Source of the DNA: Leucoraja erinacea
Lineage: Eukaryota
Assembly: GCF_028641065.1 (NCBI RefSeq)
Contig: NC_073409.1
Span: 11,408,001 to 11,472,000 of the forward strand
DNA length: 64,000 bases
Direction of reading: 5' to 3'
Below, one piece after another: positions 1 through 64,000 of this stretch (position 1 is its first letter; every line of letters begins with the position of its first letter). The notes beneath the pieces were generated by a model. The model was not told where the DNA came from. It saw only the letters and a list, made by a program, of their open reading frames with translations, and made no database searches. The position numbers and the translations under genes were made by a program.

Positions 1-690
1 CATGGGTGAAGCCACTTAATAAATTCCTGGAACTGTCATCTGGATTCTAGAACACTGTTTGGTGTCTTGTCATTTCATTAAATCTGATATTCACTCGGAA
101 CATCACTGCCTAGCCAAGAGGTCCTCTAGCAGCTGCAGGGTTTGAAACACTTCTTCCTCAGATATTACATTAGTAAACCTTAAACCAGCTGAATCCAACA
201 CAGTTCCTCTGTAAAGCTTCCTATTGAAGGGTTTATGTTGCGGCCCACAGCTCCCAGTGGCTCTTGTGGCCAACGCCTTCCTGTTATCTAATCTTCCAGT
301 CACATTCACAGCCGAGGTTTGGATTGAGGTGGGTAATTTTGAGCCGTAACTCCATCCATGGCTCAGTTATTGGCACGATAATAAGATCATATGTCATCGA
401 ACCAGAATTAGGCCAATTTTCCCATAAAGTCTGCAAGGCCATTCGATCTTATCTGTACTTGGGACTTTGGACTTTTTTTTTTACATGAACAAATGTTTTT
501 TAATGTAATTGTTTTTTGTTAATTATGTTATATAAGAGGTTACCATGGTTACAGACCTTTATGTTGCTGCATTTATATGCTGCTGTAAGTAATAATTTAA
601 TTGTTCCGATCTTGATACACATGGCAATTAAATACTCTTTACTCATGACATAATATAGAGAACAAGACTGGAAAGTTTAACAAATTCAGT

Positions 691-696
691 TTTAAT
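691..696 (-). terminator. Candidate polyadenylation signal (ATTAAA) of the selenoprotein gene
   Basis: Plus strand tttaat = ATTAAA on minus, about 80 nt downstream of the SECIS hairpin. Confidence 0.55.
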
Positions 697-776
697 GAAA
701 GTGACAATATGACAGCAGGTTATCTGTGTACAACAGACTGACCAATGACAATGTTTGCAGCAGATCCCAAACAGGG

Positions 777-854
777 GAAGCACCGTTTCTGATTTCTGTT
801 CATGTCTTCACCACCAGCTTTAGGGGAAAACAATCATTGACAGAATGGAGCTTC
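777..854 (-). promoter_or_regulatory. SECIS element (selenocysteine insertion sequence), probably type I
   Basis: Minus-strand RNA: GAAGC U CC A UUCUG-UCA-AUGAU-UGUUUUCCCCU-AAA-GCUGGU-GGUGAAGACA-UGAA-CAGAAAU-CAGAA AC GG U GCUUC. AUGA core at 837-834, 11-nt helix II arm, apical AAA at 821-819, GA at 801-800, and a long helix I. Confidence 0.85.
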
Positions 855-980
855 ATCAATCTGAACCGTAAACTGATGTCAGGTTCCTCAGTCTCTGCTA
901 TAATACAGTGCAAGTTTTCTTCTTGATCGTAATGTTCTCCCCACTTATAACGTTCTGCATCAATCCATCCCTCGCTGCCT

Positions 981-1049
981 TCACTGCCGCAATGATCTGA
1001 GGGAATTGGAGACAATATTTTGTACACAAGAGCCAACAAAGTCCAAAAG
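981..1049 (-). CDS. SELENOW2: Rdx-family selenoprotein (SELENOW2/MIEN1-like), exon 4 (terminal): LLDFVGSCVQNIVSNSLRSLRQ*
   Basis: Acceptor tttgtgtttttcgaag; phase 0 matches exon 3. LLDFV resembles the LIEAI helix that starts MIEN1 exon 4. SECIS and ATTAAA follow downstream. Confidence 0.65.
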   Translation of the reverse strand, partial: LLDFVGSCVQNIVSNSLRSLRQ

Positions 1050-2224
1050 CTTCGAAAAACACAAACATTGTTATTGTCAGAGTTTCTCTCTCACACGTTG
1101 GAGGCTGGCGGACATGTTCAAAGATAAATTAATTCAATGTGTATCAACATGGACTGTGGACACGGGGCAATCCTAGAAAAGGCTGCTCGCTCCGTGTGTG
1201 CACCCTCCCTCTGAAAATGACCATTGTTACAAGTTGGAGAAGGACCAGGCACTCCTTCCTCAACGTGTCTCAACTGCATTTCGTTCTCTCTGTACTGTAC
1301 ACTGACAATGACAATTAAAGTTGAATCTGAATCTGAATCTGAATCGGTCTCCTGATTCAGTAGTATTGGGAATAGTTCTTTATCTATTTTCCAATCCTAT
1401 CCCTTCATACCCTCAATATTTAAACATGAATCATTTGGCACCATCAGTAGTCACCAGGGTAGAGAATTCAGAAGATTCACTGCTCTCTCAGTGAAGACAT
1501 TTCTTCTCTTCCCGCCCTAAAACCATGGTCTCTTATCCGGAGACTCTGCATCGCCCCAGATTTCAACCTGACAAACAGCCACGACCCTGACCGTGAAATC
1601 CCTTCACACAGTTCTTTCTTAATGAGATCATCTGTCATTCTTCAGTGCTGCAGATCTTTGTTAAACTCCCCTTGTGATGCAGCCCCTCATCCCCAGAATC
1701 AATCCAATGAGTATACACTGCACCGACAAGGCAATATTTTCCTCCGTCCCTCTAGTGGTGCAAGCCCTGAACTAGCTCAACAAATCCGTCTTATTTTCTT
1801 ATTTCTGCATCCCACACCCTTACTGTAGCCAGGGGTTTGCCTGGATTAGAGGACTTCAGTTATGGTGAGAGATTGTATAGGGTGGGCTTGGTTTCCCTGG
1901 AGTGAAGGGCACTGAGGGGGTGATCTGATGGGCACTGTTTGGAGAGATTGTTCAAATCTTGTTCCCATGGTAGAGGATATTAAAAATGCCAAAGGTTTAG
2001 AGTGAGAGGAATGAGTTTTAAAGGAAATCTGAGGGAGGATTTGTTTTGTTACACAGAGTGGTTGATATCTGGAATTCACTGCCAGAGGAGGCGGTGGAAT
2101 CTGATACAATCACTATATTTAAGATACATTTATATGAACTTTAATATGGAAGGCATAGAAGGATATGCAGGGATCTCTGCTGAGACCTCTGCTGTTTGTG
2201 ATATATATAAATGACTTGGACATA

Positions 2225-4540
2225 CAGTGTATTCAGAAAGTATTCAGACCCCTTCACTTTTTCCACATTTTCTTATGTTACAGCCTTATTCTAAAATTGA
2301 TTAAATACATTTTTTTAATCAACATACATTTTTTTAATCAACAACCTACACACAATACCTCATAATATAAAATCAAAAACAGGTGTTTAGAAATTTTTGC
2401 AAAGTAATTAAAAATAAATAACTGAAATATCACATTTACATAAGTATTCAGACCCTTTGCTATGACACTCAAAATTGAGCTTCGGTGCATCCTGTATCCA
2501 TTGATTATCCTTGAGATGTTTCTACAACTTGATCGGAGTCCACAAGTGGTAAATTAAATTGATTGTACATGATTTGGAAAGAAACACACCTGTCTATATA
2601 AGGTCCCTGCAGAGCAAAAACCAAGCCATGAAGATGAAGGAATTGTCCGTAGACCTCCGAGACAGGATTGTATCGAGACACAAATTTGGGGAAGGGTATA
2701 AAACAATTTCAGCAGTGTTGCAAGTCCCAAAGAGCAGTGGCCCTGTCATTTAAAATGGAAGAACTTTGGAACCACCAGGACTCTTCATAGAGCTGGCTGC
2801 CCGGCCAAACTGAGCCCAGCCAAACTCGCTCAAGGAGAAGGGCCTTGGTCAGGGAGGTGACCAAGAACCCGATGGTCACTCTGACAGAGCTCCAGAGTTC
2901 CTTTGTGGCAATGAGAGAAACTTCCAGAAGGACAACTATATCTGCAGCACTCCACCAATCAGGCCTTTATGGTAGAGTGGCCAGACGGAAGACACTCTTC
3001 AGTAAATGGCACATAGGCACTTGACACTTGGAGTTTGCCAAAAGGCACCTAAACAAGATTCTCTGGTCTGAGGCCTGAATGCCAAGCGTCACGTCTGGAC
3101 GAAACCAGGCACCGCTCATCACCTGGCCAATACCGTACCTACGGTGAACCATGGTGGTGGCAGCATCATGCTGTTGGGATGTTTTTCAGCGGCAGGAACT
3201 GGGAGACTAGATAGGATCGAAGGAAAGATGAACGGAGCAAAGTACAGAGAGATCCTTGATGAAAACCTGCTCTAGAGCTTTCAGGACCTCAGACTGGGGC
3301 GGAGGTTCACCTTCCAACAGGACAACGAACCTAAGCACAAGGCCAAGTCAATGCAGGAGTGGCTTTGTGACAAGTCTGTGAATAGACAATAGGTGCAGGA
3401 GCAGGCCATTCGGCCCTTCGAGCCAGCACCGCCATTCAATGTGATCATGGCTGATCATCCCCAATCAGTACCCCGTTCCTGCCTTCTGCCCATATCCCCT
3501 GACTACGCTATCTTTAAGAGCCCTATCTAGCTCTCTCTTGAAAGTATCCAGAGAACCAGCCTCCACCGCCCTCTGAGACAGAGAATTCCACAGACTCACA
3601 ACTCTCTGTATGAAAAAGTGTTTCCTCGTCTCCGTTCTAAATGACTTACCCCTTATTCTTAAACTGTGGCCCCTGGTTCTGGACTCCCCCAACATCGGAA
3701 ACATGTTTCCTGCCTCTAACGTGTCCAAACCGTTAATAATCTTATATATTGCAATAAGATACCCTCTCATCCTTCTAAACTCCAGAGTGTACAAGCCCAG
3801 CCGTTCCGCATATAACAGTCCCGCTATCCCGGGAATTAAACTTGTAAACCTACGCTGTACTCCCTCTATAGCAAGAATGTCCTTCCTCAAATTAGGGGAC
3901 CAAAACTGCACACAATACTCCAGGTGTGGTCTCACTAAGGCCCTATACACCTGCAGAAGGACCTCTTTGCCCCTATACTCAACTCCTCTTGTTATGAAGG
4001 CCAACATGTCATTCGCTTTCTTCACTGCCCTTCAATGTCCTTGAGTGGCCCAGCCAGAGCCCGGACTGGAATCCCATCGAATATCTCTGGAGGGACCTGA
4101 AAATAGCTGTGCATCGACGCTCCCCATCCAACCTGACAGAGTTTGAGAGGATCTGCGGAGAAGAATGGGAGAAATTACCCAAATACAGGTGTGCCAAGCT
4201 TGTAGCTTCATACCCAAGAAGACGAGGCTGTAATCGCTGCCAAAGGGCCTCAACAAAGTACTGCATGAAGGATCTGAATACTTATGTAAATGTGATATTT
4301 CAGTTATTTATTTTTAATTATTTTGAAAAAATTTCTGAACACCCGTTTTTACTTTTTTAATATGGGGTATTATGTAGAGATTGATGATTAAAAAAATGAA
4401 TTTAATCCATTTTAGAATAAGGCTGTAACGTAACAAAATGTGGAAAAAGTGAAGGGGTCTGACCACACATTTCACTGTACCAATTGGTGCAGGTGACAAA
4501 TAAATGTATCTTGTATCTTGAATACTTTCTGAATGCACTG
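2225..4540 (+). mobile_element. Tc1/mariner DNA transposon with a degenerate transposase and an internal CR1 insertion
   Basis: TA-flanked ~230-bp inverted repeats (CAGTG.ATTCAGAAAGTATTCAGACC). Transposase remnants include [23 protein letters not shown] and FQQDNEPKH, with frameshifts. Confidence 0.9.
3384..4033 (-). mobile_element. 5'-truncated CR1 LINE inserted in the Tc1 transposase
   Basis: ORF 3465-4025 is a CR1 ORF2 C-terminus ([13 protein letters not shown]). The Tc1 sequence gtgaat/gtccttgag is split around it, with an apparent aat duplication. Confidence 0.9.
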
Positions 4541-5575
4541 TAAATGTAGACAGGTTGGTTACTAAATTTGCCGATGACACCAAGTTGCTGGTGTCGTGGA
4601 CTGTGAAGAAAACTGCCAAATTATACAGTGAGATAGGTTAGCTAGAGAAATGGGCAGAGAAATGGCAGTTGGAGATTACTTTAAGCAAGTGTAAGATGTT
4701 AGACATAGGGAGATAAAATGTAAGGGGAAAATATACGATTTATGGCATACCTGTTATTACCATTATAGGTAGGACGTGGAAGCTTTGTAAAGTGTACAGA
4801 GGAGGTTTACCAGAATGATGCCTAGCTACAGGGAAAAAGGTTGAACAGACTTAGATTGTTTCCTCTGGAAACCAAAGGTTGTGGGGAGATCTGATAGAAT
4901 TATGAGAGGCATAGATAGGGTAGACAGTCAGAACCTTTTTCCATGGAAGGAAAAAATAAATAGTAGCGGGCATAGCTCTAAGGTGGGAAGGGCAAAGTTT
5001 AGAGGAGTTGTGCAGCAGTAGTATTTTTACAGACAGTGATGAGGGCTTGGCAAATAAGACCCTTTTGGATAGGCATATGGACATGCAAGGAATGGAGAGA
5101 TATGGATTACATGCAGGCAGATAACAGTTGGTCTTGGCATCATGTTTGGATTAGACTTGTGGGTTGACAGGCATGTTCTTGTGTTTTACTGTACGATGTT
5201 CTATGATACAATTCTATTGTGCGCTAATGGGTTTAGCGAAGATGACCAAAAAGGTTCCATAGGCATGCTGGGCAGAAGGGCTTGTTGTGTGCTGTACAAC
5301 TCTGACATTAACACCATTTGGTTCCTATCTGCCTGCTACTTCTTCATTGCATTTATACTGGGTATATATTTTGGCAGCACTGGTGTTGAGTGTATCTGTA
5401 GACATTTATGGCCAGATTGAATGATGGGGAGGTGGCCACCATCTTGGGTCTCCTGTAGAGAAAGGGCTGCATGCCCCCTGCTACTGTGACATCCAAACGC
5501 TTCCTCAGGGAGTTCAAAAATGTTCACTAAGATCATGGCTTAAGAGTGAGCAACCTTCCCACTTAACAATTAATT

Positions 5576-5825
5576 GCGGCACGGTGAGATAGCGCTTGAT
5601 CTACTGCAGGAGACCCTGGTTTGATCCTGACTACGGGTGCTTGTCTGTACGGAATTTGTACGCTCTCCCCGCGCCCTGCGTGGGTTTTCTCCGAGATGTT
5701 CGGTTTCTTCCCACACTGCAAAGACGTACAGGTTTGTGCAGGTTAATTGGCTTGGTGTAAATGTAATAAAATGTCCCTAGTGTGTAGCGTAGTGTTAATG
5801 TGCGGGGATCAGTGGTTGGTGCGGG
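5576..5825 (+). mobile_element. tRNA-derived V-SINE-like element
   Basis: A/B-box-like head followed by the V-domain core ctgcgtgggttttctcc...ggtttcttcccacac..caaagac. Confidence 0.75.
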
Positions 5826-5827
5826 CT

Positions 5828-5832
5828 GGGGG

Positions 5833-5874
<42 letters not shown>
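5828..5874. repeat. Poly-G tract
   Basis: A run of about 45 G; may be a sequencing or assembly artefact. Confidence 0.8.
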
Positions 5875-5875
<1 letters not shown>

Positions 5876-6217
5876 GAGACATTCAGCAGTGGTTCTGTGG
5901 TGCATCTTCCTGCTATTTTATGGCCTAGAATTCACTGATGAATCTGGACCTTTGAGTGGGAATTAATTGAATGTGAAGGAGAATCATTTAGAGGATATAA
6001 TGAGGACAGAGCAGAAAATAGGACAGTTGAAATTACCAGGCGCCCACATGTTTCAATGGATTGAATGTCCTACGATTACTCTGAGGCAGGTAGCTCAGTA
6101 TTCCTGGGAATAACACCTTAATGACACTTCAGGGTTCTGGATGTGATTATACCAACACATGCCGACATCGCATTGTTCATATTACTGAAAAAACTGCTTT
6201 CTAACTCATTTACTCAC

Positions 6218-6294
6218 GTCGCCATGGTGAGGGAATGTATTTGATTGCAGTTTAGAGAAAACCAACTTATTGTTAATTGTAACTTCAAAACTTC
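6218..6294 (-). CDS. SELENOW2: Rdx-family selenoprotein exon 3: GSFEVTINNKLVFSKLQSNTFPHHGD
   Basis: Acceptor ctcctcag, donor gtgagt, 77 nt, phase 1 to 0. Contains the Rdx signature GxFE(I/V)x(I/V)N...VFSKL...FP. Confidence 0.92.
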
Positions 6295-6839
6295 CTGAGG
6301 AGACAAAGAAATATAATTTGCAGCATTTCACAAACCTGATGCAGTCTCTGCCCAAACTGAAATTGGTTTAAACAGCTGGAGTTCAGGGGGAACTGGCCTC
6401 ACCCTGAATGCTTCACCTGTGTTAGACCATGATAGGCTGTGAATTATAGCTTTATCATCTTGGTTGAGTGTATTAGTTACTTCAATGGGCCGAGGAATGG
6501 CAGACGGAGTTTAATTCTGATAAATGCAAAATGTTGCATTTTGGTAGCATAAACCAGGGCAAGACTTACAATGTAAATAATAGGGCTTGGGGAGTGGAGT
6601 AGAAAGAGACCTAGGGGTGCGGGTATATAGTTCATGAAACTGTTGACATAGGTTGATTTGGTGGTGAACAAGATGTCTGCCATGCTTGCCTTCATCGGTC
6701 AGGGTATTCATTATAGACGGTAGAGACAAAATGCTGGAGTAACTCAGCGGGACAGACAGCATCTCTGGAGAGAAGTAATGGATGATGTTTCGGGTCGAGA
6801 CAGCCAATCCCCCGACATCAGTCTGAAAAGGAGCGGCTG

Positions 6840-8095
6840 ACTCCCCTGGAGCCATGTTCTGCTTGGGTAGTTTGAACATTGAAGGAACAAGGAACTACAA
6901 AAAAAATGTCACAAGGTGCTGGAGTAACTCAGAGGGTCAGGCAGCGTCCTTTGAGAACAAGGATAAGTGACGTATTGGGTTGGAACCCTTCTTCAGACTA
7001 ATTTCGGGGGAGGGGGAAGAAAGTTGGAAGAGAGGAGGGGCAGGACAAAGCCTGGCAGGTAATAGGTTGATGCAGGTGAGTGGGCTTTTTTTTAGGCAAA
7101 CAGTTAGAAATTAGACGAAAAGATGAGATGAAAAGTAAATCAAAGGAGAACTGTAGAGGGTGAGGACAGGTTCCGTTGGCCGAGAAGAATGTTCATAAAA
7201 GGAAATTGATTGGTCTCTGTTCAAGGAAGAACCGGGGAGCCTTTAGATCTTCTTGATAGGGGGTGGAGGTGTAAAGGGGCTAGATGCCCATGGTAAAAAT
7301 TAGGCGATAGGGTCCATGAAACTGAAAGTTGTTGAGTTGAAAGGCGTGTGAGGTGTCACCACCGATTTAAGTCAGAAAGGACTGGTCGGGGGGGGGGGGG
7401 GGGGGATAGGATGGAATCAAGGTATTTGGAGGTGAGTTCTGTGGGGCAGGAACAATGGGTCTGCCAGGGCAGTCTTAACCGTGGATTTTGAGAAGGAGTT
7501 AGAAGCAAGCAGTGTGGGGCTGGGGTGTGTTACATTTGGAGGCTGTGGAGGGAGATGACCAGAGGTGATGAGATCAGAAACAGTCTGGGAGATGATGGCC
7601 TGGTGTTCGACTGTACGATCACGGTCGAGGGGTAAGTCGGGGGTATCCGAGTGCTGGTGCCTGGTCGACGGGTTGAATTTGTATGAACATTGAATTCTCC
7701 AATTTTAGATAATTCCCCCCTTCTCCTCCCACCCTATCTCCCCATGTGCCCCATCTGGATATTCCCCTATTTATCCACCAACCCTCCCCTTCCACCTACA
7801 TTCCTCCCTCTAGCTTCACAATTCGCAACTCTTCAATCTTCTTGTTGCACACCTTCTGTCTTTTCATCTCTGGTCTTTGAGCACCTGTCAAAAACACCCT
7901 CACCTGTAATCCACCTATTACTTGCCAGGCTTTGTTCTGTTCCTCTTCTCACTCGACCCAACAATCAGTCTGAATAAGAGCCCTGACCCAAAACGTCACC
8001 TATCCACATTCTCCAGAGATGCTGCCTGACCTGTTGAGTTAGGCCAACACTTTGTGTCTTTTTATGTAAATCAGCACAAGCAGGTTTCTTGTTTC
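6840..8095. mobile_element. Penelope-like retroelement remnants with inverted terminal segments
   Basis: Inverted copies of the gatgctgcctgacc..gagttactccagc terminal motif flank a degenerate minus-strand coding fragment. Confidence 0.55.
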
Positions 8096-8427
8096 TACAA
8101 TTGCCCAAGACATTGGTACGGCTACATTTGGAGTACAGTGTACAGTTCTGGTCACCCTGTTAGAGGAATGATGCCATTTAACAGGAAACGGGTGCAGAAA
8201 AGATCTATGAAGATATTACAGGGGAGGAGGGGGCAGAGGTTGTGGAGAGGTTGTTCCCTGGGAACCAGAAGGAGGTCAGATATCAAGGTGGTCCCAGTGG
8301 TGATGATCAGAGCTGTTTCAAAAGTCAGGGGAGCCTCTGAGTTGGCGAATAAAGAATCTAAATGAGATGCGATTCTTACAGAACGTTGGGCAAATTAAAG
8401 CCTGCATTATGTGATAGGTCCACTCAC

Positions 8428-8525
8428 CTTTCTGTCCTATGAAGCCGGTGATGTGCGCCTCTGGAATTTGCTCCTTAATCTCAGTGGCAAGGAACAGGAA
8501 ACGCGCCAGGAAGCCTCATCCGGCA
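8428..8525 (-). CDS. SELENOW2: Rdx-family selenoprotein exon 2 with in-frame Sec UGA (8518-8516): (C)AGUGFLARFLFLATEIKEQIPEAHITGFIGQK(G)
   Basis: Acceptor ctctgtccccag, donor gtgagt, 98 nt, phase 2 to 1. Completes the CxxU motif, and Rdx-like similarity continues past the UGA. Confidence 0.92.
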
Positions 8526-9071
8526 CTGGGGACAGAGTGTCAGAATGACAAGCGGCACTAGCGCCATCCGCCCCACAACCCGCTGTCCCAGTGAGTGACG
8601 GTGGAGGCAAGCCCTGCTGGCTGTACTTACCCCTGATTAGCTCAACAGCATTGATGTTGAACTAATCTGCACTATCTTGTAGTCACAGTCCAGCCACAAC
8701 CAATAGCCCATAATACTCGGAGAATGCAGCCGCTGCAACTCAGGAACAGCTTCTTGCCCTCTGTTATCGTCTGAATTTGTAGTCTGCAGGGCAGTACTCT
8801 GCATATCGCCAACTTGTCCTTCATACCCTTGGATAATGTCAGATTCACCTGCACCCTTGACATGGACGTTGTCTCTGGAACTGGTGCACTAAACTACACT
8901 ATATATTCTATCCTTTGCTCTATCTATTGAGTTTGGTTTGATTGTATTTATGTGTAGTAATATGTGATGGGATGGGACAAAAGGCACAACAAAGCTTTTC
9001 ACTGTACCTCGGTGCACGTGACAATAATAACCCTAAACCAATTCCCGGGACGGCAGACACACCCCACTCAC

Positions 9072-9211
9072 CAGTACTCCACCTTGACATCCACTTTGTG
9101 TTCGCCTTCGTACATGCCCCCAGCCAGGCTGCTTTCCGCCAGGCTTTGTTGGCTTTCCGTGGGGATATCATCATAAGGCGGGACGCCGCAGCCACATCCA
9201 CAAGGCCTCAT
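9072..9211 (-). CDS. SELENOW2: Rdx-family selenoprotein exon 1: MRPCGCGCGVPPYDD...GGMYEGEHKVDVKVEY(C); start uncertain (ATGs at 9376, 9211, 9115)
   Basis: Ends TAC TG|gtgagt; TG plus the first T of exon 2 gives Cys. VKVEYC is the typical SELENOW2/MIEN1 first strand. ATG 9211 has A at -3. Confidence 0.8.
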
Positions 9212-9400
9212 CTTCCAGGCGACGACCGCCACCTGAGCCCGGGGCCCCGTTGACGTCCCGGGGTCTCTTGTGACCACTCGCCGCCCAGAGCCGCGCACAG
9301 CCAGGCAGGCACCACTGACGTTGCCCCACCCGAGACCGTCCCAGGCCCAGCGGGTGGTTTGCAACACACCGGACATCGAAGCCAGGCCAGCACTTTGAAT
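9100..9400. promoter_or_regulatory. CpG/GC-rich 5' region of the selenoprotein gene
   Basis: High GC and CpG density over exon 1 against an AT-rich background. Confidence 0.5.
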
Positions 9401-9939
9401 TCCAAATAAAACTAAATGCTGGAAATCAAAGATCTTATAGGATTTTTGTTAGAAATGGTCGGGCAGGAGAAGGGAGGCAGGGAAGAGCTCGCCAGCTGAC
9501 CCACCTGCGGTCGGCAAATGAACAAAGTGAAGGTCGGCTCGTTTGTTGCTTCAAATTCCAGCATCTATGACCTGCGTCCACTGAGCAGCGGTCGATGCCG
9601 ATGTAAAACAATGTGTCGGGAATAACTGCAGATGCTGGTTTAAATCAGAGGTAGACACAACATTCTGCCGTAACTCAGCGGGACGGGCAGCACCTCTGGA
9701 GAGAAGGAATGGGGCACGTTTCGGGTCGAGACCCTTCTCTCCAGAGATGCTGCCTGTCCCGCTGAGTTACTCCAGAATGTTGTGTCTACCTCCGATGCGA
9801 AACTTCGCACAGACGGAACACACACTGAGCACATAAGATGCTGATGAATGGAAAGTTCTGAGGCTTTATCACCAAAGGCTTCAGCGGAGATGTGGAGAAG
9901 TAAGATACAATCTTTCTAACTTTCCTCTTTTGCTTTATT

Positions 9940-10200
9940 GTAGCCAGGACGGCAGCTAGGACAGTGCCCTTCCTGCTGGAAGTGGTAGACCAGGGAAACT
10001 TCCAGTGTTCCCGCTGACTACACCTGTGGGCAACGTGTCCAGTTCCAGCTCGTAACTGGTGGCATTGAGTGGCTGGAAGTGCAGTTGGACTCATCCTGGA
10101 CCGTGATGCTGAGAGCGTCATAGGTAGGAATTTCAATGAGGTCGTCACACCAGGTAGACGAGTAACTCCCAGGAAAGGCAGAGTGTTAGGTATGGAGTGC
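9940..10200 (+). mobile_element. CR1 ORF1 (zinc-finger/leucine-zipper region) remnant
   Basis: Degenerate CPSC..W...VPADYTCG...QL......LEVQLD pattern, resembling CR1 ORF1. Confidence 0.55.
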
Positions 10201-11339
10201 AGGATTGTCTGTGGCTAATCCTGGCACAGAACACGGAACAATACACAGGTACAAGTTATGGCTCACAATGTCTGCATTGAACGTGATGACAAGTTAATCT
10301 CCTCAGATATGGATACGTGATATCTGCATATCCATGTGTGTATCTAAATGCCTCTTAAACACCACTATCATATTTGCCCCTACCACCACCCTTGGCTGCG
10401 TGTTCCTGACACTTATCACTGTGCCAAAAACGTACCCCGCATATCTCCTTTAAAATTTGCCCTTTTCACCTTAAAGCTATGCCCTTGACATTTTCACCCT
10501 GAGGGAAAAAAAGTCCTGACTGTCCACCCCACCTTTGCCTCTCATTATTTTATATACTTCTATCAGGTCTCCCCTCACCCTCCAGAAAAATAGGCCAAGT
10601 TTGTTCAACCTCTCCTTATAGCTAGTATTCTCTAATCCGGGCACATTCTGGTAAACCTCTTCTGCATCCTTTCCAAAGTTTCCTCATTCTTCCAATGACT
10701 AGAACACAATAATACTGCTCTCTGTAACAACTATATCATTTTGGATACCATGTTTCAGAGTTTCGATGTTTCAGAAGCGATAGAGAGGAAGATAAAAGAA
10801 ATAGAAACAAGGAACTGCAGATGCTGGTTTACAAAAAAAGACAAAGCTCTGGAGTAACTCAGCAGGTCAGGCAGCATCTCTGGAGAACATGGATAGGTGA
10901 CGATTTGTTGGGGGGGGGGGGGTGACAGCTGGAACAGAGAAGGGCAGAGAGGCTTTTAAGGTGAATGTCAAAAGTTACGGGGAGAACAGCCTAGCAAGTA
11001 ATAGATGGATGCAGGTGAGGGGGGTTTTGGTAAGCAGATGGCTGGACAAAGACAGAAATAAAAAGACAGAAGGTGTGAGACAGGATTAAAAAGTTGCAAT
11101 TGTGAACCTAGTTGAAGGAATTAGATGCAGTTGTTATTGGGTAAGTCAGCACCTGACACGCGGGAGTCATTTAAGAGCCATTGATCAAAATCCATGACCA
11201 GCATGCTCCAGTAATTACTGATAAAGAATGGCAAGGTAAGGGACTATGGCTGACCACAGAGATTGTAAATTTGGTCAAAATGAAGTTAATGCAAGGTTTA
11301 AGAAGAAGAAATCAGACAGGATCTTTGAGGAATAATGAT

Positions 11340-12850
11340 AATTTATTTGTCATTCAAACATATATGTATACATTTATGAGCAAAATGTTGTTTCTCACAG
11401 GACTGAGGCGCAAGGTGCGCATAGTGGTTGATATTGTGTTTTAGGTGGGGTGTGTGTGTTGGGGGGGCAGCAGAGTATTTATTCATCATTCTAACAGCCA
11501 GGGGGAAGAAGTTGTTGCACTTCCTGGTGGCGGTGGCCTTGATGCTCCGGTACCCCATGCTGGACGGCAGAAGGGCAAAGAGTCCATGGAGGAGATGGGA
11601 GGAATCCTTTATAATGTTGAAGGCTTTTTTTTTTTGAAATGCATCTTTTGTTGAAATTGTCCGGAATGATTGGGAGATGTTCTCCGCTGCCCTGACTAAT
11701 CGCTGCAGGGTCTTTCTGCCTGATGTGGTGTAGTTCCCGTACCAGACGGTGATACAGCTGGTCATGATTCTCTCTGTGGTACCTCTATAAAGAACATAAA
11801 TAGGATGGGTGGGGGAAGCCTCGCTCATTTCAGCCTCCTGAGGAAGTACAGCCCCTGCTGAGCCCTCCCGGCCAGGTGTGTAGTGTTGAGAGACCAGGAG
11901 AGGGCGTCAGCGAGGTGCATCCTTCGGGATTTGATGTTGCTCACTCTCTCCACGATGGAGCCATTGATGTGCAGGGGGGAGTGGGCAGTCTGCATTCTCC
12001 AGAAGTCTACAATCATCTCTGGTCTTGGTAATGTTCAGAGACAGATTGTTACCTTAGCACCAGTTCACAAGCTGTGCCACTTCCTCTCTGTAGGCAGTCT
12101 CATTGGTGTCTCTGAGGCCCACCACTGTAGTGTCATCTGTAAATTTGATTATTTGGTTGGTGTTGTGTTTGGCGGCACAGTCGTGGATAAGTAGTGTGAA
12201 TAGTGGTGGACTAAGGACACAGCCTTGGGGGGCTCCGGTGTTCAGGAAGGTGGTGTTTGAGGTGTTGTTGCCAACATGGACTGACTGGTTGATGTGTTAA
12301 AAAGTCCAGGATCCAGTTGCAGAGCAGGGTTATTGAAGCTGAGCAGGGAGAGCTTCCCCACCAGCTTCTGAGGGATGATCGTGTTAAATGCCGAGCTGAA
12401 GTCAATAAATAGCATTCTAGCATAGATGGGGTTATTTTTGTTGTCTATGTGGGAGAGGACTGCATAGAGGGTGGAGGAGATGACATAGAGGGTGTGGAGC
12501 TGTTAGGGCGGTATGCAAACTGGTGCGGGTCTAGTGAGGTGGGGAGGTTATTCTTGATGTGTCCCATGACTAACGATTCGAAGCACTTCATCACGATGGG
12601 GGTCAGTGCCACGGGACGGTAGTCATTGAGGCAGGAGACAGATTACTTTTTTTGGCACCAGGATGATGGTGGCGGCTTTGAAGCGGGTGGGGACGGTAGC
12701 CTGGCTCAGGGAGATGTTGAAAATGTCTCGAGAGGACATCCGCCAGCTGGTTAGCACATTCCTTGAGCACACAACCAGGTATGTTGTCTGGTCCTATGGC
12801 TTTCCGTGGGTCAACCCTGGTTATGGCTCTTCACACGTCGGCTGAATCCA
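11340..12850 (-). mobile_element. Rex1/Babar LINE RT fragment, inserted in a CR1 fragment
   Basis: Minus-strand RT motifs [34 protein letters not shown] and IIKFTDDTTVVGL; C-terminal SCITVWYGN. Confidence 0.85.
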
Positions 12851-14000
12851 GTATTATTATCTGCTCTAAAACAAATAGGAAAGAACTCAAGCAGACAATT
12901 GGAAGGGCCCAAATGGGCCAAAGGAAAGGCTTTGGTGAAAGGCGTTAAAGATTAAGGAAAATCCCAAGCCGTTTTGTAACTGCATTAAAAAGAAGAGGGT
13001 AACCAGGCAGAAGATTAGACTGCTCAAGGATAAAGGAAGAAATGTATGTCTGGAGTCAGGGGATGAAGGCAAGATACTAAATAAATACTTTGCATTTGTA
13101 TTCACCAAGGAGAAAGACGTGGTGACTAATGTAAGAACTGTTTGAAATCAGGAAAGAGGTGGTTTGGGAACATGTGCAAGGTGCTGCATTTTGGAGGTTG
13201 AATGTAAGGGGAAAGTAATAATGGAAATACCCCTAACAGCATTAATATATGGAGGGATCTTGGGGAGGGTCAAGTTCGTAACTCCCAGAAAGTGGCAACA
13301 CAAGTAGATAGTCATAAAGACATACTTGCTTTCATGGGTCAGCGCATTGAGTATAGGAGTCAGAAAGACATGATGCAGCTTTGTAAGCGAGCTTGATGGC
13401 TGGCACGGACTTGATGGACTGGGCTTGCTTCAGTTCTGTATGACTATTTATACCTCAAACTGTATTGCAATGACTTGTTCTACCAGTGTTAACACCTTGT
13501 AAGTGTCATATGCCCAAGATGCACTGTGGATTTCATCATTCAGGTAGGATGCAAACTGTTGGCTCGGGCTCAGGCTCAATAGTCCAGGACTCAGTTCCAG
13601 GTGGTGAGAAACCACAGGGCACAGCCTCAGAATAAAAGGATGTACCTGTAGAATGGAGATGAGGAGGAATTTCTTCAGCCAGAGGGTGGTGAATCTGTGA
13701 AATTCATTGCCACAATCCAGTCACTGGGTATTTTTAAGGCAAATGTCAACAGTTATGGGGGTGGGGAGGCAGGGGAATCCCCCCCCCCCCCAAAGGGAAA
13801 GAGAGGGAAAATAGATCAGCCATGATTGAATGGCAGAACAGACTCAATGGGCCGATTGGTCTAATTTTGCTTGTATGCCTTATGACTCTGGAGTATAATC
13901 AAGCAAATTAACCACCATCCTAATCAGTGTTCCTAATCTTCTGAAATGGATTTTCTACCAGCAAGTGAAGTATATTCAAGACAAAATTTCAAAAAAATCT

Positions 14001-14006
14001 TTTATT
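14001..14006 (-). terminator. TRPM7: Distal AATAAA polyadenylation signal of TRPM7 (a proximal one is at 14636-14641)
   Basis: Plus strand tttatt, followed on minus by a U/GU-rich stretch, at the end of ~1.1 kb of AU-rich 3' UTR with no recognisable repeats. Confidence 0.6.
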
Positions 14007-15068
14007 AGATTAAATGATGTACAAAATTTATGCAGCATGATCCCATTAGCGCTTGGCCTTTACCATCCAACCTATGTAAAACCACCATCTTATTTTAAGT
14101 TGTGTTCGTGCCTTAGATACAGTATCTATAAGATACATCTATTAGATTAAAAATTATACAGCTCTTCATATAAACACCCTTGTTTTAAAAATGACAATAG
14201 TACCTCTGTAACATAGAAAAGATGCCCGATGCCACCATTTACATAAATATTTTAAGGTCGACATGTGGCTTCATCGTGCTGACAATTCAACCAATTCAGG
14301 TCTCATTATTTGCATAAAGATAGATTGCAATCTGCCCATTACCATATATACAAGGATTTCAATACTTCCTTTTAAATTCAATCTGCATGTACCACAAATT
14401 CTAGCATTACAACGGAAATTCATTAAAATCAGATTACCAGAACATTCTTTTGACTGTGCTGACTAAACAATTCTTGCTTGTTTCATGTGTTAGTTTAATT
14501 GATCGGCTTATTAAAAACCTGCCATATTTTGTCAGACATAACACTACTTCACATTTTATAGAGGATTTTTCTGCTTGGTAATTTGTAGTTTAAATATTAT
14601 TTGCATCTTGGTACAATTGTACCAATATACATGGCTTTATTAAATAAACTGATTAAAAATGGTTTAAAATGTATGCATTGTGAAGACTTAAAACCGGCAT
14701 TTAGCTTTGTTTAAAATCTTTACACTTCAATTAAATTTGTTTTCAACATGGATTGCTCTGTAGAGAACAGATAATTTCAGTTCATTAACCTCAACATCAC
14801 TTGCTGCAATTCTCACAACAGGTCAATTACACAACAACAAAATAGCTAGTTACATTTAGATTGCACTGCAAATGCATCAGGCAAGACTACAGACAAGTCA
14901 CAGCATTCTTTACCCTTTGTTTTTGTTTCAACAAATCGTCCGTGATTAGATTTTGGGAACTTGCTTCCACAGAACTCTTGGCAGCCCTTCTGATTCAGCG
15001 ACAAAGGCGACTTCAGGCAATTTCAAGTTTCTGGCAGCGGGAGACTGTCTCTGTACCATTCTCAGTGC

Positions 15069-15190
15069 CTAAATCATTAGGCGTAATGAGTTTCGTACAT
15101 CTTTGGTACCACTGCCAGACTGGATTGCAACTTCTACATCATCTTGAGCTAGTACCACTTTGTCTGGCGTATAATCATTCCTTTTGATAT
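15069..15190 (-). CDS. TRPM7: TRPM7 last coding exon [11 protein letters not shown]...SLRLMI*
   Basis: Acceptor cttag; TAG stop at 15071-15069. Confidence 0.93.
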
Positions 15191-16590
15191 CTAAGCACAG
15201 AAAATAAAATATGACATTGATTATGCAACGGATCAAAAAAAAGTTAAAAAGATTAACTTGCCTCCATGTCTGCGGAAATAGGGAGGAATGACTCAACAGC
15301 AGATGTTTATCTATATCCTGCCACCTACAGCAATATTTACTAAAAGGCAGATTAAACCCATCATTCGTTTCAGCAGTATGTTTAATCATCTGTATTTCTC
15401 AATTGGTTTGGAAGGAAATTCAAATGATCAGAAACATCCGAGGCAAATTATAATGTCACAGAACATATGGGCCACCAGTATCAATGAGGTCTTTAGAGAT
15501 GCATCCATTCACAGGATAGGATAGCAAATGTATTATATCAGATGAAAATCATGAAAAAAAAATGGATTGCTGGAAATCTGAAATAAAAATGGGAAGTGCT
15601 CGAAGGAGTCAGCAGGACAGGCCGTGGGAAAGAAAAGAGCGTTGACATTTCAGATCTCAGAGCTTTGACAAAAAGTTTTGGACCTGAAATATTAACTGTT
15701 TCCCCTCACAGCTTGACCCAAGTGTTTGCAGCATTTTATGCACAGTCCATTAGTATGTTTCACTGATTTATGAAAATCCGACATCTGTTCACACAGTTGT
15801 AAGAGTTGGGATGTGATGTTGCAACTGCGCAAGATGTCGGTGAGACCACACGTGGAGTATTTTGTGTAGTTCTGGTTGCCATGTTATGAGGATGTGATTA
15901 AAAGAGGGTACAGAAAAGATTCACAAGGAAATTACTGAGACTGGAGGGCATGACTTATATGGAGAAACTGAATAGGTTGGGCCTGTTTTCCCTGGTGCAA
16001 AGGAGGCTGAGGGGTAAAGGTTTACAAAATCAACAGGGGCAGATCAGACTTTAACCACATCAGTGGAATCTAAAACTAGGGGGCAGAGATTTCAGATGAG
16101 ACGGGAGGGATTTTCCACACTGAGAGTGGTTGGTTTATGAAACAAACTGCCTTAAGAATTGATAGAAGTGGGTACAATTACAATGTTTAAAAGGTACACG
16201 GATAACAAAGGTTTAGAGAAAAATGGGCCAACACAAGTAAATGGGAGTAGTATGGATGAATTGGATCAAAGGGCTGTGTAATTATGACTCTAACTTTGAC
16301 CTCTGGATCAAAAATATTTTCCATACATACACACACTTATCTACCACAATAAATCCACACTGGCTCATGTATTCTGGACAGATTTTCCAAAATGCTTAGT
16401 GTGCAGCAAATGTTACATAGCTACAGTGAAATGGGTTTATTGGGACCACTAATGCTGTGTGGAGTTTGTTTGGTCTCCGTAACTGCATTTTTCCTGGTGA
16501 TCTATATCCTGAATACTTTTTGGATGGCAGGTTTACTGGCCACTATTAATTGCCCCAATAGTACATGATGATAGAATCAGGGGGGGTAAT

Positions 16591-16631
<41 letters not shown>

Positions 16632-19600
16632 AGATACATTTGAGGAAATTAAGTGGGAGAATGGGATTAAAGGAATGATCAAGACTCATCCCTTGAGTCC
16701 TTTAATCCCAGTCTCCCAATTCATGTGCTGAATTAGCTCTCTAGGACATATGTAAATATACAAGAGAATTGAGTAAAATTTCATAAACTGAAATTAATCC
16801 AACAGATGTATTATTTCTCTGAACCCCCCACATCACCTTCATACCCTGTCTTATCACCAAGCTTCAATTTCATCTTTGACTTGGAAAAATGTGAAGACAT
16901 GTTAAAGGCAGCTTGTGATCAATCTAACAGAACGCAGAGAACGACAAGGGGAAGAATGTTTCACTGAGACAACAACGTACTGTGGAAAGGAGGGATTCAA
17001 TGATGGGCAGAAAGGAGAACAACCTGGAGGCGTGCATGTATTTAATGAAAAAGAACAGCCGAACATGTTTTCAAGAATTGATAGCAGCAGAATATGAGGC
17101 AACAAGGGTAAATATTTAATCTTTTTGCTGGGTGCACCAATAATGGCACAACAAAGTGTCTCGCTGGATCATTTAAGAGATCATTTATACGATAGTTGAG
17201 ATTGACCAACAAGTTTGTTGCAGGGAAGGAAAAAAGGGTCTAAAGTAAAATAAAAATTGCAGCAATTGCATTTGGATATTTTGACCAAATGCACGTCACA
17301 CCAGCAGAGAGATCTTCACATTATTATCCAATTTAATATCCTTTAGGTCAGGAGTCGGCAACCTATGGCCCATGAGCCGGATCCGGCCCATAACCCGAAA
17401 TTATCTGGCCCGCAGGCGTATTTTTCCCCCCGTCATCTAGACTTCTTTAGACTGTTTAATACAGTGACATTTAATATGGCCAGCGACATAAAGGCTTGCT
17501 TTAATGCTCCTAGCAATCCTGTTTGTGGATACAAAAAATCCGAACTGATATAATCTCGTGAACTGGGCAAAAGGTTAATTGGATTGGTGGACGTAGTTCC
17601 ACTGATGTAAAAAGTAGGTATGTTGCAAAACCTACCTTAAGCGTCGCTGCAGATCTGTCCCAGCCCGTGTGTGCGATTATGGTGCCGTTTAGAGGGGGGG
17701 CGGGTTTAAAACACGATTTTCCCTAGGCTATTCAAATCGAGCTTGTTCAGTCGACTTAGTTGCTGACGAAAAATCGCTGCGAGGTTTGGTCGCTGGAGCT
17801 ATTTTTACCTTTTTAGGGTTTATTTAATTATTATAGCAAGTTAAAAATTAACCTCTAAACCCGCGACCGCCGACAACGGGCCGGATCTCATACAGGGGAC
17901 AACGGAAGGTAGGTTGTTTATTTTTACATTAAAAAGCGCTTCTTAAGATCCCTTTATACAAAGTTTAATGTTGCGAGTAGCTAATTTGGGGCCCCATTAA
18001 ATCCCGCAGTATTTTTCTGGCCATTTGGGGTACAAATCTACCGCAATGTGAACGTTCTAAACCAGCACGCTTTCCACAGGATCCCACTCGAAAGCCGATT
18101 TAAATGGTCATTAATTTACAGCAATTGAACACTAAATTCCTTCCATTGGGCCTATAAATTAATGTAAATGAGATTTAAAAATCATGTTTTATTGTGAATT
18201 CTTTGTGAATGTTATTTGGACACTTAGGCTATTTAAAAAATGTTAATCTTTTTTTAAGAAATGGATAGATGTTTAGATCTAGTAATTGAAGTTTGGAATT
18301 AGCTACAATTGGGTAACTAACTAATTATATGCTTTAATTTCAGGTCATCCAAGTAAGATTGTTTTATATTTGTTTCAGAATGCTTCAATCTATGATAACT
18401 GAAAATTTCATTCAGTTCTCTTAATTTTTGAGAAAGTTATGGGCTTTTGACTGTCCACGATCACAGCTTTTTTGTTATGTCCATAGAAAATCAATAGGGA
18501 ACAAGATGCTAATTTCCGAGTATGAAAATGGCCATAACATTTTTAATACTTGAGATATGAAAGTGAATTAGGTGTCAAATTAAACTACTTTTTATGCTTT
18601 ATCTGATGGGATAAATTGCAGACTTGATTTTTAAAATCTCAAAATTTTGTAACATTGCTAGTAAAAGTGTAGTTACAGTTGCAGCGGCTGTGGTGCCTGA
18701 TGCACAGCGCGCCTCCGAGCCCGGGGGAGGGTCAGGGCCAGGACCGCCCTCTTCAAAGATAGCGGCGCTGCCGGCCGTTGGTTCGTGGACACGCCAGACA
18801 GGAATCCAGCGGTAAATGGACGGGATTGGACCTTGGAGAGGAGAGAGGTGGGGAGAGGTGTAGAGAGGGAATGGGGAAAGTGAAGTAAAGAGGAGAGAGG
18901 GGGTGAGGAGAGAGGAGAGGGGGGGGGGGAAGGAGAGAGTGGGGGGGGGGGAGAGAGGAGGGAGGAGAGGTGGTGAGAGAGGGGGAAGGGAGAGGGGGAG
19001 GAGGTGGGGGAAGAGAGGGTAACAAAGGGTCTGCATGAAGTTTAGGACAGAGGGGTGAGAGTAGTTTCAATACCAGTGTCTCAAACTAACTGCTATGTTC
19101 GGAAGTCATAATATTGCTTAAATATATAAATATTTATATATGTGGCCTGCCATCCACTCACAGGCATGGGTCCTGGACCCTATGCAGAACAAGGTTGCCT
19201 ACCCCTGCTTTAGGTTAAACGTGTATTTAGTTGTGTAACACCAAATGGCTTTCTTCATAAATATATTGTGGTAATGAACCATCTAGTTCAGCCCTGAAAC
19301 TCAATACTTAGATATGCTGCATTAGCTAAAACCCAGACTTAACAGCTCAAAGCTGACCACAATAACTTTCCAGGTGTGAAGCAACTCCAATGCCACAGTT
19401 GCTGCTTGAACGGAGGAATAAGGATTTCATCAGGATTCTACCCATGATCCAAACATCCCAGTTATTGTGCGGCTCATCACAGGGGTTTCAGGGTTTGTAC
19501 GGTAATGAGTCATTGCTCACAGAGAGAAAAGATTTAAGAAAAATAATGATAAAATCTTACCAGGAAGTTTAAGTCTCCCACAGCAAGAATTACAATGGTG

Positions 19601-22600
19601 TTTTGATCGAAAGTTTTTAACCGCATCTTCTCCCAAATTGGCAGGTCCAAATACCATGTCATGTGACCTGAAAGAAACAGCGTAAACTTGGATATTGCAG
19701 TCACTTACAGAATGCTGGTAACAATGCGTTAGCTTAAAGTCTGTCTGCAGATTCACCTCCAGCAAGAAGAGGTAGGTGACTCGTGACCTTCATGAATGTG
19801 GAGCAAAAGCCTGAAGGACCAACTCCCATTTCTACTGCTCTTCCATATGATAACATTTTTAGATTTAAGGAATCCAGGGATAACATGTTAAGTGTTAGCA
19901 CTGAGGGGAAAGTAGCACTGAGATAAACACCACAGTACAACTGGGCGGTGAAGCAGGTGTGTTCCTTAAGCTTTATTTAGTAAAACTTCGAACAAAAAAC
20001 AAATAAAGTAACATCATTTTTTACAGAAAATGTAAAAAAAGATTGATTTACTGAGCTGGATCACAAATCCGCCAGAACACAGTGAATGTTGAAACAGCAT
20101 CAGGAGGAAATGACCTACTCCTGTCCCTATTTTGTAGTAAATCTTTTTTGCAACCTCTAAAGACTGACATTTTCCTTGAGTAATTTCCAGAAAGAAATAT
20201 GATTCTACTAATTTTCCTGCCAATAAATTGAAGTTACTGCTTGCCAAAGACTTTAGGTACAGATCACTGCACTCCCATCAAATTATGTGTCGTGGAAGGA
20301 GGAAAATTGATATTTAAATTAATACTCACTGTTTCTCCTCAGACTTTATTACCGAAGGATCAGTTAAGTTCTCCCCAACACCTATAAAAGTAAATATACA
20401 AAACTAGATTAAACTACCCCTCTTACAAATATATCAATGTAGAACATGAAATAAATGCACCTACTGGAAATAGATACAAAAATACTGAAAGCTAGGTCAG
20501 GCAACATCAGTGGAAAGGGAAAGACTTGATGATTCAGGTCCAAGACCCTTCATCTAATGAAAAGTCTGAGACCCAAAACATTATTTCTATTTATCTTTCC
20601 ACAGATGCTATTCATCTGCTCAATGTGTCCAGCGTGTTCTGTTTTTATATCAAAATGGATTTATGTCCTTCGAGCTTCAAGCTTCAATAGCAATGCCATG
20701 ACAAAGAAGCACGACCCCATTTAAATGCTATGGTCTTCACATTCAGTCAGCTTCAGTTTCAGGCTATGACATTTTTCTGATTGCACGTCCTATCACCATG
20801 GTAAATGTAAGGACATTTTGGATGCTGTTACTCGGTTCATTTTGCCTGGTGTTTGTTTTAGGTTTTGTGTCCAGACCTGTTCATGGCATTCATTCAACTG
20901 CTTCTCTTTCTCCCTTGTGTCAGCAAATGCTTTCATAACTTGTCTACATAATGGTAGTTTTCCTTTATTGTACACTTTAACAATTTAAGTTCCACTTTCT
21001 AGAGTGATTAGCAGCTTTGACAATAGTTGGTCTTATGCATAAAGTAGACGACATTATCAACACCTGTCAAATGTCTCTGCGTACTAATTATTTACCAGAC
21101 CCTATCATAGAGTTTACTTTTGGGGAGAGAAATCTGAAATACTGATGTCAAGCTGCATCCAAGGGATTTTTGTTAGATGGCCCGTTATAACGCGGGTTTA
21201 CTCTATTCATGTATAGTATTACCTGATTTGATTGAACCGCATGCAAAACCAAGCTTGTCATTGTACTTCGGTAAAATGACCATAATAAACCTAAACCTAT
21301 TGCTACCAAAAGAAAAGTTTCAAGTTTTTACAATTTATAATCCGTTTGAAACTGCTTAATTTTAACAGTTCAGAGTTCTGACATGATCATATATCAAAGC
21401 CTTTTAAAAATGATGACATTTGGAAGTTTAGAATCACCAATTATTAACTGTTTAAGAATAATTTAAAAAAAATCAGCGTTCACAACTAATATAAAGCTAC
21501 TTCACTTTAACAAAAGCTTATCGTACTCACCTTGCAAGTCCAGAACCAGTAGTTCACCTCTCGTATACTCATAGGTCCAGTGACTAAAGGCAAGCATGGT
21601 CTCCTCCAGCATGTTGTTTGGACGGATCTCATCACCACTGTTATGATTAAATTTCCGGAACTCCCCAGTCATACATTCTTCAATTGCAAACCATTGGCTT
21701 GCTGAATGACAATACAGAAGGAACACTTCCAGGAACCTGAGGTTAATCAGACATTTATTCAATATAACATAGGAAACAACTATACTATGTAACTATATAG
21801 ACACAAGCAATATAATGAATAATTATAGTGGTAGCAAACTAACTTACTCTTCCTGACAGATATTATAATTAAAAACTTATGCTTGTACTGTTAAGGAAAA
21901 ACATGAATTATTTCTCTTCTTAAGTGTCTTAAGGGACTGTCACATTAAAGGTGCTGCACAAATACACATTATAATAATAGAGCCAACCAACATGGAAACA
22001 GGCCCTTCAGCCTAACTTATCCATGTTAACCAAGTTACATCATCCAAGCTAGTGCCATTTTCCACACCTGGCCCATTTTCTTCTAAGCCTTTCCTATCCT
22101 GTACCTGTCCAAATGTGTTTTAAACTTTGTTATAGTACAACTACATCATCTGGCAACGTTCCATATACCAACCACCCACTGTGTGAAAAGGTTGCCCCTC
22201 GGATTCCTTTTAAGTCTTTGCCCTCTCACCTTAAATCTGTGCCCTCTAGTTCTTGATTCTCCCCCCAGGGATAAATACTATGCATTCACCTTATAGATTC
22301 ACATTAATAGATTTTCTTTCAGATACAAAGAATCAGGGAATATGGGGATAGTACACCGAGGTAAAAGATCAGCTATAAAATCAATGACTGGCAGAGCAGG
22401 CACAATGGGACAGAATGGTTTATCACTACTTCTGTTCCATAATGTGTACAATATTCCTCCTATCTTTCCATCCTGTAGCAATCGATGAAACTGTAAAGTT
22501 ATACCAATCTTGCCAAAAATAATACTGGGATGAAAATAACTGGCAATTGTTTTTAAAGGCATTCTTCTTCTGCTAGGGAAGCATGGCAAAAAAGCTCAGA

Positions 22601-25600
22601 AACCATCCATTTGGACCTGAAGACTCGGTCCCTCATTACTAATCAGATGATGATTCAGCATTCATGAAGATTGTGCATAATACCGTGCTTTTTTCAACAT
22701 AACAATGTTTGAAGGTCTTCTACAACATCAAATAACTGTCTGTTATATAACTCAAGCAAATCAATGTCACATTCAGCCTCCACAAGTATTGGCGGTTTGG
22801 TAATTAGGAGAAATTTGGTGAATTATTCCATTCTATAATTCTATCTACACTATACTTCTGTTGGTGTTCCATCTTCACACTGCTCTTCTAACAAAACTGA
22901 GCTATCAGAATTACAATTTAAACTTTAACTTTCTTTTGTGATTAGAAAATCGGAGGAAAGAATTTATAATGAAAAGTTGGAAAAACTTTATAGAGATGCA
23001 AGTTTTTTTAAAAAGTAGAGATTGTAGATGCCTACTCAATTATTTCTCCTCACCTTGGAGAGTATGGAATGGTCTTTGGTTTCATATGGTTGAAGGCAAA
23101 TGCGAGCTTCTGTGCAGCCCTCTGCTGCTGAATTTCCTAGAAACAAGAGATTGTCTGGTAACATGTTCTACAAATCTACAAGATAGCATCTGACATGTAC
23201 TGATTTGGCATTCCACCAAACCAGCAACAGTAGCCAGTCAGACAGCCTAACGTATGATTCTACAACTATTACGTAGAAAATCCCATAGGAAACACAATAT
23301 CCCTTTAAAGCACAAAACCACCCAGTTTCATTTAAAACCAAACTATATTCATCAATCCTGAATGGATCATGTTCTGCCAATTGCAGCACATCTGATATCA
23401 CTGGCCAGCATAACCCAACTACCGGTTTAGAAAGAAAAAATTGATTTTAGGACAGAGTAGTAATTATGTAGTGCAGTTTCTAGTAAAAAGCTGAAATCGT
23501 ATAATGCTTCCATTAACTTTGAAAATATAGTTTAGATTAAAAAAGAAAGTAGAAGACCTGAACAATCAAACATACAAAAATAAAGTTTCTCTTTCAGCAG
23601 TACCGTGTTAACTTTACCTCTTAAATAAAAGCATTAGGAATCATATCTGACAATTGCCAATTGAGGGAAATAGTCTTAAATCCTGACTTATTCAAGGACC
23701 ACTTCTGAATATTAAAAAAACTTTGTAGCAGTCTAACAGTAAGAAAATAGATCATTTGGCCCATAGTTCCCACTGACCACCTATTCTAAACCTACTCTAA
23801 TCCAATTCGATTTTCTCCACACTCCCATCAATTCAAAGCCTCACAGAGGCCATTTACAGTGGATAATTAACCCAACAACTACGCAGTCACAGAGGAACAT
23901 GCAACACCAGAGTCTATGGGATGCTACAATTAACAGCTCATTAGTATTTTAAAAAATCCCGTAACCTTCTCTTGCCCACTGAGCCAACATACAGTCCAAA
24001 TATGGATACGATGAGCACGTACCTTCAAACACAGATGTAATACAGTATCTTCCTTGTAGATTCTCTTCCACGTGTTCACTACTTCAGGAAGAAAGGATTT
24101 CACAATATACAGCTGACCTGGTTTTAATATATCAAACTCAGACCATGTGCACTCTACTTTTAAAGCTCGCCTCAATCCTCCTCCCATTTCTTCTTTACTT
24201 AAGAACTCAATCTTGGCACATCGGCCCTGTTGCGACCAGGAAGACATGCTGTTGTTCAGACTGACTGGTGAGCTCTCCTCAAGTCGATATATTGTCACAG
24301 GTTCACCTTTAACACAAAAGTGAAGCAAACATTTCAAAACAGTTCACTATTATAATAATAGTTTCAAGCTTTTCAGTATTGTCTCACTTTAATCAATTCT
24401 TCTGTCTAAATTGTAAATACAGCAAACTTCACACCAACTTTGTTTGGCTTAACTCCACAGATGCTGTCTGATCCCCTGGCTATTTCCAGTGATTACATTG
24501 GTTTCAGATTTCCAACAACTGGTAATAGAATCGTACAACATAGAAACAGGTTAATGTAGCCACCTTGTCCATGCTGATAGTGTTACCTATCTACACTAAT
24601 CCCATACATCATGCTTGTATTTCCTGTCCAAACGCCTTTTAAATCTTGAAGTTCCACCCACATCCAGCAGCTCCTCTGAGAGAGCATTCCTGATAATAAC
24701 CACCCTCTGCTTGAAAAACCTGCCCCTCAGAGCTCCCTTCTCGCCTTAAACTTGTGCTGTATGGTCCTAAACTCCCTTGCCTTGGGGAAAACACTGGCTA
24801 TATATTTTATCTGTGTCCCTCATAAATTTCTCCTCCATTTCATCTCAGGCCAGTAGGCAGCATTAAGACAACACTGCTCAAGATGGAGGAAAGAAGTCAA
24901 TACTACCCACTCTGACCCAAAGAGAATTATTTACATTGAATGGTTGGCAGCAGTTTGTCATTCTGCCATAAAAGAAGAGGAGGTGAAAATCCTCACTTTA
25001 AAAAAAGGTACAAGGCACATAATGCTGCAGATCTAGGACTGGGAAATGGTCTTAAGCCAGAAAATGTTTTAGAGGCATCACAGACGGTTCAGACTGAATC
25101 AATCATGAAATAAATGTTTAAGCCTCCGAAGTAGACCCAAAGTATAACACAATATTACATACAATTAACATCCAGTAGGTGGCAGTCTAAACCAAGTCTT
25201 CACTGCAAAGAAAAACAGTGTATGAAGTCCTGGTGTAAAATTTCATCTGTCCATTCCCTCCACAGATGTTGCCTGACCTCCGCTGAGTTCCTCCTGCACG
25301 TTGTTTTTTTTGTTGGACCCAATCATATAGCAGGGAAACAGGCTCTTCGGCTCAACTAGTAAATGCTGACCAAGATTCCCAATCAAAAGCTTGTCTGCAT
25401 TTGGCCCATATCCCTCTCAACCGTTCCTATTTTATCCAAGCGTCTTTTAAATGTTGTTTTAGTACCTACCTCAACTAACTGCTCTGGCAGTTCGTTCCAT
25501 ATACCAACCACTCTGAGTGAAAAGATTGCCCATCTAGTTCTTATTAAATCTCTCCCCTCTCATTTTAAACCTATTTTGGTTCTTGATTCCCCTACACTGG

Positions 25601-28600
25601 GAAATATAATCTGTGAAGTTACCCCATCAATTGCTTCATGAATTTATTCACCTCTATGAGAGCACCTTGAAGCCTTCGCCACTCTAAGGAATAAAGAACC
25701 AGCCTGCACAACCTCTCGCTATAGCTCCAACCCTCGAGTCCTGACGGACCTCGCAAATCTTGCCTGTATTCTTTCCAGCTTAACCTGTTCATTGCTAAGT
25801 TTTTTTTTCACTTGTATACTCTGATCAGAGTATAATCGGGGGTGGCACTGAACAGGTTAATGACATCCTTCCAAGAGCAGGGTGACCAAAACTGAACGCA
25901 ATACTTCAAATGCAGCCTCACCAACGTCTTGTACAACTGTAACAGAATGTCCAATACTGATAAAGGCAAATATACCAAAAGCCTTCTTTACCAGCCTATC
26001 TAGTGATGTCACTTTCATGAAACTGTGCACCTGTACTCCTAACTCCCTGTCTACAACATTCTGTCTTCATCAGAATATTGAATTTTGAAGTTGTGAGGTT
26101 ATGTTACTGTTGTACAAAACATTGGTGAGGCCACATTTGGAGTACAGATGCTCCTTGACTTACGATGCTTCGACTTACGATATTTCGACTTTACGATGGT
26201 GCAAAAGCATTACACATTCAGTTGAAACGGTACTTAGAATGTTGAATTTTGATCTTTTATGGCGATATGCGGTGCAATACTCTCTCGTGATGCTGAGCAA
26301 CGGCAGCGAGCCGCAGCTCCCAGACAGCCACGGATTAGATGGGGTAAATGCATGGAATCTTTTATTCAGAGTAGGGGAATCAAGGCGTAGGTTCAGGTGA
26401 GGGGGGAAAGATTTAATAGGAACCTGAGGGTCAACATATTACACAAAGGGTGGTGGATATATGGAGCCGCCAGAAGAGGTAGTTGAGTCATGTTCTATCA
26501 CAACGTTTAAAAGACATTTGGACAGGTACATGGATAGGATAGGTTTAGAAGGATATGGGCCAAACACAGGCAGGTGGGATTAGTGTAGATGGACCACGTT
26601 GGTCAGCATGGGCAAGTTGGGCCAGAGGGTCTGTTTTCACACTGTATGACTCATGACCCAGATCAACTAACAAGCAAATTAAGAGTAAGGGCTGAAAAAT
26701 TCTCTTGGACCTGATGGCCTGCATCATAATTCTTTAAAGTAGTGGCTGCAGAGAGAGTGAATTTATTGGGAGTGTTCTTTCAAAAATCCTTACATTTTGC
26801 AAACCCTCAAGGAAAACCTCTGAAAAAAAGAAGTTACTTTGCAAAACTTCAAAAACATTTTGTCTGGATGAGAGAGAGACAACCATAGATCCTGCGTTGC
26901 ATGAGAGGGAAGGTGTAGTAATCCCCAAATCAGGGAGAATGACAGGGGGAGAATCCTTTAAAAGAAGCTCTCTCATGGATCAGTAATCCCCTACCAAAAG
27001 ACTTGACCATTTATCTTAGTTGCCCCTTACAGTTTTATAAACAGGAGCGCAGCTGCCTAATACAGTCTCTCAGCGTAACCCCCTCCAAAAACATCCAAGT
27101 GAATCCCTTCTGTGCTTTGTTGTTACCATAGCCTTTCTGCTACAACCAGAAATATACGGATTACGTTAATAGCTATTGAAAACTTACTATGTCTTGTACT
27201 CAATAGCTCGGCTGATGAACGCAAGTATGCCAAATGCTGCCATCACTACTTTCCGTGAGCCATTGGACGTGCACTCCCAAGCGCTGCTGTATATTAACGT
27301 TCCAACAGTCCCTGCTGTGTACATGCATTAAGGAACATGAGGGGTACTGGTGATACTGGCAAAGCCACTATTTATTTCTAATCTTAATTTTCTTGGGAAA
27401 GTAGACAAAATACTGCAACATTTAATTTGAATTGAGGATGCCAGGAGCTTTCTGCACATCGCACTTTGTTTAGTTGAAGAGTTTTTCAGGAGAATACAGT
27501 CTCTCAGCGTAACCCAAAAACAAACATTACAGGAATTAATAGCTATTGAAAACTTACTATGTGCAGCAGTATGTTGGCTCCAATGTGAACAATAAAACCA
27601 AAGTCAAAGGGTTTTAGTCAGACAAGGGAAGACATTTTCCCACTGACTGAATAGATTAAGGAGGGCGAAAAGAAGAGCTGTGATTATTGAGTGCAAAAAG
27701 GTCAACTGTCTGTAACCTTAGTGCAAACAAACTGATAACTTTCAAAGTGACTAATGATTTCTGAAAACATATGGCCATACTGTCATTTAAACACGTCAAA
27801 AGATAAATGAAAATCAAGCAAAAATGACAACCGACAAAAAATAACAATACAAGAACAGATTATTGAAAACATTTGGGCATGAATATAGAAATAAAATTAG
27901 TTGCCAGAAATTACAAACATTGACTTTAAGATGCGACAACGTGCTTTATCCTAATCATAATGGCTGACAGAGCATAAACAAGATTTATATTTGCATTCTC
28001 AATGGAAGATACAAAAACCTGACAACAGTGGAACGTGTCAACAAGAATGGGCAATCAAGCGTTTTACATTTAGGTAAAAAGATGTGTCATTTTAAGTTGC
28101 CAGAAATTCTACTCACCCCTGTTTGGAAGAGGAGTAAATGGAATAGTCTGTGAAAGCCGCATCAAATTATTCCTCTCAACAGCTGTAAAGAAAGACACAC
28201 AGAGCACATCATTAGTCAAGTGAAACATCAGTTAAAGTAAACATGTATGAAGCTTAATGTTTAGTCACACTGACCTGAATAGTAGTAATTTACATCCAGT
28301 GCAGGTTTAAAAGGAGAACCAATCACTAAGAGGCAAAGGAGGGAAAAAGAGACATAGCACTTTTAAAATGAAACATAACAGTTCTTGCAAAAACAGTGAT
28401 GGTTTACTATTATAAATACGAGTCATATTTACACAAAGTAAAATAACTAAATTCCCCTGAAATTTTTAAATCTTTAAATGCTATTCATTTTGTTACAAAA
28501 CAAAACAAAATGACCAGCCATATAAAAACTGTGCTTTGAGAAGCTGAAAATATCAATATCATCTTACCTCCCATTTTTCTTTGCCTTGCATGAGATTGAT

Positions 28601-31600
28601 GAGCATTGTAAAAGTGTTGTGCTGAAAAAGATGGGAGAACAAGATCCTTAAACTCTCCCTACACAAAGCCAACAAAAGTAGATTTTCAAAACACAGATGG
28701 GTTTGGAACACATCAGAATTCCAAACAGCATTAAAGTCAATCACTTCACAAAATTATATTCTTCATGCACATCAGTATGTATTTCAGGACAACTGCAGAA
28801 TAAATATGTTCACACAAGCTGCCACTATTCCAGAATAATGGAGGCTGGTGTTAACAACTATGACCATCATTAACAGGACTGCGTCAACCACTGATTTCAG
28901 GCATCTTGCTGGAAAGCTGACAATTTCTCAGTTGGTCTGCTCTTCTTTGACTGGCACAAGTATTTTCAAACATCCAAGAAGGATTTTAAATACTGAGAAT
29001 ACTGTTGCCCAACTTGCTGTGTACTTCAATTGTCCAGTTTTTAATTAAGGAGCCTTTAAATAAATATCTGATAAATAATCAGTTTGAAGTATGTAATAAT
29101 ACTTTGTCTACATAGGGAAAGTTAGTTAAGCAGAAAGCATTTTGTGAAGCTAATGAAAGAACAGGATTAGTGTATACGGAGAAATAAATCCAATTATGCC
29201 CTTGCAGCACAGCAAACTTAACAGGATCTGAAAAAAGTGAAAGCATTTTAATTATCAAAGGTTTATTGGGATTAGGTTTTACAACCAGAGTTTGATTATT
29301 GGCACAAGGCTCTGCATTCTTTTCCAAAACACTAACTAAAGCTCCATAAAGGTAAAAAAGTTGTCAGTTTAGCATTGTTAAACGCATGGAGTATGAATAC
29401 AAAATAGCTTGGACACAAAATTACTAAGATTGGCCAAGATTACTAAATAAATGAGTCCTATCAATGCATAATCACAAAGCTGAGATTGGTAGCCCTGGAA
29501 CAAAGTACTGGTGCTCACTACAACAACAGTGGAGTTATATTTTGAGACAGCTTCTTTAAAATCAAATGGTTTCAATAAAATGTATGTATTATGGAGATTC
29601 AATTAGCACATGTTGAATTCAAGTCTTACCACTTAAGGCATCTTCACCAGCAGCCCTGAAATGAAAAAATAAACAATTCATACTTGATCAAAAAGATTTA
29701 AAACCAGAATTAATTACTTACATGCCAAGTAAATTATTTAAACATGTAGCAAACTTTACCAAATAAGTTTTCATAATTAGCTAAATCTGTGTTGTGCTTA
29801 TGCAGGGTTTAATGAGAGAAAGATAGATCAGCCATGACTGAATGGTAGAGTAGACTTGAAGGGCTGAATGACCTAATTCTGCTCCTACGATTTATAAATA
29901 TTTGGGACAGTCGTTTCAAAAACTATTAATAATTGATAAAAAATATTAATAGGTATTAACGTAAATATAACATTTGTCATCCAAAGTAGCAATGAACAGA
30001 AATAGAAAAGGATTTAACTTCATTATATTCATATAATTTTATTCCCTATTATATTTTCACATTTTCTTATGAAATAGAAGATTATATGGAACAACCAAAT
30101 CTATGCCAGCACTCAGCATTTTTTTGGTCTCGTTTTCAGCAATAACTTTTCTCCCACAGCCTTCCTGGATGCAGTCCTAACCTTCCAGTCTACCTCGGTG
30201 CACTATTCACACTTTTTGTTTTTTTGCACTTTCTCTGTAGCTGCAAAACTATATTCTGGATCGTTAATTTTTTCTTTTGCAAAACCTTTTGCATTCGGGT
30301 ACAGTATGACCTGCCTGGATAACACACAACGTTATTCATTCTATTTTAGTTTACATGACAATAATAAACTAATACAAATACCAATTCTCCATGAAGACAC
30401 TCATTGCCCACTGGTCTGCACCTGGACTATATCGCTTCAAATCATTCCTATTTAGGTACTTGTCTAAGTGTCTTTTCAATATTGTAACTGTACCCACCTG
30501 TTCCACTTCCTCTGGCAGCTTATTGTCCAAACCCATCATCTTCTGAATGAAGAAATTGCCCCACCGTTCCCTTTTAAAGCTCTCCCCTCTCACTTTAACA
30601 CCTGCTAGGTTGCGACTCCCCTGCCATGGGAAAAGGCTGTCCCTCATATCATATACCTCTGTAAGATCACAGCCCAGCTTCTTACTTTTCAGGGGGGAAA
30701 AGACACACCCTATCCAGACTCTTCTGATAACTCGAACACTCCAGCCCCAGTAACATCCTCTTAAATCTATTTTGTGCCCTTTCCCATTTATAGCATTTCT
30801 AATGGAATAGAAATTTGTGCAGTCATCACCAACATGCTCACCTCTGACATTAAGATGGAAGGAAGATTATTGATGAAGAAGCTGAACACAGTTGGGTCAA
30901 GGAAGCGGCCCTGAGGAACCCCAGCAGTGATTCAATGAGTGATTGATCTCCAATAACCATGCCTTAATTTCTAGGAATCTATTAAATTCTATCCACTTAC
31001 ATTTGACTACTGGATGCAACAGATTTATCTTCCAGACGACCCTAAACCAAAATGGAAAAAATGAAGGTGCACATGAACACACTGATAAACATAATGTACA
31101 ATATGCTTTAATGTCATTGTTCTCAGGCTGTGTGCACATCCAGTGCTTGGTAGAAAGTTAGTTCATGCTCTAGCTTGTAGATTAGAAGATTTAAAATCAG
31201 GAAGAATTTAATGTCAATAGTTCTTCCTGGAATGGAATTTGGCTACAACCTTATCACGTTCTTTACCTGGAAATTACTACTTTTACCTAAAGTCTGTTCA
31301 TTTCATTTTTCAATTCTAATGAATATCTGATAAGTGATAACCATTTTTTTCCCTTTGCCAATGCTACCTGACCCGAGTTATCCTGTTTTTAATTCTAGTC
31401 CCTTTAAGGATGTTTTGGAAACAAACAAATCATTTCAGTAAAGCTCATCCTGATGGATACTCAAAACAGATATGTCAATTATTCAAAATTTTCTTGAACA
31501 AAATTTGCTCATTTGTAAGTGAAGATAAATTAACACTGAGGGCATCTTATTGTAAATTAACACTTTCCCATCACACTTTCCAGTAAATCTCAAACAGCCC

Positions 31601-34600
31601 AGTTTAGGATATTGCTCCTTGCTTTGGACTGAAAATAGCAGTCAAAAAGAGGCACAATACATGAAAAAATGAATGCTTCAAAGAAAGTCAGAGAGGAGAG
31701 CAGAGGCTTACAATGTTTGCAAGAATGTATTTGACTATTACTTTTCGTGGCAACTTGTTCCATATACCCACCACCTTCTGTGTGAAGAAATTGCTCCTTA
31801 GGTAATTTTTAAAGTTTTGCCCTCTCACCTTAAACCTACGCTCTTTATGACTCCCCTACCCTAGGGAAAGAACTGTCCATCAAGATTTTATACACCTCCG
31901 TAAAGGTCAACCTCCAGTCTCCTGCATTCCAGGGAAAAAAGACTTGACTAACAACTCAAATCCTTCAGACTTGATTAACATCCTCGTAAATCTTTTTTTG
32001 TACCCTTTCCAGTTTAATGACATCCTTCATGCAGCAGGGCGACCAAAACTGTACAGTACTCCATATGTGGCTTGCCCATGTCCTGTGAAGCTGAAACATG
32101 ACATCCTAACCCCTGTACTCAATGCACTGACCAATGAAGACAAGCATGCCCAACAACTTCTTTACTACCCTGTCTGTCTACTTGCATTCCCACTTCAATG
32201 CACCATTAAAGGTATTTCTGAACTATAACACTGCCCTATCATTTACTGTGCAAATCTTACCCTGGCTTGTCATACCAAAATGATCTTTTATTTATCTCCC
32301 TTCATTGATATGATACAATTTGAATGACTGGAGGACATTGTATGAATTTGGGAAGTTAACACAGTTGGTCAAAACCATGTTGTAGCAAAATAAATATTTG
32401 CTTTATGAAACAAGTCAGGTACAGATTATACAATTTAGCAAGCAGGTTTTGGCAGCATGCAACCAGAATGAAGTAACATCCTTTTATTGAACGTTACCGG
32501 ATTGCAGCAATATTTGTAGTAATGCTCATGGTAATTAGTGTGTTGTATTTAGTATAACATTATGCCAAGCAGAACAAACAGAATGGAGATATGTGAAAGA
32601 CAAATGACCTGTTGACTATATAAACCAAGCTAGGGAACGGTTGCAGCATATAAAAGGGAATGAGGAGAGATAGGTAATGGAGGGATGCTTTTCTGACTGG
32701 ATGTATATGACTAGTTAAGTACTACATGAAGTGGTGCCGAATCTTCTGTTGTTTAATATATATATATATATATACACATATACGTTAATGGCTTGGATGT
32801 GAATGTACGAAATACGACGAGTCCACAATGAGATGTAAATTGGTGTTTTTATGAATAGCAAGAAAAATTACCTCAGGCAACAGCAGGATATTGTGCAGAG
32901 CATTGGAAGTGGATGTTGTGCAGAGCATTGCAAATGGAATTTAATTCTGACAAATGCAAGGTGTTTCACTTTGGAAAGTCAAACAGTGGTAGAATATTTA
33001 CAAAGGTAGAAATTATGATAACCAGAATGACCTTCAGTGTGCATGTCCATCATTGGTGGGAAGGGTGGTGTAGAAGGCATATGGCATGCCCTCTTCATAG
33101 ATCAGGGAATAGAATACAAGAATTAGGGGATTACATTGCAATGTAACTCAACAGACTTGGAATATTATGTGCAGTTCCGGTCACCACACCATAGAAAGGA
33201 TGTGATTGCACCAAAGAGAGTGAAGAGAAGATTCACCCGGGTGTTGCCTCGATTCGACTTTAATTATGGGGAGAGATTGCATAAACTGGCCTTGTCTTCC
33301 CTGAAGATTCACCTGGATGTTGCATCGATTCGACTTTAATTATGGGGAGAGATTGCATAAACTGGCCTTGTCTTCCCTGAAGCCACACGGATAGAAGGGG
33401 TCACCAAAGAGAGTGAAGAGAAGATTCACCTGTGGTGTTGCATCGATGACTTTAGGGGAGAGATTGCATAAACTGTGCCTTGTCTTCCACTGACCGGAGG
33501 CCCGGGGTCACCCAATAGAGGTACCGTTTTGCACCCGCTGTGCAGCCACCCGAGCCAATTTGTGCAGCCCAGGCCGTGCTGACCCGGGCCAGACTCCCCA
33601 CACCCTGTGAAAGGAACTCTCCCCCCCCCCCCCCAGCGGCGCTGTCCTTTTACAGCCGCTGCCCATCAGCTGCCAGCAATGAGAGATAGACTTGGCTATC
33701 TTTCTTGGCTAACAACCTAACCTTCGGCCTCCAATACGCAGGTAAATTTTTGTGCCTTATTTTTGGGTAAAAAATAGCATCTTCATTGCCAGGAAATACG
33801 GTATATAAAATCATGAGCAGCATGGAAATGATGGACAGTCAGATTGGTTTTCCCTTTTGTACAAAGAAGAGGAGCAATTTCAGATAACACCTAGAATTCA
33901 TCATCATGAAAACAGGTTAAGCAGTGTCCAAAGCGAAACAGAATTAAAGTTTTAACAAAGATTCTTCGTTGTATGACCCTTCTAGGCCTGTTGAAATGTT
34001 AACCACTTTGTTGTCAGTTCCTGCCTGAGCTATGAGTTGTTTCCGTGCATTTTTTAATTTCCAGCATCTTCAATTTTTTAATTTTCATCATCTTGTGTAT
34101 TGATGGAGAACAATTAAAATAGATGGCATCAGTCAAGGAAAGGCCCAATAAAAACACAAGGATTCAAAACGTGCATCAAATAGAGGAGACTTGTGTGCCA
34201 CATTGTAAAATCACAGGGTTTAAATGCTATTTTTAAACCACCCATGAACACACTTTAAAATGTTTACTTTTCAAAATTAATATTACATTACCAACATTAT
34301 TCGATAACAAGCATAGCAATCAAACTGACCAGTAGAGAAGCTTTTGAATTCTCTCGATAGAATGTTACATCTTCAGCTGAGGCCCTGGTCCTGTCTTTAC
34401 CACCCCTGCCTTGTACTGGTGAAACAAAAGAAACACATTAAAGTCTTTGCTGTAAAGACTATATCAGAAAGGCTTCAATGCTGTTTTAAGTATTTCCTCG
34501 TATTTGATTGCTGGCAGGAAGTGGAAGACAATTGTACAAATACATTGGGATATATCCAAATACATCACTTGCCAATAAAGTTCCTAATGTCAAAACAATT

Positions 34601-37600
34601 CAATGACTTTACAAATATAGTCCTACTAGGAATGGGGAAGTGCTAGATCTGATCCCAGAGATTGAAGCAGGGTAAATGGGTGTGCACTTTGGAAATAGTG
34701 ACAATATTAAGTTCCAAAGTAGTAACGGAAAGGGATTGTCTAAATTGGGGCAAGGTCAAGTTCAATATCAATAGACCATACCTGGCAAACACAGACTGGT
34801 TGAAGTTAAATGCAGGTAAATAAACACTGGGGAACAGAGAGTCATGTACAAATGAAAAAGAAAGTTCAGGGTCAACATGTTCCAGTAAAGATTATGGGTA
34901 ATAACGGCAAATGCAGGGAATCATGGATGTTAAGTAATAAAGAGTTTGAAAAATAAAAAAAAAGAGAAGCACATAGTGGATGAAAATGATGGAGACCCTT
35001 CAGGAGCATAGAGTGTAGTGGGGATGCTTACACAAAAATTAGGAGGGCAATGAAGGGTCTTGAAATATCACTGGCAGATAATGTTAAACAAAATCCCATG
35101 GTAATTTATAAATGCCTTAAGGATAACCAGGGGAGTGGAGCTCCTTAGCCTCCGTAGACGGAATCTGTGCATAGAGCAAGAGAAATGTGTGAGCGCACTG
35201 GAGAGCTTGCAGAGAATAAGCCAGATGTTGCCTGGAATGGAGCATCTCAGTTATAATGGATGAGGCTGGGCTTGTATTGGAGAAGAGCAGATAGAGGGGT
35301 TCTAATGAGAGATATTACAGTGCCGTCCATAATGTTTGGGACAAAGACCCATGATTTATTTATTTGCCTCTGTACTTCACAATTTGAGATTTGTAATAGA
35401 AAAAAAAAATCACATGTGGTTAAATTTACACTGTCAGATTTTATTGAAGGGTATTTTTTATACATTTTGGTTTCACCATGTAGAAATTACAGCTGTGTTT
35501 ATACAGTCCCCCTATTTCAGGGCACCATAATGTTTGGGACACATGGCTTCACAGGTGTTTGTAATTGCTCAGGTGTGTTTAATTGTCTCCTTAAAGCAGG
35601 TATAAGAGAGCTCTCAGCACCTAGTCTTTCCTCCAGTCTTTCCATCACATTTGGAAACTTTTATTGCTGTTTATCAACATGAGGACCAAAGTTGTGCCAA
35701 TGAAAGTCCAAGAAGCCATTATGAGACTGAGAAACAAGAATAAAACTGTTAGAAACATCAGCCAAACTTTAGGTTTACCAAAATGTTTGGAACATCATCA
35801 AGAAGAAAGAGAGCACACTAATCACAAAAAGACTGGCAGACCAAGGAATACCTCCACAGCTGATGACAGAAGAATTCTCTCTATAATAAAGAAAAATCCC
35901 CAAAAACCTATCCGACAGATCAGAAACACTCTTCAGGAGTCATGTGTGGATTTGTCAATGATCATTGTCCGCAGAAGACATCATGAACAGAAATACAGAG
36001 GCTACACTGCAAGATGCAAACCATTGGTTAGCCGCAAAAATAGCATGGCCAGGTTACAGTTTGCCAAGAAGTACTTAAAAGAGTAACCACAGTTCTGGAA
36101 AAACGGTCTTGTGGACAGATGAGACGAAGATTAACTTATATCAGAGGGATGGCAAGAGCAAAGTATGGAAGAGAGAAGGAACTGCCCAGGATCCAAAGCA
36201 TACCACCTCATCTGTGAAACACAGTGGTGGGGGTGTTATGGCCTGAGCCTGTATGGCTGCTGAAGGTTCTGGCTCACTTATCATCATTGATGATACAACT
36301 GCTGATGGTAGTAGCATAATGAATTATGAAGTGTATAGACACATCCTATCTGCTCACGTTCAAACAAATGCCTCAAAACTCATTGACCGGCGGTCCATTC
36401 TACAGCAAGACAATGATCCCAAACCTACTGCTAAAGCAACAAAGAGTTTTTCAAAGCTAAAATATGGTCAATTCTTGAGTGGCCAGGTAAATCGCCCAAT
36501 CTGAACCCAATTGAGCATGCCTTTTATATGCTGAAAGGAACACTGAAGGGGACTAGCCCCCAAAGCAAGCATTAGCTAAAGATGGCTGCAATACAGGCCT
36601 GGCAGAGGATCACCAGAGAAGACACCCAGCAACTGGTGATGTCCACGAATCGCAGACTTCAAGCAGCCATTGCTTGCAAAGAATATGCAACAAAATAATA
36701 AACATGACTACTTTCATTTATGACATTGCTGTGTCCCAAACATTATGGTGCCCTGAACTGGGATGACTATATATAAACACCGCTGTAATTTCTACATGGT
36801 GAAACCAAAATGTATAAATATGGCCTTTAAATCTGACAATGTGTACTTTAACCACGTGTTTTTTTCCAGTACAAATGTCAAATTGTGGAGTACAGACGTA
36901 AATAAATAAATGATGTGTCTTTGTCACAAACATTATGGAGGGCACTTATGAAACTATTCCCCTTGGCATGGGTATCTAAGACCAGAAGGCCTAAGTTTAA
37001 AGTAAGTAAGATGTTTAGAGGGGATATGAAGAAAAACAAATGTTGTAAAATCTAACCAACTGGGACTTGGAACACAATAGTACAGCACAGGAAAAGGCTC
37101 ATCGGCCCATCGTGTAAATTATGCCAATTTGAACTAATCAGATCTGCCTGCTTAAAGCCCATATACCACCTCTTCCCTGCATGTTTTTGTATGTCTTATT
37201 TTTTTCTTAAATGTTGCTACAATATTTGTTTATCGCACATCTACCACCCTTTGTGTAACAAAAAACTACTTGCCTCTTAAATCTTTCAACTTTCATCCTC
37301 TCTTAAATTTTTGTTCACTAATATTTGTTACTTCCACTCTGGGAAAAAGACGTTATCAACTCTACCTATGTCTCTCAATGTTATATATTTTTAATCAGGT
37401 CTTTTTTTGCCATCCTAAGCTTCATCAAAAACAAACCAAGTTTGTCCAGCTTTTTGTTTCAGCTAATAGTCTCCAATCCAGGCAACATCTTGATGAATCC
37501 AGGCAACATCTTGACGAATCTCTTCAGCACCCATTCCAAAGTCTTCATATCTTTCAATAAAGCAGTGACCAGAATTCCTTAGATATGTCTAACCAAAGTT

Positions 37601-40600
37601 TTATCCAGCTGCGACATGACTTCCTGACTTTTATTTGGGGCTCCCCTAAACAAATGTGCAGAGCTGTCCAACTTAGAAATGACTTTCACGGCGAGCTTGA
37701 AACTTACAAGAGAATGCTTGAGCAGACGCAGTAGAAGTTAACTGACTGCCATGAAATTCCGCAAATCCAGCATAAGAATTCACTGTCCTCAAATGATAGT
37801 CACCATGGTGGGCACCCTAATAAAGAAATGAGATATTAATAACATTCAATGAACCTCAATACAAAAGGTAGAGTGTGTGAGGGGTGTGGGGAGGAGAGTG
37901 AGAAAAGGAAGTACAAATCAGTGTACCAAATCATGAATGGCTCCCACAGTTATTTTCTGGTCTTTGAATTTCAGCACTCCTCCAGTTCCTAACTTTGGCA
38001 GCTCCAATACATCTTTGTGGCCTGAAATATTTACATTTGAGATGAACAGAATTTACTTTATGGTTGCTAATAAACTGACAATACAAAAGAAAATGTTAGT
38101 AAAATACATGCAAATTTGAAACGTTTCCGATCTGACCTCGCACACCTAATCCCTACCACCACAGGTACAATTGATTGCAAAGTAATTGGAAATTGATACT
38201 TAAAATAGCAAACACTTTTTTGATATAAAATGTATTTTACAATTAGTTTTAAATTTAATATTGTAAATTTGCATGCTTCAATCCGTATACCCTTTCTAAT
38301 TAAAGTAACTGATTTTTAATTCAAGACCAAGCAAAGGTCTTATCAATTCTATCTTATGGAAACCATTCAGATGTCAAATCTCGGGCCAGGTGGGGGATGG
38401 GGGAGGGAAAACCTTTTAAAATCTCTTACCCCGACGGATATGCGATTTTTATCTGTATCGCATCTCCGTCTGCACTGCGGCCTAACATCGAGGAGTTGGC
38501 GGCCTCTTGCTGGAAACCAACTTCGGGAGCTCCAACCACGGGAGCCTGCAGGACATACCATCGTGGAGCTCGCATTCTCTGGTTAGAGACTGACTTTGGG
38601 AGCTCCAAGCCGCAGGAGCTTCGACCGCCCGACGCGGGAGCTTTGATCGCCCCGACTTCAGATGGTTCCATTGCCCGACCACGGGAGAATAAAGAGGAAG
38701 AAGATTGGACTTTATTGCCTTCCATCAGTGAGGAATCCACTGTGGTGGATGTTTATTTTAACTTTTATGTAGTTGGGTGTCTTGTTGCTTTTTGTTTTGT
38801 ATGGCTGTATGGTAATTTGAGTTTCACTGTACCTTAATTGGTACATGTGACAAACTGATCTTTGAAACTTTGAAGGAAGGAAACATTCAGAATTGCTAAA
38901 AGCAAGCATGGGTTTGAGGTACAAATCTGAGACATTTTAAGAGGATGTGGAAGTGTTACTGAACTGGGTAAAACAGAATGGAACAGTAGTGCCTTTTTCA
39001 AGCAACATAGATATAGGAAAAAGGGCAATAAAACCAAGGAGAGTCCCAAGCAGTGCACCAACAGTGAAGTCACCTGCAACCAACAGAAGTCCCGTAAAGT
39101 TAGTGGTACAGGAGCTCAAACCTCTAAATTGGGTTTTGTTCCACAGGTCACTCAGATGTCCTGAACAGTTCCCAATATTGATATGTTGATTTTGCAATTC
39201 GATAGCCTGCATGAAGCAATCGTCCAAATTTCTTTGCTCTTTTCTGTATTTTTCATGGGTCTCTTTACTGGATATGGTGGCTGAAGTCAACTCGCCTGTT
39301 TGCAGAGGTCCATTCTTTTCGAATTGGTTCTCAAAGTAGTGCATGGCACTTGGGTCACATTCAGTGCTTCGGTCATTATTATTATCAGTGTCTGTGCTAC
39401 TCTCAGTATCAATGAATGCATGATTAAGATATCCTTCAGTCTCATAGCAAGGTGTAGTACGATTACTGCAACAGAAGCTGCAAGCAGGATGAGAAGGGCA
39501 GTAGCAAATTTCTTCAGGTAAAGCACAAACAACTTCACTATACTTACCAACAAAGGCCCCAAATTCAATAGAACTCCCGTCAGCATCTACACCAGTTTTA
39601 ATTGAATCGACCGAATCTGGCACAAGCTCCAATTGACTTGAACCGCTTGGCTGAGATGGGGTACTAACAAAAAATTTGGCAGATGGGGAGGAGAGATTTG
39701 GTATGCTATGGAATGACTGTCCTGGTTTCTGGTCATTGGTCAAAGACTGAGTTTTCCCAAGGCCAACATGGCTTCTATGCCTAAGTTCAGAGAGCTCTGC
39801 TGCTTTTGGTAATAAGGCACAGCCGGAGGAACCAGCCTCTTGAAAATTCTGTTCATTTTGTTGGGAACCTGGAAGTAATTCCTGACCAAATTTTCTGCAC
39901 ACCTCCTTTGGGGAAGAGTTAACATATTCTTGAAGAAAACCATCCGTACAGATAGAATTGCCAGTGTTAATTCCTCGCTGAGGAAAAGAAGAGCCAAAAT
40001 ATCTTCCAATGCTGTGCTTCTTCAACGAAGTTTTAAGTGGGACATCAGAAACATTTTCTCCCAGATTTTTTGAAATGCTGAGTTCACGAGTAATTTCATT
40101 GTGCACCTCTGTGGCCTCCGAAGCTTTTTGAGCAGTCAGTGCTTTCAATGTATCCACTGTAAGAGCTGACAAGTCCTGCAAGTGCCCTATTTGACTGTCC
40201 AATGTTTGCAATGAACGCTTTATATAATTTACTCGATCACCTACTTCTTTTAATTGGATGGACATATTTTCAACTCTAAATAGAAAAGAGAAGAAAAGTC
40301 TTCATTACTTCACATTAAATAAATGAAGATCACAAAATGTCTCGGATATACAAACTGTATTTATACGGCACAATTTCCCCAAAAATATCTTGCAAGATTA
40401 ATAAATGGACACCAAATCAAAAGGGCTAGTGTTAGAAGTGGAGGCAAAGCTTGGTCTAAGAGGATTTAAATAGTCTAAAAGTAGTGAAATGGTGTGGTAG
40501 GGGTGGTGATAGATGGTAGTTCAGGCATAGAATTCTAGAGCCTTAGGCCTAGGTGAGTGAATGCATAAATAATAGTGGGACAAAGAACAAGAGTTATACA

Positions 40601-43600
40601 ACGCCAAAGGCGTTTCAATGGGAGGCCTGGGAAGTGTGGAGATGGGGTTTCATAGAGATAAAGATGGCAATGACCAAATCATTCAAACACTGACATCTTC
40701 ACCTTGAGTGTATCAGCAAGAACACGAACAGTAGATGAGCAGGATATGGCAAGGGCAGAGATGTCGCTGGTTTGAGTTGGTTTATAGAGACAGAGAGTAT
40801 GCCAAGTGGATAGCTATATCCATAAGATGGGCTATAATAAGAGAGGTGACTTAAGAAAAGGAAGGAAGCTTGGAATGTGTCAATGATGGTACAAGGTCAA
40901 TAGCTCAAGTTATGTTTAAGTATAAACCTTATGTGTCATCTGGTTCAACAAGCAATGGTAAGAAGGGGAGATGATTCAGTGGCGAGCCTCAAAGACGATA
41001 GATTCCCAGCACCTAACTGGAAAACTTAATAATTCCTTGTTCTAGTATTCCACAAGTGTACGCCACATTACCAAATATGATGATTAGTTTCATTTAAGAG
41101 GGTAAATAAACTCCAGCATCTTGTTTTTTTAATTGCTACTTAACATTAAAAGCACAAACTGCAGTGTCAGGAAATCATACCAGTTAAATTCTCAATATTA
41201 TGTCTGCTGCTTATAACTGTGTGTACAACAAAAGAACACCAAATGGGAATCAAAACATCAAAACAGGATATAGGACTTTTAGATAGTAAATAAAAATCAA
41301 TTATGAAGCAAAAATATCTTTCAACTATGGGCTTCAACTTTTGAATCCTTCAGGTGGGACATTACGATAGCTTTGAGAAAACAGTTTTGTTGTATGTAGT
41401 TGAAGATACCATTTATTTCAGCAAGTTAAACTTCAACTGGATACAACTTTTAAAGTAGTTTGAATCGAACTACATTTCAACAACAATGCATTATTGCACT
41501 GGATGATGTGTGCGATCAGATGAGCAGCCAGCTTGCGGATGACACTAAGCTGGGGGGCAGTGTTAGCTGTGAGGAGGATTCTAGGAGGCTGCAAGGTGAC
41601 TTGGGTAGGCTGGGTGAGTGGGCAAATGCACGGCAGATGCAGTATAATGTGGATAAATGTGAGGTTATCCATTTTGGTGGCAAAAACAGGAAAGCAGACT
41701 ATTATCTAAATGGTGGCCGACTAGGAAAAGGGGAGATGCAGCGAGACCTGGGTGTCATGGTACACCAGTCATTAAAAGTAGGCATGCAGGTGCAGCAGGC
41801 AGTGAAGAAGGCGAATGGTATGTTAGCATTCATAGCAAAAGGATTTGTGTATAGGAGCTGGGAGGTCCTACTGCAGTTGTACAGGGTCTTGGTGAGACCA
41901 CACCTGGAGTATTGCGTACAGTTTTGGTCTCCTAATCTGAGGAAAGACATTCTTGCCATAGAGGGAGTACAGAGAAGGTTCACCAGACTGATTCCTGGGA
42001 TGTCAGGACTTTCATATGAAGAAAGACTGGATAGACTCGGTTTGTACTCGCTAGAATTTAGAAGATTGAGGGGAGATCTTATAGAAACTTACAAAATTCT
42101 TAAGGGGTTGGACAGGCTAGATGCAGGAAGATTGTTCCCGATGTTGGGGAAGTCCAGAACAAGGGGTCACAGTTTAAGGATAAGGGGGAAATCTTTTAGG
42201 ACCGAGATGAGGAAAACATTTTTCACATAGAGAGTGGTGAATCTCTGGAATTCTCTGCCGCAGAAGGTAGTTGAGGCCAGTTAATTGGCTATATTTAAGA
42301 GGGAGTTAGATGTGGCCCTTGTAGCTAAAGGGATCAGGGGTTATGGAGAGAAGGCAGGTACAGGATACCGAGTTGGATGATCAGCCATGATCATATCGAA
42401 GGGCCGAATGGCCTACTCCTGCACCTATTTTTCTATGTTTCTATGTTTACCTGTGCCAGTAGTTCTAATGAAACAGTTGGCGTTCAGGCAATGAAACACA
42501 TCCCAAACTAGTGTGTGCAAACTGTGTAGGAAATAACTGCAGATGCAGAACTCTCGACCCGAAACATCACCCATTCCTTCTCTCCAGAGATAATAATAAT
42601 AATAATAATATTTATTTATATAGCACTTTTCAACAAAACCAGTATTTGAACCAAAGTGCTTTACAGAGATTGATTAAATTAATTGAACAGATCAATGCAA
42701 TAAATCCATACAAATCAAAAAAGAGAAAAAAGAGAAAAAGAAAAAAGACACAGAAACAGTACACTATAGAAATCAACATGAAACGTCCCCCCACAGCAGA
42801 ATTCACTGTGAGGGAAGGCACCAAAAATATCCAGTTCTCCCCCTCATAGTCCACCCGAGGTCGGGGCCTATATCTGGCCTCCTCAGCCAGCCCGGTGTCT
42901 TCAGGCCCTCCTGCCGTGAAGCTGGACCATCGGCGTCGGTGAACATCCATCAGCGGCCAGGACTGAAGCGGCCGCTTCCCCCCCGAAGACTGCAACGACC
43001 AAAGTTCACAGGCGCGCTGGCCGAACCCCCGACACTGGCGATCTCGGATCCCAGGCTTCGCGGTGCTGTCGACGGTCACAGTGCCCCGGAGATTACCGCA
43101 AGGCGACCCGGTAAGGCATCGCCCGCTCCTTGTAGATGTCCCAGCATCTACACCGCCGTCGAAGCTGCAGTCCCCGTAGGAAACGCCGCTCAGCGCTGCT
43201 CCAGTTCGACTAGGCCGCACAGAGAGGACGAAGATGCGGTTCGGAGAAAAACCGCATCTCCGACCAGGTAGGACTGGGGTTAAAAATAATTTCCCCCTTC
43301 CCCTCCCCCACCCACCACATAAAAGAAGACCTCCAATAAACACCTGATATGAACAGGACTAAAAATAAAAATAAATAAGGGTGAAAGGACGGACAGCAGG
43401 AGGAGCGGCCATACACAACGGCGCATCACCCCCGCAGTCCGCCATCTTGAAAAAAAGATGCTGCCTGTCCCGCTGAGTTACTCCAGCATTTTGTGTCTAC
43501 CGAGTTTGTGCAAACTCCGTGACTCACTATTTATACTGCCTAACTTTATATGCAATCCAATGCTGGGATCTAGTCGGTGGAGGGGCAGAAAGAAGGAATC

Positions 43601-46600
43601 GCGTTGATCTTGTCACACCTTGTTCATTATCAAAGGATAAATTATTTCAAAATCGACTGTTAAACAAAGGAATAGAGACCAGTGGGAAAATAAGTTATTT
43701 TAAATTTTGCTCCTCTCCATGGTTTTTATTTATTGGGAAATATACTTTGGCTTTGTCAACTGTTTTTTGCTTCTGTCTGCTTAATTTTAAGAACTTTTTT
43801 ATTTTCTATGAATATCAGAGACATTCAGAGCCTATTGAAACCATTGCAAAATGTTAGATTTGGCAAAGCTTCATCCTCAGCATTGCTGGCCATCAGGGAT
43901 ACTGCCTTTGCATCATGCAGCTTGAGGTCCCATATTTCAGACCATACTGCTGGATTCCAGAGGGCCTGTGAGACAACCGGGCCAATAGGGGTCAGGGCCA
44001 CCCAAGACACGATTCTGGGCTAGATCTGTAACAAGTTTTAAAATTGTCCTAATCTCCCAGTTACAGAGACAATTAAAGAACCTGTGCTATTTGTACAGAC
44101 CAAGCCACGAAACACTTCAAAATGGATTACTTGATCTTCTTGTTCTTTTGGGCAAAACGACAGCTAAATTTGACAAAATATTAGTAATTGCAGACTATGA
44201 TACGTCAGTTAGCTGCAGAAGATCAAATTGAATCAAAACCAGTTTTAAAACAACTAAATATGGTACTTTAGTTCTTTAAAAAAGACACTACCTTTCAGAA
44301 GTCACTCGAATTCGTTCCTCACTACCTGAATGAAACCGATCCTCTTTTTCATGGAAATATTTGTCCACACATTGCTCTTCAAAGTCATGCAATTTTTTCT
44401 GGTCATCCTCACTTACAAACAGTTCTGTAAGACACAAGATCGAGGGAAATGTGTAATTTGTTGAGACAATTTTGACAAAAGAAAGCAACAAATTTATTCA
44501 TCTAAAAACTCTGAAAATCCTACAGCATATAAATCTGAGCATCTGTGGCCTTATAATCATTGAATATGTTAAATTCCAGATTAATAGGCAAAGATTGCAG
44601 GCATTCCAACAAATGCAAAGAAGCAAGAGTTTTGTTTTGAATAAAGGCAAATGTGAAAAGATCTATGAAAATACCAATTATAAAGAATACAATTCTGCAA
44701 TGAAGAGATACCGAACAAAAATAGTGCAATCAACCTGAAACAGACAAAAGAGGGACGAGAATTTAAAGTGCCAAAATTTGTATGTAGCTTGTTATTACAA
44801 AAAGTCAAATGTGGACTTTTAATCTCTTTAATAAAATCAACTTCACTTAACAGAAAACATTATGATGCCAACTAGCATATGCAAGAAATCATGCAACTGT
44901 AGATCACAAAATAATAATTTTAGCAACTGACATCCTGAATACATCCGTAGACAAAAATGCTGGAGAAACTCAGCGGGTGAGGCAGCATCTATGGAGCGAA
45001 GGAAAAAGGCAACTTTTCGGGTCGAAACCCTTCTTCAGACTGATGTGAGGGTGGGGAGAGGGGGAAGAAGAAAGGAAGAGGTGGAGCCAGTAGGCTGAAG
45101 GAGAGCTGTGAAGGGGAGGAGAAAGTAAGGACTACCTGAAATTAGAGAAGTCAATGTTCATACCGCTGGGGTGCAAACTGCCCAAGCGAAATATGAGGTG
45201 CTGCTCCTCCAATTTACGGTGGTCCGCACATTCAGAATTGATGTCCTCATTCTTCAGGGAACAGGGGTACCCCTCTTCCTCCTATAGATGAGGCTCTCAC
45301 CAGGGTCTCTTCCATACACCGTGACTCTGCTCTAACACCCCCCCCCCCCCCCACCCCCCACTCGTAACAAGGACAGAGTCCCCCTTATCCTCACCTTCCA
45401 CCCTACCAGCCGTCACATACAACGAATAATCCTCCGACATTTTCGCCACCTCCAACATGAAGCCACATCTTCCCATCTCCTCCCGTCTGCTTTCCGCAGA
45501 GACCGCTCCCTCCGTAACTCCCTGGTCAATTCGTCCCTTCCCATCCGGGCACTTTCCCTTGCTACCGCAGGAAATGCTACACTTGTTGTTTTACCTCCCC
45601 CCTTGACTCCATTCAAGGACCCAAGCAGTCTTTCCAGGTGCGGCAGAGGTTCACCTGCACCTCCTCCAACCTCATCTATTGCTTCCGCTGCTCTAGATGT
45701 CAGCTGCTCTACATCAGTGAGACCAAGCGTAGGCTTGGCGATCGCTTCGCCGAACACCTCAGCTCGGTTCACAATAACCAACCTGATCTCCCGTTGGCTC
45801 AGCACCTCAACTCCCCCTCCCATTCTGAATCCGACCTTTCTGTCCTAGGCCTCCTCCATGGCCAGAGTGAGGACCACTGTAAATTGGAGGAGCAGCACCT
45901 CATATTTCGCTTGGGCAGTTTGCACCCCAGCGGTATGAACATTGACTTCTCTAATTTCAGGTAGTCCCTACTTTCTCCTCTCCCTCAGCCCACTGGCTCC
46001 ACTTCTTCCTTTTTTCTCCCACCCCCCACCCCCACATCAGTCTGAAAAAGGGTTTCGAACCGAAACGTTGCCTATTTCCTTCACTCCACAGATGCGGCCT
46101 TACCCGCTGAGTTTCTCCAGCATCTTCAGTTCCTTCTTAAACATCCTGAATACACTGCTTACTTGGCCCGCCTTGACCTCTGTCATGTTTCTTTCCTCGA
46201 CGGCAAATGTTAGAGATCATTAAAGCAAAGTGGCTGAGGATGATGAGAGGTGGCGGTAGCACAGGTTTTTCATGATATGCCATGATAAAATGGTACCGTT
46301 GATATTTCCATACAATGTTTGAAATGGCCTTCACTTGGAAATACACATTGCTAAAAAGAAAAATAGAAAATGTATTACCACACTATGGTTTTATTAGTTT
46401 TACTGTACATTGTGATCATTTTAAATGATTGAAAAAAGATTTAGGCCATTTTACAAAGTTTAATTGATAGAAATTGTTTTCTCAAAATATTTAAAACGCA
46501 TTAATTACTGAGCGCTGAAATCTTATTGACTGATTAATGTTGGTGTTCAAGTTATATTTTCTAATCAAACATATGAAGGGTGCAATCTCTTCCTGTTCCT

Positions 46601-47556
46601 TAGGTGACTCTGCCTTCAGCTCCTTAGTTTGCTCTCCAGAATTTTTTCCATAAACCTTTCACACCGTAGCTCTGAGATCACATCTGTTTGACCAAATGCA
46701 AAGTCAATCCAAACTCTCCTTTTTGACTCAATGCCAATTTTCCCTCTTTAAGGGCTTATTTGCATTAAAAGGTTGCCAAAATAAAAACAAGTTGTTGCAA
46801 GTATTTTGCGCTGCACTACCATGACGAACAAGTTGTATTCATTTCGGAAGTTCAAGAAAAGCTCCATTTATGAAAGTAACAAGGTTTAGCCAAAAGGTTT
46901 GCTGAAAAAGTAGGCTTCAAGGGGGCCTTAGTGAATCGGAAAACAAAAGGAATTGAAGGACAGAATTACGGGGTGGGAATAATGACAGCCAATTAAAAAG
47001 CTATTAACAGCAAGGTGAAGAGTAAATCTCAAACTGCACTGCCTCTGTTGTACATTGCTATTGTACTTAGGCTGTGCTTGTGCCCCCTGGTTCCCACAGA
47101 ATTTAGATAATATACAAAACTGACACAATGTGCCCTTTTAATTAACTGTGTAACTGGAAGCAAGAATATACTCACTTGAAAAAGGCAATGAGAAGATTCA
47201 CCATGAGAATATACTGTACAAAGAGGTAGACGGCTTGTAAAAATGGCGTTATCCAATATCCAATGACACAGCGTTGCCTTGCACCTTCTTCAGTGTTGTT
47301 GGCACAGGCTTTATGTAGAAAGGAAATGCAAGGCTGACTAATATGGATTAATTGGAGACATAACAAGTGCTTTCTTTACATAAAGCTCTTCCAGCTAATG
47401 CAAACTTAAATGTTAATAGACAGCTGTACATTGTACAGTGTGGAAGCCCAAAGGATTTGCAATACAAAAAAACAAATATCCTGCAAAAACTGCCATCTTC
47501 ATCTGAGACTAACAATTGGCAATAGTGCTTTTCATCTCAAAAGGTCAACTTGTTTA

Positions 47557-47603
<47 letters not shown>

Positions 47604-50600
47604 CGTGCCGTCCTTTTTGGATCCGTTTGTTTTCTTCATTTACACATAAATGTGTTCTGCTAATTTGACTCCCAGCATTCTTGGTTTAGGCACACCTATT
47701 CCTTTTCTCACTTGGAAAATAATTGGACGCTCCACTTTCCCTTGAAGAACTAAGTTTTGCAATTACAGCGATGCAATCTAACAATTCCTCAGGTCCTGAT
47801 GGATTTCCAATAGAGTTTCTAAAGACATTTATTGATGCTTTTGTTGATGTTCAATGAACCTTTGGAAAATGGTTTGTTACCTCCCATACTGACTCAAGCG
47901 TCGATATTTCTTCTTTTAGATGAAGATAAAGACCCTACTTCCTGTGATTCTTATAAACCTCTGTCTTTTTTGAATGCTGATGTAAAGGTTTTGGCCAAAA
48001 TTATTGCTCTCCGTCTAGAGAGGGTTTTGTCTAGTATATTTCTGAGGAACAGAATGGCTTTATTAAGGACGCCATTTATTTCTCAACACTCGTGCTCTTT
48101 TAAATATTATTCGATCAACACATTCTGATAATTTCCCTGAGATTGTAATTTAATTAGATGCTGAGAAGGCATTCGATAGGGTTGAGTGGGGGTGTTTTTG
48201 CGGTGTTGAAGAAATTTGGTTTTGGAGATAAATTTATCAGTTGGGTAAGATTACTATTCGCATCGCCACATCGTCATTCATAAAATACGTTGTTAGGTTG
48301 ATTTTCCTTATTTAGCGGTGCGAACTGGAAGCCCGCTCTTGCCCTCCTTCATCCTCTATATCTGCTCTTATATATTCCTCTCTTCCAACCAAGATTTAAT
48401 TGTTTATCAACAATCCTGTTGTGCTTAATACTTAAAAGATTTGGTATCAATTCAGGAAAAATTTCAAATTTGTAGCTGCATCTCCCTTAGGTCCATAATG
48501 TTACAATCACCTGTTTCCTCCCTCGCATTTGGATTCTATTTTTTTGATAACAAAAGTATACATTTTTTCTTGATCTGATTTCAGATGCTATTTTTAACAG
48601 CTTTACCAATTTACCATCATTGTATGGATTACCAGCAAATCATTTTTTTAGGTACTTCCAAGTTAGACACTTTGTTTCTAAATGTTTTTCTAATTTTCCC
48701 TCTTCACCTCCATGACAAATATGGGATAGTTTGTTTACTTTCAAGACACAACAAAGAGGGATTGTTTCAGAGATGTATAACTGCATTCTGGATCTTTGCG
48801 ATCAGTCCAACTCTAAAACAAGGGCTGCTTGGGTTGAAGAGCTGGGACTTCAACTTACTGAGGAGTAGTGGGATAACGTTGTGGATGGGCTGTGTACCGT
48901 CACGTCTTGTGCTCGTCTTGCACTCATTCAGTTTAAGGTTATTCACAGGGTCCATTTTTCTAAATCAAGACTGTCTGGGATTTATGCAGAGGTGGAGGAT
49001 AAATGTGTTAGATGTTCGGGCCCACACTGTCATCTGAGCCATATGTTTTTTCTTTGTCCACGATGACATCATTTTTGGTCCGGCTACTTTAATATAGTGT
49101 CTACCACAATGGGAATACCTCTACAGCCCTGTCCATTGATTGCCATCTTTGGGGCCCTGGATGAGTCAGGTCAATTAAACTCTGTGCAAAAAGAAATTAT
49201 TAATTTTACATCTTTAATAGCCTGACGTCGCCTACTCCTACAGTGGAAATCCCCTAACTCCGCCAGTGGCTCAAAGATGTAGTGTTTTTTCTTAAACTTG
49301 AGAAAATTAAATATACATTGAGGGGATGTACTAATAATTTTTTTACACAAATTGCAACCTTTTTTTATCATACTTTACAGACTTGCAGGTTCTGCCAGAC
49401 TAAGGGCTGATTTGTTAATTCCCTCTTAATTAGCCAGAGTGGGGTGGGTGGGGTGTGTGACTGATGGTATGGTTGCATTATATATATATATAATTTTAAA
49501 AATATATATTTCTTTTATGTTTCTGTATATTTTTGTATGTTTCTTTTGTGTATTATTTGAATGTTTCTTATTAACATGTCCCTTTTCTTTTTTGTGTTGA
49601 TTTATTTTAAATGAAAAACTAAAAATTAAAAAAAAAAAAACATCATTCACTTCAGAGGGTTGATGGATTTTGTTCTAGAGATTTGAAAACAGTTTTTTGC
49701 CATTTATTTTTAATCAACAATTCTGAAAAAAACTGGCAAACACGCCCGATAGAATTTATGGCTTCAGCTTTTCATAGGTATCAACAAAAGGGAGCTAATA
49801 TATAAAAGCAATGTTTTTCTCTTCAACTCTTTATAGAATCCTTGTTAAATCTCTGAGCTGCAATGAAAATATATCAGTTCTGGGCGAGAATACAATTTAT
49901 CAGATAACACCCTTAAAAACCATATATGTGGCAAAAGTTCAATTAGATACCAGACTCTACTACTGTTGGGCAAAGCCCGAAGATCCACACCACCAGGGTT
50001 TAGAACATAATTAGAAAACCAAGCCCATGGTAGAGCAAGAAATTAATTTTAGGTTGTACCATACATGTAGAACTTATGTAGGATGGAATGTAAATTTCCA
50101 TTTGGAAAGCTCCCGAATACCAATACACTTGCTGATTTTTGCATATTACCTTTCATTCCCTAAGTGAGATTTTTTTTGCCATATACTTAAATAACAATGG
50201 TTCTCATTGACTTGTTTGCCCTGAAAGGGGCATCAGATCAGAACTAAATTCTGGAGAATATTTATTTATCTGCTGTCAACTTCTTAACATCATAAACAAC
50301 TCATGCAATTACTTGGAGGTAGACAAAAATGCTGGAGAAACTCAGCGGGTGAGGCAGCATCTATGGAGCCAAGGAAATAGGCAACGTTTCAGGTCGAAAT
50401 CCTTCTTCAGCTCCATAGGTGCTGCCCCACCCGCTGAATTTCTCCAGCATTTTTGTCTACATTCGATTTTCCAGCATCTGCAGTTCCTTCTTATACATTT
50501 CATGCAATTACTTGTTATGAGTGCTACACTAAGGTAAACCTGTGGAGATGAGAGATTTTGAATCAATTCTTTGATAAGAGGTTCAGCATAAGGATCATAG

Positions 50601-53600
50601 ATTTTTTGCTGGAGAGAATAGTGTCAATTATTCTGATTCTCAAACTTTGCAAGGCAAACATACAATTCATATTTGGCAAATGATTATGGAGGCCAACAAC
50701 ATTTTTATTCATTGATGTTCTACCTATCTCCACAGAACCTTCAAGCTAGATTACCTGATGCTGAGTGGAGTTTATATAATGAGTTACGAGATTTTGTCAG
50801 ATTAAACCCAAGTAGCAAGAAAATGCAAAAGCTTACTTACGATCAATTTCATAAGCATACACTTCACCATATATCATCCAATAAGGTTGAAAGACAATAT
50901 CTTTTGCCAGCTCCCAAGATGGAGATTCATCTGGGTAAAGGATTGCTTTTCTTGGAACTCCAAAGCTCAGCAAGACCACTGCCATAATTACCACAATATA
51001 AAACATATTTGCCACCTGTAATTGAAGAGGTTAAAAAAAGTTTAGATCTCAAACATCCAAGTAAAAAAGGGGAATTTGAAACCTGAATGATAATAAACTT
51101 TTACGGGTGATATATTTAATGTAGGGTCTCGATCCAAAATGTCGACTATCCCTCTGCCTCCATACATGTTCGCTGACTAGCAGTTTAATTTGTGCTCCAG
51201 ATTTCAACATCTGGGGTATCTTTCATCTCCGGGATATATTTGATCAATTTTGTAAATAACCGTTAGATTTTCAATTGAATAAAGAGCTTTTCTTCTATTC
51301 ATATTCTTTCTATCTAAATCTAGCCAGACTTCCTTCTGTGCCACTCTCCAATAAGTAGCGATAGGAGTAACTCTGTTCTGTTTTGAAATCTAAATACAAC
51401 ATATGCAATAATTAGGCCAGGGCATTATCACACCTTTATTATGTTTTTTTTAAATCTTTTTGTAACATCTCCACACAAAAAAATTCCCAGATGAGAATTC
51501 TGTTAAAATCTAACACCACTTCCTAGTATGTTATTATTACACTTTTCCAAACTTTGTTTAAACAAGTTTCAAGCAATCCACTTACCATTTTACCTATCAT
51601 TGTGACGTAAGGCCCTGCATGCTGATTGACTGCCAGGAAATCCAGAAGTCGCACATACCAAAATATAATATTGAGGCAATACATTGTTCTCCCAGCAATC
51701 CTCACTTGCCCACTTCCAAACCTCAGTCCAAAACCAACAAAAAATAAAATTATAGCAAGTGCGTCAGTGATGTTGAAATAGTCACTGAAATAGACATTGA
51801 TCTTCTGGTTTATCTTTCCAGCTTCTGACATGAAGATCTAGACAAAAACAAAATACCATATAATCCCAATGACAAACTAAAAATAGCAGGTTAGATTAGG
51901 CAATGCTAGATTTCTGCTTCATGTATCCAGTAAACTTCTGGAGTTTGAAATGACAAAATCAAGCAAACTCATGGAGCCACTCTGAAATAATTTATGAACA
52001 ACAGGGAGTTTCACGAGTAGATATGATAACGGTAGGGGTTCGACCTGAGATTTCATAGTCGACCTGACTTGTTGAGTGTTTCTTACATTTACTATTTTTA
52101 TTGCAGATATCCAGCTTTTTTGATTTTCACAATGCCATGTGGATGACAAAAGTTGTTTAGGGAAAAAACACAGGGAAATGTGCAAGATACTAAAGAGGTT
52201 TCAAAGGACTGCAGATAGATACAAAGTGCTGGAGTAACTCAGCCAGTCAGGCAGCATCTCTGGAGAAAAAGGATGAGTGAAGTTTTGGATTGTTTGGAAG
52301 CGAGTTTTAGTGGTTACAGGTTGTGAATTGCGCTTTGCCACCATGGATGATAAATGTGGGCTCAACATGGAAAATGCAGTAAAGAGATAGGCGAAATTAT
52401 ATTGAGTATTGGTGAACTAACCAAAATAATGTGAGGGAGGATGGATTAATAGAGTGGCAGAAATTTTGTATAGGGAAGGGTCAAACAGTTATTAAAAAAA
52501 AACTATTATTGGGGAGGGGTAGGGGCTTGCAGACAACAATGAATGAATAATCATGTTTCAATGATGCAAAGCGAATAAAGACTAGATATGTCTAGCTCAG
52601 GACGAAATGAACCAAAAACCTACAAAATACAAAATGACTAAAATTCTGAGCCTTGAGGACACCATGGTCCCACAGTCAACTTTAGCAGATTTCCTCAGTA
52701 AACAATTGAATACAGAATATTTTACAAACAATGCATACAATATTAAACTATAGATAGAAAATATTAAGTGACTCATACCTCTCTAATTTTTTCTATGGCT
52801 AATGTAAAAATAAAGGAAATCACGATCCATTCCTGTACTGACGGTGACTCTTGCATTCGTACCAAGACAACATATGTATACAGCATGAGGAATCCCAAAT
52901 AAGCCAACTGAAAATAATAAAAGATACATTAGTGTTTTGAAATGCAGGAGATTCCTCAAGCTAGCAGTCTAAACTTCATGCATAGTACTACAGCAGGGAA
53001 AATTGGAAATATTCAAGCAGGTTAAGTTGCATCTGTAGGAAGAGAAATAGGGTTGATATTTCAAGTCAAAGACTCTTTGTTATAACTGGGAAGGAGACAA
53101 AAACATTAAGCGAAATGGAGTATGGAATGGGGAAGTCTCCGATAAGATTAAAAACAGGGGGACCATGGGCATAAGGTGTATATGTCAATAGGTCAATTGG
53201 AGCAGGTACAGTGCAAAGACGTAGACAAAGGAACACTGACAAAAAAGGTAGGTGTCCAAAATGCAGAGCAGGAGGACATGCCCAGCAAGTCAGGCTGAAA
53301 AAAAGGAGGAAAAAACTGCACCAACTGATACTGACATAGAAATTAAGTTACCCAAAGTTGTAGAATTTAATACTGAGTCCAGAAGTTTCCAGATGGAAGA
53401 TGAAGTGCTTCTTCTTCTTGCGTATGGCGTGCACAGCCTAAAGCTGTAGGACAACTTGTTCTATTTGATCTTACTTGATTGTGCACGCCAGGTTGATTGC
53501 ATTAGTCGAAACAGGGCTGACCACTTGAAGGTTGCAATCTTCCACCCCGAAGATGAAGTGCTGTTCCACAAGCTTGCATTGGGCATCAATCATTGTAACA

Positions 53601-56600
53601 GTTAAGTCAGCATGAGATGGGAAATTAAAAGGGCTGTCAACGAGAAGCTGAAAGTCGCTACTGCGGACTAAACGTAAGTGCTCTACAAAACAGTCACCCA
53701 ATCTGCGTTTGGTTTTTTCAATGCAGAGGAGACCACATTGTAAACAATAAATGCAGTACAAGTGATGCAGTGGAAATGAATCACTGCTTCAACTGGAAAG
53801 ATTGTTAGGGTTGTTGAATGGTGGAAAAGGACGATCGTCCAGCATAGCAACCTTATGCAACAGCATCTCATCTTCTGTCTTGACACATTGTAGCCTTCTG
53901 GATTCAGTATTAAATGATACAACTTTGGGTAACTCGATTTCTCTCTCTGTACCAAATGTTCATCTGTGATATTGGTTTCAGTTTTTTTTTCTATCTTTCC
54001 TCTGGCAGTGGGACATGCCCAGGCTGACCAGCCAGACACGTCTTCAAGCTCTGCATTTCACAAATCCTTTGTTCCATCGTCCTTAAATTTTATTTTGTTG
54101 TCAAATAATTAAGCAGATTCCTTTAATCATACTGCAATTTGTGTATCCTCCCTGTTTTGCATTCACTTCCACCCTCAAGCATCTTTGAATTGTGTATTGA
54201 ATCTCAGAGCAGTTTTGCACTATTAAAATGAAATTGCAAACTGAGCCTGTTCCTCAGGGTAAACTCATGAGACACACATGTTTGAAAGAGTGGGTTCCAT
54301 AGTTGGCCTTTAAGAAATTACAGTCCAGGTAATGAATCGAAGTTCTAACTCACTGCACATTTATAACCAAATTATTTTTATATGACTAACTCTTCTAGGA
54401 AGATCCTTCTTTTTTCCCCTGAATCAATAATAGAGCTTGGATCTATAAACAGAATGTCCAGTTCCTCACTCAATTAAGGGAAACCGAAAATAATTGATTC
54501 TAGAAAGTTTCCTTAAACACAATTTAATAATAATACTATTTTACAACAGTGGAATTTTTCATTTGTTTCGCTTGTCACTTACCGTGTTAAACCAAAACTT
54601 TGCAATTGGTGCATGGTAAAAGGAGTAGAACTTTCTTGTGATAGGCAATCTTCTTGGTTTAGTCAGACTTGTATCTTCATGTTTCACTTCATGGTGGTCA
54701 CAGATTCCTTCTTCTTTAAATACTTCCTGCAGAAAAATAGTTCCATGTCATATAGCTACAACAGTTGACCATTATGTCCAAATCAGGACAAATAGAGGCA
54801 TTTTGAACAGATATCAAAATTTCAGTCTTATAATTTATTCACTTTTTGGATGTTATAATTCCTTACTTTAATCGGGTCTTTTGATCCACTAAGAGATCAA
54901 GCAGTACCTATGTTACTTGAATGTACAATCATATCCAAAAAGTGAAATTATTGCTGATTACTGAACCAGATTAGTTCAAATCTCTTAAATCCCTTAAACC
55001 AAGCTAGCGGTTGTAACATACTAGACAGAAATGTTACATGATTTTGTCAAGATTTGTTTTTTCATATTTGGATTGAATAAGCACGGAAAGTAGAACTCGA
55101 TTAGCTCACACTCACAATTTTAACTCACAACCGTAATTGATCAGTGAAATCATTTGAAGAATCATTTTCTTCCACCCTTTTTTTCCCCTTGGTCACCAAT
55201 TTGATTGTTTCACATGGCTTTGCCGTACTTCTCAGTCACTGTTAAAACTATTTGCTACACTTGTGTGTCATTCTCCTGCACCTTTCTACTTCGTACCCCT
55301 ATTGCTATTCTGCAACTTTCCCTAAACAAAGCTATCTTCTAATTCAGTGGCATTTTTTTTTTTTTTTTTTTTTAAACTCCCCGCTACACACAAACACATA
55401 GTTGACCTATCCAAACCTGCTGCCCATAATATTTAACCACCCACATTTCATTTTTTAGAAGCAGATGGCCTGGCCCTCCATGGAGCGGCTTAAAGAAATA
55501 AGCAGACTGCAGGCAGCCTTACAAAGTGAAAGGTTTCTGAATTTAAAAATATATATTTCTGATAGCAGAAACAAAAATTACATTTTATATTTGGTTGAAG
55601 GATAATTTGCCTCATCTGGGTTCTGAGGTGGTTGATGAACCAATGTGGAGACTCAGTCACAGAAGGGCATGAGGTGCTTGATGGGACCAGGGCAAAGTAT
55701 GAAACAGTTGCATGCCAAGAGTTATGTAAAATATTCTATCCCAATTGTTTCATCACATAAATGACTCGTGTTATACTTGAAACTATCTTACCATTGATAT
55801 TTGATCAGTTGGACTCTGAAAGTTGTGTTCACTGTCCTCCATGTTCATTTGATGTGCATCCTCAGTTTGAGGAATATGAGACATTTCAGCCTTGGTTTTA
55901 AACTCCAGCATGAGAATAGCAGGTGGGAATAGAATACTGAGAATAACCTGCCCCAAAAAAAAGTAAATGTCAACACACGGATTATTCAGGTAATTCTTTC
56001 AGTGACTTGTACCTAATGCCTTGGCTTCCATGCTATCTCCTTAGTATGTTCAGATTAGCTAAGTTATCTACTCTTCTTCATTTCTCTTTCCATAAAACAT
56101 TAGAACATGCAACATTTTACCTTGTACCATGAATTTTTTCTCATATTCAATCTTCCCATCCACATATCTGACAGCAGCATTTGAGTACAGGTGTGTGCTA
56201 CAAACGGCCGAAGTCTCGAATGGACAGCTAACTTGAGGCAGGTCGAGTTGCTCCAATTCTTCAGTTCATAAGTCAGCAACTTCATGGCCATGGTTTCATC
56301 TTGTCTGAATGACTGATCCAGTAAATCAACAGCTAATTGTCCAAATTCACTGAAATACAACAGTAATAAAATTAACAACTGGTTAAGTTTGTATGTAAAA
56401 TACCGTAAGAAATTGTACTTAAAGAAAACTCAGTTAAAGTGATCAGACACAATATAAGCATACACAGTAGCTCATGCACCATCTTTGATTGCATGCTGAC
56501 AGAACCCACTTAAATCTTGTACTTGCATGTTTGCAGAGTGAGCTACCAAGGGCAAAGAACAATAGCTTACTTGATTAAAGTTCAGCTTAATTCAAACACC

Positions 56601-59600
56601 AGATGGGTTTTTTTTTAAACCTACTACTAAGAGGTCTAGGTGAGCTTCAAGTTAACACTAAGCACATTATAAACCCAATTAAGGAAAAACAGTGAAAACA
56701 CCATTAATACTAGTTTACAACATCAAATTGAAATACTCTCTATCTTCCACCACTCGGAACCTATCAGTAGCTTGACCACATTGAATGCATCCTTATACAA
56801 GTTCAGCAGGAATAGAATGCAAACCTCAATTAATTAAGTTTAAACAATCATTCAAGTCTAAATTGACTCTATACTTCCTCCATCTAAAGATAACATTTCA
56901 TTCCTAAAGGGGATGTCCCACTGCGGCGGCCTAATTCCCGAATTTAGGAGTGTTTGAAAAAAATGTCATGTTGAAGACCGCCTTCGACTATGTTGAAGAC
57001 TAGCTTCGACTAGCTTCGGGAAAATTGGACTCCGAATAGTGGAGAGTGAAGAAGACCTCCTTCGATTATGTTGAAGACTATCTATGATTACCTTTGACTA
57101 CCTTCGATTACCTTCGACTACCCTCGATTACCTACGAATAACATGTCGACCTACTACAACCTACTTCGACTAAACCTACGAGTAAAACGAGCAACGATTT
57201 TTTCCATGGCAACCTTTTTTTACTCGCGGGCATTTTTCAACATGTTAAAAAATACGCCGCGACCTAGCTGAGTCCTCGAGTACGCAGGGACTATCCTCGA
57301 GCATGAAAGAGAGTTACAAAAATCTCCTAGGACCTTGTGTCGATCATACTGCGAGTATGAGTCGAGGGCAAACTCGCCAGAACTCGAGGATTAGGTTGCC
57401 GCAGTGGGACAGCCCTTTAAGAGGGTGTTCCACAAGGGTTGAGGGTTTACACAATATGTCCATACATCCATTCATCAATGGCTCGCAAAGCAAAAGTCAT
57501 AATTTTTCAGACTTTGCCACAAAATTCATTCCCTTTGATTCCATCTACTACCTGACCAATGGCTGACTACCATATCAATACTGTTGACTACCATGTTATT
57601 CAATTTGAACTCCTGCTGAACTTCTGACTATATATTCTCTACATTTTTATCACGGTCAACTGTTCACCAATTCACTTTCACAGCTATATCAGAGATGGAT
57701 AGCATTATCCAGCTTGGAAGTTGTAAAATCATTTGGTCAATTATCCGACGGCTGGCTATCATACACTAAATTTTAGTTTGAGCATGGAAATAGGCCCTTC
57801 GGTCCACTCCATCAATTCCATGCCGACCATCGATCACCCAGTTCACACCCACTGCCGACACACTAGGGGAAATTTTCAGAGGCCAATCCCAGACATCTTT
57901 GTGATGTGGTAGGAATCCACAGCACCAGGAGAAAGCTCACCGGGTTCCGGGGAAAACTAGCAAATTCACACAGATGGTACCCGAGGTCAGGATCGAACCC
58001 GGGTCTCTGGCACTGCAAGGCAGCAGGTCTACCAATAGCTGTGCCATCCTGCTAATAGTTCTAAGATCAGACCATCTACCAGCACTCTTAGTTAATGGTT
58101 TAAAAAAGGAAATACATAAAATGACGCGTAAATCTAAAATGATTCTTTACGTTATACCAGTTAAAATGATTTCAATCACATGAAAGTGACTTCTTCTGAA
58201 CTCAGCTACAGGAACAAAGTCCCTAGATATCAAAATTACCGTAATTAATAATGACTGACCTAGAAGATTGCTTCAGCTCTTCAGAAGTATCATCAACAAC
58301 ATCACTCTGCTTTGCTTCACATGACATAGATCGATTTAGCTTGCATGCAACTAAAGCTTTAGCCATGGACTCTTCTCCATGTTGCCAAAAGAACATAGCC
58401 ATTTTCTGCCTCTTCATTAGTACAGCCCACACTAGTAGTTCATTGAAAGGATAGGGAAAACATCTGGTTTCGGGGTCATCAATGTCCACAATTTCATCTT
58501 TGGCTCTCTTTTTCTTTCCCTGATCAACAGAGGATTCAGGCTAATAAAGCAAAAATACAGAGTCAGCATTTCCTTTGCTAAAAACAGGGTAAAAAAAGTA
58601 AGTTAACATAAGATAACAATATGCTCGGTGATTCAAATCAAATTGGTTGCTAATTTACTAATGATATGTGCACCTGTCTATTTAAACTGCAAATCTGTGG
58701 AGAGTGCAACATTAGACCTGTTGACTTACCGGCTGTCACAATGATTCATTAGATCACCTGCTTCTTAGTCTCTGGCTTCTCAGCTACTCCTGGACCTATC
58801 AGTTGCTTGACCCCGTCTCAGATCCAAGCATTTCTGCTGCAGAATTTTGAAAGCTACCATAATTGCCTACATCTCAAAAGATGAGATAGCGCTGATGAGG
58901 ATGTAAACAAGATTCACTGGGATCTTGCATGGATGAGGCATTTGTGAGGAGACTGGAAAAGCTAGGTCTATGTTCCCTGTTGTGGGGAGGTGGTTAAGAG
59001 GGGACACGATTGAGGCATATAAAATTGAGGGGTATAGATAAGGTAGATAGAATCTCAAAGGTTGATAAAACTATAGGTTAAGAGGGGATTGATTTGAAGG
59101 GAACCCATCACCTAGAGAGTAGAGAGTACCTGGTATACGCTGCTGGAGAGAGTGGTGAAAGCAGAGTTGCTGACGTAATTTGCGTATCTAACCAGGCATT
59201 GCATTGCAGCGGCACAGAATGCTATAGGCCAAGTGCTGAAAGATGGAATCAATATGGATGGGTGCCCACTATCTGGCGTGTACATGGTGGGCTGCACAAT
59301 CTCTTTCTGAACTGTATTACAACAAGCTAGGGAAACACTTCTGCTTCTTATGAAAAGTATCTTGCAAAATGGTGGGCACTTACTCTAACATACATTTTAG
59401 TCTGAAGAAGGGTCTCGACCCGAAACGTCGTCAATTCCTTCACTCCAGAGATGCTGCCTCACCCGTTGAGTTACTCCAGCACTTTGTGTCTACCTTCGAT
59501 TTAAACCAGCATCTGCAGTTCTTTCTTACACATTTTTAAGAACAATGCATACATAGTTTTGTAAGATCATTGAAATTCTTGCTAGGTTTAAAGAGATTCC

Positions 59601-62600
59601 AGATAGAGAAGAACTCAGCAGAGCAATGAGCATCAGTTCATTGGATTATAGGATTAATGGTGCAAGAACAAAGATTTTAGGTAGCAGAATGCCATGGCAT
59701 TCTTTAAATACATTTTTCAAATAAACGGAATGAAAACATGAATAAACTAAAATAAAATAAAATGTTCCTTAGACAGCAAGCTGATGCCTATATCATTGAA
59801 ATCTATGCACAGTGTGACAACTCGGTTGTGATGAGAGTATGTTTTTCTGTGTTTAAAATCTAGCAGGTAGTGCATTCACCTCCTCTATCTGCCAAACGTA
59901 TCATGCCATGTTTCCCAGTACCTTAAGTTTATAAGGCTGTGCAGTCTTAATGAAGTGATTATGTCGAGTCTTTTCCTTTTTGTCTGCTCGATTAGTCAGT
60001 GACTCCTGGTGCTTGCGTAGCTGAGGTATACTGCTTGATGAATGCCGCCCAGATCTCTGGATTAAAAGGGTAAAGGAATACTCATTAAAATTTTCCAATG
60101 AAATTCAAGTGTTACATGTGTTTAGATGCTAGGGCTGAACATACTCTCCTGCTTTATGGTCACTTTAATTAACAATAGTTTTAAATTCCTACTATTTTAT
60201 TTGAATTGCTTTGTGATCCCTGAATTATATGTCCAGGCTTCTGGATTATTAATTCAGTAACCACAAAGAAATTCCACCAGACTGGTATTTTGGGCATCTG
60301 AGTATCAGATGAAATTTACCATAGTGATATGAGAGATGATGCAATTTAGGATGAATAATAATCAGTTATTAAATATCAAAACCATTTAAGATATAAAAAC
60401 AAATGGTCTTGAAGGTTCAAAGGGACTGAATATACTTAAAAGTGGCCAGAGATATTGCAGGGAATATTCTTAAAACACTGAAGTTTATTAGAACGTGAAA
60501 TGGCTAAACAGCTACGATGCACAAAACAGAATGCACATTTCTTTACAAAAATATATATAAGGAATTGAAAAACAAGTTTGAGTAAACCCAAGAGATTGAA
60601 AGTATGAAGATATCTTTATTAAAAGTTGATTTGAAACTAAGAGCTTCATGAAAAGGTATTACCCGATGCAATTATTTCTGATTCCCTTACATGCATCTAT
60701 TGACAAACATGTCAACACAACTATTAGTTTGCTTAAAGCAGAACTTGAGCAGCATTTTGTCATAACAGGATTGAATATATAAATTTACTTCAATTCTAAT
60801 GAGTAATTTTAACATGTTTATAAATGTAGAAAATAATTTCTGATCAAAATCAAAAGCTAAAACCAAGTGCTACAATCCATAGATAACATTGTGAGCAAAT
60901 GAGAAATAGTGCATCTGTATATTCCCCACTTTTTTTCCACATGGTGAGCTACTTGGCAGGCTGGAGCATTAGGATAAATGAGCAATAACTTGCAGTCAAG
61001 CACAGAACATTATCAACTCTGCATGTGCTTCAAAAACCCTTGTTGTTCATTTGTAAGTCATTAAATTGAGCTAGCTGACTATACTTCATATACATTAAAT
61101 ATTCTGGAAGGCAAAGAGCATACCCGAGTGGGTCCATGAAGATTGTTGTAGATAATTCTGAAACGTTTCCTTGTGTACGTACATCGATATGTTCCACCCA
61201 TAAGATATTCGATGACAAGACCCACATCAATCAAAGTGATTTTATAATCTGAAGGAAGATTCCCCTATGAAACATAAATCAAAATTATTAATTCCATGAT
61301 CAGTGAAATTTCACCCTCAGGGAAGTAATAATGGGTTAAGATCAATGCATCTTTCTAACATAGCTTAGTGGCTCAACTTAAAATATGAAAAGGCATCACC
61401 AAAAGCAATTGATAAAAATCCAAATTCCTCCAGTGAACCAGTTTCAAACCTGAACTCCGTAGTAGTTTTTGAAGATCATGCACGTCCTGTGCTCTTTGGT
61501 TTCCAGCCACACCCCAAGGATGTGCTGGTGAGAAGGTTAATTGGCACTGTAAATCACCCCACTATATACATATATATGTGCTAGAATCTGAGCAGAAATT
61601 GTGGGGGATTAAAATGGGCTGAGTGTAAGGCTAGTGTAAATTGATGTTTGATGACCTGCATGGATATGTTAGGCTAAGGCTTGTTTCCATACTGTCTGAC
61701 TCTATGACTCAACGAGGATGAACTCTTCCTTCAAGTATTCTACTGGACATAACCGAGCATAAATAGCTTCAATTCAAAATTACATTTCTTACTAACAAAA
61801 CAACGCCATTAAAGAGATGTTGGAAGAAAATCATCTTTATTTTATAAATATCATTGTCATACACATCTAGAACAGGTAATTGCAGAAAGCAAGAAAAATG
61901 ATCCATCTACTTGTTTTTCCCCTTCTCGGTCTGTACTTATCACTCACGGCCTCCCATGACCCTCATCATTCAATTGCACCCATCTCCTGACAACCCCTGC
62001 CTCTCCTCTCTACGCTCACAGTCCTGATGCTGCGCCTCAACCCAAAACATCGACTGTCCCTTGGCCTTCACAGTTGTTGTTTGATAGACTGAGTTCCCCC
62101 AGTAGTTCATTTTTTCCTCCAAATTCCATCACATGTGTGTGTCAGTCTTTACTTGGACATATCAGTTCAACTATCATTGTAAAATATGTATTCTAAAGCT
62201 ATTTAAACATTGGTGCGAGATCTCAGTATGTAGTTACAAAGTTCAAAGACTAGCAAGAGTAAGATTACCTGTTTAACATCTCTCACTAGATGATGCAATG
62301 TTGGATTAGTTGGCCCTTGTTTCTGCATTGAAAGAGCACAAAATAAAAATGCAGTTATCCAGCATCAGTCAGGAAAGGCAGTGTAAATATTTTTTCTTTG
62401 CCCACTTCTACAGAATGTCACCAATTTTCAGCAGAGCTAACAAATAGCTCCCAGTGGATGTTTATGTTAAATTTTATTTTATGTGGCTGAATTGTGTATT
62501 GTTGTTTTTCTCACTGTATGGTAACTCAAATTTCACTGTACCTTAATTGGTACGTGACAATTAAAATGATTCTTGAATCTTGAAATAACTTCTGTATTTG

Positions 62601-63466
62601 AAAGACGTTTGTATTAATTCATCCTTATAATGTTCACTGTAAAGTACTGTTGAAGTTCAATGTATAGCCACAAACAAACAGAACATACATTTTGGATTTA
62701 TCAATGTATTAACTCTCTCTCTTTAATTTGATACAAGGTCATACATCCCAGTTTATGTTCTTACAGATCAATTAGAAATACACAAAGTATGAAATCCTAA
62801 ATATTTTCTATACACATAATGCAACACCCCAAACAACTATTGCATTGTAATGCCAAAGCATTAACCATTATTTTTCGTTATTGAAAATTTGCAGAAACTG
62901 CAAGCAAAAATTCAGCAGGTCAGGTAACATCAGTGGAATGGGAAACAGAGTTAATCTTTCATGCTGAAGCTCCTGTTCCAGTGCAGTGACAGGCATACAT
63001 GTCGGTACAAAACAGGGATACAGACGTCCTCGTATCCCTATCGTTAGCGCATCTTCCCCAGCCAACAATGGGCCATTATGAACTCAACCCTTCCTGAGGT
63101 AATTTGTTCTGACCCTTTTATCGCGTCCAATTGCCCCCCCCACCTCTATCTTTCAGTCTGAAGAAGGGTTCCAACTCAAAATGTCACCTATTCCTTCTTT
63201 CCAGAAATGCTGCCTGACCCGCTGAGTTACTCCAGCAGTTTTCCCCGAACTGCTAAGTGTTTCCAACGTTTTATGTTTTTATTTCAGATTTGCAGTATTT
63301 GTAGTTTTGCTTTGACATTCCTTCCACTTACTGTATTGTATAACTCTTCAAGTCTAGGGATTGTGAGGAACTTGTGCATGCTAACTCCATTTTCAATGAG
63401 AAGTTTCACAAATTCCACTCTGTCCATGACAAGAGCTTCCAACATCGCTTGTTCAAGGGATCCAAC
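15069..63466 (-). CDS. TRPM7: TRPM7 channel-kinase, partial gene span (28 coding exons, about human exons 12-39; 5' end outside the window)
   Basis: Spliced exons total 4341 nt in frame and cover the MHR region, S1-S6, pore [11 protein letters not shown] box WKYQR, coiled coil, Ser/Thr-rich linker and alpha-kinase. The C-terminus DIKRNDYTP...RLMI is TRPM7-type. Confidence 0.97.
16593..16629. repeat. (TA)n microsatellite
   Basis: Read directly. Confidence 0.9.
17615..18660. mobile_element. Second non-autonomous hAT-like element nested in the first
   Basis: Imperfect TIRs TAGGTATGTTGCAAAA / TTTTGTAACATTGCTA and near-identical 8-bp flanks gtaaaaag / gtaaaagt. Confidence 0.65.
18835..19020. repeat. 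Polypurine GA/G-rich low-complexity tract
   Basis: Read directly; produces the spurious Pro/Leu-rich ORFs here. Confidence 0.8.
19561..19667 (-). CDS. TRPM7: TRPM7 exon [12 protein letters not shown]...[13 protein letters not shown] (kinase Zn-binding region)
   Basis: AG/GT, 107 nt; GxxNLG and HxCNxxC motifs. Confidence 0.95.
20330..20381 (-). CDS. TRPM7: TRPM7 exon [17 protein letters not shown]
   Basis: AG/GT, 52 nt; LTDP motif. Confidence 0.95.
21531..21736 (-). CDS. TRPM7: TRPM7 exon [10 protein letters not shown]...[19 protein letters not shown]
   Basis: AG/GT, 206 nt; catalytic DLQG. Confidence 0.96.
23054..23136 (-). CDS. TRPM7: TRPM7 exon [27 protein letters not shown]
   Basis: AG/GT, 83 nt. 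Confidence 0.95.
24023..24306 (-). CDS. TRPM7: TRPM7 exon [14 protein letters not shown]...GGGLRRA...HLCLK (kinase N-lobe)
   Basis: AG/GT, 284 nt; within ORF 23930-24337. Confidence 0.96.
26145..26332 (+). mobile_element. Tigger/pogo-like element end inserted in a CR1 fragment
   Basis: TA followed by CAGATGCTCCT.GACTTACGATG with repeated cgacttacga units; interrupts the CR1 RPHLEY sequence. Confidence 0.55.
28117..28182 (-). CDS. TRPM7: TRPM7 exon [22 protein letters not shown] (kinase dimerisation segment)
   Basis: AG/GT, 66 nt. Confidence 0.95.
28275..28325 (-). CDS. TRPM7: TRPM7 exon [17 protein letters not shown]
   Basis: AG/GT, 51 nt. Confidence 0.93.
28568..28621 (-). CDS. TRPM7: Candidate alternative TRPM7 cassette exon [18 protein letters not shown]
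   Basis: Acceptor ctcccatctttttcag and donor GAG|gtaaga; 54 nt, phase 1-1, open in the TRPM7 frame. Confidence 0.5.
29630..29655 (-). CDS. TRPM7: TRPM7 micro-exon AAGEDALS
   Basis: Acceptor tttcag, donor gtaaga, 26 nt, phase 2 to 1. Confidence 0.8.
31001..31041 (-). CDS. TRPM7: TRPM7 micro-exon [14 protein letters not shown]
   Basis: Acceptor gtttag, donor gtaagt, 41 nt, phase 0 to 2; restores the frame between its neighbours. Confidence 0.8.
34330..34415 (-). CDS. TRPM7: TRPM7 exon [29 protein letters not shown]
   Basis: AG/GT, 86 nt; resembles mammalian RRPSTED...SKAAL. Confidence 0.85.
35318..36946 (+). mobile_element. Tc1 IR/DR-type transposon with a degenerate transposase, inserted in CR1
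   Basis: TA-flanked ~225-bp inverted repeats, each with outer and inner CCATAATGTTTG.GACA direct repeats. Transposase motifs [19 protein letters not shown] and QQDNDPKPT. Confidence 0.92.
37708..37816 (-). CDS. TRPM7: TRPM7 exon [21 protein letters not shown]...AQAFS
   Basis: AG/GT, 109 nt; [10 protein letters not shown] resembles mammalian LKRVSSLAGF. Confidence 0.85.
37927..38021 (-). CDS. TRPM7: TRPM7 exon [12 protein letters not shown]...AIHDL
   Basis: Acceptor tttcag; GHKD resembles GHRD. The donor gtacac is weak, so the 3' boundary is less certain. Confidence 0.75.
38370..38860 (+). mobile_element. GC-rich non-autonomous retroposon (SINE-like)
   Basis: Body related to 42591-43448; tail ttcactgtaccttaattggtac..gtgacaa recurs at ~4470, ~9000 and ~62530. 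Confidence 0.5.
39548..40275 (-). CDS. TRPM7: TRPM7 large exon (coiled coil [15 protein letters not shown]... to EFGAFV)
   Basis: AG/GT, 728 nt; within ORF 38937-40265. Confidence 0.95.
41523..42448 (+). mobile_element. Young 5'-truncated CR1 LINE
   Basis: Nearly open ORF2 C-terminus (ADDTKL...[13 protein letters not shown]) and a (ttctatgt)n tail. Confidence 0.93.
42591..43448 (-). mobile_element. Non-autonomous retroposon with AAGATGGCG 5' end, L2-like 3' end and (ATT)n tail, inserted in a Penelope-derived repeat
   Basis: Host repeat ctctccagaga|gatgctgcctg is split around it; 3' end aaagcactttg...gtgctatataaataaa. Confidence 0.6.
44292..44424 (-). CDS. TRPM7: TRPM7 exon [19 protein letters not shown]...RIRVTSE
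   Basis: AG/GT, 133 nt. Confidence 0.95.
44947..46122 (+). mobile_element. Penelope-like element 3' part (GIY-YIG endonuclease) with an inverted pseudo-LTR
   Basis: ORF 45638-45964 has [30 protein letters not shown] (GIY-YIG). 44947-45225 is an inverted copy of ~45870-46122. Confidence 0.88.
46163..46350 (-). CDS. TRPM7: TRPM7 exon [19 protein letters not shown]...GGP (TRP box)
   Basis: AG/GT, 188 nt. Confidence 0.96.
47176..47308 (-). CDS. TRPM7: TRPM7 exon [13 protein letters not shown]...VNLLIAFF (outer pore loop and S6)
   Basis: AG/GT, 133 nt. Confidence 0.94.
47559..47606. repeat. (TG)n(CG)n alternating purine-pyrimidine tract
   Basis: Read directly; Z-DNA-prone composition. Confidence 0.85.
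47650..49639 (+). mobile_element. L1-clade LINE ORF2 fragment, degenerate, with A-rich tail
   Basis: [36 protein letters not shown]-terminal CVRC..HMFFLCP, and poly-A at ~49620. Confidence 0.85.
50841..51015 (-). CDS. TRPM7: TRPM7 exon VANMFYIV...[10 protein letters not shown] (S5 and selectivity filter)
   Basis: AG/GT, 175 nt. Confidence 0.96.
51586..51837 (-). CDS. TRPM7: TRPM7 exon IFMSEAGK...[10 protein letters not shown] (S3-S4)
   Basis: AG/GT, 252 nt. Confidence 0.96.
52779..52907 (-). CDS. TRPM7: TRPM7 exon [16 protein letters not shown]...AIEKIRE (S1-S2)
   Basis: AG/GT, 129 nt. Confidence 0.95.
53000..53950. mobile_element. Degenerate Penelope-like GIY-YIG remnants
   Basis: ORF 53471-53761 [27 protein letters not shown], with an inverted partial copy nearby. 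Confidence 0.65.
54583..54726 (-). CDS. TRPM7: TRPM7 exon EVFKEEG...[13 protein letters not shown]
   Basis: AG/GT, 144 nt. Confidence 0.95.
55792..55947 (-). CDS. TRPM7: TRPM7 exon [27 protein letters not shown]...QISM
   Basis: AG/GT, 156 nt. Confidence 0.95.
56121..56349 (-). CDS. TRPM7: TRPM7 exon [17 protein letters not shown]...RKNSWYK
   Basis: AG/GT, 229 nt. Confidence 0.96.
56908..57417. mobile_element. PIF/Harbinger-type MITE with internal cttcgacta tandem repeats
   Basis: ~30-bp TIRs (GGG.TGTCCCACTGCGGC..CCTAAT) and a TAA target duplication (56905-56907 and 57418-57420). Confidence 0.8.
57780..58048 (-). mobile_element. tRNA-derived V-SINE-like element with a CR1-like tail
   Basis: B box GGTTCGATCC on minus at ~57990-58000, plus a V-core fragment. 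Confidence 0.7.
58260..58540 (-). CDS. TRPM7: TRPM7 exon [25 protein letters not shown]...ELKQSS
   Basis: AG/GT, 281 nt. Confidence 0.96.
59399..59530 (+). mobile_element. Penelope-derived short repeat carrying a minimal hammerhead ribozyme motif
   Basis: GT-CTGAAGA-AGGGTC-TC-GACCC-GAAAC-GTC followed by gatgctgcc..gagttactccagc; many related copies in the window. Confidence 0.7.
59922..60056 (-). CDS. TRPM7: TRPM7 exon [15 protein letters not shown]...TAQPYKLK
   Basis: AG/GT, 135 nt. Confidence 0.95.
61124..61264 (-). CDS. TRPM7: TRPM7 exon [24 protein letters not shown]...GPTR
   Basis: AG/GT, 141 nt. Confidence 0.96.
62269..62322 (-). CDS. TRPM7: TRPM7 exon [18 protein letters not shown]
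   Basis: AG/GT, 54 nt. Confidence 0.95.
63332..63466 (-). CDS. TRPM7: TRPM7 exon [17 protein letters not shown]...LEELYNT
   Basis: AG/GT, 135 nt. Confidence 0.96.
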
Positions 63467-64000
63467 CTGAAACATTCAATAACAATTAGAGATTGACCTA
63501 AAAAAGGTATGCTAAATGCCCACACCTATCTAAATAGAACCTAATTAGAAAATAATTGAATATATAAAGAAGTTTTGAATTTATAATTGCTACCTTTAGA
63601 AATAAGCATTATAAAATTAAAATCAACTTGAAATGTTGAAACAAGTCTTCTGCTGAGACCTGCTGGTGGACATACGGATAATTAGGAAATCTCAGGCAGA
63701 GGTTTTAGTGTTTCCTTCTGCATAGCTCAGCTATAAACAGAATGAAATCAGCGAGAAAAGTTAAATTTTAACAATTTTATTTTTCAGAAATCCTATGTGA
63801 TTTTTAATGTTCGTGATTTCAAGATTATCAAACACTCAAAAAAAGTATGACGGTAAGAGACACAAGGAACTGCAGAAGCTGGAATCTTGATCAAAAATCA
63901 AAATGCTGGGGGAACTCAGTGGGTCTGGCAGCATTTATGGAGGGACAAGAACAGAGGACATTTTAGATCAGGACCCTTCTTCAGATTGATGGAGTAGGGA

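Follow-up and report, generated by a model that had tools for sequence, protein, structure and literature searches.

Two papers report SELENOW2 (SelW2) from invertebrates and jawless fish as well as from amphibians and some ray-finned fish (PMC3316567; PMC13134290). Linkage to TRPM7 is its published mark, genes of the SELENOW2 branch being described close to this gene in every ray-finned fish and amphibian tested, and the text of this 2026 survey, the largest of vertebrate selenoproteomes, does not name cartilaginous fish where it deals with the branch (PMC13134290). The same text describes amniote MIEN1 as carrying Cys in place of Sec and as located by GRB7 and ERBB2, and reports that SELENOW, which is linked to EHD2 and not to TRPM7, was lost in cartilaginous fish (PMC13134290). 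Human MIEN1 (Rdx12, C17orf37) is described as prenylated, membrane-located and redox-active in two studies (PMC6738349, PMC3527542). A literature search covering few subscription papers yielded neither a description of a prenylated or geranylgeranylated SelW2 nor a paper on selenoproteins of the skate Leucoraja erinacea.

We analyzed a window of 64,000 nucleotides of the L. erinacea genome, in which a gene on the minus strand resembles SELENOW2 in its Rdx domain, its CxxU motif with TGA, its linkage to TRPM7 and its place outside the MIEN1 group in our trees, and also in a CAAX-type tail, shared with the rows retrieved for caecilian, frog and lamprey. It differs from SELENOW2 in that its branch is long, with 40–47% identity to the amphibian rows, in a hydrophobic F-L-A-x-F that follows the Sec in place of the Y-E-x-R-Y of most relatives, and in a tail that is 5–6 residues longer, with basic residues before the CAAX box. 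Human MIEN1 (2LJK) is the nearest PDB sequence and has the same fold, the same position of the redox motif and a CAAX box, but the MIEN1 neighbourhood of the skate genome holds another gene with a TGA, on contig C27, and not the gene beside TRPM7. The Rdx fold and CxxU are also shared with SELENOW (SelW1) and SELENOV; no SelW chain was found among the PDB sequence matches of exon 2 or exon 3, and SELENOW is not known to have a CAAX tail. With a probability of about 0.85, we regard the locus as orthologous to vertebrate SELENOW2; its four exons would encode a thioredoxin-like (Rdx) selenoprotein of 105–137 aa with a C-A-G-U active site and a C-terminal CAAX box.

Gene model and family membership

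The following features were assigned.

9072..9211, minus strand: coding part of exon 1, from the ATG at 9211; strand β-1 and the first two bases of the Cys codon of CxxU
8428..8525, minus strand: exon 2 (98 nt); remainder of the C-A-G-U motif, helix α-1 and strand β-2
8516..8518, minus strand: putative selenocysteine codon TGA, in frame, at the second position of CxxU
6218..6294, minus strand: exon 3 (77 nt); GSFEV motif, β-3/β-4 and FP turn
898..996, minus strand: coding part of exon 4 as corrected here; helix α-2, three lysines, CAAX box CTVL and stop TAG
981..1049, minus strand: exon 4 in the earlier reading, from an upstream AAG acceptor; tail without a CAAX box, TGA terminator
787..845, minus strand: SECIS-like element of the 3' UTR; helices I and II with an AUGA core, the opposing UGA and an apical AAA
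691..696, minus strand: ATTAAA, candidate polyadenylation signal judged on its letters
15069..58540, minus strand: TRPM7 exons, with the stop at about 15069; alpha-kinase, tetramerisation, ion-transport and TRPM2-like domains

An earlier note on this DNA had proposed four minus-strand exons, with the last entered at 1049. Their AG and GT ends are present and their phases compatible, and joined as proposed they give 384 nt (127 codons and a stop). Intron 1 interrupts the Cys codon, and positions 8518–8516 read TGA when checked against the sequence. Exons 1 to 3 and the TGA of that structure were thus borne out, while the exon-4 acceptor at 1049 and the resulting C-terminus were not. An alternative acceptor, a CAG at 999–997, lies 53 nt beyond 1049 and opens an exon at 996 that encodes 32 residues and ends in CTVL (codons 912–901) followed by TAG at 900–898, a C-terminal C-a-a-L as in substrates of GGTase-I. 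This exon is letter-identical to the end of the RefSeq model XP_055517292.1 and homologous to the corresponding part of four other shark and skate models. Exon 4 therefore most likely starts at 996 and not at 1049; the earlier note had missed the CAAX box by reading the C-terminus in the wrong frame. Against a home-made family profile the tail of the 996 frame scores 5.7 bits and that of the 1049 frame –1.5 bits, a comparison that is biased since all 61 members of the profile were picked for a CAAX-like ending.

The corrected chain has 137 aa from the ATG at 9211 and 105 aa from that at 9115; with a further in-frame ATG at 9376, there are three candidate starts. The alignment to the family profile begins only at about residue 40, a point in favour of 9115. 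The bin 9001–10000, which spans exon 1, is CpG-rich (GC 0.54, CpG o/e 0.71). Four sequencing runs were mapped over 300–9600 at 88% likeness, and intronic repeats dominated the result. The 15 joints listed out of about 1,350 all lay in repeats and none was an exon junction; neither start sites nor end sites were called. The bins containing exons had a depth of 0–1.4 in the two raw-read runs, and the intronic bin 5898–6208 one of 0.

The earlier note had placed the gene, with its CxxU motif, in the SELENOW2/MIEN1 group of the Rdx family, and this assignment was upheld; the resemblance exceeds what chance would give. The frame of exon 3, to which the Pfam score refers, clears the cut-off of Pfam Rdx (PF10262) on its own (29.6 bits versus 22.6), and the whole spliced chain was scored with the home-made profile; the orthologues reach 29.7–47.4 bits against PF10262. 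Human MIEN1 is the only PDB sequence match for exon 2 (E 0.15) and for exon 3 (E 0.0002), the TGA falls at the U of CxxU, and the chain contains both the N-terminal CxxU after strand β-1 and the GxFE(I/V) motif. The Hemiscyllium orthologue, which lacks β-1, was modelled as a stand-in for the skate protein (pLDDT 80). The top 10 fold matches of this model are all SelW/Rdx proteins, with probabilities of 0.66–1.00 and none at E ≤ 0.001; mouse SelW (2NPB) ranks first, and bacterial Rdx proteins are also among the ten.

Putative selenocysteine codon, SECIS-like element and database models

The TGA, seen as DNA in this genome, aligns to the Cys of MIEN1 and to the TGA of the paralogue on C27, and other species were compared as proteins. 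Downstream of the stop of the 996 frame, positions 845–787 match all 64 of the 64 positions of the Rfam model SECIS_1 with 21.6 bits (E 0.11), under the gathering score of 35, and a scan of the window at the gathering threshold gave no match. The fold z of this element is –2.10 alone and, with flanks, –0.79 and –0.98, which is not significant. An ad hoc SECIS pattern, written after the element had been seen, matched 5 times in 128 kb, corresponding to about 0.008 expected per UTR-sized stretch. The element was absent from the description in the earlier note. We infer that the gene encodes a selenoprotein whose UGA would be read as selenocysteine, and the gene is probably functional.

Elasmobranch database models were found in five species, one in each; none of the five has the CxxU, all have a CAAX-type tail (CTVL, CVII or CVIV), and all are named MIEN1-like. 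In XP_055517292.1, the RefSeq model of this locus, the start lies in another frame and the exon with the TGA is left out; its exon 3 is identical to ours. Exon 2 is homologous to exon-2 sequence in the other four models, whose homology begins just past the Sec position. It had been predicted that ordinary annotation would mangle such a gene, and these models show exactly that: the databases garble it because a selenocysteine in the active site is written as a 'stop' codon. Two models have C or S at the expected G, which would fit use of the AG in TGA-G as a cryptic acceptor; a Cys codon has no such AG.

Orthology, the second paralogue and alternative readings

The gene order at the locus is USP8 (plus strand), a UCH-family (USP50-like) gene (minus), the gene described here (minus) and TRPM7 (minus). 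TRPM7 lies upstream on the same strand, its stop about 5.9 kb from the selenoprotein gene; we take this neighbour to be TRPM7 rather than TRPM6 from its C-terminal motif and from the USP8/USP50 surroundings. It is because of this synteny that we assign the gene to SELENOW2 and not to MIEN1. Identity after the TGA is 81% to Rhinoraja, 59% to Hemiscyllium and 61% to Rhincodon, and the skate gene forms one clade with the sequences of these genera and of Chiloscyllium (99/99). A grouping of this clade with the amphibian rows receives an SH-aLRT of 84 in the quick tree, and the careful tree leaves it unresolved; the alignment comprises 82 columns, and the tree does not settle orthology.

The paralogue on C27 has a TGA at the same position, shares the 98- and 77-nt internal exons and lies near GRB7-like (BPS-domain) and ERBB-like genes. 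Matches to the BPS domain and to ERBB-type genes were found on C27, C2, C7 and C40, and none on C33, the contig of the present gene. The ERBB-type match on C27 lies at 511–513 kb, and no ERBB kinase exon was found at 705–835 kb of this contig. The C27 gene groups with a MIEN1-like sequence of Mobula (99/96) and is likely the MIEN1 orthologue; for this reason, the skate would have both SELENOW2 and MIEN1. Rfam gave no SECIS at E ≤ 10 for the C27 paralogue, where a candidate element was recognised by eye and fold only. A genome search with exon 2 returned no match except itself, and three weak Rdx matches (E 1.6–7) looked like chance on translation.

Several other readings of the locus were weighed. 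If the TGA were a true stop, the gene would be decaying or its main product would skip exon 2 as in the RefSeq model, which joins exon 1 in a shifted frame (ATG 9174) to exon 3 and could reflect a real exon-skipping transcript. The low read depth over the exon bins and a SECIS-like element under the Rfam cut-off count toward this reading, but beyond the TGA exon 2 has an open frame that skates and sharks conserve, and the TGA sits exactly at the CxxU position with the SECIS-like element downstream of the true stop. Moreover, the RefSeq N-terminus has no family homology (55.6 bits versus 91.3 for the corrected chain), so that we consider a true stop very unlikely. The codon is known from the assembly, and an assembly error hiding a Cys codon, and with it an ordinary CxxC protein, would account for the TGA. 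A Cys codon would, however, permit gene calls of the full protein, yet all five models in five species avoid the site, and the presence of a SECIS-like element speaks against such an error as well; its probability is close to nil. Entry into exon 4 at 1049, giving a main product without the CAAX box, draws on an AG with a T-rich tract, a branch-point-like word CTGAC about 30 nt upstream and a fitting phase. This acceptor is an AAG, whereas that at 996 is a CAG with a pyrimidine tract, its tail has no match in any homologue while all five elasmobranch models use the 996 frame, and its product would terminate at a TGA upstream of a SECIS. It is highly improbable as the source of the main product, and as an alternative 3' splice site 1049 would be minor at best.

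The gene could also be a genuine selenoprotein gene that arose as a duplicate of MIEN1 in cartilaginous fish and arrived beside TRPM7, in which case it would not be the orthologue of fish and amphibian SELENOW2. A clade uniting the chondrichthyan C33-type and C27-type sequences is not rejected by the AU test (lnL 7.0 lower, p 0.227), the stem of the elasmobranch clade is long (0.73), and the MIEN1-like name on all five models counts in the same direction. On the other hand, such a duplicate would need to have arrived independently in the very neighbourhood that marks SELENOW2, neither tree puts the clade within the MIEN1 group of jawed vertebrates (86/93 in one, 87 in the other), and identity to the C27 paralogue is only about 39%. 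We therefore consider a MIEN1 duplicate unlikely and retain SELENOW2 orthology.

Proposed working and significance

In the proposed working, the four exons would be spliced with the exon-4 acceptor at 996, the sites themselves being seen and their use deduced from homologues and database models. As in the established biology of eukaryotic selenocysteine insertion, the sub-threshold SECIS-like element of the 3' UTR would bind SBP2 and eEFSec, whereupon the UGA would be read as selenocysteine. By analogy with human MIEN1, CTVL may be geranylgeranylated, trimmed and methylated and, together with the three preceding lysines, may anchor the protein at the cytosolic face of a membrane, where it would act on disulfides of membrane-proximal proteins by reduction or isomerisation. 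Far more speculatively, the acceptors at 1049 and 996 could act as an on/off switch for this membrane anchor.

The family, its Sec codon and the linkage to TRPM7 have already been published; the gene is the expected skate copy and brings no new mechanism. The gene model has been corrected here, and the same loss of the active site has been flagged in four other shark and skate entries. Our findings place both Sec-type paralogues in one cartilaginous fish, and each sits in the genomic surroundings by which its subfamily is defined, as predicted if the duplication took place at the base of the jawed vertebrates; a MIEN1 neighbourhood of the GRB7/ERBB type is seen in a cartilaginous fish where the text of the 2026 survey speaks of amniotes only (PMC13134290). 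At rather less than even odds, we tentatively suggest that a fast-evolving SELENOW2 beside TRPM7 has been overlooked in sharks, skates and rays in general, which would retain it alongside a Sec-containing MIEN1. If this is true, the selenoproteome of cartilaginous fish would gain one gene, the split between SELENOW2 and MIEN1 would be directly confirmed as older than that between sharks and bony fish, and a class of lipid-anchored selenoproteins combining Sec with CAAX would be indicated. With such a layout, human MIEN1, which is linked to cancer, would have a natural counterpart that carries Sec, allowing the chemistry of Sec and Cys to be compared at a membrane.

Exon structure and the C-terminus

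The four exons proposed in the earlier note are present on the minus strand with AG/GT ends and compatible phases, and they would splice to 384 nt. As it had stated, the Cys codon is divided by intron 1, and the in-frame TGA can be read at 8518-8516. Exon 3 (6294-6218) alone passes the Pfam Rdx test (29.6 bits against a cut-off of 22.6), and human MIEN1 (2LJK) is the sole PDB sequence match for both exon 3 (E 0.0002) and exon 2 (8525-8428; E 0.15).

Exon 4, which had been taken to begin at 1049, most likely needs correction, as the RefSeq protein XP_055517292.1 ends differently, its last exon starting from 996. The sequence and this protein give:

996 to 898, minus strand: corrected exon 4, behind CAG and a pyrimidine tract, ending in CTVL and then TAG at 900-898

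The 996 frame is common to XP_078283304.1 (Rhinoraja), XP_043529905.1 (Chiloscyllium), XP_060708816.1 (Hemiscyllium) and XP_048471728.1 (Rhincodon), and a CAAX-type tail ends all five elasmobranch models, the skate's own included. Among fetched Rdx-like proteins, fragments counted, 72 of 108 have Cxxx at the C-terminus. Against a profile of 61 relatives, which left out the five elasmobranch models, the corrected chain scored 91.3 bits, that of the earlier note 78.6 and the RefSeq chain 55.6, and the tails alone 5.7 (corrected) and -1.5 (earlier form); since profile members were picked for a CAAX-like end, this comparison is biased towards the corrected form. The 1049 acceptor (AAG) is weaker than that at 996, and a minor isoform may be spliced through it, because a branch-point-like CTGAC lies upstream.

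The corrected protein has 137 amino acids from the ATG at 9211 and 105 from that at 9115. The latter is favoured as the probable start because family homology begins near it. Exon 1 also holds two out-of-frame ATGs (minus strand), one opening an 8-codon frame (9197-9171) and one the RefSeq frame from 9174; both would serve as upstream ORFs if translation begins at 9115. A 153-nt imperfect inverted repeat (9644-9796, 82%) from a common interspersed repeat precedes ATG 9211 by some 430 nt, and intron 3 contains a 47-nt G run (5828-5874), a real tract or an assembly artefact. Reads placed on the locus in a single mapping were mostly repeats.

Existing models lack the CxxU site

The exon-3 frame search gave one protein from two candidates, the 92-aa 'MIEN1-like' XP_055517292.1 of Leucoraja erinacea itself, to which translations of the window are letter-identical. 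This model reads exon 1 out of frame from ATG 9174, omits exon 2 with the TGA, and regains the family frame in exon 3, which is the mis-annotation that had been foreseen. The CxxU site is absent from all five elasmobranch models. Two of them carry C or S rather than G just after the Sec position, as splicing into the AG of TGA-G would yield and a Cys codon could not; the N-terminus of the Rhincodon model, in a shifted frame, would be compatible with a normal exon 1, both readings being drawn from protein sequences only. The N-terminus of XP_078283304.1 (Rhinoraja) matches unrelated, mostly longer proteins and looks repeat-derived; its false first exon was apparently built from a piece of a transposon.

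Putative selenocysteine and proposed working

Rfam SECIS_1 aligns over its full model length at 845-787, 52 nt past the corrected stop, scoring 21.6 bits (E 0.11) where the gathering threshold is 35; the AUGA, AAA and UGA parts are in place. The fold z of this element is -2.10 alone, and -0.79 and -0.98 once flanks are included. A simple SECIS pattern, composed after the element had been seen, matched five times in 128 kb, once at the element. The remaining matches, at 309, 1690 and 20329 (minus strand) and 19792 (plus strand), are taken as chance background. Downstream of the element follows:

696 to 691, minus strand: ATTAAA

The stretch beyond the TGA is conserved, identity to the skate gene being 81% in Rhinoraja and 59% and 61% in two sharks. 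The Hemiscyllium orthologue, modelled as a stand-in without the first strand, reached pLDDT 80; mouse SelW and bacterial Rdx proteins made up its ten best fold matches, of which none reached E<=0.001. Judged from such sequence features, the most likely working would be Sec insertion directed by the SECIS, a Cys/Sec redox pair as the putative active site, and a predicted prenyl lipid anchor helped by three lysines.

Two Rdx paralogues and their neighbourhoods

Exons for alpha-kinase, TRPM-tetramerisation and ion-transport domains occur further upstream in the same orientation and end in a stop near 15069. Judged by a C-terminal motif and the surrounding genes, they are taken to belong to TRPM7. 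The gene order is USP8 (plus), a UCH-family gene (minus), the gene described here (minus) and TRPM7 (minus), the second being read as USP50:

G000:C33:11395318-11401051 (skate genome, contig of the window; extracted loci L012, L013), minus strand: UCH-family exons between USP8 and the Rdx gene; a long, low-complexity C-rich tract adjoins in L012

At 38937-40301 (minus strand) an open frame of 454 codons covers the TRPM tetramerisation domain together with a long linker rich in serine; the frame apparently continues past the point where the exon normally ends and may take in an alternative extension. Introns carry mobile-element remains (3465-4360, 35625-36086, 41454-42230, 45336-45964), among them LINE-like frames at 3465-4031 and 41454-42230 that are 77% alike and a DDE_3 match at 3998-4360; two further intronic frames in the window are presumably transposon-like.

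In the Pfam genome search, two of 11 candidates exceeded the cut-off, this locus and one at C27:761 kb, on another contig:

G000:C27:752657-764642 (L002, L007, L008, L019), plus strand: second Rdx gene, TGA in C-G-A-U, CVIL end

Its internal exons, of 98 and 77 nt, equal those of the first gene. A SECIS-like stem, for which Rfam gave no SECIS score, begins at C27:764986, and the 3' UTR holds a G run of ~70 nt (L019 376-445), real or an assembly artefact. Within ~250 kb lie a BPS-domain gene (C27:674 kb) and an ERBB-type gene (C27:511-513 kb). They are taken to be GRB7 and ERBB2, and MIEN1 of amniotes is reported from such a neighbourhood.

In the text available from Tico et al. (2026, PMC13134290), genes of the SELENOW2 branch stand close to TRPM7 in every ray-finned fish and every amphibian tested, and MIEN1 of amniotes close to GRB7 and ERBB2. 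Because the two skate neighbourhoods match these linkages, the gene described here is most likely SELENOW2 and that on C27 likely MIEN1. The trees, though weak, agree with this assignment. In a 37-row tree (rows hand-chosen from fetched proteins, 82 columns) the five rows from elasmobranchs group together (99/99) and fall outside the MIEN1 group (86/93), and the C27 gene pairs with Mobula (99/96); in a 20-row tree the elasmobranch clade joins two amphibian rows (84 SH-aLRT), 'amniote' labels in the trees having been assigned by reading sequences. With the 20 rows, a chondrichthyan duplication of MIEN1 was not rejected by the AU test (p 0.227).

A 2012 study (PMC3316567, in the part available) described SelW2 of bony fish, frog and elephant shark as a selenoprotein; by 2026 naming, the elephant shark protein may be either paralogue. 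The accessible 2026 text (PMC13134290) places the SELENOW2 branch in invertebrates, cyclostomes, amphibians and ray-finned fish and, though it mentions chondrichthyan MIEN1, does not say whether SELENOW2 is present or lost in that group, with the same wording in the preprint; SELENOW2 may already have been counted in related species. No paper came up in literature searches on SelW2 prenylation or on selenoproteins of skate. The probable SELENOW2 of L. erinacea brings no surprise; the gain is a useful annotation fix and confirmation of the published model.

Follow-up and report, generated by a model that had tools for sequence, protein, structure and literature searches.

Positions 777 to 854 of the minus strand, in a 64,000-nucleotide stretch of the skate Leucoraja erinacea genome (the window), were described in an earlier note as a selenocysteine insertion sequence (SECIS) hairpin in the 3' UTR of a candidate selenoprotein gene. 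Two questions follow: whether the hairpin is a working SECIS, and which gene it serves.

Hairpin Structure and SECIS Motifs

The hairpin consists of helix I, an internal loop, a quartet, helix II, and an apex that carries AAA. In the minimum-energy fold, helix I forms as first drawn, through pairs 854-850/777-781, 848-847/783-784, and 845-841/787-791, and the lower part of helix II forms through 832-826/803-809; pair probabilities for the 13 helix pairs tested range from 0.76 to 1.0. Higher up, helix II departs from the original drawing, folding best with pairs 825-811, 824-812, 823-814, and 822-815, which leave U810 and U813 bulged. The internal loop splits the two helices, and an RUGA motif lies opposite GA. 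The 5' core, AUGAU (833-837), is an unpaired A followed by the UGAU of the quartet, and aligns with the AUGA of the SECIS_1 consensus, while the 3' side of the quartet is UGAA (799-802); AUGA at 837-834 and GA at 801-800 stand where the earlier note put them.

Within the quartet, the third pair is U.U, an A faces the core U, and helix II has U-A as its fourth pair; the tandem G.A/A.G pairs presumably adopt a sheared geometry. According to the accessible text of PMC1874613, the quartet binds SBP2, the AAR motif is required in vivo, and a purine-pyrimidine fourth pair is favored for SBP2; the U-A pair seen here may argue against efficiency. This U-A pair at the quartet edge (U836-A799), reported earlier as slightly atypical, is indeed present, yet it does not look like a special defect, since it is scarcely paired in the fold model (probability 0.05) and recurs in a candidate SECIS of the MIEN1 paralog described below.

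The apical AAA (819-821), the AAR motif, lies 12 nucleotides past AUGA, where 11 to 13 are expected. Its position is as claimed, but A821 pairs with U816 in the fold model (probability 0.79), so that the unpaired apex is reduced to A820-A819 unless core and AAA are forced open. Holding both open gives -21.4 rather than -23.2 kcal/mol, a cost of 1.8 kcal/mol. Only 3 to 4 nucleotides separate AAA from the 3' arm, and the fold contains no extra apical mini-helix. An additional apical helix defines form 2 in the portion of PMC2673426 available, and by that definition the hairpin would be form 1. At -23.2 kcal/mol the 78-mer has a z-score of -2.76, with 2 of 200 shuffles equally stable; for the opposite strand the z-score is -1.07, with 26 of 200.

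RNA and variation data came from four of 24 runs (X4, X6, X7, and X9), over positions 250-1300, and variation covered two of the three related organisms that carry the stretch. A search of the indexed runs listed none with RNA of the stretch, which counts neither for nor against its expression. Among the 13 of 17 contig differences listed for organism B (run X4), hairpin changes occur at 785, 849, and 829, none of them at AUGA, AAA, or GA; 785 and 849 are unpaired positions (the latter gains a G.U), 829 breaks a U.G pair, and the constrained energy is unchanged. Among the few of 26 differences listed for organism C (run X6), one hairpin change is found, again at 785. The differences listed for the two organisms include no compensatory pair. 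The downstream ATTAAA hexamer is intact despite one-base deletions listed in both X4 and X6. We take the hairpin to be a real, ordinary form 1 SECIS that is very probably functional.

SECIS Searches of the Window and the Genome

A search of positions 500-1200 against 4227 Rfam families at E<=10 returned a single match, the hairpin itself to SECIS_1 (RF00031), with 21.6 bits and an E-value of 0.16. The curated cutoff for RF00031 is 35 bits, which the hairpin does not reach, and no Rfam family matched at its cutoff anywhere in the window. A genome-wide SECIS_1 search, in which 129 of 38,759 candidates were scored, gave two matches, and the hairpin locus was not one of them; because the search yielded just these two other loci, it provides no calibration of that absence. 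The two SECIS elements above the Rfam cutoff are L010:1501-1562 (+), at G000:C3:10338483, and L011:1501-1567 (-), at C25:30372343.

We also applied a custom pattern (RUGA, 11-13 nt, AA, 16-27 nt, GA, plus pairing tests), the thresholds of which were fixed after the hairpin was known. Applied to the two strands of the window, the strict form matched once, at the hairpin, and the loose form three times; in shuffled 3' UTRs the strict form matched 1 of 5000 and the loose form 23 of 5000. Both of the genome's Rfam-passing loci satisfy the pattern. The other loose matches, at 21108 (-) and 32660 (+), fall inside the TRPM7 span and were treated as chance. Searched against the genome by a method that ignores common words, the 3' UTR (690-900) found only itself, and a MAFFT run on four SECIS candidates produced no usable alignment.

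A Four-Exon Gene with an In-Frame UGA

The minus strand encodes a four-exon Rdx-family gene with GT-AG introns and exon ends at 9072, 8525-8428, 6294-6218, and 996-898. Joined at the DNA level, the exons read through in one frame, which contains just one internal TGA (8518), in the context E-Y-C-A-G-U, and has CTVL as its C-terminus. The coding part of exon 1 (9072-9211) is CpG-rich, with a GC fraction of 0.62, and ends with EY plus the TG of the first Cys codon, so the CxxU motif of the Rdx family, EY-C-A-G-U, spans the predicted exon 1-2 junction. Exon 2 (8428-8525, 98 nt) shares 71% identity with whale-shark P0092 across 28 residues and contains the UGA (8516-8518), the predicted selenocysteine of C-A-G-U, which falls opposite the Sec when aligned with the MIEN1 paralog on C27. 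Exon 3 (6218-6294, 77 nt) holds the core of the Rdx domain and by itself scores 23.7 bits against Pfam PF10262 (cutoff 22.6), for which orthologs score 29.7 to 47.4 bits. The coding part of exon 4 (898-996) supplies 32 residues up to the CTVL-stop, a CaaX end, and the 3' UTR runs onward to about 670. The proposal that the SECIS serves the UGA at 8518 is upheld by this frame, with the UGA placed within its CxxU. In the mRNA of the gene model, the distance to the SECIS core is 60 nt from the stop and 327 nt from the UGA.

Candidate in-frame ATG codons of exon 1 are at 9115 (a product of 105 amino acids), 9211 (137 amino acids), and 9376. Initiation at 9211 would lengthen the protein by 32 residues, in a segment that opens with three closely spaced Cys. 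Between 9211 and 9115 on the minus strand are out-of-frame ATG codons at 9197, 9174, and 9171, which could serve as upstream starts. At about 2220-4540, intron 3 contains what by eye resembles a Tc1/mariner-type element, its ends inverted (with the termini CAGTG...TTCAGA) and LINE-like fragments nested in it.

The last exon had been placed at 981-1049, an assignment that we replace with 996-898. The acceptor at 996 is CTCAG, stronger than the GAAG of the alternative, whose encoded tail has no Pfam match; the tail encoded by 996-898 is kept in skate and shark orthologs, with its CaaX end, and NCBI model P0004 uses 996-898 letter for letter. Mean depth in run X9 drops from 1.5 over 970-1005 to zero over 1006-1041, which is what two reads ending at 996 would produce, possibly from one molecule. 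The SECIS had been offered as independent support for 981-1049, but it is downstream of both candidate acceptors and so cannot discriminate between them.

RNA Evidence

RNA reads at the locus are few. Minus-strand reads of the single-cell run X7 span 969 to about 680, across exon 4 and the hairpin, which the gene model places in the 3' UTR below the in-frame UGA. Depth in X7 is about 3 over 790-969, 5 over 754-789, and 11-12 over 682-753. The likely polyadenylation signal, ATTAAA at 691-696 (-), is 81 nt below 777, matching the roughly 80 nt first estimated, and coincides with the depth maximum; such a profile would result if transcripts were captured by their 3' ends just below ATTAAA. No significant end site was called at the 682-753 maximum in X7, and depth across the hairpin is zero in X9.

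Three X7 reads, with two starts, join 931 to 749 and omit 750-930, which includes both stop and hairpin. The joint has a 6-nt direct repeat, and none of its eight registers offers GT-AG; it is likely a template switch by reverse transcriptase across the hairpin. If the joint did exist in a transcript, that transcript would have neither stop nor SECIS. Short high-copy repeats at 358-430 and 575-650 (both just below the poly(A) signal) and at 1258-1300 (in intron 3) show very high contig depth.

Orthologs and Database Models

Orthologs were found in another skate (P0003, 81% identity) and in sharks (P0009, P0091, and P0092; the two that were aligned have 59-61%). All five proteins, these four plus P0004, carry the name MIEN1-like at NCBI, and in none of the five models is CxxU present. 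In P0091 and P0092, homology restarts at the Gly that follows the position of the UGA, and in P0003 and P0009 one residue later; P0004 joins exon 1, read in another frame from the ATG at 9174, to exons 3 and 4, skipping exon 2. Such UGA-avoiding models would point, indirectly, to a UGA in the orthologs as well. For selenoproteins, gene models that avoid the stop are a known artifact, as the accessible text of PMC13134290 notes.

These models nonetheless admit a different reading, in which the SECIS is weak or vestigial and the main product is selenium-free, with exon 2 skipped and exon 1 in the other frame. P0004 matches such a product letter for letter, the Rfam score is under threshold, the fourth pair is atypical, and the residues after the UGA have drifted to FLARF from the YxxRY of the family. 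Yet exon 2 is kept in sharks at the 71% identity given above and used in the other four of the five models; the alternative N-termini of the models are mutually dissimilar, and stop avoidance is a known artifact (PMC13134290, accessible text); skipping exon 2 deletes the first helix of the fold; and residues of the whale-shark model are compatible with the shifted frame M-x-x-N-x-x-I-x-Y before the donor, a match that is suggestive only. We regard a mainly selenium-free product as improbable.

Still less credible, and very improbable overall, is that the hairpin arose by chance in ordinary 3' UTR sequence and that the gene is a pseudogene, the stop at 8518 being genuine. The Rfam E-value, the two other loose pattern matches in the window, and the low read depth would all suit a decayed locus, against which stand the rarity of the strict pattern among shuffled sequences, splice sites and frame intact around a UGA at the Sec position of the family, and orthologs retained across skates and sharks.

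Gene Identity

The accessible parts of PMC13134290, a 2026 survey of vertebrates, report that SELENOW2 adjoins TRPM7. Gene order here, on C33, is USP8 (+), a second USP gene (-), the window gene, TRPM7, and an SPP-family peptidase. USP8 was identified by its dimer domain and catalytic motifs. From the human order, we take the second USP to be USP50 and the peptidase to be SPPL2A. The neighboring TRPM gene ends about 10 kb upstream of the window gene and carries an alpha-kinase; its N-terminal exon scores 130 bits as TRPM7 and 116 as TRPM3, versus 94 and 101 for the kinase channel on C3. The gene therefore lies near TRPM7, as SELENOW2 does. TRPM7 fills 19520-64000 of the window on the minus strand, with alpha-kinase exons at 21520-21744 (the synteny marker) and 19580-19666 and a tetramerization exon at about 40140-40280.

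An Rdx profile search of the genome produced two matches above cutoff, the window locus and a locus on C27; three weak matches, on C2, C29, and C11, were inspected by eye, and none contained an Rdx-like frame. On C27 lies a conventional Sec-MIEN1, which has the 98- and 77-nt exons seen in the window gene. The YxxRY helix and SRxPCVIL tail that mark the MIEN1 copy are found there and not in the window gene. A candidate C27 MIEN1 SECIS occurs at L007:2987 (G000:C27, about 764,986, +), about 340 nt past the stop; it matches only the loose pattern, with 5 of 7 pairs, a weak helix II, and a fold z-score of -0.05. No Rfam SECIS match was found in the UTR of the paralog, in the 30 kb around it, or beside the window.

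A tree was built from 25 hand-picked rows and 82 columns, with P0004, P0091, and the remaining matches left out. Skate and shark sequences form a clade (98/92), which joins caecilian P0096 and one further row weakly, at 87/86, below the star threshold. Constraining the clade to group with two chondrichthyan MIEN1 rows, as a MIEN1-derived origin would have it, costs 4.3 log units (p-AU 0.278), whereas grouping it with amphibian and teleost SELENOW2-like rows costs 13.9 (p-AU 0.063); the MIEN1-derived constraint thus fits better, and neither is rejected, so that SELENOW2 orthology rests on synteny. By identity, the nearest row outside elasmobranchs is cod P0055 (49% over 53 residues), a segment of which is labeled SELENOW2 in the accessible portion of PMC13134290.

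It might be, then, that the SECIS is functional while the gene is a fast-evolving, elasmobranch-specific MIEN1 duplicate that came to lie near TRPM7 by chance. Besides the AU result, such an origin draws on the MIEN1-like names given by NCBI to all five proteins and on the candidate MIEN1 SECIS at L007:2987, which has the same UGAA 3' side and U-A fourth pair. Set against it are an identity of just 39% to C27 MIEN1, the placement of the free tree with the caecilian sequence, short of the star threshold as it is, and position: a chance landing at the published SELENOW2 site would be a considerable coincidence. A duplicate of MIEN1 is accordingly unlikely. The hairpin is, with good confidence, a functional form 1 SECIS, and the gene whose 3' UTR contains it is the elasmobranch SELENOW2 ortholog.

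SELENOW2 in Cartilaginous Fishes

The SELENOW2 branch of the 2026 survey comprises invertebrates, cyclostomes, amphibians, and ray-finned fishes, and Table T2 of that survey gives SELENOW2 as False in seven of seven cartilaginous fishes (PMC13134290, accessible text). In the part of its supplement available, one of 80 SELENOW2 headers belongs to a chondrichthyan, Mobula, for a fragment marked 'unaligned' that does not resemble Rdx, and the only family member among 21 thorny-skate entries is MIEN1; peptides of the window gene and of its bamboo-shark ortholog have no relevant match in that same part. The three sharks with orthologs belong to the survey's dataset, according to its accessible text, and some RNA matches named MIEN1 there could be the window gene. 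The bioRxiv version, in its available portion, agrees with the published one, and SELENOW1 is reported lost (PMC13134290).

An older paper records SelW2 in the elephant shark (PMC3316567, accessible text). Since the elephant-shark sequence is labeled MIEN1 in the accessible parts of the 2026 survey (PMC13134290), the older record probably concerns the MIEN1 paralog. A literature search, its coverage ending short of subscription journals, found no paper on an elasmobranch SELENOW2. Going by its accessible text, the survey appears to have overlooked the elasmobranch gene, and we think it likely that SELENOW2 was retained but overlooked in elasmobranchs.

Proposed Function and Implications

Recoding of UGA by SBP2, eEFSec, and Sec-tRNA is an established pathway. 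At this locus, exons 1-4 would be spliced into one frame, the tandem G.A/A.G quartet would create a kink-turn-like site that binds SBP2, and SBP2 with eEFSec and Sec-tRNA would have selenocysteine inserted at the UGA, which is 327 nt upstream. The ribosome would then continue to the UAG at 900-898, giving a thioredoxin-like CxxU protein of 105 to 137 residues. An exon junction follows the UGA by 88 nt, and under the position rule of nonsense-mediated decay an mRNA on which recoding fails should be sent to that pathway. In human MIEN1, a thioredoxin-like protein with a CXXC motif, CVIL is the site of geranylgeranylation (PMC3527542, accessible text). By analogy, the CTVL end is probably geranylgeranylated too, and would anchor the protein at the inner face of membranes, as reported for MIEN1.

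A retained SELENOW2 might also act as a two-product switch, with exon 1 used in two frames: exon 2 in would give the prenylated selenoenzyme, controlled by the SECIS, and exon 2 out a selenium-free protein. The switch is drawn from NCBI model P0004 and is, as a whole, quite improbable. Were it true, the selenium-free form, which would share its C-terminal half and CaaX with the selenoenzyme, could act as a competitor at the membrane under selenium shortage.

The hairpin itself is ordinary, and matters as evidence for a second Sec-containing Rdx gene in skates and sharks at the SELENOW2 position. If that reading is right, the elasmobranch selenoprotein set grows by one, what looks like a gap in the vertebrate map of 2026 is closed, other inferred losses of SELENOW2 may be missed divergent copies, and five database proteins with N-termini that lack the active site need correction. 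The two genes would also form a natural pair of prenylated CxxU paralogs in one animal, suited to testing the function of MIEN1 and SELENOW2.

Comparison with Known Systems

With Rfam RF00031 SECIS_1 elements (GPx1 and SelN types), the hairpin shares the AUGA...GA quartet, the U.U third pair, AAA at 12 nt, and two helices, and it differs in its score (21.6 versus 35 bits), the A facing the core U, the U-A fourth pair, and two bulged U residues. MIEN1 (Rdx12, C17orf37) resembles the window gene in its exons of 98 and 77 nt, its domain, and its C-terminal CaaX; unlike it, the window gene has a last exon five codons longer and stands at 39% identity to the Sec-MIEN1 on C27. In amniotes, MIEN1 has Cys instead of Sec, according to the accessible parts of PMC13134290. 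SELENOW2 as found in lampreys, in amphibians, and in some of the ray-finned fishes (PMC13134290, accessible text; SelW2c/SelW2 in the available portion of PMC3316567) has in common with the window gene the Rdx fold, CxxU, and a position beside TRPM7, and from it the window gene differs in the diverged FLARF helix after Sec and a possible Cys-rich N-terminal extension. SELENOW2 sequences of frog, bichir, and cod in the accessible part of the PMC13134290 supplement resemble the window gene further, by eye, in a KEQIP-like segment and a basic CaaX tail.
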